Shown piece after piece: positions 1-64,000 of a stretch of 64,000 nt of DNA. The position numbers and the translations under genes were made by a program. Source of the DNA: Antedon mediterranea. Lineage: Eukaryota; Animalia; Echinodermata. The stretch spans positions 8,546,201 through 8,610,200 of the forward strand of contig NC_092670.1 in NCBI RefSeq assembly GCF_964355755.1, given 5' to 3'. Below the pieces are notes generated by a model. That model ran no database searches and was not told the origin of the DNA. It worked only from the letters and a program-made list of their open reading frames with translations. Position 1 is the stretch's first letter; each line of letters starts with the position of its first letter.

Positions 1-1445
1 TATTGGGGATGGCAAAAACACCAATGACAGCAACTTTATCCTGTACATAAGCTCAGACAGCAGCCCCAAAGGTCCGCAGTTTCCCCCTATTCGGCTATAT
101 ACTCGGCGCGTATGTCGTCTATTGGCGTTCATCTGAGTTAGAAATACGTGATACGGACTCGGACTGACAATAAATACACAGTAGAATGCTAAAACAATAA
201 ATAAAGAGAGCAGTTGTTTCCTGTACCAAATCATCAAACATCAAACTCTTAGGAACTCGCCCAAAATGGGTTTATCCATGAAGTGTGTAATCATTTTTGA
301 AAAAAATGTTGTTTTTTTTTACTTTTTCGGTACACAGCAGCTCAAATACCCGAGGCTCCATTCGTGATCAACAATGTTGATAATACAAACACATTCACGA
401 TAACGAGTGACTTTTATTTTATAATTGAAATATATCTTTATTTTGGAATAATAAATAACACCAACAAAAACACTTAAAATAACCAACAGCAGATTTGTAT
501 TTTAGGGTATCATTTTGAACAATCAATATTATATCAAAATCATTATTTCACAACACAAAATAATATAATTTAAGAATATTTTTCAGATAAACTAATTAAT
601 AATTACACTCATAATGATCGACACCGGTACCGATTATTGTGCTTTATTATTATAACTCGATTTAAATATTGTTTTAATTACACACTAGACACTAGTGATA
701 TGTCTATATGAAAAAAGGCAATGAAATCTAAATTTGCAACATTTTTTACATAACATAACATAATAGTAAAGTAAATAATAGTTCGAATTCAACATAATCA
801 CTTAGAAAATTGGTAAGGTATAGATTAGACTATCGATTGCACACTATTACTGTATTTTTAATTCAATTTAAATTTAAAAAAAAGTAACAGTTTTCATGTG
901 AATTAGACTGATAAAAACCAACAAATAACTTAATCTGCCAACATTTTAAACATCGTTACTTGTCCATAATGGATCGACTACTGTATCGATTACTGCACAT
1001 TGTTTTACTTTAACTGAAACAAAGTCAAATTTTTAATTGTTACTGTACTAATATTAGACAGTGATATCTGATAAAAGGCAACATTAATTAATATTAATAA
1101 TACTGAACCAAATTAAATATCGTTACTTATCCACAATGGATCGACTACTGTATTGGTTATTGCACATTATTTACTAACTAAAATAAGAAAGTGATATCTG
1201 ATAAAACGCAACAAACTGAATCGAATTAAATATCGTTACTTATCCATAATGGATCGACTACTGTATTGATTACTGCACATTATTTTACTATAACTGCCCA
1301 AGTCAAATTTAAAATTGTTACTGTACTAACATTAGACAGTGATATCTGATAAAATGCAACATACTCAGGACCAAATTAAATATCGTTACTTATCCATAAT
1401 GGATCGACTACTGTATCGATTATTGCACATTATTTAACTATAACT

Positions 1446-3281
1446 TTTTAACTACTAATCTTTTCAATACACAATTTGTAAACAACTTTTGCATAGATAA
1501 TGATCAGCATTGTGATTTGGATACAATAGATTGTCTTACCAACTTTGAATGTGAACCCTTTGTGATGCCTGAGGTATTTTATGCCCTCTCACAGTTAAAT
1601 GTATCCAAATCACCAGGACCTGATTGTTTGCTTCCAGTATTCTTAAAGTCATGTAAGGCACAATTGGCTAATGTTTCACCGGTGAATGTTTTATGTACAT
1701 TCTTTAATTTAACTGTACAAAAAGGTATTTTACCAAAACAATGGAAGGATGCAAATGTTGTACCTATTTTCAAAAGAAATGGAAAACCCAAAGACGAAAT
1801 GAAAAGCTATCGTCCAGTGTCTTTAACTCCCATAATTTGTAAGATTATTGAGATATTTCTTTGCTATCGTTTAAGGGAATATCTAGAATATAATAATATC
1901 CTTTCAGAAAATCAGTTTGGGTTTAGACAAATGTATAGTACTGAACTTTTACTTTCAAAGGTTTTTCATTCATGGGCACAGAGCTTAGAACTTAAAGGCT
2001 GTAAAAATATTGATATTATTTTTCTTGATTTTTCGTCTGCATTTGATAAGGTGTCTCATAAAAGATTAATTAAGAAACTTAATAACTGTGGCATTGGTGA
2101 GAACACTAATGCATGGATTACAGATTTTCTTTCAAATAGACACCAAATGGTTATTTACAGAGGAGAAAAGTCAGAGTGGGTAAATGTTACTTCAGGGGTA
2201 CCACAAGGGTCAGTTTTGGGCCCTCTTTTATTTTTGATTTACATAAGTGATATTGTAAATAATATTTCTTCTTCACTTTTTCAATTTGCTGATGATCACA
2301 CATTATCACGTCCTATCAGGGAAGAGTTAATTTAACTCTTCCCTGGTCCTATTTATAACAATAATGATTGTAAATTACTTCAAAAGGATTTAGATTCAAT
2401 TGCTAAATGGGCAAATGTAAACCAACTTCCCTTAAATCCTGTCAAATGCGCCGTAATGCATGTTACAAGATGTAAAGATATAGTTAACTGGGATTATACC
2501 ATAGAATCAGACAATATTCCTAAAGTTACAGAATTAAAATTTCTAGGTGTTTATGTAAATAGTTCGATGTCTTGTCATACACAAGTTAATTATGTATGTT
2601 GTAAAGCAAGCAGATTGCTTGGTTTTATTTCAAAATGTAGTAAAAATATGTCCTGGTTAGCTATGTTGAACTTATACAAAGCTCTATAACTTCCAGTGAT
2701 TACCTACTGTTGTTCAATGTGGGCACCATTTGAGAAATCACATACTAATAGAATAGAAAGTATACAAAGGAAAGCAACAAGGATAATAATGTTTAGAAAG
2801 GAAGGTTCCTGGGAAACCTCTTATTTTCATAGGTTGAAAGTGCTTGAATTATTATCTATTGATGACTTGTTTAAATTACATAGACTTTCATTAGGATTTA
2901 AGTTGTTGAAAGGTTACTGCCCCCATTCTTTCAATGAGTATATTAAAACTAGTGAAAGATGTCCGGGTAGGCTTTTACGTTGGAATTCGAAAGGCAATAC
3001 TTTTCATAATTCTGTATTTGTTTCCTTTCCTAGACTATGGGAGCAAATACCAAATGACATAAAAGATTCACAAAAAATTTCAATATTTAAGGCTGCTCTA
3101 ACAAAACACTATATTTCATGTTATGTATAGTTTATTTGTATTTTTCTTGTATATGGTTTTATCTTAACTGTTTGTATTGTATGGAGTGAGTGCAGAATCT
3201 GTTTGGGCTTTAGCCTATTTTCATTCCTGGTTATTTTTACATTGATGACCGAATAAATATTATTATTATTATAATTATTAT
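1446..3281 (+). mobile_element. 5'-truncated CR1-like LINE (reverse transcriptase and C-terminal region), disrupted
   Basis: ORFs 1517-2335, 2456-2689 and 2696-3130 share one frame. RT motifs: KSPGPD, YRPVSLT, QFGFR, FLDFSSAFDKVSH, GVPQGSVLGPLLFLIY, FADD, ESIQRKATR. AATAAA plus an (ATT)n tail at 3252-3281. TATAACT is duplicated at 1439-1445 and 3282-3288. The frame is broken only by a 36-bp insertion at 2317 and a TAA at 2687. Confidence 0.93.
2317..2345. mobile_element. 29-bp hairpin insertion with 7-bp target duplication (probable P-superfamily excision footprint)
   Basis: GTCCTAT-cagggaagagttaa-t-ttaactcttccctg-GTCCTAT. Removing 36 bp restores the RT frame SRPIYNNNDCKLLQKDLD. Confidence 0.8.
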
Positions 3282-3995
3282 TATAACTGCCCAAATCAAT
3301 TTTAAAATTGTTACTGTACTAACATTATACAGTGATATCTGATAAAATGCAACATACTCAGGACCAAATTAAATATCGTTACTTATCCATAATGGATCGA
3401 CTACTGTATCGATTATTGCACATTATTTTACTATAACTGCCGAAGTCAAATTTAAAATTGTTACTGTACTAACATTATACAGTGATATCTGATAAAAGGC
3501 AACATTAATAATACTGGACAAAATTAAATATCGTTACTTATCCACAATGGATCGACTACTGTATTGATTATTGCACATTATTTTTCTCTAACTGAACCCA
3601 GGTCGAATATTGTACATGCAGTGTAACTACCGACACACTGTAAAAGCACAATTGAGCAAAGACATCGAGGTTACTGGCTGTATGCATTAAAATAACTGAA
3701 TATTGTACATTCAACATATTCCATTGTTACTAGCTAAAAAGAATACACGATATAATAAAACCAATAGGGGCTATTGTATTTCTTTTTACATGATTTGTGA
3801 CAGCGTCATTTATAAATTTGATTATATCACACTGTAATGATACTGGATTCTGCTTGCCAACTATCTATGGATCAAATAGTTCAGTATTTACATTTGATAT
3901 ATTATATACAATATTTACTTCAAAACTGTCAAATGTTTTATGTAAACGATTAAAAACTATTAAATCAGCCGTAATGCATAATCTTTTTAGTTTAT

Positions 3996-4500
3996 CTATT
4001 CGTCATCATCACAGTCACTTTCACTGTCATCACTCCAAGGTTGGTCATCATCGATTTCAGCTTCAAAATCTATTATTTCAAGTTCTTCATCATCAGTTTG
4101 TTCCAATATTCCTGCATCAGTATCGTCAAGAACTTTGTTCCGAGTGTGGATCACTAGTCAATGGATCTGGTAGAGCATTTCCATCAAACCATTTCGGTAC
4201 ATACCTTCCATCACCATTATCAACCCATCCATAGTTTAATGGGCGTAGGTTTTGTGTTGGCTGAGGAGTATGAGCGTGTCTCCACATAAGATACATAATT
4301 TGCCCTCAACAGATGCTGAGTGATTGTGATTTCACATGGTGGCAATGACGAACAGTTGATCTTCTTGACTTTCTTCTTTCCAGTTGTCATTTTGCGAAAC
4401 GATTGGTACCTGGCCTCATTAATACTGTTCATGCTTTTAAACCCATATATCTTGCATACATAGGCAGTGACTGCGGGTTTGTCCATCCTGTCACCACAAA
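3996..4500 (-). pseudogene. Frameshifted C-terminal fragment of an Academ-type (XPG-associated) transposase
   Basis: Translation across two frameshifts gives YVCKIYG..SINEARYQSF..SSLPPCEITITQHLLRANYV / MWRHAHTPQPTQNLRPLNYGWVDNGDGRYVPKWFDGNALP / acidic tail DDTDAGILEQTDDEELEIIDFEAEIDDDQPWSDDSESDCDDDE*. The LPP..L..H..RA.Y...W....P...GW pattern is recalled from this protein family. Confidence 0.65.
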
Positions 4501-7500
4501 GCGATCGCAATGACTTGCCTTTGCGGTAAAATCCAGTATCATTACAGTGTGATTATAATCAAATTTATAAATGACGCTGCCACAAATCATGTAAAAAGAA
4601 ATCCAATAGCCCCTATTGGTTTTATTATATCGTGTATTCTGTTCAGCTAGTAATGGAATATGAGGAATGTACAATATTTAGTTATTTAATGCATACAGCC
4701 AGTAAACTCGATGTCTTTGCTCATTGTGCTTTTACAGTATGTCGGTATGCAAAATATTCGACCTGGGTTCAGTTGGAGATAAGTAACGATATTTAATTTG
4801 GTCCAGTGTTATAAATGTAACAATTTTAAATTTGACTTGGGCAGTAAAATAATGTGCAATAATCGATACAGTAGTCGATCCATTATGGATAAGTAACGAT
4901 ATTTAATTTGGTCCTGAGTATGTTGCAGATACCACTGTCTAATGTTAGTACAGTAACAATTTTAAATTTGACTTGGGCAATTATAGTAAAATAATGTGCA
5001 GTAATCAATACAGTAGTCGATCCATTATGGTTAAGTAACGATATTTAATTCGATTCAGTTTGTTGCGTTTTATCAGATATCACTTTCTTATGTTAGTTAG
5101 TAAAATAATGTGCAATAATCAATACAGTAGTCGATCCATTGTGGATAAGTAACGATATTTAATTTGGTTCAGTATTATTAATATTAATTAATGTTGCCTT
5201 TTATCAGATATCACTGTCTAATGTTAGTACAGTAGCAATTAAAAGTTTGACTTTGGTTCAGTTAAAGTAAAACAATGTACAGTAATCGATACAATAGTCG
5301 ATCCATTATGGACAAGTAACGACGTTTAAAATGTTGGCAGATTAAGTTTTTTGTTGGTTTTTATCAGTCTAATTCACATGAAAACGGTTACTTTTTTTTA
5401 GTAATAGTGTGCAATCGATAGTCTAATCTATACCTTACCAATTTTCTAAGTGATTATGTTGAATTCGAACTATTATTTACTTTACTATTATGTTATGTTA
5501 TGTTAAAAAATGTTGCAAATTTAGATTTCGTTGCCTTTTTTCATATAGACATATCACTAGTGTCTAGTGTGTAATTAAAACAATATTTAAATCGAGTTAT
5601 AATAATAATAAAGCACAATAATCGGTACCGGTGTCGATCATTATGAGTGTAATTATTTAGTTTATCTGAAAAATATTCTTAAATTATATTATTTTGATCG
5701 AAATAATGATTTTGATATAATATTGATTGTTTAAAATGTTACCCTAAAATACAAATCTGCTGTTGGTTATTTTTAAGTGTTTTTATTGGTGTTATTTATT
5801 ATTCCAAAATAAAGATATATTTCAATTATAAAATAAAAGTCACTCGTTATCGTAAATGTGTTTGTATTTTTCACATGAATAAACACGAATGGAGCAAAAA
5901 AGAGAGAAAGAGAGAAAAAACGATTCATACTTCATGGATAAACCCATTTTGGGCGAGTTCCTAAGAGTTTGATGTTTGATGATTTGGTACAGCAAACAAC
6001 TGCTCTCTTTATTTATTGTTTTATCATTCTGCTGTGCATTTATTGTCAGTCGGAGTCGGTATCACGTATTTCTAACTCAGCTGAACGCCATAAGACGACA
6101 TACGCGCCGAGTATATAGCCGAATAGGGGGAATCTGCGGACCTTTTTAGGGCTGCTGTCTGAGCTTATGTACAGGATAAAGTTGCTGTCATTGGTGTTTT
6201 TGTCATCCCCAATATATACTGCTGCCATTAAAAAAAGATTCAACCTTGTATCGCTTCACATGAATAAACCCATTTGGGCGTGGCCCTAAAATGTTGCTGT
6301 TTGGCGCCCCGTACAGGATAAAGTTGCTGTCATTGGTGATGTAATCATTAGTAGCCCACTGCGAATGATATCCAAAAAAGTTTATCCTTGTATCGCTTCA
6401 CATGAATAAATGCATTTTTACCCCCCTATGTTATGATCCCCACAGGCCCTATGTACAGGCTGTAACCCGGCAGCAATATCGAATATTGCATCTCGCCCTA
6501 ATACGCACCTAACTACATCATCAAACCTTTTGTATCTTTTCACATGAATAAATCTTCCGGGCGCCCGGTCTATATATCTCCAGTTATCCTAAACAGTGAC
6601 AAGAAACAATGTCTACCAAATATCTTGTCTTCAGTTATTCTAATCAAAGCAATATTATTACGTTTTACAGTAAAGACTAGAAAATATTTTATTTGAGATT
6701 TTTTATGTAGTTTATTTTAAATTTTCCAAATTGTTTGGAATTCTTTGTAAATAACTGTAATGATAGTACTGTAGTAATAACAGAAAGATATATTTTATAC
6801 AGTAATTTTATTCAATGCATTTTTAATTGTAATGTACAGTAGATTATTTGGTTACGTTTTGCATTCTCAATTGAGAAAGTTTTTTAAACATTTGTTATAT
6901 ATTTTTAAAATGATGATAATTGATATAATTGTATCCTTTATAAAGTTAGTTTATTGCAAATTTCTTTTTGAGAGTGCCAAATTTCTTACTCAATCTTTCA
7001 AGAAAATGACAAATAATAGTTTCAAATAAAAATCTAAAATTCTTCAACAGTATGAAAAACACTGTTTGATATACTCAACCTATAAAAATGTATCCTACCA
7101 ATCAACTCAGTGATAATAACTTCTACTGAGTGACTGCATCAGGGAGCTAAGTACTGTAAAGTGACAGTCATGGGTTTTTCTTAACTTTCTGACCTAATTC
7201 TTACTGAATACTCGGTATATTGCGACCACGCAGATGATCTAGAGGTTGTGGTTTCGGGTCCCACCTATAATAATTGCAAAAGTGTTCACAAGAAAGTGTT
7301 CATGTACTGTTGAGCAGTAGGCCCTACAGTAACAGTATTTGTCTCAAGGATCTAATATTTACACAGTATGATATTCATTTTTAGAATGTAGTTTTGTGAA
7401 GTTAGGCTTGTGTTCCTTACCACTCTAGGCTACAGTTAATAATAATGTTTTAATGTTCGTTTTGGCTAGCAAAATGCTTGTGGACTTGTAAATAAAAAAT

Positions 7501-8976
7501 TAGGGAATTGATCTCATGGAGGTGTAGTGAATTTTGTACTTTTTGCATGGGGCTACCTAATACATATCACTATAACGCTCTACCTACAGTAATTTTCAAT
7601 TCAATTCAATTCAAAATTCTTTAATCATCCCACACGGGGCAATTAAAAAAAAAATTTTGTAGTGTTTATAGTTTTCATTAAGTTAATTTTGTTAATTGAA
7701 AGAATGATGCCCTATTATCATTATTATTATTAGATGATCTTCCATGCCCTGTTTAGCCGGACTGTTTAGTACAGTACACTAATTTGTTTGTATTAATGCA
7801 GACCACTTTAATGCTACAGTGAGTTACACATTTAATTTCAAATATAATACATAGGTTACACAATGTATTTCGGTTTCAATGATCTTTGTATTCATAGGTT
7901 TTAATATGATGTGTTAATTTAGAACAAAACTAGACAGAATTCCCCACATAAGTAGTTCCCCAGTATCATAGGAGAAATCTGTATTATTACAGTATTTCAT
8001 GGTGCCTGTAATAAATATTACAATTTGGTCTTTGATACTAGGTGATACAGTACATGTGAAATTTTCTATGATACTGGGGTAAATCTATATAAATGGGAGA
8101 CAAACTTGCTTACCAAATATTGATGGTAAATTAAAACATAGTTTGAAGACATTTCGTCATATTGTCTAGAAAAAAATCTTGGTTCGTTTCCTGTCTGCTG
8201 TCGTAAATAATTTAGCCAAATACGAATAAAAATATTAAATTTTCTTTTAAATTTTAATAGGAATAAATAATACATATGTTTGTGTATTATCATTGTTTAA
8301 ATTTGTCAACAAAAAAATTGTCCCATCCCCATATTGGTCATTGCATTTCTAAATTTAAAATAGATAAAACTTGACAGCAAACAAACATTATACTATATAT
8401 AGGCCAATTATCTTTGTTTTAACATCTGTTTTGTATACAGAAATTGTGAACTGCGATGACATCACTCAAAATTGGTTGTGTACAGTAGTTGGCTATAGAA
8501 TGTAAACAATTCTTTTTTAGTATTCTCATAAATTTAACTTGTGTTTGAAATTATAAATACGGCAGGAATTAATAGCAACATAAACATTGAGAAGATTCTT
8601 TGTATAGCATTTAGCATAAGTAATTTAATGCTCCTAAACTGATTTTATACCCAACTAAATTTCCCTCTTATAATAATAGAATTACATTATAGTGTGAATA
8701 TACAAATCGGTGTGTTACCTGAATGTTCAGTGAAAATTATTTAATAAAATAAGAGGTTGAATGGTGTGTTAAATTGTTAAGAGTTACAATGTTATTATAA
8801 ATATTTATTGATGACTATTAATAATAAATTAATGAAAACAATATTTCTTACTGGTTGTTCTGTATTGCCTCAATTTATTGCATATTCGTTAATAAAAATA
8901 TCAAAATAATTAAAGCACATATCATTTAATAATAAAATATGGTTAATAATTAATTTAAATATTAATTTAATATTTA

Positions 8977-11900
8977 TTAATTAACAATTAATGGCAGTTT
9001 GCGATGATTTAGCCAAGATGGAAATGCTGTTGGCAGGGCATCCAGGATTTTCTCGAGGATGAAACGGATGGCTTGTTGCATTGCAACCGTTAGGAGATCA
9101 ACAGCCGGAATAGACATGACCAATAAACACAGCTTCTCCTGAAATAAGAAATACATTTACAAGAGCCTTTTAAATAAAAAGAATTGTCTAGGGGCAAGCA
9201 TTACTTATGTAACCATGAGCAGCAGTGGAGGATGGGTATCTTTCCTCTATTAAGAAAAAGCCACCTCAACCATGATTTGAACCTGGAATCTTCTGCATCG
9301 TCCTACCAGACCATTTGTGCTTTCGGTTCACAAACATACTGTATAATTGTGCCCTACAGTACCCTGGCCTGCTGTCAGAAGACCTGACCTTTTCTCCCTC
9401 ACTGAGCCTATGAAGATTAACTTCGAATTACCTTTGCGTTTGAAATTGATCTACTATCCTCCAGTGAGAATCTAGATAATCTATGTAGAATATACTGAAC
9501 GTCTGGGTCATCTTTTCCAACACTTGACTCAATCTCGTACTGTAGATCAGTATACCTGGAAAAAGATATTATATTTATGATTCACTTATTATATAAAAAC
9601 TATTGGTAGTTGTTAATTTTGTATGTATAAACCTCTGCCTCCCTTTTGAATTATTTACATCTATGTCGGGCAACTTTAATTGCATATTTTAAGGAAGCTT
9701 TTAAAACTCGCCCTTTTTAACTCATACATTTTTGTTTAGTTTTCTGGCATTATATTTTTACTATCTACTAGCATATTTAAGCTTTTACATAATGCGATAT
9801 ATAAACCTGTATTTTAAGTATACAGTAGATAATATTTCTTAGCCTAAAAAAGTGTAATTGGGAAATACAGCCTCTGGATCTTCCACAGAATTACACTTTT
9901 ATACTTTCAGTAGGGCCTTATTGTTAATAAATTAATGTTTCATAGCTTTTTATTTAAGAGGTGATTCAAAAAGCTCTCTCAAATGGCCAGAGCATCAAAG
10001 ATGTTTGTTTATTAACAGGATCAAATTATGAAAGATGAGATTAATTATTTGCAAAATCAATATTTTGATGTTGCAAGTTGCATACCTGGAGAAGCCTTGA
10101 GCATGCAATCTAATTTCATTATTTGTTTTGTTAACATTCTTTAAAGCACTGCGCAAATGAAGTATTGATTTCAATTCAAACTTTCACCACAACATAAAAA
10201 AGTATATACCTAGATAAATAAATATTAAAGATGTATTGTCCCTTGAAACACAAAAAAATGAAGGTCAATATTCTAAATTTAAATCTGCCATATCAAAGTA
10301 ATATTAAAGTTATTCACTTTAAGTCGAAAATTCGAGCCAAAAACAACAAGTTTACGTAATTAAAAGGTAAATTAATTTTATTACATTTCGTCGCGAGCGA
10401 AAGTAAACAAAAATTTCAAACCATGAGTATGCATTATGCATGATGCTAATTAGGATTGTTTACAACTTGCACGGTTGAGAAGGTGTTTTCACACAGATCG
10501 CAAGGAAGTTTTATGAATATGCATACAGAGTAGCCAAACAAGCGCGTTGCATTATGAGATATGTTTTGATCGAAAACTTTAACTGGAAGTCAAAGTTATT
10601 TTTTGAACAAAAAAACGTCTGTATTTCAGTTAAATGATATGATACTTCAAAATAACCCACTTTTTTTCGAAATCTTTTATTTTTTATTTTTTTGGAATTA
10701 GTCAAAGGGACAATACATCTTTAACATAAAGGAATTTCAACATATAAATATATGTTATCACTCAATTTTAACAGAAATGAAACTCTAAAATCTGTCAGTG
10801 AAGGGAAAATATCCATATTTGAAGTCTTGTGTGAAAAATGGCCAAAATTGAATTTCTTTGGCCTGCTCGCTAGTTTAGTTTTCTGGAAAATCGGGTACAG
10901 TACCTGTATTGGAATGCCCTTTAAAAATGTAGTTAGGAATGTACTGGGACCATGTGCAAGCTATGGTTTTGTTCAAAAGGAGTTTACAAACATAGATTAT
11001 ATTCAGGTAAGCACATTATATCTATTATTTAAAGTGCATCTTTAATTCTTACGACGCAACCCATGCAACTTTAATTCATTAGTTTATAAGATTTCAATGG
11101 GCACAAATATTTTTCATGACTAGTTCTTTTCTAGGTAAAACTACAGAATGTTATTTTGAATTCTTTTGACAATGAAGCCACGTCAACTGAAAGTGGGAAC
11201 AATTATACTCTTGTGGCTTGCTCTACATTAGTAGAACATAGATTGCAGTAACAGAATTCTCAATAAAAAATTACAACAAATTGTAAATGATTTACCATTT
11301 TGAGGGTTTAATTTCAAATTTTACATCATCTGGTGTTGCCTTTCTAACAACAGCATCTCTCATATTCTGCAGAGTCTTTTCAAATAGCGCTGTCAATGTC
11401 AGATTATGGAACTTCTGCCGAAACCGTTTGCATCGATCCCTGTCAAAAATAAATCAAAATAGTGGAGGAAACCTGGTTTCTGTAGTGGAGATGGATTTTC
11501 TTTTTATTCAGGCAAGATAAATTGAAATGGATTTCAATGAATATTTAATTATAAAGACTTTTTTTTATAAAACTTGTAATCTACATTTATAAAGGGTTTG
11601 ATATTCTTACCAATGTTTTTATTTTCTACGTGGGTTTTTGAAAGCCTTTGGTGCACAAACATTTTGAAAACCAAGCATTATTGTATACTAATATTACTAA
11701 TTTTTTTTTATTTTTAAAAACCCAAATTCCTAATAACACTCTATGTTTCCGTCTATACAGTATTTGCATTCGAGCTTAAAATATTAATCATGAATAAGTA
11801 TTATATTATTATTATTATTTGTAGCGCAACATAAAATTGGGTAACATACTTAAGTTAATTAACTATCTGGTTCATTGATATGCAATAATAAAAACAATCT

Positions 11901-14900
11901 CTTTAGAGATTTGATATACTCGGAGTCAATGAATATCAATTTGATTTTACTGTATTGTTACTGTATAATGCCAGGCTGAATTGTTAAGGTAAATGACTAC
12001 TCTAATTACTTATGAATTTAAAAAAAACCTCATTTGAACATGAAATAGAATAGTCCAAAGTCCAATCATAGCAAAAGAAATTCAGAATTAAAGTAACAAT
12101 GAGAATCCTTGCTATTAACTTGCCTATGAATTGATATATTTCATGACAGAATTATGCATCACAAAATAAAGTTCCTCTACAGTATGCACACATTGAATTT
12201 TGCACAAGTTAATTTCTAATAAGCTTACTAGAAAGCTCTGTCTACACTCTCAAACTATTGAAGAAAAAAGTGTGATCTGCTATATGGTAGTGCTGTGACA
12301 TCATCGTGTCCATATATGGGCATATCACATTTTTTTGTCTGATAGTATAGACAGAGCTTAACTTTGCAAGTCACAGATAAATATCATTTTACATTAAAAT
12401 AGAATTGTCACCTGTTCAGTCTTTGCAGGTCGGTGTTCACCTCTTTCACTAATTTTCTTTGAAGGTTTTTGAAGTTGTCATTGAATGATATCAGTATATC
12501 ATGTGGATCTCTCTTCTTTTCTTTGGCTTTTGTATCTACACCACTTTTATTGGAATGGCTCGCTGCAAGAAAAAGTATACTTCAAAAGGGATTGAATAAA
12601 AATAGTATCAATTCACATTGTAAATTACAAGAAGGTAAGCTATAGCCTAAAAGTCGTAGTGTTTGGAATATTTTGGTTAGAAAGTTTACAATTGCATTTA
12701 AATTATCAATAGTGTAAATTATTGAAGTCTAGCAGTTTCCAAAATCTTGTTGGAGCAAGAGCAGGTAAATTTGTTTATTTCTTCAACTTCTCAATAAGAT
12801 GTACATTAGTGAAGGATGGGACCAACAGGTGGTAAAACCATGGAGCGAATAAGCCTCGAACCCTTGCCGATGTTATGGCTACCTAATTACGGTTCCACTG
12901 TCTTAACCACTCTCACTCTCTAAATCTGTTCAGGCCTATGACTTGTTCTGGCACGATTGTGCTTGATAACATGCCGAATAAATGTTACTATTATTATTAT
13001 CTTGTAAAACGACAGACAGGACAGGATATGTTGAGATAACCGAGAAGATCCACTTAATGTCTATTGAATTCTCCTGAGATTCACCTCAACAGGAAGTCAA
13101 ATCAGAAACTATGGGTAAGTTTAGTATAGCTGTAAATGTAAGGCCGTTTTCCATGTAAATAAACATAACATAAATCTGCAATTATTATTTTGGCAAAAAT
13201 CATAGTTTCAGTGTTTAATAAATAAAAATTTATTTATTTCTCATTTATCAATAAGTACCATTAAAAATGTGAAAAAAAATATATTTAATAAATACATAAA
13301 ATACCTAATTAATTTGTCATATGGTCAGAAAATGTGTTTTTAAAAAATTAAAAGGTTATTGCACTCAACTACAATCAACTTTTGAAGAGGTTTACTATCA
13401 TTATAATTTTTAATTTTGCATAAATACATACGACGTGCATTGTGTGTCGGAATTGTACTGCGTTTCCCCTCCAACTTTTCCCCCCCACATCCTGCTTGGA
13501 TTATGGCAGAACCTTTTTTTTGATTTTTTTTTTTGGTAGAATGATGATTATCAGTTTGCAACTTAAATTAAGCTAATCAAGTTGTAGTTTGGTTTACCAT
13601 AGATCCACCAAATTTCGAAAAATGCAATTCCCAAAAGACAACATTAGGTTTTTGTTGAGCAACTTTTTAGACCCTGTGTGTGGATCCACCACTGGTTACT
13701 GTACTTTATGTAATTCCAAGACACTAACCTTTCAGATCAGAGTTTGATTGTGAGACCGTCATCCAAAATGTAGGTTTATGCGGGTTCTTTTCTGTCGTGG
13801 AATGTACTTGTTGTCTGTATTGACTGGTTACAACCTGATGGGCAGCTACAAATGAAAAAAGGTTTAGTGGTGTAACGCAGAGAACCCAGACTCCTGGGTT
13901 AGAGACCCTAAGTGGTCGTTTTTAGCCTTTTTCACATACCGTAAAACCTCGAAAAGAAGCCCATGGGCTTCTTTTTTTAGTGCTCTTGGATGGGCTTCTT
14001 TTCGAGATGGGCTTCTTTTCGAGAGTACTTTTGCAAACTGTAGAGGAGGGCTTCTTTTCGAAATGAATGCTGTAAATTTTGTGAATTTCTACTACAATAA
14101 TGTGACTTTTGAGACATTTTTTCAACCATGAAATTATGTTTAATATACCAATTAAAAAACAATATAAAAAAACAAAAAAACAGTCCTATGATTCACCGTC
14201 AAATACAATAATTTCGTCATCATCTCAATACAGTATGAGTAGTCTGTCTCGAAATGAAGCCCGTACTATCTTGAAAAGAAGCCCAGGGGGCTTCATTTCG
14301 AGATGGGCTTCTTTTCGAGAGTACTTAGTGCAAACTGTAGAGGGGGGCCTCTTTTCGAGATGGGCTTCTTTTCGAGGTTTAAGCCCATGGGCTTCTTTTC
14401 GAGGTTTTACGGTATTTGAAAGCTTGTTGTTTCCTTTGGGCCCTGCTCAGGGGCTCCGGTAAGGTCCGGGCCCCTGGGTTTAGTGATCATAGCCATTATG
14501 GCACTGATTAATTGAAGACACACCACCACCTGTCATTTAAATTTTACCACTGATCCCCCTTCAAAATATTTTTGACACGTAGCACCTACTGTACTTTTGT
14601 ATATACCCTTTACTGAATTAACATTTCAGGATAGTTTGGTGAACACCTACCTGTATTTGGAGCCATACTTGACCTATGCTGACCTCCATGTGTTTGGAAT
14701 GCCAAGAAATCATCCCATGTTTCTATCATACGCTCACTACGTTTATTGGACTTATACCTTTGATTTAGTGAGAAAAAAAAGATTTCTTACAGCTTATACA
14801 TTGTGATGATTCAGAATTTATATGGCTATTATTCTACGCGTTTTTAAGTATAACTACTTAATTATTTTGAATCACTACCACCGACTCATTTAAAGGAAAC

Positions 14901-17900
14901 CAACCTTGAAGGAAACTATATTTTGTGTTTTATCTTGGAGAAATATAATCAATCTTAACCTTGAAAGCTTTTTTTTATAGGAGTAATAGTAATATTAATC
15001 ATTTTGCACACTTTTTCCAGTTTTGTGGAGATGTCGTGGAACCTGGTCTGTCACTCCTGCTAGGGGCTCGTCCAACCATACCACTGCCATTTTTTAACAT
15101 CACTCTTGACATGTGACCTTGACCACCAGAGTCATGTGACATTAACGTTTCAGTTGATTGTATTTTCTCCATTTGCGGGTGGCCACGAAATGTAGGCCGA
15201 CTGAAAATGTAAATAAAGATCCCTTTTTTCAAGATTTATTGCATAGATGCTGTGAGAGTCTATTTTCAATCAAAACTGCACAATATATAAAACAATTGAA
15301 AATGAAAATAGGATTTAGGAAACACTTTTTTGTAAAATAAACAAGAGGAAATATATGTTTTTTAAATGGCCAACCCCTTTTAATGGGATTCTTTGATGAG
15401 TCACTATGGTGTCCTCATTAGGGGTTCAAAACTGTACAAGGTTTACAGGATTCGTTCTTACCTGACAACTGGTCTACCATGGATATCTAAGATAACATCA
15501 CGGAACAGAAAATTGACTGTCTCGTGAGAAAGAGGAACACGAGATCGTATATCTCTTGTTTTCATGTTGTGAAGAGCATTGAGAACCATAATGATACAAC
15601 GGATACGATTTAACTCTGCCTTCTTCTTCCTTTGACTGACAAGCCTTCAAGAAAGTTGAGTTTTTAGTTTAATACCTTGATTTAGAATGTTATATGCCTA
15701 TATTTTGTAGAGCGTCTGTTCGAACAGAATTTGTCATTGTAGGCTAAAGTTTGTATTCAGAAAATTGGTATCTATATTATAAGAGGGAGTGTTTGTTGTT
15801 TATTTAATACATGGGGTATCGAGTTTACTGGAATTGTACTGGAAAGATTATAAAACAACACTAGTAGCTACAGGAAATGCACATTTCAATGTTTTATTTC
15901 AGGTTTTAGTGCCAGCCAAGTTAACCAGTAATTCTATGATTTATTTTACCTTGCTAATTCTTCCTCGTGATCTTCCACTGGTTTGGCTGCTGTTGATGAT
16001 GTTGATGCACCACTTCTTACTGAGTCTGTGGACATGATGCATGAGCTAGTATGTTTGCTGCCTTTTGATAGCCGTGACGAAGATCGTAGGATGAAGGACG
16101 GTGAAGTTGGGGCACAGAAGCTTATTACCTGAGTCTGTGATTGGTTACATTCTGCAAGTTCACGCTGATGCTACAGAATTTAAAAATATTGTTACACATA
16201 AAGCAAACTTTCTTTACTTTATGGAAACTTTATGAAGGAATTACAAACAAATACAAAAGACTAAATATATATTGTATGATGTACAGTGTCTTGATTCAGG
16301 CAATTCCAGCGAGAATGAATGGCATATGACAGAAGAACATTGCTGGAGGGTTACCCAATAATGTACTAGATATTACCGCCAGTCATTGGTGCATTGATGT
16401 AGACTACTAGAGTAGATAAAGATGTACTAGATTTGGTGGGAAAAGACTTCTCAGGAAGTCGACTTATCGGCCTGTGCCAAAAAGGTTCAATAAGCTTCAT
16501 CTGCCATCCTTAGAACAAAGACCCATTTACACTAGGACGATAACAATAATATCGTCCTAGTGTAAATGGGCCTTAACTAATTTAACTTACTTCAATATCC
16601 TGTATTGTGGTTTGAAACTGCTGTCCTGCTTTTGTACGTGCTATGGTGATTTCAAGATCATTCAGTTGACGTTGAATGTATGTCAACCCTGCTGTCTGGT
16701 TGGCCAAGTCCTTCTCATTTTGTTTGCTTTTGTCTTTAGACAAATCATCATCTTGAACATCTTCCTACAATATTTTTAACTCTTTTAAATAACAACTTTT
16801 TTGTTTTAAATTTTTCATTCTAGATTTAGACATACCACGGCATCAACATCTTAAACATCGTCCTACAATGTTTTTAACTTTTAAATAACAACCTTTTGTT
16901 TTCAAATTTTTATTCTATATTTACACATACTAAGTTATCAACATCTTGAACATCGTCCTACAATATTTTTAAGTCTTTTAAATAAAAAACTTTTGTTTGC
17001 AATTTTTTAGATTTAGAGATACTTAAGGCATCAATTAAACTAAAGAATGAAGTTTTCATTTTTTTAAATTCTCAGATTTAAAAAAGGGAAGAAAACCTCA
17101 TAAAGATATAGCAGAGCAAATGTATGAGTCCTGGAACAAAGTAAAGTAGTTGAGTATTGGGAGAAACGAAGCAAAAAAAGTTCCAATTGGACTTGATTAT
17201 ACCATGAAAGACCACAGGTCTATAAGGGCATCTGTATACCAAACAGAAGATGAATATTTACATGTTCTATTTCCACATCATATTCATACATTCCAGCATA
17301 AAACCAGGTGGTTTCGATTTTCCTATTACTTACCTTATTCCAGCCTTTTGTAGGCTTGTCGATGTCTCCTTGTGATTTGATGCATGGTTTTGTAGGTGGA
17401 TGATCATGAATTCTAAACTTTAATTCATACACATAAATAAAAACAGTAATATTTGATTTGGAATATAAAGAAAATAATTTCTGAAGATTAAAAACAGACA
17501 AAGCTGAGATGCTTTAAATATAATTATTAATATAAAATATGACGATCTCTGATGGGGAATTGGAGTGGGTAATGAAAATTGAAAATGTCAGATGAAGCAA
17601 GTGCTTCATCTGCCTCATGCTGGCTATGGCCCTGTTTCTGTTGAAATTGAAGTAAACTGAAGTTCTATTAGTTTACAGGTTTACTTTAAAGAATGGAGAT
17701 TTTGTTGACTAATTATCTCCAATAATACCCTATTTGAAAATCCTTCTTCAAACACATCTGCTACCAGTTCCTTTGAGTTGAGTTGAATCTGTCCAATAGT
17801 TTGGTAAGGTCTGTGTTGGGGTGTAAAAAACCCATCTTTACGCTGTGCCTTGCGTCTCTGATAGTGTCCTGACCAGATGTTGTCGTCATAACTGGACACA

Positions 17901-18553
17901 AGTTCAGTCGATGTTCTTCGCTGATAAAGCTCAGAGTTGTAAACTTCTTCTGTAAATTTATTTGTATTACAATTATTGATCAAATAAAAATGTATTGTCA
18001 TTGTATTTAATTTGTTAATAGATATTTAATTCTTTTTTATTCAATGGTACCATTTACCTAAAGCATGGTCAAGTTGGATAGTAGGCCTACTGTAACTGCT
18101 TCATTTTCAATTAATATTTATTTATAAATGGCTGCCAGGGAATAATTTCGCCAGTGTAGCATAGCAAAAAGCTATACAAAACAACCTTCTTGCTACACAA
18201 TTGTAGAAATATATATAAAAATACGATAGATTAGAAAACTATGTTTCTCGACTAAAAAATCAGTTTGATTAGCAATATTGCCAAACAATAATAATTTTAA
18301 AAGGAAATTTTTCCCGGCTGCTGCAGAGAATATAAATGTGTTTCTTCTTTATAATGCTTTAATTCCTTACAATTTCTAAGCCCTTGTTCTAGGCCTAGTT
18401 ACTAGCTTGTAACTAGATCAGCTTACCTTTTGGTGTTTTATAGTTCTGCTTCAAGGAGGCAGTGACATGTTGAGACTGAATAGCAGGTCCTTGAATAACC
18501 AAATTGGCAATGTTGTTGAAATGTGCAGCATTGTTAATCGATAAAATTCCCAT
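8977..18553 (-). CDS. Uncharacterised 621-aa protein with a CCDC60/DUF4698-like C-terminal domain (12 coding exons)
   Basis: Phase-consistent GT-AG exons: 18553-18427, 17949-17685, 17412-17334, 16764-16591, 16170-15950, 15644-15462, 15200-15082, 13845-13729, 12562-12412, 11439-11296, 9555-9432, 9138-8977 (1866 nt, no internal stop). Starts MGILSINNAAHF and ends RFRQKFHNLTLTALFEKTLQNMR..KWYTDL..ILHRLSRF..AIRFILEKI..SWLNHRKLPLIVN*, which resembles the remembered CCDC60 C-terminus. Probable 5'UTR exon ending at the donor near 18931. Confidence 0.82.
10229..10720. mobile_element. Kolobok-like MITE (TTAA target)
   Basis: TTAA-agatgtattgtccctt ... aagggacaatacatct-TTAA. A right-end copy of the same TIR is at about 60667-60687. 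Confidence 0.8.
12233..12360. mobile_element. Harbinger-like short MITE family (agctctgtctacact...tagacagagct)
   Basis: Inverted ends and a shared core (aaaaaagtgtgat..atatggtagtg..catatatgggca). Other copies at about 36040-36171, 55638-55778 and 58665-58781. Confidence 0.7.
12838..12920 (-). mobile_element. 5' fragment of the tRNA-headed SINE seen at 31 kb
   Basis: accatggagcgaataagcctcgaacccttgccgatgttatggctac...cggttccactgtcttaacc matches about 31208-31280. Confidence 0.8.
13939..14412. mobile_element. Tc1/pogo-like MITE (TA target)
   Basis: TA-ccgtaaaacctcgaaaagaagcccatgggctt ... aagcccatgggcttcttttcgaggttttacgg-TA, with internal gggcttcttttcgag subrepeats. Confidence 0.88.
16518..16574. 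mobile_element. Collapsed Harbinger-like MITE hairpin
   Basis: cccatttacactaggacgata-acaataa-tatcgtcctagtgtaaatggg. A longer relative is at about 55331-55423. Confidence 0.65.
16745..17035. repeat. Three ~95-bp tandem copies spanning a splice acceptor of the minus-strand gene
   Basis: catcttgaacatc(t/g)tcctacaat(a/g)tttttaac...ttttaaata... at about 16747, 16847 and 16942. Confidence 0.85.
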
Positions 18554-18661
18554 TTGAATCTAAAGTATAATGAATATTAAAATAACAAATTACAGGGCGA
18601 ATCCAGGATTTTTTTTATTGAACCTGAGACGCTAAAACTACATATAGGTATAGGCCTCTAT

Positions 18662-18670
18662 TAATAATAA

Positions 18671-18750
<80 letters not shown>

Positions 18751-18755
18751 TAGTA
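18662..18755. repeat. (TAA)n/(TAG)n microsatellite
   Basis: Visible tagtagtag run. Confidence 0.97.
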
Positions 18756-19039
18756 GGACAGCTCGACAAGCCTCGAGAATTAGAGGTCTGCGTCGGTTTA
18801 TTTGTGACTCGACTGTTTATGGCATGCAATCACCACCAACCAGAATCGACAGGAGAGAAGAGAGAGAAGCTCTCTAACTGTAGTAGGAGGTTGCCTAGGC
18901 CTATTAAATAATGCGTTAAAAATATGCTTACATTTATATTATGCCGACTAGCATCGTTAATTCGAACAAAGAAATCAAAATTACGGCCACAGAACTTTTA
19001 TTTTAATCCTACACAACCGGCCGCACCGCAACAAAATAA

Positions 19040-19155
19040 CAAACATGTGTCGTGACGACGTGTTGAGTGTGTGGATGATGATGATCTCGCGCACGTACAC
19101 GTCACACGCGCGCCATCATCCAGGAAGTTTTGATAGACTACACATCCCAGTCGTA
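19040..19155. promoter_or_regulatory. Probable core promoter region of the CCDC60-like gene
   Basis: CpG-rich patch in AT-rich DNA just upstream of the first exon. Contains CACGTCA (CRE-like), CAGGAAGT (ETS-like) and GACTACACATCCCAG (ZNF143/THAP11-type ACTACAnnTCCCA). Confidence 0.5.
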
Positions 19156-19173
19156 TTTGACAATACGACTCAT

Positions 19174-19494
19174 TTTTGTTTTATGTTAATTGTTCTACAA
19201 GTATTTTAAACATTTTCTTTTAACAATTATTTAAAATTCATTTTAATATCTTATCTTGCAAAGGAAGAACATTTTTGATAATAAGACATTTTTTACGAAT
19301 AAAATATAATTATCATGTACAGTACTGTATGTTATTTTGTTTGATTGAATAAAATAACAATTTAACATTCAGTACTGTACATGATAATTATACTTTATTC
19401 GTAAAAAATGTTATTTGCAAGATAAGATATTAAAATAAATTTTAAATAATTGTAAAAGAAAATATTTAAAATAGTTGTATAACATAAAACAAAA
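19174..19494. mobile_element. AT-rich ~320-bp palindromic (foldback) MITE
   Basis: ttttgttttatgtta...tcttatcttgcaaa...acgaataaaatataattatcatgtacagtactg is mirrored by cagtactgtacatgataattata...ttcgtaaaaaatg...tttgcaagataagatatt...taacataaaacaaaa. Confidence 0.75.
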
Positions 19495-21229
19495 CATTGC
19501 AAAAGGTTCTCTTAAATTAGAATTAAAAGTAAGTATATGTAATTTAAAACGTGATTTCTTTTTATTGTTTGCCCACATGCACGTATTTGGCTACAAATAA
19601 ACACGAATTAGAAATTACATAAATCGTAGTCGTTTGTATTGAAACGTTTTCATGATCTGTTGATGGTCGCACGATGGAGATACGATATTGTTACGATAAC
19701 TTCGCGACACAGCAGTATTACGAATTATTGCGACAGTGCCAGGACATATAATGATTTGCTTCGACACATAACGAAAATATTAAGACGGTAGGCCTACTAT
19801 GAAATCATTCAATGCGATTTTGTCAAGAAGCTAATACGATGTAAATGTTTTGATCATCTGTGTGAAGTTTTAGATTATCTAGTTTTCATCCTTTATAAAG
19901 TTGGGGGCCGAGTATTGTCCTGCTCTGTAACTATTAGCTTGAGTCATCTTTTTTAGTTTTGGAGGAGAATGTTGGACTCAAATTTTCGACAGAGAACCAG
20001 TACAAATTTAAACTACAGTACAGGGATCTGTTATTTCGGTAGAAGAAAGGGAGTGGGGAAAGTTCAATTCTAAAATGTTTCTTTTTAAATTTATGTAAAC
20101 TGTTATTTTATTATTTGTTTGAAGGGGGCGTTTATTATAAAGGATGGTCTATGGATGGGGGAAGGGTGGTTATTTGATGGAGGCGTTTAATTTTATTCAA
20201 AGCGAGGCGTTTATTGGAATAATACGGTACGTTAAAACATGATATTTTGTCATTAGTAGTTTTCCAAATTGATAGAGCGCCCTCTTGAATTTCAAACGTC
20301 ACAACAAAAGTGACCGCTGATTGGGCATAAGTTTTCACAACCTTTCTCTATTAACGCGCTGTGTGTGCGCGCGTAGTTACATTTGGTGTGTAACAACTGA
20401 AAAAGAAGAATAGAAAAATAATTAAACATCCTAGGCCTAGCCTAGACCAAGCCTAGGCCTAGGTAGTTGTGATATTATTAATCTCCAATTACCAGCAGGT
20501 AAGCCTAATTTGTTTGTAGAAATAGTAAGTAATATTTCTATAGGCCTAGGCCTATTTATCGTATCATGGGTATTAATTTATATCATTTAATAACCTAACT
20601 TTTTAACCAACTTGATGCTGCATGCCCAGTCAGTCGCCCCTTTTTAATTTGTTTAGGCTCAACCAAAGATCCGCCCACTGCCATGCACCATGCATGCCAT
20701 GGAGGTATAAATACCTACATGTACCGAATTATGTTTTTTGGTGCAGCCGGCCTATAGTCCAGGTCCAGCCCTATAGAGGCCTATTTATTTATTTACACAA
20801 GCCTAGTCCTGAGGCCTAGGTAGTAGTAGGCCGAGTAAATTATTCTAACTTGAAGCTATCTTAATACTAATAGCGTGTAGAGCCTAGGCCTAGCCTAGTT
20901 AGTAGATAATGTAGGCTATAGCCTAAGCTAAGTTAAATTATACACACAAAAAAACACGCCATCCATGCATATTGTTTTGTATTATTAATGCCAAGTTGTT
21001 TTTTCTAGTGTTTTAGTGTGTACAGTATATAAATATAGGCTAGGTCTAGGTATAAGCAGACTTATGGAAAGATCAAACATCAATCAACACAATAGTAGAC
21101 CCAGGCTTAGGCCTCATGCAAACTTAAAACGAATGGTGAACCTAAAAGTTATAGGTTTTATTACTATATTAGGGCCTATCCTAAGCCCACATGTCATTAT
21201 TTATCCTATGTTGGTCCTAAATAAATTTA

Positions 21230-21820
21230 TAATTAACAATAACATTCATTAAATCCATTTAATATGTTTTGTATTTTAGGACGCAAAGCCAAATATATAG
21301 CTTTGATGCTGTAGTGTGGAATATGTACAGCTATTTCGATTGGGATTTGGAAAAGGACAACCACTTTTGACCGAAATTCAAATCCATGCACGCCGTAGTA
21401 TTAGTAATCTTTTATATAGGCCTAAGCAGTCTTTATTTACAACATTGTTTTTGTGTGTTTTTGATACATATAATTATGTCTAAGCACCTTTTATTTCGTT
21501 TTCAAGGTCTTTGAGAGAGTCTACAGCACCAGAAAATAACATCAAGCCAGTTCCACCAGTTAAGCCTCCACGTCAGGGAAGACCCCCAATACCTGGGGCA
21601 AACATCCGAAGGAGAAAGTACAAACAAAAGTAAGTGTTTATATGCACAAGGTATAAGCAGTCTTATTAACAACATTGTGTGTTTGTCAACAACTCTTATT
21701 TCGTTTTCAAGGTCTGAAACACCTGAAATACAGATGGAAAAGAAGCCACTTCCGCCGCCAGTTAAGCCTCCATGTGGGACAAACATCCGAAGGAGGAAAT
21801 ACAAATTATTACAGTAGGTT
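21230..21820 (+). other. Exon-like tandem units encoding Pro-rich basic peptides (PVPPVKPP...NIRRRKYK); gene or pseudogene of unknown identity
   Basis: ttatttcgttttcaag acceptors near 21507 and 21711 and a gtaagt donor near 21630. Translations: SLRESTAPENNIKPVPPVKPPRQGRPPIPGANIRRRKYKQ and SETPEIQMEKKPLPPPVKPPCGTNIRRRKYKLLQ*. Possible upstream exon with a CAG|GTAAGC donor at 20498. Confidence 0.45.
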
Positions 21821-22543
21821 TCTGACTGCACACCACCTACGTTATATTTGTCTTAAAACTTTCAACCATATCAATATAGTCTTAATCATAATTTTTTCTC
21901 ATAGTTTTAAGTAAAACTTTTTTAACAACTAACAGATAATTCGAACATTTTTCTATAGCAAGGAATATTTTTTTTTGATTAAAAAAAAAGTTTCAAAAGG
22001 TAGAATTACTTTCAGGCTGATATTAATTAGGGTATAGTTGCTAGCAATCTCTATGAGAATGAACACAGTCGTAGTGAGCTTAATTTAATTTCCAGGTTTT
22101 TTGGCAGATATGTATCACCTATATTGACGGTAGGTCTACTTTAATATTTCATTGACTGAAGACAAGACAGTAATGTATTACCGAGACCAAGTTGAAATTT
22201 AATACTTAATACGTTATTTAGCATCAATACCTAGTAGGCTCTGACGTTGAAAATTGACTACAAATAATACATTTCTTTGCACCACACTGGTTCAGATACA
22301 CTATTTTCTCACCTTGGCTGTGGCCCTCAAACGAGGCTTGTTTTGCAGCATAAACCATATTTACCTTCCTATTTAAAAAACACTTGCTTGCTTTTGGTGC
22401 TTTAACTGCCATGTCTGGTAAATTGAAACCCTATACTGGCTAAAGCTCGACATCTGATCTTATCTTCCTCTTCTATCTCCCTTTATAGACAGATGTTGAT
22501 ATTTGATAAAATAAAGTTTGTGAAACTTAAACTTTGATTCATT

Positions 22544-22995
22544 CATCTGATCATATCTTTTCTATAAAACAATATTGTGCCTTAACGTTGACGTCTTGTC
22601 AATTTGGCTGTAGACTTCAAAGGAGCTGCAGCCCAACACATGTTATCTGATTTTTTCCATAAACATTATTTTTCGTTCACGTTGGCGTCTTGTCAATTCG
22701 GCTGCAGACGTGAACGAAGCTGCAGCCCAACGCATCTGATTGTATATTACCATAAACACTATTGTGTGTTCACGTTGACGTCTTGTCAATTCGGCTGCAG
22801 ATTCAACGGAGCAGCAGCCCAACACATCTGATCTTAGTTTTTCCATAAACACTAGTGTGCCTTCACGTTGACGTCTTGTCAAGTCGGCTGCAGATTTAAT
22901 GGAGCTGCAGCCCAACGCATCTGATCTTTTCCATAAGCACTATTGTGCCTTCACGTTGACGTCTTGTCAATTCGGCTACAGACTTTAACGGAACC
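22544..22995. repeat. Five ~90-95-bp tandem repeats
   Basis: catctgat...ttttccataaacactattgtgccttcacgttgacgtcttgtcaattcggctgcagatttaacggagctgcagcccaac. Diverged relatives at about 24545-24900 and 25110-25180. Confidence 0.88.
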
Positions 22996-23269
22996 ATGTG
23001 TTTTATCGCCAAACTGTTTGAACTTATTTTGGCCTATTTTGCGGCCACTCACTCTTCTGGAGTATTTAAACATGTGTGCCAAAAACGCACCCAAAAAAAT
23101 ATTTTGTGTGCAGGTAAACGCGAACTTTTGTTTGTGTTTTCTTCTTTTGCTGTTTTCCATAGACTTGAACTGTTGGAGCCAGTGTGCCTTTTCGACATTG
23201 GTTGATGACTGGTTGTAGGAGAAACGAGTGAGATTTTATTTGATTCGATTTTGTCCTCTTCCATAATCC

Positions 23270-24200
23270 TAATTTAAATAATTGAATGTACTTGACATCT
23301 TGTTTTGTATTTTCTTCTCTTGCTATTCCTTTTTTTTTCGGTTTCCCCAGGTATTGGGACTCTTCTTGAGGTGGAGGCTTAACTGGCGGAACTGGCTTCT
23401 TGATGTTATTTTCCATCCATATTTCTGGTGTTTTAGATTCTCCCCAGGACCTTGAAACTGGCAAAAGTGGCTTCTTATTTTCCATCTTTATTTCTAGTGT
23501 TTTAGACCTTGAAAACGAAATAAGTGAAAACACACGCACACAAAATGTTGTTAATAAAGACTGCTTATACCTTGTGCAGCTAACTTTTGTTTGTACTTTC
23601 TCCCTCGGATGTTTGCCTCAGGTAGGCCTATTTGGGGTCTTCCCGAGTCTTGATGTGGAGGCTTAACTGGCGGAACTGGCTTCTTCTTGATGTTATTTTC
23701 TGGAGCTGTAGATTCTCTCAAAAGACCTTTAAAACGAAATTAGAGGTGTTTAGACATGTATATCAAAACACAAAAAAACATAATACCTTGTGCATTACTA
23801 AACACTAACTTTTGTTTGTAATTTCTCCGGATGTTTTCCCCAGGTATTGGGGTCTTCTTGAGTCTTGAGGTGGAGGCTTAACTGGCGGAACTGGTTTCTT
23901 GATGTTATTTTCCATCCATATTTCTGGTGTTTTAGATTCATCCGAAGACCTTGAAAACAAATAAGAGGTGTCGAAACACTTTGTCTTTTGTTCTCCTGCA
24001 ATCTCCCATTAATATGGTCGGTAGCAGCAATTGCCTATTTCGATTTGGATTTGTATGAATTTGGATTTCGGTTAAAGTTGTTAATGTGTTTTTCCAAATC
24101 GAAATAGTTGAACAACATCAGCATCAACATTTTTTTTTTGTGGCTTTGTGTCCTAAAATACAAAACACGTTAAGATGAAATTAATGTTATTGTTAATGAT
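23270..24200 (-). pseudogene. Inverted paralogous copy of the 21.2-21.8-kb PPVKPP exon-like units (3-4 units, with frame disruptions)
   Basis: ggaggcttaactggcggaactgg occurs at about 23373, 23656 and 23872. tcctaaaatacaaaaca at about 24150 mirrors tgttttgtattttagga at about 21265. Confidence 0.55.
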
Positions 24201-27200
24201 AATTGAAATCAAAATTAAATTAAAAGTTACTGTACTACTCAGAGACAAAATAATTTTTTTAATTTTTAATCTTTATGCTCTCCCACACACTTCCCAAGAA
24301 TTGGATTGTCAGAAGGAGTTTTGTTGATGGATGGGTACGCTAGAACAACACTGTAGCCTGCTCTTCTTGGCACTTCCCCTCAAACTTGGATGGGTTTTCT
24401 GTGTATTATAGAAATAGTGTTTAAGCCTTCCTCAACAGTATTACATATCAACAATTAGATCGTACCTTTCGTGAAACAAGACATCTTGTGCTATATCTAC
24501 TTTCAATTCGTCGGTGACCGGCACTGGTATGCTGCCATAATAATACTATGTGCTTTAAATTTGACAGCTTATCAATTCTCTGCTCATTAAAAATGGTTAT
24601 GCTCTAACCCAAACCTTTAGTTTGCTTGAGATTGGTGAAACTTGTTTGAATCAGTTTAAATCTATCTCAACAGGGCTGGAGCACATGATCTTATTTTCCC
24701 TCTTTAACTTTGACGTCTTGTCAACTCATCTACGGCCCATAGCCGGTCTGCAGCTAAACACATATGAATCGTATCTTATCTTTCTCATAAATAACATCTC
24801 TCACACTTTCCCGAAATTGGATAGTTCTGAGTAGGAATAGGGTTTGTAGTACTGCAGCTCAACACAACTTGTCTTTCAAATAATGCTATAAATGTGCTTT
24901 AAATTAAACAGAGCTTATCAATTCTGCTGCAGAGCTCAACCCATCGAATCCATTCTTCCCATAAAAAAACAAACATGTTATTCTATTCTAGGCACTTCCC
25001 AGATAGATGGATGGTTTGGGTGAGATAGTTGAAATCTTCCTCAATACAATACCTAATTAATCTTTTTCACAAAAGAAAAACCTCCTTAGCTATGAGTGTT
25101 TTTTTTTAATCTGTCTGATTTTATTTTTCTCATAAAAAGTATTCTGCTTTGACATCGTGTCAATTCGTCTGCAGCCCAAATTGCGACCTCTACACTTGTG
25201 TCTTGTTCATATACAATCTTGTACTTTCCTTCTTAGATCTTGCCTACTCGGCTGCGGAGCACGAGGCGGCTGTGGTCGGCTCTCTGTTTCTTGCCTATAC
25301 CACTTTTTGCTTCACTCTTTAACTCTTATTTCTAGACAGTAAATTCCATCAATTGCCTCTGCTCCAAAAACATGTTCTGTAATACCTTGCAGTAGACCTG
25401 TCACAATGTGACATCCTTTTCACTATTTTAATTTCAAAAAGGCGAACTCAATCAATACCTTTTTGCTCAAATAACTTGTCTATAACATCTTGCATTGCAT
25501 TAAGCCGTATATCTTTTCTATTATTTTATTTCAAAAAGGCAAACTCCATCAACTATTTTTGACATAAATTGATTCTTGGATTCGGCATTTAAATAAACTT
25601 GAATCTGAATTTAAACCACTGTATTGTTTAGTGCTCAGATGAAATTTTACATAAATTGATTCTGGGAATCGGCATTTAAATAAACTTGAATCTGAATTTA
25701 CAATTATTAAACGTGCAAATAATACAGTACTATATTTTCAAAATTACGGTGATAACTGATATAGAAGAATAAATATTTATATAATGTTACTCAATAGTAT
25801 TTATATCTGTTTTCATTTGTAAACAAATTATGAATATGACATTTTTTACTGTGCATTTTGCTAAAGATGTTTGACAAAGTATGTATATTTTAATAATAAT
25901 ATTTTATATTTTTTATAACTAGCATTTATGTCTTAAATTACTATGGTGTTTAACATGATAACGATGATGTATTATTACCATTTAATAAAACTATGCAATA
26001 CAATAATATTAAGTTTACTTCTTTGTTTTGTTTTTAATTTAAAAGTCATTTACTGTAGTATTAAACGTGCTTTTTATTTTAGTCCAACTTTATTCCCACG
26101 TCAACATTATTATTTATATATACACTATCAGACCTGCCAATAATGATGATAAATTGTCGCTAAGAAGTGGCGGCATACCAACACGTGATGATGAGAGAAG
26201 GGGAAACAGTTCAAAGTTTAGTGATGTCTCATTGATTTTTTTTTTTTTATTAATAATAGTATTTAATAATATAAATACCCCGAATTTAATTGAGAAGGTT
26301 TTATTATTTTAATTAGAAGTAGATAATATCAAATTATAAAACGTTTTGTGTTGCTTGTTTTTATTTTATTTTTGGGAGCATCAATTTTTGTGTTTTGTTT
26401 TTTCTTTTGTTTTTTTCTTTTTGCACTAAAATTGTGTAATTATAGACTATACTACCGTAATATGTATGTGCAACTCTTTTAAACATGAAACAATTTCGTT
26501 TAGGGCCTAGATTTTTTTTAAAAATCCTTTAGGATCTATCCATATAGGCCTAATAAAGATAAATTCAAACTGTAATAATTTCAAATAAAGTAGGCCTAAT
26601 CTGTTGTCTTTGCACCGATATTCATAAGTTATTCCACCTGAATGCAAATTAAGGTCAGTCAACTGTAATCAGTTTATACAGTACGATATTTTATGCATAC
26701 AAAAATATAGCGGTAAAGTACACACGTGGAGCTGTGAACTAAGATCATTTTATAGCAGCTCTTCATCGTAAAACTACAACGATACTAATAATTTTTATAG
26801 GTTACGTGTAATCACAAATATCGGGCGTAAACTTGTTTATTTTTAAACGGTTTCCATTTGAAAAACTTGGAATGGATGCGATGTCAAGGAACGTAAACAA
26901 CACTGACATCCTAACAAACAACACACTTAATGTTATAGTAAGCTGATATTTCGTTTCGATGTGTTGTTAAATCACAGCAGGCCTACACCTTAATAATTAA
27001 AACAAATTCAAACTCACACATTCACATTAAAATAATGTAGGGCATACTTTGTTGTCTATTTGAACTCATCTCCATGTTTTTAAAGCTTTGTTTTTGTTGG
27101 TATTCCTTTCAACAATATGTTACTTCCACTTGAATTAAATATAAGGTCAATTAACTGTCAGTTTGATGAACTGTGGATAGTGGTAAAAAGTACGGTACAA

Positions 27201-29452
27201 GCTACAACTACAACGTACATGTACTTACCATTTTAATTTATTAGGTATTTCAACACTTTTATGATTACTACAGTAATATTTCTTTCTTTGTGTTTAAAAT
27301 AAACTAAATGACATTCTTTACATTTTTGAATAGCGGATTTATGTTTATGTCAAGTTCAAAACATATAGGTGTATCCTCTCCAATATAACTTTACCCCAGG
27401 CCTAAAATAAATTCTCCCTATACCGAATATAAGTGTTTTGTTGAATGAACTTTCACCTGAAATTCAAAACATTGCAAATATATATTTGTTCATCATAAGA
27501 GAATTAAATATAATTAAGTTATTTGATAGGACCGTTTAATTTAGATCAATTATCGTAAATCAAACTTAACTACTTAGTTTTATTTGGTTTGTTAAATGAA
27601 GTTTATTTTTGTTAATCCTTCTTACTAATACAATTTTTCTGTACTTCTAATTTTTTCTCCAAGAAATAATGTTTAGTACGTACATATTTAGTTGGCAATA
27701 AGCTTTGATAGTTTAAAACTATACCGTTATCACTATTTTTGTCTCTTATTTTTGTTTGTTGACAATAAAGAGAAAAAGAATATATTATTATTATTTTATT
27801 ACAATTTATTTTAATATCTAATATTTTTAGATATTAAAATTAGGAATAAAATATAAACGATGTGACTACCGCTACCTTATTGTTTCGGTATAAGAAAGGT
27901 AATTATTTAAAAATACTATCTAAAACTTAGACTGACGAATCAAATAAATTATTTGCAAAGATCTTGCAAATTCACGTAAAATTCCTTCTTCAATAATTAA
28001 AAATTCATTGCCACATCTGTCGGAACGATTGTTATAGACTTCCCGGGAAGGATCGTTTTTCGGAAACTTTCGATCCGTGTGGTGGTCTAGAGCAATTCTT
28101 CAAATACCATTGGTCCAACAAGTGGGTACATTTTTGCCAAAATAAACGGTTTGATTGGCTGAAGAACTTTGTTTAAGATATGGTCATCGTTATTATTGAC
28201 GTTAAAGAGAGGAGCATAACCTTATGTATTTAAATGTTTGTTTTTAACTCTCTTTTAACATATCGAACTACGATTGTCACTAAGCCTGAGCTTGGAAGGA
28301 AGAACAACTTTCTTTATTGAGTATTATCATCATAAATAATTGTAAGTGTTACATATTGTTATTTATTTTAAAATTATTTAATTAGAGTACATGGAGGATA
28401 AGGATGGTCGAGTTTACATATATAAGGGCGGGTTAGCAGTGCAGTTCATCTATGCCAGTTACTCTATGCCTAATTAACATCTTTTAACAATCTTGCTAAA
28501 TATCAGTTATAAATGTAACAAACCTCTTCTCGATCTTCAGTATTGTATTTTAAATTAGGCTACGTAAAAAGTAGATCACCCCTCCATACTGAATAATAGC
28601 TTCGAAAATTCTGTTGTCCTTGCCAAACGAACCGAAACGGTAAATTTCGTTGTAGGATACCGTAGTATTAAGTTCTTCTGGTCAGTGGTAAAAAAAAAAC
28701 CTCCCTCTCTCTCTGACTTAAAAAAAGGACAATCTTTATATTTGACGTTTGAACCATTTTTAATAAACGTCTGCTGATTCAAGAATTATTCTAATACTGT
28801 ATTTATTTTTAATATTTTTTTTTTTCCTCATTTGGAGCCTTGACATTATAGATCTGGTATTTGTTTTGTATGATTGGATTGATTAATAAAAATAATTTTA
28901 ATGTCAATGTATAGTCGGTCAGTTTAACATATGAAACAAATGCGTATTATAAATTGGATAAGGGCAAAACTGTCTGTATGTACTGTTCATTGAAGTAAAT
29001 CGCATGGCGCCCTCAATAATCACCAAAAGTGTAAACTTTGGAAATTCTGTACTCTGTACTTCCGTAATAAAATTGCTAAATTAAAGATGTAGTCGCGAAT
29101 AAGCGCAGCAGGCGAAGGTCTAACGATGTGCCAATACAAAATATATAATATTGTGACTTGCTGAAAATAAAATAAAAATAAATAAATTTTATTGAATAAA
29201 AATACTTCAATGGCACCTCATACCCCATCAAAATGCTCGAAAGATGGCCGCGTTGTTGACGGTGACGACATTTACCACATCATCAGAGACATTTTCCTTT
29301 TCTTCATTTTTCATTCGACACAAGCGGCGGTCAAGGCGTTGACTCAACTGCATTAGATTTTCTTTCATTCTTACATACCCGTATATAATATTAATTATGA
29401 TATTCACTTTAAATTATTTTTAATACAGGTTATACAACCGTAGCCTGCTGAA

Positions 29453-30607
29453 ATGTTCACCACCACTTCGTTCCAACTTTATGGAAAGAGTTCTCTAATT
29501 ATATCTGATGACAGCGACCCTTCCTCAAGTTTCAGTGAAGATGACGTCATAGATGATATTTACATACCACCAGTTCTGTACTACACCTTCTTCTTGTTCA
29601 ATGTTCTTGTTATTGTTATTAGTAATTCATTGGTCATCGTAGCAGTTTTACGTTCAAAGGTTTTACGAAGATCTGTGACGAACATTCTGATAACTTCTCT
29701 GTGCGCATCAGACATTTTAGCCGGGATTTTCTATACGCCTGCACTGGCCTACATCAGTATCAATTCATTGGTGTCGCTAAACTTATACGTGTGCCGTGTA
29801 TTTGTCGGGTTCTTTCCGATGGTTGCTTATTCCGCCAGTTGGCTTTCAATCTTAGCTATCGCAATTGACAGATTCCGTGCCATCGTTCAGCCATTAAAAC
29901 CTCGGATTACGCATGCTCTCAGTTACTTGATGATCTTCCTTGTCTGGACTATCAGTGTCTTCTTTGGCGTCTTCAAGTCATCTCTTTTGTATGCCGTGTC
30001 ATACACCGTCCAAAAAGGAGACTTCTCTGTCACGTATCAGACTTGCGACATAACTCTTGAGAATCTTAAGATTTGGATTCTGACAGACATAGCGTTGTAT
30101 TTACTTTTGCTCATATCTGTTAGTCTGATTTACTGCATCATTGCACACGTGTTATGGTTCGGTGGTCGTTCGATACCATCCCTGCACCAAGCACGTCAGC
30201 AATCCAAAAAGCGCGCCATCAAAATGTTCGTCTGTGTCGTGTTTTTGTTTGCTGCTTCTTGGCTGCCATACTACGCATTAATCTTTTACACAGATTTCAT
30301 AAACGGTCAATTTTACGGCTGGGGATTGGCAAACTTTATCACGTGTCTAATAACAGTCATTAACAGTTGGATGGACCCTTTTATCTACGGGTATTACAAC
30401 GAGAACTTTCGAAGTGAAATTAAGAAGATTTTTAGGTCGATATTTCTTCGGAGGAGGAAACCTGTGGCCAATACAGCTGCTGACAACCGCGTTAGACCGT
30501 TGAGTCCGCATTTGCCATGCAGCAGACAAGACAGCAGAATAACAATGCCTGTACACGCCTGTGATAATCCTGCCATGAATAGAAGTACCATAATACCATC
30601 AGAATGA
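29453..30607 (+). CDS. Class A (rhodopsin-like) GPCR, neuropeptide-receptor-like, single coding exon, 384 aa
   Basis: Seven hydrophobic segments, SNSLVI (TM1), SLCASD (TM2), IAIDRF (DRY variant), WLPYY (TM6), DPFIYGYYNENFR (NPxxY variant plus helix 8), Cys at the top of TM3 and in ECL2. A splice acceptor (aatacag) near 29428 precedes the ATG. Confidence 0.93.
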   Translation: MFTTTSFQLYGKSSLIISDDSDPSSSFSEDDVIDDIYIPPVLYYTFFLFNVLVIVISNSLVIVAVLRSKVLRRSVTNILITSLCASDILAGIFYTPALAYISINSLVSLNLYVCRVFVGFFPMVAYSASWLSILAIAIDRFRAIVQPLKPRITHALSYLMIFLVWTISVFFGVFKSSLLYAVSYTVQKGDFSVTYQTCDITLENLKIWILTDIALYLLLLISVSLIYCIIAHVLWFGGRSIPSLHQARQQSKKRAIKMFVCVVFLFAASWLPYYALIFYTDFINGQFYGWGLANFITCLITVINSWMDPFIYGYYNENFRSEIKKIFRSIFLRRRKPVANTAADNRVRPLSPHLPCSRQDSRITMPVHACDNPAMNRSTIIPSE

Positions 30608-30975
30608 TCTTTTGAAATGTAATATAAAACACTTTATTCGATGGAACAGATTCTAATTCGAATTATCAGAAGCGTTTATGGTTCAGATGCTTACTTATGT
30701 ATAATACATTTTATTTTTAAATAATTTTAATATTGACATGACGTAAGAATAATTATGTATAAAATTAAATATTAGATAAAATTAAACATTACAAGTATTA
30801 AATCGTTAAGAATCAGATGTATTTCAGTGACGTCATAGCAGTTATTAAATATTTAATAATGGTATTTACTGTAACATATTTTATTTTGTTTTGTACAGCT
30901 TTTCCACACTCAATACTGACCATGCTGCGGAGTAAAAGCAGTTTTAAACGCTTAGTTGTGATACTATTATCTTTG

Positions 30976-31297
30976 AATTGAATTGAATTGAAATATATAT
31001 TTATACTGGGTAACCTCTTCAGTCAAAGACTGGTCTCCCCGGAGGGCCCAGTTGGTGATCAGTGGCTGTGATGTACTAATACACCGGGGTAACCCCCTAC
31101 TCGTCTCGAAAGATGTACTAGGTTCTTTAAAGTGCACACGAGCAAGTTGTGTACACTGGACCTACGGTTTATAGTCCTTATCCGAGAAGACTCGTTCTAC
31201 CACCAGAACCATGGAGTGAGTGAGCCTCGAACCCCTGCCGATGTTATGGCTACGTGATTACGGTTCCACTGTCTTAACCGCTCGGCCACTCACTCAC
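30976..31297 (-). mobile_element. tRNA-derived SINE with a Nin/Deu-type central domain
   Basis: The minus strand has A box TGGCCGAGCGG, B box GGTTCGAGGCT, a central ctcggataaggactataaaccgtaggtcc...gcactttaaagaacc...gagtagggggttaccccggtg, and a (TTCAA)n-type tail. Confidence 0.8.
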
Positions 31298-31987
31298 TCT
31301 TTCTGGATTTGATATAAAAATTCCACCTGTTAAAAGTTTTATTTTCACGTACGCCACCGTCTAACATATGTCATCATTTCTCTTTTAGCCATAACACACA
31401 ATCTGACAAGGTATAGTTTAAAAACATTTTGACCCTCAGGCCGGTCACTCAGAAAATGAAATTTAAAATATAAATATATACAAAAATACACTAAACACAA
31501 ACAACGTACAATACTACCGGGTATTTACAAATATATAAAAAATTGTTATTTAAATATATTAAATTTTGAATCATATAATCTCATTTATATTATGTTTAGC
31601 CTATATCAACCCAATGGCTCTCTTAACGGGATGTAATTGTTATTAAACGTTACTAATAACTACAGCTATGGTAAAACTCAGTTCTTTGAGCATTAGACTC
31701 CAGGAGGTCCAGTCAAATAATTGTATAGTGTGTTCCGAAGATATGGAAAACACATATCACAATAAACGGAATATTGAATCTTGAGTATGCCTATAATCAC
31801 ACCACCTATTAAATCAAAGGCGGAATCTTATATTTGTGGACATTATAATTATGAACACTATGATGCTTTAATTTTTTTCAAAATTGCAGGAGACATTGCT
31901 GGAAAACTCATTTTTTCGACCACTAACATGCCCAGCGCCTTTGATTTTGTACCTCGGTCTTTGAATTGACGCTTTATAAATTTTGAT

Positions 31988-32018
31988 ATAATAATAATAA
32001 TAATAACAATAATAACAC

Positions 32019-32061
<43 letters not shown>
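31988..32061. repeat. (AAT)n microsatellite
   Basis: Visible aataataat run. Confidence 0.95.
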
Positions 32062-32062
<1 letters not shown>

Positions 32063-32864
32063 TATCAATTGGCCCTACAAACAAAGCAGCAAGTTAAATA
32101 TATGTGTACCCTTGTTTGTAAAAACCTTGGTAGGCCTAAAATGTTTTGCTATTGGTTGTAAATAAAACAAAAGTAAATAAAATGAATTAAACATAAATTA
32201 ACAAGAAAGCCTAATTAGGATAATAAATAAATTATGAAATACATAAATGATTAATTAATAAGTTATATAATAAATTCGATCGTAGGGCCTACTTGTTTTG
32301 CTGTTGGTTATAAAACAACATTAAAGCCTATTTGATAAATTCATTATATACATTTCTGTCAGCAATTATTATACTTAAATTATGTGTAAATGCCTCGAAA
32401 AGTAAATATTATTTTATTAATATAATATATATATTTCCCCACAATGGTTGAGAGGGGGTGGAAAAACAATTAAAGCATTATATAATACGAAATTAAGCGC
32501 GCCTTCTCCGGTCCTATTTGTGTTTATCACTAACAGTTAATAATAATTATAATCCTTTGGATATTAATAATATATAAATAATTAAGAAATGTAGCCTAAA
32601 AACAGTAAATACAGTGTAACTTGAATTTAAAAAGTCATTAGGCCTACTGTACTGATATTAAAGCTGGCCTCTTTTTTTTATCGATCAAGGCCTACGCAAA
32701 GCTCGTTATCAATGTATGGATCGAAAAAAGAGTCAATTATTATTTTGGTTACTCAATATATGAAGTATAATAGAATATAAAATAGTAAATCAAAACTAAA
32801 CAGCTTCGGAAACTACTAGGCTATTTGCTTTTATACCGTATTTTTGTGTGTGGAATCACTTTAA

Positions 32865-33005
32865 TTACGTCATCAAGTAACTTCCTCTTTTTCGTTGCTA
32901 AGCACCCAAACTTTGAAAACAATAGATTGTAAACATTGACTCTTCCCATCGTCCTTTCTGCGCCGCGAGTCAAAAAACCATTTTTGTAAATGTTTGCACG
33001 ACGTG
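32865..33005 (+). promoter_or_regulatory. Candidate ciliary-gene promoter of the DCDC2-like gene (RFX X-box-like, forkhead-like and CRE-like sites)
   Basis: GTTGCTAAGCACC at 32894-32906 (X-box consensus GTTGCYNRGCAAC), TGTAAACA near 32928 and TTACGTCA near 32865, all within about 200 bp of the ATG. Confidence 0.5.
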
Positions 33006-33070
33006 AGAGCTAAGAAAGACAACCATGTATTGAGTTCTAAACAAGTTTATCATACTTTTTGAATAGCGTT

Positions 33071-36000
33071 ATGGCTACAACAAAAGCAATGCCAATACAG
33101 CCGGCAATAAATATTCGTGTTTTTAAAAATGGAGACGACTTTTATACAGGAAAACGATTTGTTATTAATACGAGAACAACGAAAGATTTTGACTCCTTCC
33201 TAAATGAGGTGACATCGGGTCTACGAGCTAGTTTCGGGGCTGTTAGAAAACTTCATACGCCTGTAAATGGACATAAAATTCAAGATTTATCTTCGCTAGA
33301 AAACAATAATATTTATGTTGCTGCAGGCTCCGAAAAATTTAAAAAGAAGTCGTAAGTTTGTTTCACTTATTCTAGTTAGGCTTAGGCTAGTCATTTAGTT
33401 TGTAAAATTTCCCTTTTTATATGATGTGTGTGCAATCAAATAAGCTAGCCTAGCAGCACTAAAGGCCTACCTAGAGAGGCCGCCTAATGCCTACTGTACC
33501 CTCTAATTAGCAGGCTAGGCCTAGCTATCTTTAGCCTAGGATTCTCTCTGTATATTTGGTCTCTACTCAGCCCTACTAGGCCTAGTAGTACTACTCTACT
33601 AAAGCCAGTGTAGGTAGGCCTAACTACTGAAAGTTTCCATATAGCCTAGGCTAGGCCTATTGCTTGAAATAAATTTAAAAACACAATTACTTTATTAAAT
33701 TATAGGCCTAGCCCAGGCCTACCTAGCCATCCATAAATATTCATAAGACAGTAGTCAGTGACAAGTATTAACAAAATTGTATAATTATTATAATTTATTC
33801 TTGTAAGCATATATATAGCCTAGGCCTAGCTAGTAGGCTAATAATACATTATATTACAGAAATTTTATAGGAATATAATTTTCTTTTACTCCTCTGACAC
33901 TGTAGGAATACAATGTTATGTACAGTATGATGTGCGCCTTGAATATGAATACCATGACGCACCTTTGCGTCAAAAAAGTGACTTAAGGTGACCCATTTTG
34001 ATGCATTGTGACCATGTTGTTCATAATATAGTGGGTGGTAAAGTGACGCCCATTGATGCACCATTGTTTAAATTGTTTTTTTTATGCACCCCTGCGTTAA
34101 TCATTATTTTAAATGACACACCTCTCCCGGAGGTTCGTATAGTGGGTCATAAATGACAAGTGCATCATTCATCATTCCTTCTATTTTTATTACAGCTATA
34201 ATGAGCATCTGAGTCCACGACGACTGGCAGCTGGCACGGTGAAGGCCTTTACATTTGCTGGGGTAAGTACAGTAGGACATTTGCATTAAAAAGGCAGACC
34301 TGACAGACAGGAGGAAAAATTCCCAATATTTACCACTTTTGAACTTGGATTTGTTAGATGTACAGATCAAACTATTACCAAGCATGTCAATTCCTGAATA
34401 TGATACACGGTCCTATCAGAGAGATGGGGGTCTTTTTTTCCCGAATACTGTAGGCTACAGTACAGTGTAACACTATAACGTGTATAATGTCTGTCACCTT
34501 GTTTGTAGGGGCGTGTGGCACAGTGTGTTGAACTTTGGATCACTGATCGTGGTTCGAATCCAACTCACGCCGCATTGCTTGTGACCCTTAGGCAAGAAAC
34601 TTTACATTTGCCTCTCTCCTTCAGGTGTATACATGGCATACTGGTTAGATCAAGACACAACCTTGCGCTAATACTAGCTACATTAATATGAAAGGATGTT
34701 TCCATACATGTTTGATAAAAAAAAATGTCCGGGGTAATAATGTGCAGCGCATTGAGAGCTTGCTTAAATGCGCTATATAAGAATGAACTATTATTATTAA
34801 TTACAGAATATGCTCATAATGTTTTGAATGATATTACAGGGTTTAAGACAAAATAGCGATTAAGTGTTATGCAAAACATTTTTTTATCAATAATCAATAA
34901 GATTCTATATTCAACCTAAAAATAAATAATTTTATTGCTGCGACTATTAATACAATGCATTCCCTGAAAGTACAGTAATGAGATGTGTACAGTGCGTAGT
35001 ATGCAGTTGTCGTATTGTTGTTGAAGTACAAGGAATGATAATCAGTCGTTGTGTAGCAGTAGTCTCCATTAATTAAGGTTCTGTCCACTAATTTTATTCA
35101 AACATAAAAATTCTTGAGGTCAGTGAATTTAATGATGTATCAAATTTACATTTTGAACTCCATGTGACTTTGAACCTTGAAAGAAGATCACACAAATACA
35201 TGAGGTTTGCAGAATAGTCTATTTCAGTTCACATACAGTTATTCTAGATTTTTTTTTGTTATAATTTATAATTATATTCTAAGGTACAACTACAATATTT
35301 TTGAATTCAAGGTTATTTGGCATGCATTAATTCATGAAAAATGTGTGAAAGCCTTTTTTATGGAGATAAACCATACAGTAGAAAGGGTAAAAAAAACCCA
35401 CTGTTTGTACTATAGAAATTTGGGTCTCTTTTTTTAAGGGCCGAAACTGTCATAAATTAGCAGTAAACAGTACCTGTATGTTTATCAGTAAGTTAAATTG
35501 TATCACAGGCCTTGTCTTTTGAAAATGATAGGTGTGCTACAAATTGCATTCCTCAATAAATTCAGGGGTGCTGTGTAGGTGTGCTGTTTGTATTTTGGTG
35601 TGTAGAATAGAAGTTTACCAAATTTAAGCGTGTTATAAATCGCACTTCTCAAGGGCATTTTAGGAGTGTTTTAGGTGAGTGATCGCACTCGCTTGCCTTA
35701 AAAGACAAGACCTGTTGTGTTGTGAATTGGTACAAATTATAACTTTTAGGTAACTGTAGGGCTACAGCCCCAAAGCCATCTGATAATAACATTATAATGT
35801 AGAACATAGAATTGCATGTTTACCATTCTATTATTCAACCTGTAATTTGATTGATTGTATTTCCGATGACTAAAGATATATGACGCCAGAGGCATGTTCT
35901 ACAGAACATTTTGATGAAATAATAATTATTTAATTCAATTCAGATAATTTAATGAAACACAATAATTTCAGTATTGACGAGATTATCTATCTTTTTAGTT

Positions 36001-39000
36001 ACTCGATCATCAAAAGATTTTCTTTATTTTTTAGTACTGTGTAACTTATTGAACTTGTATATGACAAAAAAGGTGACGCAATGATGTCATAAGACTACCA
36101 TATTTGGGCACCGGCGGCACATCATTCAAACTTTTTTTCTCAAATTAGTTTTATAGTGTAGACAGAGCTTAAGGGGCCATTTTTGTTGAGCTTCCACCTA
36201 ACCGCGCTCTTCTGTACTGTACGGACAGACATTTATTATTATAATTTCAAAACAACATTGATATTTATTTTTTAAAGAAACTCCATCAAATGCAGTAGTG
36301 CAATTCAATGTTATGAGAGGACTGTATCAGGATTTAAAAGTCTGTTTACCTGGATTCCTAATAGGAAAAAAACACCTGTTCTAGTTACAGTATCCACAGC
36401 ACATGTATCTTTACAATGTTTTACCTTCTTCATAGTGTATCGTTGTCATGCCAACCATTGATTAGCTTGATTCAAGTAGGTACATGCATGGATAAACCTA
36501 GTTTTGCTGTTTGTTAAAGCTCTGGTTTCTTTATTCGCTTGATTAAAATCAAAGACCAATATATTATTTGTGATATAGATTTTTAATCCAACGTTATGCT
36601 TAAGTTGTTTGAAATCTATCAGTATTAATCAATAATCATTTATATTCATTAATTAATCAAACAGTTGTTCAGTGTTTTTCAATATATTGATTGTTATCAT
36701 TGTTTTCTTTTCAAAACATCCCAATGATTAATTTTCATTTGTTAAATTATGCGATAATTAATAGATATACAGAAATTTATTTAATTTCAGACATTGAGGC
36801 TGTACAAATGTTACAAAAATGTAAATTTCAATTGAATATTTGAGACGTAGTCGTACTGTACTGTATTATTGATTATTTTTCTCCCCCAGGTATTTACTTT
36901 GCTATCTGAAAACAGTATAAACACATTTTTTTTTTCAGTGAAATTTTAAAGGCCTTTTTCTTTCTTAATATTCTTGTTTATAATGTTCACTTTTTTTCTT
37001 TTTTTTATATTTTATTAATCTTATATGGAAACTGTATGATGGTAAACTACACTCAGTATACACTTTGTTGTATATATTTGTGCCTAACTTACTGTACCTG
37101 CTACTCTTTATTATTTACATTAATGATTTAGCAAACATCTGTAAAAACACTCCAATCTTATTTTATGCAGATGACACTAACCTTTTAATTTCAGATAATG
37201 TTTTAAACCGTCTATTTGATAATGTTAATTCCGATCTCTCGACTATCTCGAGTTGGTTTAAAGCAAATAAGTTATCGCTTAATGCTAATAAAACTAATTA
37301 TATGATTTTTAAGAACAGATATAGTAACCATGTTTACAATGACCTTAACATTTTCATTGATAATAATAACATCTCTCGTGTAACTAGTTGTAAATTTCTT
37401 GGTGTAATAATGGACGAATGCTTAACCTGGAATCAACATACAATCCATATTGCAAACTTAGTGTCAAAATATTCTGGTATTCTTTTTAGGCTAAAACCAA
37501 TTTTACATGTTAATGTTCTATCATCCTTATACAAGACTCTAGTCCTTCCTCATATTCAATACTGCAGCTTGATTTGGGCTGACCACAATAACTATCGCAA
37601 ACAAAAGCGCATAATGCGTTTATGCACAAATTCTCAATTCCTTGAGCATTCACCACCATTATTTGCTAGTCTTAACAACTTAACTGTGTATGATATTCAT
37701 AAGTTATCAAAAGGTGTTTTCATGTACAAATTTAAGAATAATTTATTACCAGCCAACTTTTCTAATTATTTTGTTAGAGTAAACTCAGTTCGTAATTATG
37801 GCATTAGGTCCTTTGATACTTATCGTCCTTATAATTTTGTTACCGATATGGGTAGAAACACTATCAGAGGACATGGTCCAATTTTATGGAACAGTATTAA
37901 TGCTTCTATTCGTAATTCATCATCTGTCAAAGTATTTAAAAAGTAGTATAAAAATAATTTGCTCTTAAAATGGACCTGAAATGGATTTTCGATTTTTTTC
38001 ATTTTAGAATGATGTTTTGGGGGCTATTAGGTGTTGCTAGAATGTATATTGTTACAAAATATAAATTCGCCCTTTTGGGGAAAGCCCCATTTAAAAATCA
38101 AAAAAATTCGCGGGTGACGTCACTTTGCGAATATATTCTTATCCCTCCAATGGACAATTTGCAGTTTTTTGGCTATAACTCTTGAAATCTATGGAGTATT
38201 TTCTAAAAAATGCTTGTGCTTTTGCAGAAACGTATTTAGAATTTTTTTAGATCTAAAATTATTACCGTATAAACGGTTAGTCGTCGAGTAAATGACGATT
38301 TAAAATCTCCAAATCAACGGTTTTTTCTGGCAATACCGACGTTAGCCTGGCAACGTTGTCCGGGATACAGCGCCGTGTGCAATGATGCGTATCCATATTT
38401 TTCCGTTCGTGTACTGTAATTTCTATTTGTTTGTAATTTATACTGCTAAAATGTGTTAGTTTCTTTAGTTTTTAGTTTAGCAGAATTAAATTATAGTAAT
38501 ATGAGATGGTAATTTATTTGTCACGAATCAGGCAGTTCGAAAACGAATTTGATTCATATTTTACTTTGGCTTGACAATGAGCAGCAAGTTGTTGATAATC
38601 GCTTTGGATGCACATGAAACGTGGGTGGTGGATCGACTCCGCGCGCTGGGCACCGCCTAGCCTAGGCCTAGTATTAGTAAAGGTTTGGGAGGTAGGCCTG
38701 GGCCTTCTAAATTCAGGTTTTAGAACAAACAAAGTACATTTTAGGGCACTATATTTCATTTTCAACAACATTATATATTGAATAAATTAGTATTAGTGTC
38801 AACGCTTCGCGTATCTTTCCAGGCCGTCGATCATTCACGGACTATCGGGCGGCATACGGTACACGCTCTCGATCGATATCGCTGTGTGTATATGTGACGT
38901 CGTGAATATAGATACTCCCGACGGCCGTTGAAATAGAATATTGCAATGGCGTGAGTAACTTTCGCTAATTTACCAAGGTATCTTAAAATTTCGTTTTTTC

Positions 39001-42000
39001 TCAAAATACTATACATTTTGTTTTTATTTGTATGGGCTTGTGTTAATTTGATAAATTTAAATAACATGTGTGAATTTCTTGAAAATCAAAATTCCATTTC
39101 AGGTCCATTTTAACTTATCAATGAGTGTTACAAATATGTTTACATTTACATTGTTCTTTTGCTTTTTTTGGTTTTATCGCACTATCTTTGAGTTCATATG
39201 CCAACATGTTTAGCTAGTATTGTCTCGTCCTGTGCTTCAATTATGTTTGTATCATGTATTAATTATTTTGTTAAGGTGGCCAAATACTGTACGAGCTTTG
39301 CTCTTTTTTGGTCATCCTTCCATTTTTGCATATATTCATTACACTTGTTTATATTGGAAAATAAAAACTGAAACTGAAACTGGATAAACTGACAATAGGC
39401 CTCTTTTTTTGAAGAGAGAATACAATTTCGAAAGAAAGAAATTCTGTTGCAAACTTTTATGTATGTGCCGTTTTTTTAAAAGCTTGATTACAAATTTTAC
39501 TTAAAATAATTATTTATTATACTAATAATAAATGGGTTAGTATATACTGTAGTTCAGAGTAGGCCTACAGTACTTGTGAATTTTTGACAACTTTTATTAA
39601 TTGTAGAAACTAAAAAATAAAATTAATTTTGACTGAATGACATTTTTTAATGAGTGGAATGAAAGATTTCAACCTTGACAAAATGACAAGAGAACTAGAG
39701 AAATGATAGTAGTTTAAATTAGAATACTAATTTGCGACCATGCCAATGTCATTTAAAAATTTCATTTAATTAACAAATGTACAGTACCACATAGTACAAA
39801 GTCAAATTTATATTACTGTATACTAAATTCATTTTCTTTTCCTACTTCTTCAATTGCAAATAAAATAGTATGTCATAAATTATAATAACCAAACTTGACA
39901 TACACTTAATTAAATTTAAAGAAAGTCAATTACTGAAAAAATGACAAATATGCGAGTACAGTATCAATAATTAAAAATAATATAAAGAAACTTCAAAATT
40001 ATTTTACTATCAATTAATTCCGTATTAAAAGGAAAGCCAATGAGAAATCGATTTATGTTTGTGTCCAAAGTATAAAGAATTGAATTGTCTTGGTTGTTGC
40101 TGATGTTTTGGTTGTTATGCTACATCCGTATTTGCATAAAAATTCCTTAAAAAACAGATGAATTATCAAAATATTATGAAAGTATTTGCTGTACAGTACA
40201 CAGGATACACAGCAGAAATTGAGTTGACATTAATTTCCAATTTATTTTATTGCGATTCCTTTTTCATGAGCAAAGCATGTTCATGTTTCATAGTCTATTT
40301 CGTGCCTAGCTTACCTGGATAAACCGACATTGGCCTATTCTTTCCGAGAAGAGAGCTACAACTCGAATATATATATTATTAACATTAATTGTTTGTAGTA
40401 TGATCCCGCAAGAGTTAATGTACAAATTCATAAATTGAATAGATAATTGCTTCATATAATTTGAATCATACATGGCATGGCATACACATTTATTTTGTAT
40501 TGCATAGCTTGTTGTTCGACGGGTATTATACAGTATGTTAGTATAAGTAATTAATAATAGTAGGCCTACAGTATAGTCACTGCTGTGACCTCACTGTGAA
40601 CTGATTGAAATTTATTTAAAATTATAGCTGAATTACTGAACATGGTTGCACAATATTTAGGTAGTCGCACAGAAATTGAAAAACTTCATTCAAATCTTAA
40701 AGTAATTAATGGCTATTAAAAGGGAAATTAAAAAGTGCCCCAGCTTGGAACGGATGAGCAGACAAAGTTTAGCCTGGTACTATTGATATATGAAGGTAGT
40801 AATAGTAGTATAACGTGTTGCTTGGTGTTTAATTTGTATTATACCAAATCAAACAACATAAAACTATCTCATTATATCTATTATTTATTCTAAATCTTAA
40901 AGAAGAAGGCTATGTAAACTGTGGCTGCATTGATTTTAAAAGTACCAACAGCTAGTTTGTTTTCCATCTAAAGTAATTTAAATAGCCTCAAAGCATGTCA
41001 ATTGTAAAGTTACTATTTACAGTTAGTTTAAATACCGTATCTATTACATGAATGGCAAATTGTGTGTGAAAAGCCACTATTGCAATGTGTAAATAAGTGT
41101 ACTGTAACTACTGTATGATGTGGAACAATGACACATGTATACATTACAATAGGCTACACTAACCGGCACTGTTTACTTTGACAACAGTCTCATTGGTTAT
41201 ACAGTAGAAAATTGACCACAGTATTAATTATTATTATTATAAGAACAAATAATTTAATTTACATGTAATTTCTATCACTGGATATATTAACAGTTGACAT
41301 TGACAAACATTTAAAGATAAATATGGTCAAAGACGCTAGTTATATACAGTAACTTGAACATTTTAATGCACTACAGTCTGTTTCATTAGGAAGACAGGAT
41401 TACCTCAATATCATTTAAATGATATCTGAAATAATAATTTAATAATTTAGGTATTTGTATAGCGCCAGAATCAACTAAACTGAAGTAAAAAGACACGTTT
41501 TAAGTTCTTTAAAAAAAATAGCAATAGAAGTTGATTTAGTAAAATCAAGGATATAAGTAGGTTGTTTAAGAAGTAGCGCTTTAAATGTTAGTAAAAGGAT
41601 CTTATATTTTATACAGGAGTCAATAGGTAGCCAATGGAGGTTAAATAATAGGAGATATGTGTGAGTATCTTCTTGTAAGAGTTAGGATGCGTGCATATAA
41701 TGTATGTTGCAATTATTAGAAATCTCAACTAATGGAATATTTTAGAGTTTTCATTTAGTATATTGATATCACATCAGCTGTAAAATAGTAATCTCAACTT
41801 AATGAGACATTTAAGTGTAATCATACTAGGTAGGCCAGATGTACTGCGATTAGTTTGTATTTCCATGGATACTATCATGTAAATATTAACATAACCTCCA
41901 GTGTGACATCAAAGCTCAATATATTAGATAAAGTTATGACAACATAATGTAATAAGTCATCTAGTCAAATTAGTTGCCATATCATTATAAAAATGGACAA

Positions 42001-45000
42001 GTCTCAAATTGACTAGCAGCACATTTTGATGAAAAAAAAGATATTACCTGTCAAACTGATTGATATGATATTTTCTGTAAAAATATCCAATTACTATAAA
42101 TTTGTAAATTACAACTAAAGATAGAATTTTAAAAATTAGAAATATGTACTGAGTGTAAAACCTGGAAAAATCTCAGTAACTCTAATAAATAATTCTCCAC
42201 AAAAGTTAATAATAATAATAAATTTTTAGAATTTAATTTACAAGCATGAAAACGTACTTTGATCTTGCATGTTCTTTTTAGACATTTCTGCATTAGAAAT
42301 TAAGTGTATTTATTTTGTATAACCTATTCAGTTTTATTGCTTAATAAAGTTTATCTAGACAGTATTGGCTATTCACTAGCTGTAGAGTTGTTTACTGTTG
42401 CTAGGTCACAACATCACATGGTGTATTGGTTGCTGTCACTGTATAGTGACTCAACAGCTTAAAATAACTGATTTAAATCACACTGTAATATTATTTGCTA
42501 TGTACAATACTATTACATTCATTTCTTAATACAGCAATATCTGTTTATTTTTAGGTTTTTATTTTTTGCTTTAAATATGTACCGTATTTATTTTGTTTTT
42601 TTTTTCTTTTTTTTAAATTTTATTTATATGGTGCTTTTTACAAAGCGTCTGACAAAACAAATATAAAAAATCTTAAATAAAAAATGCAATTGCAGAATAA
42701 TATTAATTCTACAGTTTTAACCTTAAAATTGATTAACAATTTACTGTAGCCATTTGGCTTTTGTTGAAGAAAGCTGTTTAAACTTTAGAAATGACAAGAA
42801 GTTCATTATTAAGATTAAATCAACATCCCATCTATCAATAATTTTCTCTATGCAGGTGACAATTATCGCGTTGTCATAGAGCTCAAATAAAAACAAATTC
42901 ACCATCAACAATAGGTGACTTTTTGTTAAACCGAAATAACGGATTTTCTTTTATAATTAATATGTTTGTAGAAAAAAAAATTTCTCGTTTATAAAACTTA
43001 AGATTTTGATATTGTGGATTGTATCACATTCGAAATTAAGTTCATATTTATTTATAATAGTGTATTGTTGTTGTCTGGACACATTGATCAGTACATATTT
43101 TTCATTTAGAAAGGTTTTTTTTCAATAGTAATGTTGATGACTGCAAGTCTAATAAAAAAAAATTTTTTTCTTATTCTTAAGTTTTTATTTTGGTTGTTTA
43201 AGTTTATTAAGACATCTGTAATAACATTAACAATCACCCAATCAACTTTTCCATACTGTGGCTTAATTCTAGAAAAGTCAACCATGATGATTTTTGAGTT
43301 AAAATAAACTGTACTGTGTGTACAGTACAGTAGATTGTATAATATTAACTGAAAAGAGTGTAGAGCATCATGATGTCCTGGTACTCTGGTTTTAGTAGGC
43401 TGCATTGTGGGTCCTTCATTACCAATTTCTGAGGAAAATTACAGTATATTTTGCCGTAACACTTCTTAAACGCATGGTGTTGATATTCCTGCTGTTCACC
43501 CTGCGACACAAAGTCCATTGCTATGTTAACAGCGATTTTCCACAAAACACAAGTATTTTTTGCACTATTTAAATCGTATTTCATTATACTAAAGTAAAAC
43601 TGTATTCATTCAGTATGTACTCTATTACCATGGAGAAATAATGATAAAAATATTAGTCTTAACTTGCTATTTCTCCATGATCTAAAAATCCTTAATGGTA
43701 TTTACCACTGTTTTGCCAGACAAGATTTGATGAACTAAATTGGTTCCAACCAATATTAAAAATGGTGTTAGAAGATTATAAATAAAACTAGATTTAATTC
43801 GTCACTATGACGAATTATAGGTTATATGCATTGATTTAAATAAAGATAATTGATTTTTAAAAGATATATTGATTGATTGATTTTCTCAGAATCTTTAATT
43901 ATTTATAATACAGTATATGATAGGACCTTGATAACGCGAATACAATAGCCGGTATCACAATCCGATCAAAGATCCATATGCCTATAAAGTCATAAACCAC
44001 ATTTGTTGTTTCATAATAATAAAGACATAAGTTACTTTTTATCTAGATTTCATTATAGATCATGTGTATAATCTATACACTAAGAAATAGATTTGAACAA
44101 ACAATACGGATAATAAAAAAAAAATCTTATTTCGTTTCCCAAGGTGAGACTCGATCTCGGTACCTTGAATGCCATAGACACGAGCACAGACCATCGAGCC
44201 ATACACAACTGACTACAAGTTGTAGAAAAATTTCTCCGTGTATTTACTGTACTATGCAGTAACCACTTTGGTGCAAATAGATTATTACATACCGCAATGA
44301 ATTATAATTTTTTACTATGATGACATCTTTAAAAATGTAAAAAAATGATGCACTGTCAAACTATATACTTTTAACTTTAATATATGAACTTCTTAAGAAA
44401 GAAAGTTAAAGTTAAGTTTGTTATTTCGGCCTCAGAAAATGTCATAATTTGTTTGATTGTCGAAATTATTTTTTTAAAATTTAATATGCAATTAATGATG
44501 ACTTAATCAACTTTTGCTCTCTTAATTTGATAATAAATCATACATATGATACATACACTTCAAGAAAATGAAATAAAAAATAGGTGTTCCCCTGCATTCT
44601 GACGATATATATTAATTTCAAAATTTAGCATATTTTCACCATTTTGTTAACTTACGTGCGTAGCCTGTCACTTTTGACGTGCTCATATGACGCAATTTCG
44701 AGTTGAAACGTGAATCAAATATGATGATATTATTAAAGAAAGATTGTAAAACAGAAATTGGGCAAAAAGAGTGCGCATTAACGTTTAACGCGCAGTGCGC
44801 GTGCAAAAATCTGCGCACTCATGGCAATTTTTTAAACGCTTAAAATTGCCTGAAACGTACTCTAATTTCATCGAAAATAAATTTTGAACATTTTAAGCGC
44901 GCGTACGCAAGCGTTATATGCGCTACGCACGTAATTGTATTGCCATATGATGAAATATGACCTGAAATTTATGAGTACCAAATTTTGTTTAATTGTGATT

Positions 45001-45191
45001 CATGCTTGTGAAGATATGATTACAAACGTGATTTCGTTAAATCTCGCGTAGAACGCGTAATTTTTGATTGCGCATCGTGAAAACATAACCACATCAATTC
45101 CTGGCCATAAGGAATATACTCTGAAAAATTGACTTAGTAAGATGAAACTGATGCCAAGATAATTCACGGACAAATAGTGCTAAGGAAAGAA

Positions 45192-45222
<31 letters not shown>

Positions 45223-48200
45223 AGAAATAAATAAAGAAATAAATAAAGATTGTGACAGAATCAAGAGGTTATATGCATATCATGCATATAACCTAATAAA
45301 CAGTTATAGAGTAGTGTAGGTTAGGCCTAGCTATTAAAACATAGACCAAGAACAATTGAAGGCTATTTTTGTCAAATGGATATACAAAGTACAATAGCAT
45401 TGTATAATATAAATCCAAAGGCAATTGACTAAAAAATTGACAATGATGTGGGTATCAATCAATAATTTGGTTCTTTGCTTTTCATTGTCCAGAATTGATT
45501 TCTATATTTGGAGAAGACTGGTAAGAGTAACAAAGACCTAAAGTCAAGAAAAATCAAGAACCATTTAGCAGTAATCAATATCATTTCATAGAATAGAGTA
45601 CAATATCTTAGATTCCAGTGTTATTTAAAATCATCTATTGTATGCTTATTGCTACTACAATACTGTGATATCTGTATTGAATTGTTTGACAATTGTACAG
45701 TAATACATACTGTAAGTTGTGTTCAAACCATCTCTAATGTATAATGTAAATTAGTGTAATGAGGCTGTTGCACAGTTCTAGGAAACTTGTCTCTTAAATT
45801 TCTTTAAAACGTTAAAAAATGATATCATAATGCCAGATTGGTTTTTTTTTCTGTTTAGAAGTTTTACTGGTTAAATCCTGAAATCATGTAAATTCTGTTT
45901 TCATTTTTCTCATACTACTAAATAGTGTAACTCTAATTAAATATAGTGTACTGATTTGAAGGTGGACCTAATTTTAAAAAAATATTACGTAACTAATGGT
46001 TTTGTAGCAACCTCAGCAGCAATTATCAGGCTGAGTTAAATACCTAATTTATTGCATTTTCCATTACTAAAACAATTATGTTGTCCTGTGCTTGTTACTG
46101 TAAATCTTCATGCTAATACTACACATCATTTCTGGACATGACTTTAAAGAAACATGGTATGTACAGTATGTTGCTTATTCTTATACATTATAAAATGTTA
46201 CACTATAGTATTATTTTATATTTACGTACTGCTCTAAAAAAAAAGTATCAGTTTTATTTACTTTACTTTTCATTCACGTTCACCTGTCACCATAAGGTTT
46301 AAAACAACTTTTAAATAGATAGATTTAAACTTTATTCCCAGTAGAGGAACTCATTGGCTCTATTGGCCTACAACAAGCTTTAACTTAAGATAAATATTAA
46401 AGACAGTGTCTTAGTATCTCATAATTAATTGCAATAAAAGCAAATAGTGTAGTTGAAAATACCAAAACACATAAAATTATCTACAGCATGTCATTTAATG
46501 ATAATTTTAAAATGCATGCAAGCAGAATGACACTTGTACTGTAACTACTGTATTAGTAATACTGTGTTTCCAGTATGTATTTAAATAACTATGGTAGGTT
46601 AGACATAATTTTGAATATTTTATATCTAATATTTTTTATTTAATTTTAGAAAGCATTTGCAAAGCATAAAACAAGCTTTCGTTTGAGGACGGTAATTTGA
46701 CAGACCCAGCAGAAGGCCAATAGTTATTGTCTATCATGTTTTAGCTACAGATTAGAATCTGCATTTAATATCTAATAATATTATACTATACTATTTTTGT
46801 AAATGGTTTACTTTGAGTTATTAAATCCTATTTTTCATCATCACGTTTTTAACTGAAAACAGATCTAGACACGCTCTAATGAGGTTGTGTTTGAAATTAG
46901 CATTTTGTTCCATAATGCATACAATGAGAACCTTAATGTAAAATGCCTGAAGGGGTTTAAAATCCATAAACCAATGAATATTATTTTGCAATAGATCGTG
47001 TGAGTTTTAGTAATTTAGAAAATTGTTGATGTATGCCTTTTGCAATGAACATGATTCAACTGAGAGATAAAGCTGAGTGCTAAATATGGATCAAACTGAA
47101 TCAAATAATCGTTCAAAATATTTATTGTAGGGGTTGATTCACTTGTCAATCCCACAAACTAAACAAAAGAGCGGTTGTTTTCTGTTGCTGGTCCAAGAAT
47201 CTGGCACAATTTATCAAGTTGAATTAAACATTTATTTTTAACTATCATCAATGAGGTGGGTGACAGTATAGTATGTAAAGCGCCGCTGATTATGAGCTTA
47301 TAAAAATGTGTGCTATAAATGTTATATAATAATAATACTGTGCTGTAGTATTACATTCATGCAGTAGCAAAATACTGTATATTTCCTTTCTCTATTGCAG
47401 TGTGCAAACAGCTTTGACCATGTCACTTAAACTTTACTAAATTTAAATTTAATTATTGTAAATTAGATTTTTTTAATACAAATTATTGTCAGTCTGTGAC
47501 GCCCAAGTACATATACTGAATTTTCTTTGCATGCTTTCATCGTCGTTTTTTATAGAATTTGTCTTCTCTTTCAGCCTATACAACCAGTAACGCATAGTAA
47601 GATACGAAGATCTGCCAGGATTCGACATATATCGGTGGGAACAAAAACCATATTGTAAGTATTCATATTTTAAACAATTTTTTTGTCAGTTTCTTCCTTA
47701 TAAAACAAACTTTAATAAATATTCTCAGTAAAGAAATATATTTTTCCTACATGAATAAGTCTACAGTGATGGCTTTTACTAGAAACATTCACACGTACAA
47801 TATAGGAAATTTAGTACTTATATATTTTTTTCTTCCTCTTTTTTTTTTAGTGTTTATAGAAATGGCGACGACAAAGAGCTGCCTATGCGATTGCTTCTTC
47901 GTTATAGGTCTTTACAAAACTTTGAGACTGTATTGACAGAGATAAATGTAAAAGTCAACTTGTTAAATGGAGTTGCTATAAGGAGGTATGAGAGTCAAAA
48001 ATGGTATTCTGCATTTGAGGGAATTGACAAATCCTCTATAAGCCCACAATGTTTGCAGCCCTAAATTTTTTGCTTTTCTTTTATTTTTTATTCCAACTAT
48101 TTTGTGACCTGTTTGATTTTCATGCCGACAGGAGATGCCCTTAATTTTTTTTTTACTGTTCAATTGTGAAATTCACAAAAATGTAGGCCTTGAAAAATGT

Positions 48201-51200
48201 TAGGCTTTACATTAAAATACTATTACAGTTACAATAGATAAGCAGACAAACTGTACAATTATTATCTGCTTGATCCAAGTTGATTATTCCTATCATGTGT
48301 TCATACATAGGCTGTACAAAATGAATGGTGAACGAGTTTTAGATTGTTCTCAAATTGATTCAGACGGTAAATATGTAGCTGCAGGGACTGAACGCTTCAA
48401 GAAGGTTGCATATGGCCAATGGGAACCATCCACCATGCTGTCACCTAGACATGTTAAGAAGTAAGTGATCCAGGCTGCTACAGTCTTAAATGCTGGGTGT
48501 TTGTTTGATAAGCTTCACTGCCTATGGATACATCTTGAACGTATCGAACTCTAACTTTATAATGTCGATATGTCGAAAAGATTTTCAAGTTCTCACCAAA
48601 GAACATTTTTTTTAAACACGTTCTAATATTCTTAGATGTACTTTACAAATCATTCTAAAATATCCCAATTATATTATCCCAAAAAGACATTTTAAATGTT
48701 AAATAAGAAATATATTTTGATCTTTTTAAATATGTTGGCAACAAAATAGATGCCGTTCAAGTAAAGAAATACCACCATGGATTGTAGCTAATGAAATATT
48801 ATTCAAGGCAATGTCAACTGATAAATTTATGCTCATTTTTTAAATATATTTTCAGACCTTTGCCACCTATCAAAGCCAGGCCTCCACCACGAAAGGTAAT
48901 TATTGTGAATGCTTGTGTGACAGGACTAGTGGGATACAGTTGTATTTCGTTGGCTATGCAACAGTATAAAATAATTTTTTATGAGTGAAATGGATACAAT
49001 ATTTCTATAAGTTCAAATATCTTTCAATGCACTAGGGCTAGAAATGCATATAACAATGAATGAGGTTGAGGAATAGATAGTGGATGATAATATCTATGTG
49101 ACTCACAACGTTTTGGCAAAATTTTGTAATGTACCTATTATTGTGAGAATGGCAAGTTTTCCACTCAGAATCATCTGTTACACTATTTGTCTTGGGTAGA
49201 CATTGCATGCACTCTAATTGTATTCATGACTCTCTTTTGGTAGCTTCGTTTATTCAGAATAGTGTACTTATGTTTTTATTTTTACTCTATCACAGCAAGC
49301 AGTATAAATTGAACACTATAAAATATGTAAAAAAAATGCTATTGATTAGTTACATACAACCAACTAATGAAAATTATTTAAAATACAATATTAGTTGCTT
49401 TAGTAACAAGGAGTAAAACAATATTTTTAATCAAATTAAGCGTATACTTAATTGCACTTACAGTGCGCTTGTATTGTCGTACATAATTATTATATTTTGT
49501 AGGAAAAAATGACAAAGTACACAATGTCAAATATGTTATTGCTTGGCGTATAGCCAAGGACTCTTAACTCATATCAATTGCCATGGATTTCTACAAGAAC
49601 AGAACATTATTATATTATGTTGTATTGGATACCTTAACAAATAATATTTTAAAGCACTACATTATTTGAGTATTATGATGATTGCATAATATTTATTTTT
49701 ATGTTTATCTGGGGTTTTAAAGGCAAGCTAGCGCTAGGCAACAATCGATGTATAGTATTAGTATTGTTAAATAAGTTCATTTGGATCTGATAATATTATA
49801 GTATTAGTAGCTCATAGATATTATCGATAAAAACTGTTTGATATTATGTTTTTTGCACAGTTATAAAAATGATTATGCACGCCTCATATTTAAAAGTAAA
49901 CCTTAGGAAGCAAACAAAATGGAATATATTATAAGTAGTTTATTGAAATGACAGATCTTGTGTTGAACTATTTAAATACAGTTTTTATTTCTATGATTTT
50001 TCTTATTCAATAATGTATAGCCTTGTTATTCATTGCCTATCGACGAAAGTAAGAGTAGTGATTTTACAGTGGAAATAGATTGTATGTAGTTTAACGTAGT
50101 CAAAAATTAATATCAAGGATGAAAACAATTATGCATTTGCTTGCTTTTGATTTTTTCAGTCTTCCCCTCCTGCAAAGCCCAAGCCTGCAACAGTTCGGAA
50201 ACAAAAGACCGAAAAAAAGAAGAAACGACCTGAAAAGTCAGCAGAGCAGAAAGAAGCAGAAAGTGTATTCCATCACAAGCCAACAACAGTGAAAAGAAGT
50301 AGAGAGAAGGAGCATCCTAATTATGATGCTGATGGTATTCAACTTTATTAATCATATTTGCAACTATTTTCGTATCTTTAATAGTTGAAGGCTAGATAAG
50401 CAATTTCAATAGAAACGAAGCTGAAAATCATCCAACTGATGAATGTTCAACACTGTGGCTGCTGCAAATATTTAGCCTATGCGAATCTACCACAATGCCG
50501 GGCGGCTTTGCACAAATCACATGATCACAGCACATTCTAAAGCAATCCTTGTATAGTGATTTAACAGCTATGAACGCTTCTGTTTCTGAACCCAGTCATT
50601 AAAAGACCAAACTTGCTAGTTTTATTATACAGCACATGATTGTATATTTATTATAGTAATTAATTAGCTCAATTAGATAATTGTAGATTTACATTGAAAC
50701 TAAATATAAATATTAGCCTAGCATACCGAACTTTTACCGAAATGTTTTGCCCAATTAGCCTTTCATACAATTGAAGTCGAAACAGTGTAAATGTTGAGAG
50801 CAGTGTAAAGGTATTTTTTTCCATTAGAACATGCAAGTATGCAAAAGAAATGTCAGAGCTAAAATAAAATAAATATGATTTTACTGTGATGACAACTCAA
50901 TTGTCAACAGTCTGTTTTGTAGAAATGTTGACAAGTTGCAGGTGACAAACTATTTGATCTCCATTGTATTTTTAGAAATGAATGTCTGATTGACTAATAC
51001 AGTTGATATATTGTATGTCATCAGAATGACACTGCTCGTAACCCAAGACAAAGTCTTTACTATATTATAATCTTACCTAAATCGTTTATGATATTTACAA
51101 TATTGTTTACTCTATATCTCTGTTTATTGTGTTGTTTATTTTTTTTTTAATAATTAGTTAAAAACAAAAGAAGATAATATTTATAACAGATTTGTGTTCG

Positions 51201-53934
51201 CTCTCTTTTAGATCCTAATGCAGTTTTCAAAGCGAAGGAAGGGAATTCAGAAACAGAAGGTGCAAAAGAGATTGAAGACACCAGAGAGACAGCAATCGAT
51301 CTTCCAATTGATCAGATAGCAGCTGAAGAAGTCGATGAAGACATTGGTGGAGAGGACCTGCCTATGAAACAGGAATCCAAATCACCTGAGCCATATGTGA
51401 GGGACTCGCCAAAACGAGAAACTCCATCACCTACCAGACAGCAGCGACCAGTGTCTGATGAGGTGCCAGAAGTCGCAGAAGAGGTTCCAGATTTTTATGC
51501 CGAGGAGAAACCAAAGTCGCATTCACCGGACGATAAGGTAAACTAAAATAATTTAATTGTATCACTCTATCATAAATTAATATTCATGTCAGTTAATTTG
51601 CATGTAACATCATCTACAGCTTTCATAATCAAATTAACATAGATTTATAGTGCTTGCCTTCATATAGTGCTTACCTTCGTTCTGTGTCGCATCACTAAGT
51701 TTGCACATAGAGGTATTACGCAACTAGAGAGTAAACTGCAACTGCAATTACAGCTCAAAAAGCAAGCCACCATGTATAAGTCTACATTGCAGCTTGTTGA
51801 GCTTATGAACACGAGTGTATTAATAATTTTAATCGATTAATAACATTAATAAATTTAATAAATATAATTTTAATAATAATAAAACGATAGGATTAATTTG
51901 ATGAACGTTTTATTGTATTTTATTTGAAAAATAGGGGGTTTTCATAATATTGTTTAATTAATAATATGGCCATGTGAACTGGTTTCCCTGCCATGTTCAC
52001 ATTATTTTTTTTATTTTTTATTTAATTTATTTTCTATTATAAAGAATTACAAGATAGCTGAATACTAAACCTAACCTAAATAAAAAAAAAATGTTCTTGA
52101 TAGACGGAAGTTCTAGTGTAATAGGTTAAAGCCTTTAGCACTAGACATAACCTTTCAGTTGGCAAACGCTGTTAAAAATTATTTAATCTCTTTTCATGCT
52201 TATATAGCACCCTCTATAATGTCCCATATTGTGTCATAATTATTCTAATTTCTAATGAATTATTCATGATTTCTGCCTTAGTCTCATCATAGTAAAAAAA
52301 AATATTGCGCCTTGTTCGCATCACATTTGTCACCTATTCTTCTACTCTCTAGTTGTATATTACCTCTGCATGTAGCATAAGCAAAATGGCTTATTCACAA
52401 AATGTGTATCACAAGAATGAGCAATCGGATATTTTTGCATTGAAAAATTATAACATATCAAGGATGCTTTATTTAACCATTTTAATCATTATTGGCATTT
52501 GCAATAATATGCTATTTTCATTTCATCTGTTTTGTCTCCTTGCATTCATAGCCTGCATCTTTTATAATGGATGATGATATCGGTGAGTTTAATATGTAGC
52601 TTACTAACATTTCAAAATACTTTTTGCATCAATAAACTGTGCGATAAAAACCTACTAATTAGGCTAAAAAAATAGATTGTTTGGCATCTAGCCGCCTATA
52701 TATAGGGGAAAAAATGTTGACAATGTTTTTTTAAATACCTCCTGTGATTATTATTTGTATCACTTGAAAGAAAAATATTTTATAAAGATGAAAAAAATTA
52801 ACTAAATTGTTCCTGTGATGGCAAACAATCTTTTTTACGCTTTATCTAAACTTTAGAAAGAATAAATGTATAAATCTTAACACACAAGGATGTAAATTTG
52901 TCTTGGCTGTTGACAAACTGATCCACAGCATGGTAAGCAGGGTATACACCAAAATCAGGCTGGAGAGTGTATGTTCAGCCTCAACTTTATTGTTGTTGTA
53001 CTTTTTTGGTCTATAATCTATATCTTATTGACCAGAACCAACTACTGTGTAATGTGCATGTGATATTCATAGTGTTATATTATATTTTTTATATTGGTTA
53101 TTCACATTCAGAGTCTAAATGTGTGGGCATAACCTGTGTCTTGCAACAAACTGATCTGAGCTTTAATATTCAAAATCATATATTTATTTTCAGGAAATGA
53201 AGCAAATACAAACAACAATTCAGGAAATGAAGACAGCACAAGGTACATCGGGGAAAACCCCGAAGGGAAAGACACCACAGAATCAAACCAGTTTGAAGAA
53301 GAAACCTTTAATGAAAGAGCCTCCAAGAGCATCAGTCCAACCCAAGATGTCAACGGTGAAGACCCCATCACCCAAAGTACTAACCCCACCACCGAAAGAA
53401 CTGAGTCCCCAAGAGAGGAAATCATCCCCACCACCCAAGGTACTAACCCCACCACCGAAAGAGCTGAATCCCCAAGAGAGGAAGTCATCCCCACCACCCA
53501 AGGTACTGACCCCACCACCGAAAGAACAGAGTCCCCTAGAGAAAAAGTTATCGACGCCACCCAAGTCAGCAAGTCCCCAGATGAAGATCTCGCCAACCAT
53601 GACAAAGAATCACCCGACCAGGACTCCAACTCCCTCCCAGAGGACAACAACTCCTCTGACAAAGATACCCACACCACCACCAAACTCGAGTCCACATCCC
53701 AGGGTGACGACACCAACCGAAAAGACGACAGCCCTATTGAACGGGCCGCTAGCGACTCCTCAATCAGACAAGACTCAAGAACCGAGCGGGAGCAACCAAC
53801 CGGACAGGGAATCGACCAAGTCGTCTACTAAGCCTGTTCAAAGTGAAACTTATGACTTTGATGTTACAAAACCTTCAAATGATAATCAAAATGGAGAATT
53901 AACTAAGATGCAAGATGAGGATAATAAATCTTAA
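33071..53934 (+). CDS. DCDC2: Doublecortin domain-containing protein 2-like (two DCX domains plus a low-complexity tail)
   Basis: Phase-consistent exons 33071-33351, 34196-34262, 47575-47654, 47851-47985, 48311-48460, 48856-48895, 50160-50334, 51212-51537, 53194-53934 (664 aa). DCX1: IRVFKNGDDFYTGKRFVI..FGAVRKLHTP..YVAAGSEKFKK. DCX2: FVYRNGD..RRLYKMNG..YVAAGTERFKK. DCDC2-type motif AVFKAKE..ETEGAKEIED..IDLPIDQIAAEEVDE. Confidence 0.9.
34508..34799 (+). mobile_element. tRNA-derived CORE-like SINE with an L2-type tail
   Basis: A-box-like gtggcacagtg, B box GGTTCGAATCC, core tgtgacccttaggcaagaaactttac, and tail gtgcagcgcattgag...gcgctatataagaatgaactattattatt. Confidence 0.75.
35506..35714. mobile_element. 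hAT-like MITE
   Basis: caggccttgtctttt ... aaaagacaagacctg. The target duplication is degenerate. Confidence 0.5.
37098..39381 (+). mobile_element. 5'-truncated L2-group (Crack/Daphne-like) LINE interrupted by a Kolobok-like element
   Basis: LLFIIYINDL..FYADDTNL..WFKANKLSLNANKT..KFLGVIMD..LYKTLVLPHIQYCSLIW. Rejoining across the TTAA insertion gives the ORF end KK*YKNNLLLTYQ*. The 3'UTR ends AATAAA plus (AAACTG)n at about 39359-39382. Confidence 0.88.
37969..39109. mobile_element. Kolobok-like non-autonomous element (TTAA target)
   Basis: TTAA-aatggacctgaaatgga ... tccatttcaggtccatt-TTAA. The duplicated TTAA falls inside the last codons of the host LINE. Confidence 0.85.
41435..41710 (-). 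mobile_element. Old L2 LINE 3' remnant
   Basis: The minus strand encodes a HISPI../LHWLPI signature (about 41620-41665) and a gcgctatacaaat..ttatta-type tail. A second remnant (FSVAGPRIW, + strand) is at about 47150-47335. Confidence 0.55.
43787..45297 (-). mobile_element. Helentron/HINE (DINE-1-like) non-autonomous rolling-circle element
   Basis: Minus strand: 5' subTIR attaggttatatgca with an adjacent inverted copy, a (TTTA/TTTC)n microsatellite (45190-45248), 3' subTIR tgcatataacct, stem-loop aattcgtca-tag-tgacgaatt, and a CTAG end in a T-rich target. Confidence 0.82.
52552..52582 (+). other. Candidate 31-nt frame-shifting cassette exon of the DCDC2-like gene (PASFIMDDDI+G)
   Basis: Pyrimidine-rich acceptor ttttcatttcatctgttttgtctccttgcattcatag and consensus donor G|GTGAGT. 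Phase 0 in, phase 1 out. Confidence 0.6.
53194..53831 (+). CDS. Alternative reading frame of the DCDC2-like terminal exon: 212-aa acidic tail
   Basis: Codons from 53196 are stop-free until TAA at 53829-53831: GNEANTNNNSGNEDSTRYIGENPEGKDTTESNQFEEETFNE...DEDLANHDKESPDQDSNSLPEDNNSSDKD...GQGIDQVVY*. Confidence 0.55.
53362..53565 (+). repeat. Three 63-bp coding tandem repeats in the terminal exon
   Basis: Reads (S)PPPKVLTPPPKELSPQERKS in one frame and IPTTQGTNPTTERTESPREE in the other. Confidence 0.92.
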
Positions 53935-54131
53935 TTATTATAGGTTCTTTTAATAAATGTTTTAAATCTCAATAATAGCAGAATAATACTGCATTGTAAA
54001 TTGTGAATATAATTGTAAATAAGAGATATGAGGTTCAAGTTCAATTGTCTATGTTTTTATTGGAATTTTAATGTATTTTAAAGATGTATTGTTCTCTACA
54101 AAATTTACCAAATGACAAATGCTTGATTGTT

Positions 54132-54219
54132 AAAGCTTAGTTCCAACTAGGACATAAGTGCAACTTCACCAATTTCGAGGGATCATCATTAATCATGTCC
54201 TAGTGGGAACCAAGTTTTA
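54132..54219. mobile_element. Short Harbinger-like MITE
   Basis: aaagcttagttccaactaggacat ... atgtcctagtgggaaccaagtttt. Confidence 0.6.
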
Positions 54220-56694
54220 GTAGGTATAAAAGTTTATCAATTTAAACATAGAAATGTGTGTTATATTGTGTAAAATTGTTTACCTCAAATTCTGTATAGT
54301 ATGGCTTTTATTTACCGTATTTATAAATTTTTTTTCTTTTTGGTTTTTTTTTTCCTTCCACCTATATAATATATATTATATAATTTTAGTTTCTGATACT
54401 GTAACCCTTTTCAATATATTTTTATACCTGTACTTTGTACATCTTGTCTGTCCGAATTTTAGAACTAGCTCTTTGCTGCTCCTCTTTTCCTGTGAAAATG
54501 CTTTTTTTTTTATAAAAATAAAATAACCTAAAATTAATTGTGTTTTTTTATAAATTTTGAAGTATTTTAATCTGTGCTAGTACTGGTTACTAATACAGTG
54601 ATGCATTTTGAACTCTTTTTTTTAAAAACAATTTTATTTTATTGTATTTTATTTTTAACATTTCTTTTTAACTAAAGTGCTTTTCAATCCCACCTATTTG
54701 CTTACTCTCCCAGTCAGTCCCTAACATTTTCTAACTACTTTACAAACAGTTTTTATTTTTTGTTATTAATTGTATTTAATGTTTGTTATGAGAATTATTA
54801 TAAAATCTTAATTTCTATGGTAACCTCACCTTTAAAATAATTACTATTAGACTGCTTTAGTAATATTTTTTTTAGATGTAAAAACGTTGTGTTTTTCAAA
54901 TCATATTTGGGTTTTTTTGTCAAGAAAAGCCTGAAATAAGTTATAGCTGTTTCTATTACTTTATTTTGTTTGTGATAAAAATCATTCAGATCCTCATAAT
55001 TAAAATTTAAAAATCCATATCCTACCCTAAAATAGTCTTGCCTAATAAACAGCATTGTAATTGTTTAAAGTTGAATGCGCAATATTATGATTATTATATT
55101 GTAGATAGTTGTATATAAGAATTCTAATAATCGGCCTAAAGATAAAATGAAATGTTTTCAAACAGTATTATTGTACATGATGCTGTTGTAAACAAATATT
55201 GTAGCAGAACCTTATTATTAGAAAGACAAATTTGTGATTAGGAACCGTTTCTCCTTGTGGCTTTCCTTACAAGAACCGTGTTTTCCTTAATATGCTCTCC
55301 GATTGTCCCATTGATATGTTTGCAGTTTTAAGGTCCGTTTACACAAAGACGATAAACAATGGTGATAGATAGATTTTTATCTATTTATCTTCGTTCTTTA
55401 TCATCCTAGTATAAACAGGCCTTTAAACTAGTTTGACCTGGTTTCACACGTAAAGTGTGCCATTTCAAAGCAATGTGTTTAATTTACTAAATTGTGTTGA
55501 GAATAGGATGCAGTTGTTAATGTTATTTCGTGCACCACTTCAAAAATTACAAACTACTGTATTGAACATTATATTGCTTTAACATCAGCATCCATTACTG
55601 TTAGATCACTGCAGATAAGTGTAGTACTCAAAACCTAATCTGTCTACATTATCAAACTATGGACCAAAAAAGTGTGATTTACCCAAATATGGTAGTGATA
55701 TGACATTATCATGTCCATATATGGGCACATCACATTTTGTTGTCACATAAAGTTTGATATAGTGTAGTCAGAGCTTTAGAAAACATTTATGCAGTGCTTA
55801 CTTAATTGTGACGCTAAGTTGAATATTAAGATAGTTCTCTGTGAATTATATTATTTTTGTATACATGTGTTCATTTTTTAAATACAAAAACGTTTTTCAT
55901 GTTCTCCAAAATGCATTTAAAAAAAGACATCCGTGCGTTTAAAAATTAACTTAGAATTCCCCACACCATTTTACCATTGTACATTATAATAAAAGCCTCT
56001 TTCTTTTTTATGAAACTGTTTTTTAAAAATCTGTACAGTATTCCTCAAAAGTAAAAACGTTGTTCCAATCCAAGAAAAGAAACTCAGTCAATCGTTTATA
56101 ACTATGTATTTCATGCAGTACAATATACAATACTGCTACTGTAGTAATTTAATAGGTTTGTTTATTGTTAAATAAGTCTCAATGGTTACGAGTCCACCAC
56201 AATTAATAGTAAATAAATCCGTATACTTTTTAAAGGACATATTAGCATAATTCTACATGGGTAGGTAAAATTGTTGCACATTACTGTATGTACAGTTATT
56301 GGATACTCCCCTGTGCACACTAAATTGTAAGGCATCACTGCATCATGTCAGTAGTTTGATGCGTTTTCGTGAAAAAATGATTCTTTATAAATAATATGCG
56401 AGTACACTTACATGAAGTGTGCTTTCATTTATACGGTAATATTATTGTTTTCTTGACAAAAAATATATCTTTGTAATAAATCGCTCATTGTGTGTTGAAA
56501 TAATATGTACCGTTTTTTGTTGTTGTTTTGGTATAAGTAGTATTTTATTGATATTACGCTCATAGGCGACATGAGAATTATACGGCCCTAATAGTGCCAA
56601 CGTATAGTAGACAACTTGGGGATGACTTGAGGATAACCATAGTAACCCACATGACAATTTTGTAATTTATAAATGGCTTCTTTTAAGATTTAGA

Positions 56695-58148
56695 AAAGTT
56701 GAGTTTCAGCATCACATCATCTGCATCTTTTAGAAGAGTCCAATTCCTGGATCTGGTCATCCGCATCTTTTAGAAGAGTTCAGTTCCTGGATCTGATCAT
56801 CCGCATCTTTTAGAAGAGTTCAGTTCCTGGATCTGATCATCTGCATCTTTTAGAAGAGTTCAGTTCCTGGACCTGGTCATCCGCATCTTTTAGAAGAGTC
56901 CAATTCCTGGATCTGGTCATCCGCATCTTTTAGAAGAGTTCAGTTCCTGGATCTGATCATCCGCATCTTTTAGAAGAGTTCAGTTCCTGGATCTGATCAT
57001 CTGCATCTTTTAGAAGAGTTCAGTTCCTGGACCTGGTCATCCGCATCTTTTAGAAGAGTTCAGTTCCTGGACCTGGTCATCCGCATCTTTTAGAAGAGTT
57101 CAGTTCCTGGATCTGATCATCCGCATCTTTTAGAAGAGTTCAGTTCCTGGATCTGATCATCTGCATCTTTTAGAAGAGTTCAGTTCCTGGACCTGGTCAT
57201 CCGCATCTTTTAGAAGAGTTCAGTTCCTGGATCTGATCATCCACATCTTTTAGAAGAGTTCAGTTCCTGGATCTGGTCATCTGCATCTTTTAGAAGAGTT
57301 CAGTTCCTGGATCTGGTCATCCGCATCTTTTAGAAGAGTTCAGTTCCTGGATCTGGTCATCTGCATCTTTTAGAAGAGTTCAGTTCCTGGATCTGGTCAT
57401 CCGCATCTTTTAGAAGAGTTCAGTTCCTGGATCTGATCATCCGCATCTTTTAGAAGAGTTCAGTTCCTGGATCTGGTCATCCGCATCTTTTAGAAGAGTT
57501 CAGTTCCTGGATCTGGTCATCCGCATCTTTTAGAAGAGTTGAGTTCTTGGATCTGGTCATCTGCATCTTTTAGAAGAGTTGAGTTCCTGGATCTGGTCAT
57601 CCGCATCTTTAGAAGAGTTCAGTTCCTGGATCTGGTAATCTGCATCTTTTAGAAGAGTTCAGTTCCTGGATCTGGTCATCCCATCTTCCGCATCTTTTAA
57701 AAGAGTTCAGTTCCTGGACCTGGTCATCCGCATCTTTTAGAAGAGTTCAGTTCCTGGATCTGGTCATCCGCATCTTTTAGAAGAGTTCAGTTCCTGGATC
57801 TGGTCATCCACATCTTTTAGAAGAGTTGAGTTGTTGGATCTGGTCATCTGCATCTTTTAGAAGAGTTGAGTTCTTGGATCTGGTCATCCGCATCTTTTAG
57901 AAGAGTTCAGTTCCTGGATCTGGTCATCTGCATCTCTAGAAGAGAGAAGAGTTGAGTTCTTGGATCTGGTCATCCACATCTTTTAAGAGTCGAGTTCCTG
58001 TATCTGGTCATCCGTATATTTTTAAAAGAGTTGAGTTTCTGGATCTCGTCATATCTGCATCTTTTGAAGAGTTAAGTTCTGGTATCTGGTCATGTCCGCA
58101 TTTTTTAGTTGAGTTGAGTTCCTGTATCTCGTCATCCGCATCTTTTAG
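56695..58148. repeat. 40-bp tandem satellite/minisatellite (about 35 units)
   Basis: Unit ccgcatcttttagaagagttcagttcctggatctggtcat; homogeneous on the left and degenerate after about 57940. Confidence 0.98.
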
Positions 58149-59700
58149 TTCAGTTAATTAGTTATTACCAACTAAAGCTAAAAGTAAATTATGTTCATAA
58201 GATATTTTATGGAAAATCAGTAGCTTATTTGACTGATAAGTTTAAAAGATTTTCATCTAACCACCATTACTACTAGAAGTAGTGTTAGTGTTTTTTTAGT
58301 TCCTAAATCTGCATAAAGGCTTGGAATAACCTAACTCAATCCATTCAGCAAATTGGAAAAGTGTTAAATTACATAAAAGAAAAATAAGCTTTTTGGAAAG
58401 TCTTTTATAAATGTAGTATTTGTAATGTCAGTAATTTATTTGATCACTTTTTGATTTTGATGATGAGTTTCCTAATAAATTCAAATCACATCAAAGTTCC
58501 ATGATTTACCGTGCCATGCATAATTTTGTTTATTACACAGAAAAATCATTTACAAGAGCCATTGGAAAGAATTTAAACAGGAAAACACGACAGTTATGCC
58601 TATCGAAATAACAACTCCAAAACATGTATGTATAAAACAATTAAAATCAATGCATGCTATCTCTAAATCTCTGTCTATAGGCCTACTATCAAACTTTGAA
58701 AAAAGTGTGCTAATATGGTAGTTATAAGACATCATCGTGTTCATATATGGGCACATCACAATTTTTGTCACATAGAGCTTTAGGCCTATTCAGCAAATGA
58801 GTGATAGATCTATACATTTGTTTTAATGTATGTAGGCTGCTGTGGTCCTATAACTAATAATAATTAGATTTAAGACAGGAATTAGGCCCTATACGATAGG
58901 CCTATAATAGTAGACGATACTGTATTTTATGAATGATTCTCTGTTTGTCACAAGCCCGGTGCCGGTCACAAGCTTTTAAGCTAGCGCAAAAAGCTTAGGA
59001 CTTTAAAAGGTCCTAAACGGCGCCCCGTACTAAAATCAATAAAAAAAAAATGCGCTGGATATAGAAAAATATAATGTAATTGTTGTTTGTTGGTTACGCT
59101 TGGCTGCCTTCATTGTTTATTCCAAGGCACTCTTTCGTCGTCCCGTGTGTCGTGTAAAAACAGTATGATCCTGATAAATACTGTACATGTTATACCTACA
59201 TTTGTGATTATTAAACGGACGCAGATATCTTGAAAATCATTGGAGAACTAATAATACTACACGTGCGGTGAGTTAACATTAACTAGGCTAGGCCTAACTG
59301 CCTTTTTATTCGGATAAGGAATGGAGATTAGGGCTGATCATGGAGGTACTGTATAACATTTTAAAATGATATACCTCAATGGTCTGATCCTTCTATTCAA
59401 CACGAATTTCGTTCAACACGGAAGCCATCTTGCAGATTGTATAGCAAGAAAGGCCAGGGCCTACCTCAAAATTAAACTAAATTAAAAGTCGAATATATTG
59501 TACACTGAAAGTGCAAATTATATTCATCTTCATTAAGTGCAATACATTCGACTTAAGTGCAATCATTGAATCAATTTTATTTTGAATATTCCATTTTAAT
59601 GTAACATATTATAGTTATCCACTTTGACCAAAAATTTGATTGAAAAAAAAATGTATTTACCTGAAAAAAAGTAATTTAAAGCAAAAAATGGCAAATTGGC

Positions 59701-60535
59701 TTAAATTTAACGCTGTGGCTAAAGATACGGTACCGTATTCTAACTTCTGTTTACTAAAGGTACGGTAAAATTGCATTACGTCATAATCAGCCAATGGGGT
59801 TCTGGTACGTGTGTGACGTCATCGTATAAGGACTTTTGATTTTTTTTCATATCGCGTCTGTTGTATCAAAGATAGTGTAGTAGCTACTACACTATCTTTG
59901 GTTGTATGTAGAGAATTCCTGTCGGCGGCGCCAGGCTGCATGGATGTGTGTGTGCGCTGATGAGGGATTTATATTTATTCCAAATAGCTTTTAGGCCTAT
60001 ATTTTTTATTAAACTTTGTTTACAATGGTGACGATAAACAACAAGCAAATGCGGACAATAAAGGGGCCCTCAAATACTATGATTTTTAGACAGTAGCCCC
60101 AGGGCTGAGTCACAGAAATCAGCGCACACATGCAGCTGGCCCCAACCTGGCATCGCTTTCCCTACACAAACAAACTCATATAATGAAGTTATAGTACGTA
60201 CCGGTAGTAAGTAGGCCTAGGCCTCTTTTGAAACGGTTTTCTGTATTCTAGAATTAAAATCAACATGTTTTGGCTTTTCAATAATAATAACAGACGTAGG
60301 CTACATTTAGTTTTTTGTCACACACGACGGCGATAATAGCGATAAATGAAGCATAAAGACAATGCGGTTGATCACTGTTTTCGCGATATGAAAAAAATCC
60401 AAAGTCCTTATACGATGACGTGACACACGTACCAGCACCCCATTGGCTGGTTATGACGTAATGCAATTTTACCGTACCTTTAGTAAACAGAAGTTAGAAT
60501 ACGGTACCGTATCTTTAGCCACGGCGTAAATTTAA
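59701..60535. mobile_element. MITE with ~155-bp terminal inverted repeats
   Basis: ttaaatttaacgctgtggctaaagatacggtaccgtattct...catatcgcg (59701-59856) is mirrored at about 60381-60535. Confidence 0.88.
59867..59900. mobile_element. 34-bp perfect palindrome with 7-bp target duplication (probable P-superfamily excision footprint)
   Basis: GTTGTAT-caaagatagtgtagtag|ctactacactatctttg-GTTGTAT. Confidence 0.8.
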
Positions 60536-61414
60536 TCATATGTTGTCAGTGAAAACATTTTTTTTTTTCGGTTTTTTTTTCTATGGAAGTGATTAACTTT
60601 AAATATTAAAACTACAAAATAACATATTCAAAGTCTGATTTAATTAATCTTCATTTTTCATGTTTTTGGGGGACAATACATCTTTAACAGCAGTTGAATT
60701 ACACTTAATTGAATTAAATCTAATTGTATCCTATAGTCTACTGTAAGTACTGTACAAGTTGGTCATCAAAGTTAACTCTACCTTAATTGTATTCAACTTA
60801 ACTGCAATTTTCCACAATTGGAATTAAGTGTAGGCATTGGTAAGTTTTTTGTCTTTCCATTAAGTAAAGATTGGGTGTTGAGGGTTTCAAACAATTTAAC
60901 AACAAAACATATACATACATTTGTTCATACTTAGTATGACTACTGTACTTTAGAAGAGATTGTGTTCTTCAAGTTCTTTTTTTTTCACAATAGACAAAGG
61001 TTTGTCATCTGTGCATTCACTAAGTGTTCCACATACCGTTACGCCAACTTGGACAATGTACAGTAGTACTTATACAAATAATACAACTGAATAACTGATA
61101 CTTGAGGTATAACAATATTATTTTGACAATAATGTAATTTGATTAACAAAGCAAAAAGTAATGCATTCGTAAAAACTACAACAATTGCCAGGCCGTATAC
61201 CCAGAAGGCGGTACACGACATAAACAGCCTGATTGACATGACTACATAATTGTATTTTTTTCCATCACGAAAAAAAAGAATGCGTTTTAACTACAAATTA
61301 TGTAATGAATAATAAAGTTAAAATGGTTCATTAAAAAAAATCTGCAGTACTGTAGGAAGCCTGCAGACTGCAGTAGGAAAAAGCTTTCACCATGTAGAAT
61401 GCCCTCCATCTTTG

Positions 61415-62540
61415 GGGGTGTCACGAAACCTAAGACCGCGAAAGCTAAGACCCCCTAAGACCTAAGATCACGAAAGCTAAGACCCAAGACCTAAGATTAC
61501 AAATTCTAAGATATACTACTACAGCTTAAAAACAATACTTGTTTATTCATACATAATTTTAAACACAGTAGGTTTCATTTATTACCATAAATATAATTTA
61601 ATACTACCGCAAAACATAGATAAACTCACATTATTTTCGCCCGTTGAGTAAATGTATATTTTTTCTTTACAACAAACAAACTTGACAGGTTGTTTGTTGG
61701 TATATATTTACTCCATTGTGTTGGTCCAGAGGATGTTTTTCTTACGCACCTGCCTTTCTTGTATTTTTACTCCAAATTTGCTGACTAACTTTATCCTGAA
61801 TACCACACTTTAAAATTAGGACTTAATTATAAGTACTTTCAGAAGGAGAAACACATAAAAACAAATAAATAAATCCTTTAAATTTATGATTTTACAGACG
61901 TGTTTCTTTGTATACTGTAACTTCTCGAGCTCCCCATGGAGGTATAAAAATATCTATTTTTATACCTCCATGAGCTCCCCATGCTCAATGTTTTTGTTTC
62001 TATGGAGCGCCAAAAGAGCAACAATAATAGTACATGTATAAAAACAGAAAGAAAACGAAACAAAAAAACTTATCATGATTTTTAAATTAAAATTTATTTG
62101 CCAGTATTTATTTCTTCGTACTTGCATGATTATACTATTATCATTACAATTTTAATTTTACATTGTTCCATCCACACTGTAGATGGACTCCACAGAGTTT
62201 TCAGCCCTCTATATAATTGTTGCTCTTTTGACGTTCCATAGAAACAAAAACATTGAACATACTGTATGGGGTAGGCCTACTGTACTGTAGGCTAGTCATT
62301 TTGTGTTCGAGAAAAACGTCTTTATATCATTTTAAAAATGTATTTGTTACTTTTTATGTGATTCTCTTTCATGAAAGTGCCAATTCTAAGGTGTGGTATT
62401 CAGAATAAATGTTGGGAGTTAAAATACAAGGCAGGTGCGAAAGATATATATTTGTAATCTTAGGTCTTGGGTCTTAGCTTTCGTGATCTTAGGTCTTAGG
62501 GGGGTCTTAGCTTTCGTGGTCTTAGGTTTCGTGACACCCC
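61415..62540. mobile_element. MULE/Merlin-like foldback MITE
   Basis: ggggtgtcacgaaacctaagacc ... ggtcttaggtttcgtgacacccc, with (c)catctttg(g) duplicated (8-10 bp) and further imperfect inverted segments inside. Confidence 0.85.
61935..61972. mobile_element. 38-bp hairpin with 7-bp target duplication (probable P-superfamily excision footprint)
   Basis: AGCTCCC-catggaggtataaaaata-tc-tatttttatacctccatg-AGCTCCC. Confidence 0.8.
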
Positions 62541-62584
62541 CATCTTTGGGCATTATTATGAGCAATCTTGGTATACTTTAGCAG

Positions 62585-63660
62585 TCACTTGTCTAGCACA
62601 TATTCGTTAAAGTGACCGGGTAGGCAACAGCTGCGAGTTGATCGTCTGGGCTCTGATACTGACAATGTAATATCCACATCATGAATGTCAGTTGATGTGC
62701 GGACATCATGGGAGAAGTGGTTTCAGAGTCGGCAGTGGTACTGCAGACAATGGATCAACCTAGTATGAGTGATCGGCTGGGATTGGCAGCTTAATTAGTA
62801 TTTTAGTGAGTGTTGTCTCAGAAAGATGGTAATCATCAACGCTGTTCGAGTCCTCTTGGTAACACAGTTGACGCCGCTGCGATCGAGGAGATGGTGACAA
62901 AGCCTACCTTGTAGCATTCAGTATGGTTGACTTTGTACACTGTACTGACTGTACTGATAGTACTTTTGTTCTGTTTTATTGAATGATGCCGTACCTTGTT
63001 TTTGATTTTTGTATGTTACCTGGAAATTGAATAAAATAAAATAAAATAAAATAAAAAATAGACTAAAGTGCTATCAATTGACGTTACAAGATATGTAGTT
63101 GATGGGCCATGACTTGTTACAATCGGCTAAGACTTTAATATCAGAGCTTAATGAAAAATGATGCGTTGGAGCCTTTGACTTTTCGCTATGTGCATGATTG
63201 ATACAAAGTTTGACAGAATTAAGTGACTGTGTGACAGAGGAATTTAGTCGTTAGTAAATTGGTCGCGTTGCGTCCACATATTGCTAGACCACTGGAACGT
63301 AGTCTAGTGTTTAAGCAAGCCATGGTAATTGTAAGCATTCCGTTCTTTTGTAGGGCCAAGGAGTTCAACATTACGGAATACGGACAGCGTTCTCAGTGAT
63401 TGGGTTCTTATTTGGGTTTTTGGTCCAGGAGCAAGGTTGGCGCGGATTACAGTGTATGGGCCATAATAAGGCCTATAGAAAGGCCGATTAAACCTTAGTG
63501 TAGTAGACTTCCATGCAGTACATGACATTCGCTGTCAATAATGTACACAGCTGTACAGTACATGATGTTACACATTCTCACATCACTAGAATGATTTTAC
63601 ATACATTTGCCGCGAAGGTGGTACCAAACTGGGTTTCCAGTGGACTGCAGGATATCGGTA
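62585..63660 (-). pseudogene. Degenerate Gypsy-like integrase C-terminal remnant
   Basis: Minus-strand fragments RPFYRPYYGPYTVIR (GPY/F-like motif, about 63440-63490) and EPRRSTRSCCLPGHFNEYVLDK* (typical RRSxR..P..DYV tail, about 62585-62655), separated by stops and insertions. Confidence 0.45.
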
Positions 63661-64000
63661 TGTGAGTGCGAAGATGGCATCTCTATGAGAGGTGGAAGCT
63701 ATACCATATTTCTTGACGGCGCACAGTGGGCCAGTCAATTCAAAGTGTGCAAAAAGTCCAAAATGGTAAATGTGGCAATCCAAAATGTTTAATATTGTAT
63801 TAGGAAGAAGACTAAAATTATATATTGTTTAATAATAATTTTATATTTCGTAAATTTAATTGTGTAACCATGGAAAGTGGGAGAAACCATGAAATTTTAC
63901 TTAAAATGAGCAAAAACAATTTGATAAGTTCACTGTTATTTTTTTTAGAAAAAAGCAATGGTTTTGATACTGCATTACATTTTTATCTGTTACTAACCAT

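Follow-up and report, generated by a model that had tools for sequence, protein, structure and literature searches.

Can a single last exon serve one protein in two reading frames, with a micro-exon deciding which is read? A doublecortin-family gene of the crinoid Antedon mediterranea raises this question, and we examined it in a stretch of 64,000 nucleotides (hereafter, the window). Sequence comparisons identify the gene as DCDC2-like, as the original prediction had assigned it, and show two DCX domains. PF03607 matches the protein twice (Pfam, E = 2 × 10−35), structure prediction gives two confident domains (residues ~11-95 and ~135-220), and the nearest named homologues in protein searches are DCDC2, with DCDC2, 2B and 2C not separated by a tree. 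Mammalian DCDC2 is a ciliary protein that affects cilium length; microtubule binding and ciliary location of the crinoid protein are presumed from these family data, which are mammalian only. An X-box-like (RFX) motif near exon 1 provides a weak hint of ciliary-gene regulation. A scan using an X-box consensus gave five matches at four sites in the window, one of which adjoins exon 1, and human DCDC2 is described as carrying a functional X-box (PMC5024701).

Both splice paths expected at the 3' end of the gene were found in spliced contigs, one form per run. Inclusion of the 31-nt exon is seen in run X3 (joints 51537>52552 and 52582>53194) and skipping in run X1 (joint 51537>53194), confirming that the exon is real and alternatively spliced. 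The contigs indicate presence only, and as the two runs come from two studies and different samples, tissue and genotype are confounded between them. None of the listed runs is recorded as RNA or carries a tissue label, and we took X1 and X3 as RNA because their contigs show GT..AG joints; spliced contigs occurred in two of the five runs, and X2, X4 and X5, which are unspliced, were used for variants only. The micro-exon (CATAG/CCT...TCG/GTGAGT) has a length not divisible by three, its one SNP among the variants listed (52581) is synonymous, and the last exon begins at 53194, preceded by TTTTCAG. Since both stops lie inside this last exon and no GT-AG joint downstream of its start was among the joints listed up to 55500, nonsense-mediated decay (NMD) is not expected for either form, in line with the original prediction. 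The 664-aa skip protein is already present in RefSeq, letter for letter, as XP_071956763.1 (X1), and the 640-aa isoform was returned by no protein search. The label X1 implies further isoforms of this gene.

Table 1 Features of the DCDC2-like gene (positions in the window)
Feature	Position	Strand	Evidence or remark
X-box-like (RFX) motif	32894..32906	+	177 nt upstream of ATG, beside exon 1
Coding exon 1, first DCX domain	33071..33351	+	Model = RefSeq X1; Pfam DCX; 3' junction from model only
Coding exon 2	34196..34262	+	Model = RefSeq X1, GT/AG ends; from model only
Coding exon 3	47575..47654	+	Model; joint 47654>47851 in runs X1, X3
Coding exon 4, start of second DCX domain	47851..47985	+	Joints in runs X1, X3; Pfam, structure prediction
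Coding exon 5	48311..48460	+	Joints in runs X1, X3
Coding exon 6	48856..48895	+	Joints in runs X1, X3
Coding exon 7, Lys-rich linker	50160..50334	+	Joints in runs X1, X3
Coding exon 8, acidic, conserved LPIDQ motif	51212..51537	+	Phase 0 end; donor common to both paths
Micro-exon acceptor region	52463..52551	+	87-nt AG-free zone; TTAAC/TTAAT at -79/-70; TGC at -11
Alternative penultimate micro-exon, 31 nt (3n+1), frame switch	52552..52582	+	In run X3 contig, absent from run X1 contig
Dual-coding part of last exon	53194..53831	+	Acidic frame (codons from 53196, stop 53829-53831) over Pro/Lys frame
63-bp tandem repeat, 3.2 copies	53363..53565	+	In frame for both readings
Extension coded in Pro/Lys frame only	53832..53934	+	Stop 53932-53934; codon periodicity
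3' UTR, at least to here	53935..54788	+	Run X3 contigs 53472-54306, 54394-54788; run X1 contig to 54323

Over 53196-53828, two frames hold no stop and the third holds 18. Skipping adds 246 new residues, whereas inclusion yields a 640-aa protein with an acidic tail of 222 new residues (the micro-exon supplies 10 and the last exon 211, with a split Gly between them), the dual-coding overlap being 635 nt. Tail net charge is +17 (pI 10.0) on skipping and -31 (pI 4.2) on inclusion, and whole-protein net charge +33 and -15, respectively; the 31-nt exon thus does decide whether the last exon encodes a basic, Pro/Thr-rich tail or an acidic one. The skip tail is basic overall, as claimed, but only its first ~180 residues are basic, and the last ~66 are slightly acidic. 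It is predicted to be disordered (structure prediction), and its frame runs 103 nt, about 34 residues, beyond the acidic stop. The 63-bp repeat keeps both frames, as proposed. The claim that the composition turns AT-rich only after the later stop was not borne out: the change already starts at the first stop, where the C fraction drops from 0.32 to 0.13, and T makes up 0.11 of the overlap but 0.28 of the sequence past the first stop and 0.41 past the later one.

We propose that splicing the micro-exon in or out sets the frame of the last exon and places either an acidic or a basic, Pro-rich tail on the same DCX domains, both forms likely being made and likely differing on ciliary microtubules; we give this reading a probability of about 0.5. 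The tail swap would likely be a regulated switch of protein behaviour on ciliary microtubules.

This reading depends on whether the second frame is more than an accident of composition. Codon-order shuffling, suggested as the check, never closed the second frame (0 of 20000 shuffles), but this null was dropped since the frame is open by construction: the acidic frame uses no xTA/xTG codon. That absence is itself a signal (0/19 Leu/Ile/Val codons are xTA/xTG in the acidic frame versus 39/69 upstream), and we therefore chose synonymous recoding as the null. None of the 15 stop-capable synonymous sites of the acidic frame stops the Pro/Lys frame, an outcome with P = 0.0014-0.0035 under background codon usage, P = 0.009 under the exon's own third-base frequencies and P = 0.023 when the three sites lying in the second and third repeat copies are excluded. 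The antisense frame is also open (238 aa) and as unlikely under background codons (P = 0.0005); that null therefore overstates the case and was down-weighted. Under the exon-composition null, the antisense frame is ordinary (P = 0.14) and the Pro/Lys frame is not.

The wobble positions of the acidic frame are C-rich rather than GC-rich. The C:T ratio at NNY codons is 37:14 versus 21:63 upstream (P = 1 × 10−7) and, outside the repeat, 32:13 versus 81:113 in the Antedon gene and a neighbouring GPCR (P = 4 × 10−4), and fourfold sites carry 53 C and 4 G. Such a C-specific bias fits what Pro, Thr, Ser and Lys would demand at position 2 of the other frame. Beyond the overlap, third-position T in the Pro/Lys frame, 10% before the acidic stop, is 53% after it (P = 6 × 10−8). 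In the 34 codons from 53830, T falls 5/5/18 on positions 1/2/3 (P = 0.002), a periodicity exceeding all 714 overlapping 3' UTR windows, and hydrophobic residues number 6/34, against a minimum of 7 over those 714 windows. Within the species, 10 of 11 variable repeat columns are third codon positions in one or other of the two frames, and the 17 changes available (11 repeat columns and 6 SNPs listed) are distributed 8:2:7 over acidic codon positions 1:2:3, with none creating a stop and with the position that alters both proteins being spared (P = 0.044, one-sided). Their third-position share (7/17) did not differ significantly from that of upstream SNPs (5/7 among the variants listed; P = 0.37). 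From the nucleotide pattern, we infer that both frames are probably under selection in Antedon.

Alternatively, the Pro/Lys frame could be a neutral by-product of a T-poor, repeat-expanded acidic exon, and the skip mRNA tolerated splicing noise or an allele-linked variant. The open antisense frame, the shuffles that never close the Pro/Lys frame, the lack of a cross-species dual-coding pattern (see below) and the observation of skipping in one sample only are all consistent with this explanation. We nevertheless consider it quite unlikely, given the composition-matched P values of 0.009-0.023, the C-specific wobble bias, the codon periodicity that continues past the acidic stop and the 0 stops among 17 within-species changes.

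By sequence, the acidic frame and the micro-exon peptide are conserved in a second crinoid, Anneissia japonica, whose X1 protein matches them with E = 9 × 10−26 (z = 13.3; 0/200 shuffles reach it). The Anneissia annotation contains the acidic frame only and no Pro/Lys isoform. Compared at the protein level, changes between the two species fall 19:18 on codon positions 1:2 of the acidic tail versus 17:16 in upstream single-coding sequence, and 9:11 in the well-aligned ends of the tail, in neither case a dual-coding pattern; the wobble constraint suggested within Antedon does not show in this comparison. The Anneissia acidic exon holds few Leu/Ile/Val/Met residues (3/152 versus 20/183 upstream; P = 0.001, post hoc), and it is exactly these residues that have codons able to place a stop in the second frame. 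In that exon, three Ile codons are the only ones that could do so. The end of Anneissia X2 (E-L-K-stop) was considered as a skip product with an early stop, but it is unreadable in either shifted X1 frame, only K-stop fitting at one place in that shifted frame, and no exon with an acceptor matching this end was found in the Antedon introns. In amphioxus, too, the short end of the protein does not arise by reading its long tail in a shifted frame.

Conservation of the acidic frame alone allows another explanation, in which the acidic micro-exon form is the working protein and skipping serves as dose control by reading a destabilising Pro-rich tail into the 3' UTR. Demonstrable conservation in Anneissia is limited to the acidic frame, and the skip product is 19% Pro and ends 103 nt past the other stop, an architecture that has been tied to reduced stability (Preussner et al. 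2020, PMC7392665). Yet the extension is codon-periodic and poor in hydrophobic residues, the skip form is the one assembled in run X1 and modelled as RefSeq X1, the skip tail has only one PxxP motif, and its motifs resemble those of starfish and amphioxus DCDC2 tails. We therefore regard dose control as unlikely.

The last resemblance concerns Ser/Thr-Pro-Pro motifs, of which the Pro/Lys tail has seven and the acidic tail none, while DCDC2 relatives have 13 (starfish), 11 (amphioxus) and 3 (hemichordate). Aligned with the starfish and amphioxus tails, the basic tail also outscores its composition shuffles (0/200 each), and the acidic tail does not. We do not accept this similarity as homology because shuffling destroys proline runs, so that low-complexity tails can score high; a tally of how many Anneissia sites would permit the residue of the Antedon basic tail (81/132) was dropped as circular. 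The acidic tail gave no match at E ≤ 10 among proteins of 371-2000 aa, a weak result as Anneissia X1, a cluster member, was missed too. A profile of the two acidic tails gave one match among 1.84 billion proteins, a peritrophin-like repeat protein that we set aside as a similarity of composition, and, on metagenome contigs, 169 pattern matches but no locus. A more elaborate scenario, which we hold as doubtful, is that the Pro/Lys frame would be the old deuterostome DCDC2 tail over which crinoids overprinted the acidic tail by way of a neural-type micro-exon, with both kept across feather stars as a +33 to -15 switch between neurons and other ciliated cells; the shuffle scores of the two tails and the scarcity of Leu/Ile/Val/Met in the Anneissia acidic exon are hints in this direction.

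The micro-exon acceptor suggests how inclusion may be controlled. Its AG-free zone spans 87 nt versus 17-46 nt at the gene's other eight acceptors, and it is the only one of the nine with a TGC within 15 nt (at -11), the background being this gene's own acceptors rather than a genome-wide set. Most neural micro-exons keep the frame. The Antedon micro-exon, in contrast, shifts it, and differs further in its strong 5' splice site (GTGAGT). Nonetheless, it shares with the neural micro-exons of the eMIC/SRRM3/4 type a long AG exclusion zone, a UGC near the 3' splice site and upstream branch-point-like motifs (Torres-Mendez et al., bioRxiv 2021.02.24.432780). Judging by this acceptor, the eMIC/Srrm234 machinery is the likely driver of inclusion, which would hence presumably be neural.

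Under the proposed switch, eMIC/Srrm234-driven inclusion would yield the acidic form in neurons and leave the Pro/Lys form to other ciliated cells, with both forms anchored to the lattice by DCX domains, as the family suggests. The Pro/Lys tail, with 21 Ser/Thr-Pro sites versus 7 in the acidic tail, could form contacts, tunable by phosphorylation, with neighbouring molecules or the acidic tails of tubulin, whereas the acidic tail might act as a repelling spacer or as a mask over the Lys-rich linker, weakening binding and bundling. We infer a charge switch acting on microtubules. In human DCX, the Ser/Pro-rich tail is directed outwards from the lattice, and affinity increases slightly when this tail is removed; a plain reading in which the basic tail binds tighter is therefore not established. 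The same site counts suit the explanation that both isoforms are functional but that the swap acts through phosphorylation and partner binding (Ser/Thr-Pro motifs, self-association) instead of net charge, and the human DCX tail works by self-association and Cdk5/PP1 phosphorylation, away from the lattice. Considering that the basic tail has a single [ST]Px[KR] site and that the change in charge, from +33 to -15, is large, we find this rather unlikely.

Most dual-coding regions are short and truncating, whereas both Antedon readings exceed 200 residues and both mRNAs exist. The case represents a clean, natural long overlapping gene in an animal, with signs of selection on both frames. The isoforms are identical outside the tail and so make it possible to test directly how a doublecortin protein is tuned by the charge and the proline content of its disordered tail, and one further crinoid genome would date the overprinting event and show which frame is older.

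A search of the open-access literature found no report of a two-frame DCDC2 tail. The protein resembles its DCDC2/doublecortin relatives in its two DCX domains, its conserved KP..IFKA..GA.E...T.V.LPIDQ..A..V.EE region and its disordered tail, but none of the homologues retrieved shows a two-frame tail; at a similar junction, the DCDC2 proteins of Anneissia and amphioxus have a long and a short end, and in neither species is this explained by a frameshift into the long tail. The overlap itself is long for a dual-coding region, a term applied from 60 nt in two frames upwards (PMC13247117). Human dual-coding regions average 95 ± 92 nt (range 20-1878) and are C-terminal for all isoforms in 347/1407 cases (Goubert et al. 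2026 preprint, PMC13160074); Antedon shares this C-terminal architecture but differs in its 635 nt and in that the protein is truncated in neither frame.

Genes in which a frameshifting penultimate exon precedes a dual-coding last exon form a known class, represented by U2AF26 and worm tnt-3. In C. elegans tnt-3 (Athavudeen et al. 2026, PMC13247117), as in Antedon, a micro-exon of ~30 nt (28 versus 31) picks the downstream frame of a cytoskeletal protein, and both forms escape NMD, which in Antedon is expected from the stop positions. For tnt-3, however, regulation and isoform phenotypes are demonstrated, and one tnt-3 frame encodes a folded troponin domain over an overlap of 83 residues, while both Antedon frames are low-complexity tails over 211 residues. 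The U2AF26 type (Preussner et al. 2020, PMC7392665) likewise has a 3n+1 penultimate exon whose skipping shifts the last exon past the other stop into a Pro-rich, disordered tail, with NMD escape expected. Where that type calls for a minimum of 20 new residues, 10 or more of them beyond the other stop, and Pro-richness, Antedon has 246, about 34 and 19% Pro, but 1 PxxP in 246 aa is no PxxP enrichment. The Antedon gene further departs from the U2AF26 type in its 635-nt overlap, in an extension that resembles selected coding sequence and in two tails of opposite net charge.

The last exon of the DCDC2-like gene of Antedon mediterranea is a real, alternatively spliced, dual-coding exon whose two frames both show evidence of selection. 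The gene comprises nine or ten exons, a domain search placed two DCX domains in its product, and the protein that skips a 31-nt micro-exon (skip form, 664 aa) is identical in sequence to RefSeq XP_071956763.1 (doublecortin domain-containing protein 2-like isoform X1, Antedon mediterranea). All five public sequencing runs in which the exon is present were aligned to the region. Two of them, X1 (study P1) and X3 (study P2), yielded spliced contigs sharing five identical upstream GT..AG joints, and the other three were unspliced. A 1583-nt contig of X3 carries joints 51537>52552 and 52582>53194 (inclusion) and a 1542-nt contig of X1 carries joint 51537>53194 (skipping; 207 letters on the short side), bearing out the alternative splicing put forward in the original prediction. 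As contigs drop minor variants, the contrast between the two runs suggests different major isoforms in the samples, tissue and individual being inseparable here.

Features of the DCDC2-like locus and its surroundings (window positions)
Feature	Position	Strand	Remarks
93-bp tandem repeat	22544-22992		4.8 copies; unit a multiple of 3; possibly coding on minus strand
Rhodopsin-family GPCR frame	29444-30607	plus	single exon; 387 aa; 7tm_1, E 9.5e-35; 2.5 kb upstream of DCDC2-like gene; codon-usage control
DCDC2-like ATG	33071
Reverse-transcriptase fragment	36984-37946	plus	intron 2; RVT_1, E 6.4e-08; likely LINE relic
Short exon-like stretches	45494-45521, 46650-46691		intron 2; flanked by AG...GT; missing from RefSeq X1
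High-copy short element	~52100-52290		right upstream of micro-exon; 40-90x flank depth in DNA runs; many loose ends
Micro-exon	52552-52582
Antisense open frame	53108-53824	minus	238 aa
63-bp tandem repeat	53363-53565		last exon
Acidic-frame stop	53829-53831		inclusion form, 640 aa
Pro/Lys-frame stop	53932-53934		skip form
AATAAA signals	53923, 53952		end of Pro/Lys frame
40-bp tandem array	56689-58148		36 copies; 89% matches

The last exon, entered through the acceptor at 53194, has two open frames and a third with 18 stops. Skipping yields a 246-residue Pro/Lys tail (39 Lys/Arg, 22 Asp/Glu, 47 Pro, 21 Ser/Thr-Pro sites), and inclusion a 222-residue acidic tail (21 Lys/Arg, 52 Asp/Glu), the whole protein having a net charge of +33 in the skip form versus -15 in the inclusion form. 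The coordinates and lengths predicted for both tails hold; the composition, expected to turn AT-rich only after the later stop, shifts at the first stop already. AATAAA signals mark the end of the Pro/Lys frame, although RNA-like contigs extend to at least 54788; alternative polyadenylation is possible. A structure model of the skip form is confident over the DCX domains only (pLDDT < 50 at 411/664 residues, most of the tail included), the low tail confidence partly reflecting scarcity of homologues in its 11-sequence alignment.

Protein comparison shows that the acidic frame is kept between Antedon and Anneissia japonica. Anneissia isoform X1 (583 aa) has a peptide in the place of the micro-exon (PTLLTEKDYG against PASFIMDDDIG), and its acidic tail matches the Antedon acidic frame (E 9e-26; 0/200 shuffles score as high), ending at almost the same residue. 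Recoding of the basic protein left the acidic frame open in 0/20000 trials with background codons and likewise in 0/20000 with uniform codons; codon usage taken from the basic frame itself left it open in 1.9%.

Stops in the Pro/Lys frame can come only from acidic-frame codons for Leu, Ile, Val or Met, and 0/15 acidic-frame sites that could create one by synonymous change do so. Since A or G stands at the third position of 0/19 acidic-frame Leu/Ile/Val codons (39/69 upstream), the codon-order shuffle originally proposed always leaves the second frame open and is uninformative as a chance test. Under synonymous recoding with background codon usage, the Pro/Lys frame is open with P = 0.0014-0.0035. 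The antisense frame across the same exon is just as unlikely under this null, and the test was therefore rerun with the exon's own third-base frequencies, giving P = 0.14 for the antisense frame versus P = 0.009 for the Pro/Lys frame (0.023 with repeat copies removed). The antisense frame is hence ordinary, low wobble-position T content accounting for it. At its wobble positions the acidic frame favours C alone (53 C and 4 G at fourfold sites), and it does so outside the repeat as well, a bias consistent with Pro/Thr/Ser at the second position of Pro/Lys-frame codons. Over the 34 codons beyond the acidic stop, T at positions 1/2/3 numbers 5/5/18, exceeding all 714 overlapping UTR windows. Within-species changes create no stops; by acidic codon position 1:2:3 they number 8:2:7, with a deficit where a change is non-synonymous in both frames (P = 0.044, on small numbers; difference from upstream SNPs not significant, P = 0.37). 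The recoding probabilities, C-only wobble, periodic extension and within-species pattern combined favour selection on both frames in Antedon.

No Pro/Lys isoform occurred among the Anneissia proteins retrieved, and Anneissia X2 (423 aa) stops three residues past the junction, an end that neither shifted frame accounts for. Because RefSeq isoform numbers decrease with length in the amphioxus set, an Anneissia skip isoform > 423 aa would probably have received a number ahead of X2, depending on tissues sampled. Antedon-Anneissia amino-acid changes are not enriched at acidic position 1 (positions 1:2 = 19:18 vs 17:16 upstream; 9:11 in the well-aligned ends of the acidic tail). The missing isoform, the X2 end and this ratio count against an old dual-coding state. 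A hint towards old dual coding lies in the scarcity of Leu/Ile/Val/Met in the Anneissia exon (3/152 residues vs 20/183 upstream; P = 0.001, post hoc), owing to which its second frame, computed from protein, would stand a 0.29-0.39 chance of being open with no selection at all. Long and short DCDC2 ends split after the LPIDQ exon in Anneissia (P0002/P0005) and amphioxus (P0019/P0021/P0023), the long form beginning with Pro, as in Antedon; frame comparison ruled out the short ends as shifted readings of the long tails. Bearing on the relative age of the two frames, Ser/Thr-Pro-Pro motifs occur in the Pro/Lys tail and in starfish, amphioxus and hemichordate DCDC2 tails, with none in the acidic tail. 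The Pro/Lys tail outscores shuffles against the starfish and amphioxus tails (0/200 each), does so weakly against the hemichordate tail (11/200), and fails to against the sea cucumber and shark tails, both acidic and Pro-poor. Its resemblance to the starfish and amphioxus tails is motif likeness, short of proof of homology.

The eMIC domain reportedly goes back to bilaterian ancestors, and a long AG exclusion zone, with UGC close to the 3' splice site, is described as marking eMIC-dependent neural exons (bioRxiv 2021.02.24.432780). Similarly, at the micro-exon acceptor the AG-free zone measures 87 nt (17-46 nt at the gene's other 8 acceptors), TGC lies at -11, and motifs resembling branch points lie at -79 and -70; neural inclusion is therefore a reasonable prediction by analogy.

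Tubulin tails are acidic and draw basic, proline-rich regions of microtubule-associated proteins. A pattern scan with an X-box consensus found an X-box-like motif 177 nt upstream of the ATG. Mammalian DCDC2 is reported to localise to primary cilia, which its overexpression lengthens (PMC3116825), and to be an RFX target (PMC5024701). The human DCX Ser/Pro-rich tail is described as directed away from the lattice, slightly aiding self-association and regulated by phosphorylation, with affinity slightly up in its absence (PMC9122500). Given these effects, the tail swap in the DCDC2-like protein should matter for function, charge being one predicted route among several; action through phosphorylation and partner binding instead of charge is a live alternative. 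So is destabilisation, frameshifting penultimate-exon skips being reported to yield Pro-rich, often unstable tails (PMC7392665).

The frame-switching mechanism behind the dual-coding exon is already known from mouse, C. elegans and human cases. Frameshifting penultimate-exon skips reading beyond the other stop are predicted in > 10% of mouse genes (PMC7392665); C. elegans has 54 reported dual-coding events, mostly < 200 nt (maximum 829), the tnt-3 28-nt micro-exon being a functional example (PMC13247117); and human dual-coding regions are given a mean of 95 nt (range 20-1878; PMC13160074). Compared with these, the Antedon case falls in the upper tail of the size distribution, with charge inversion as an added feature.
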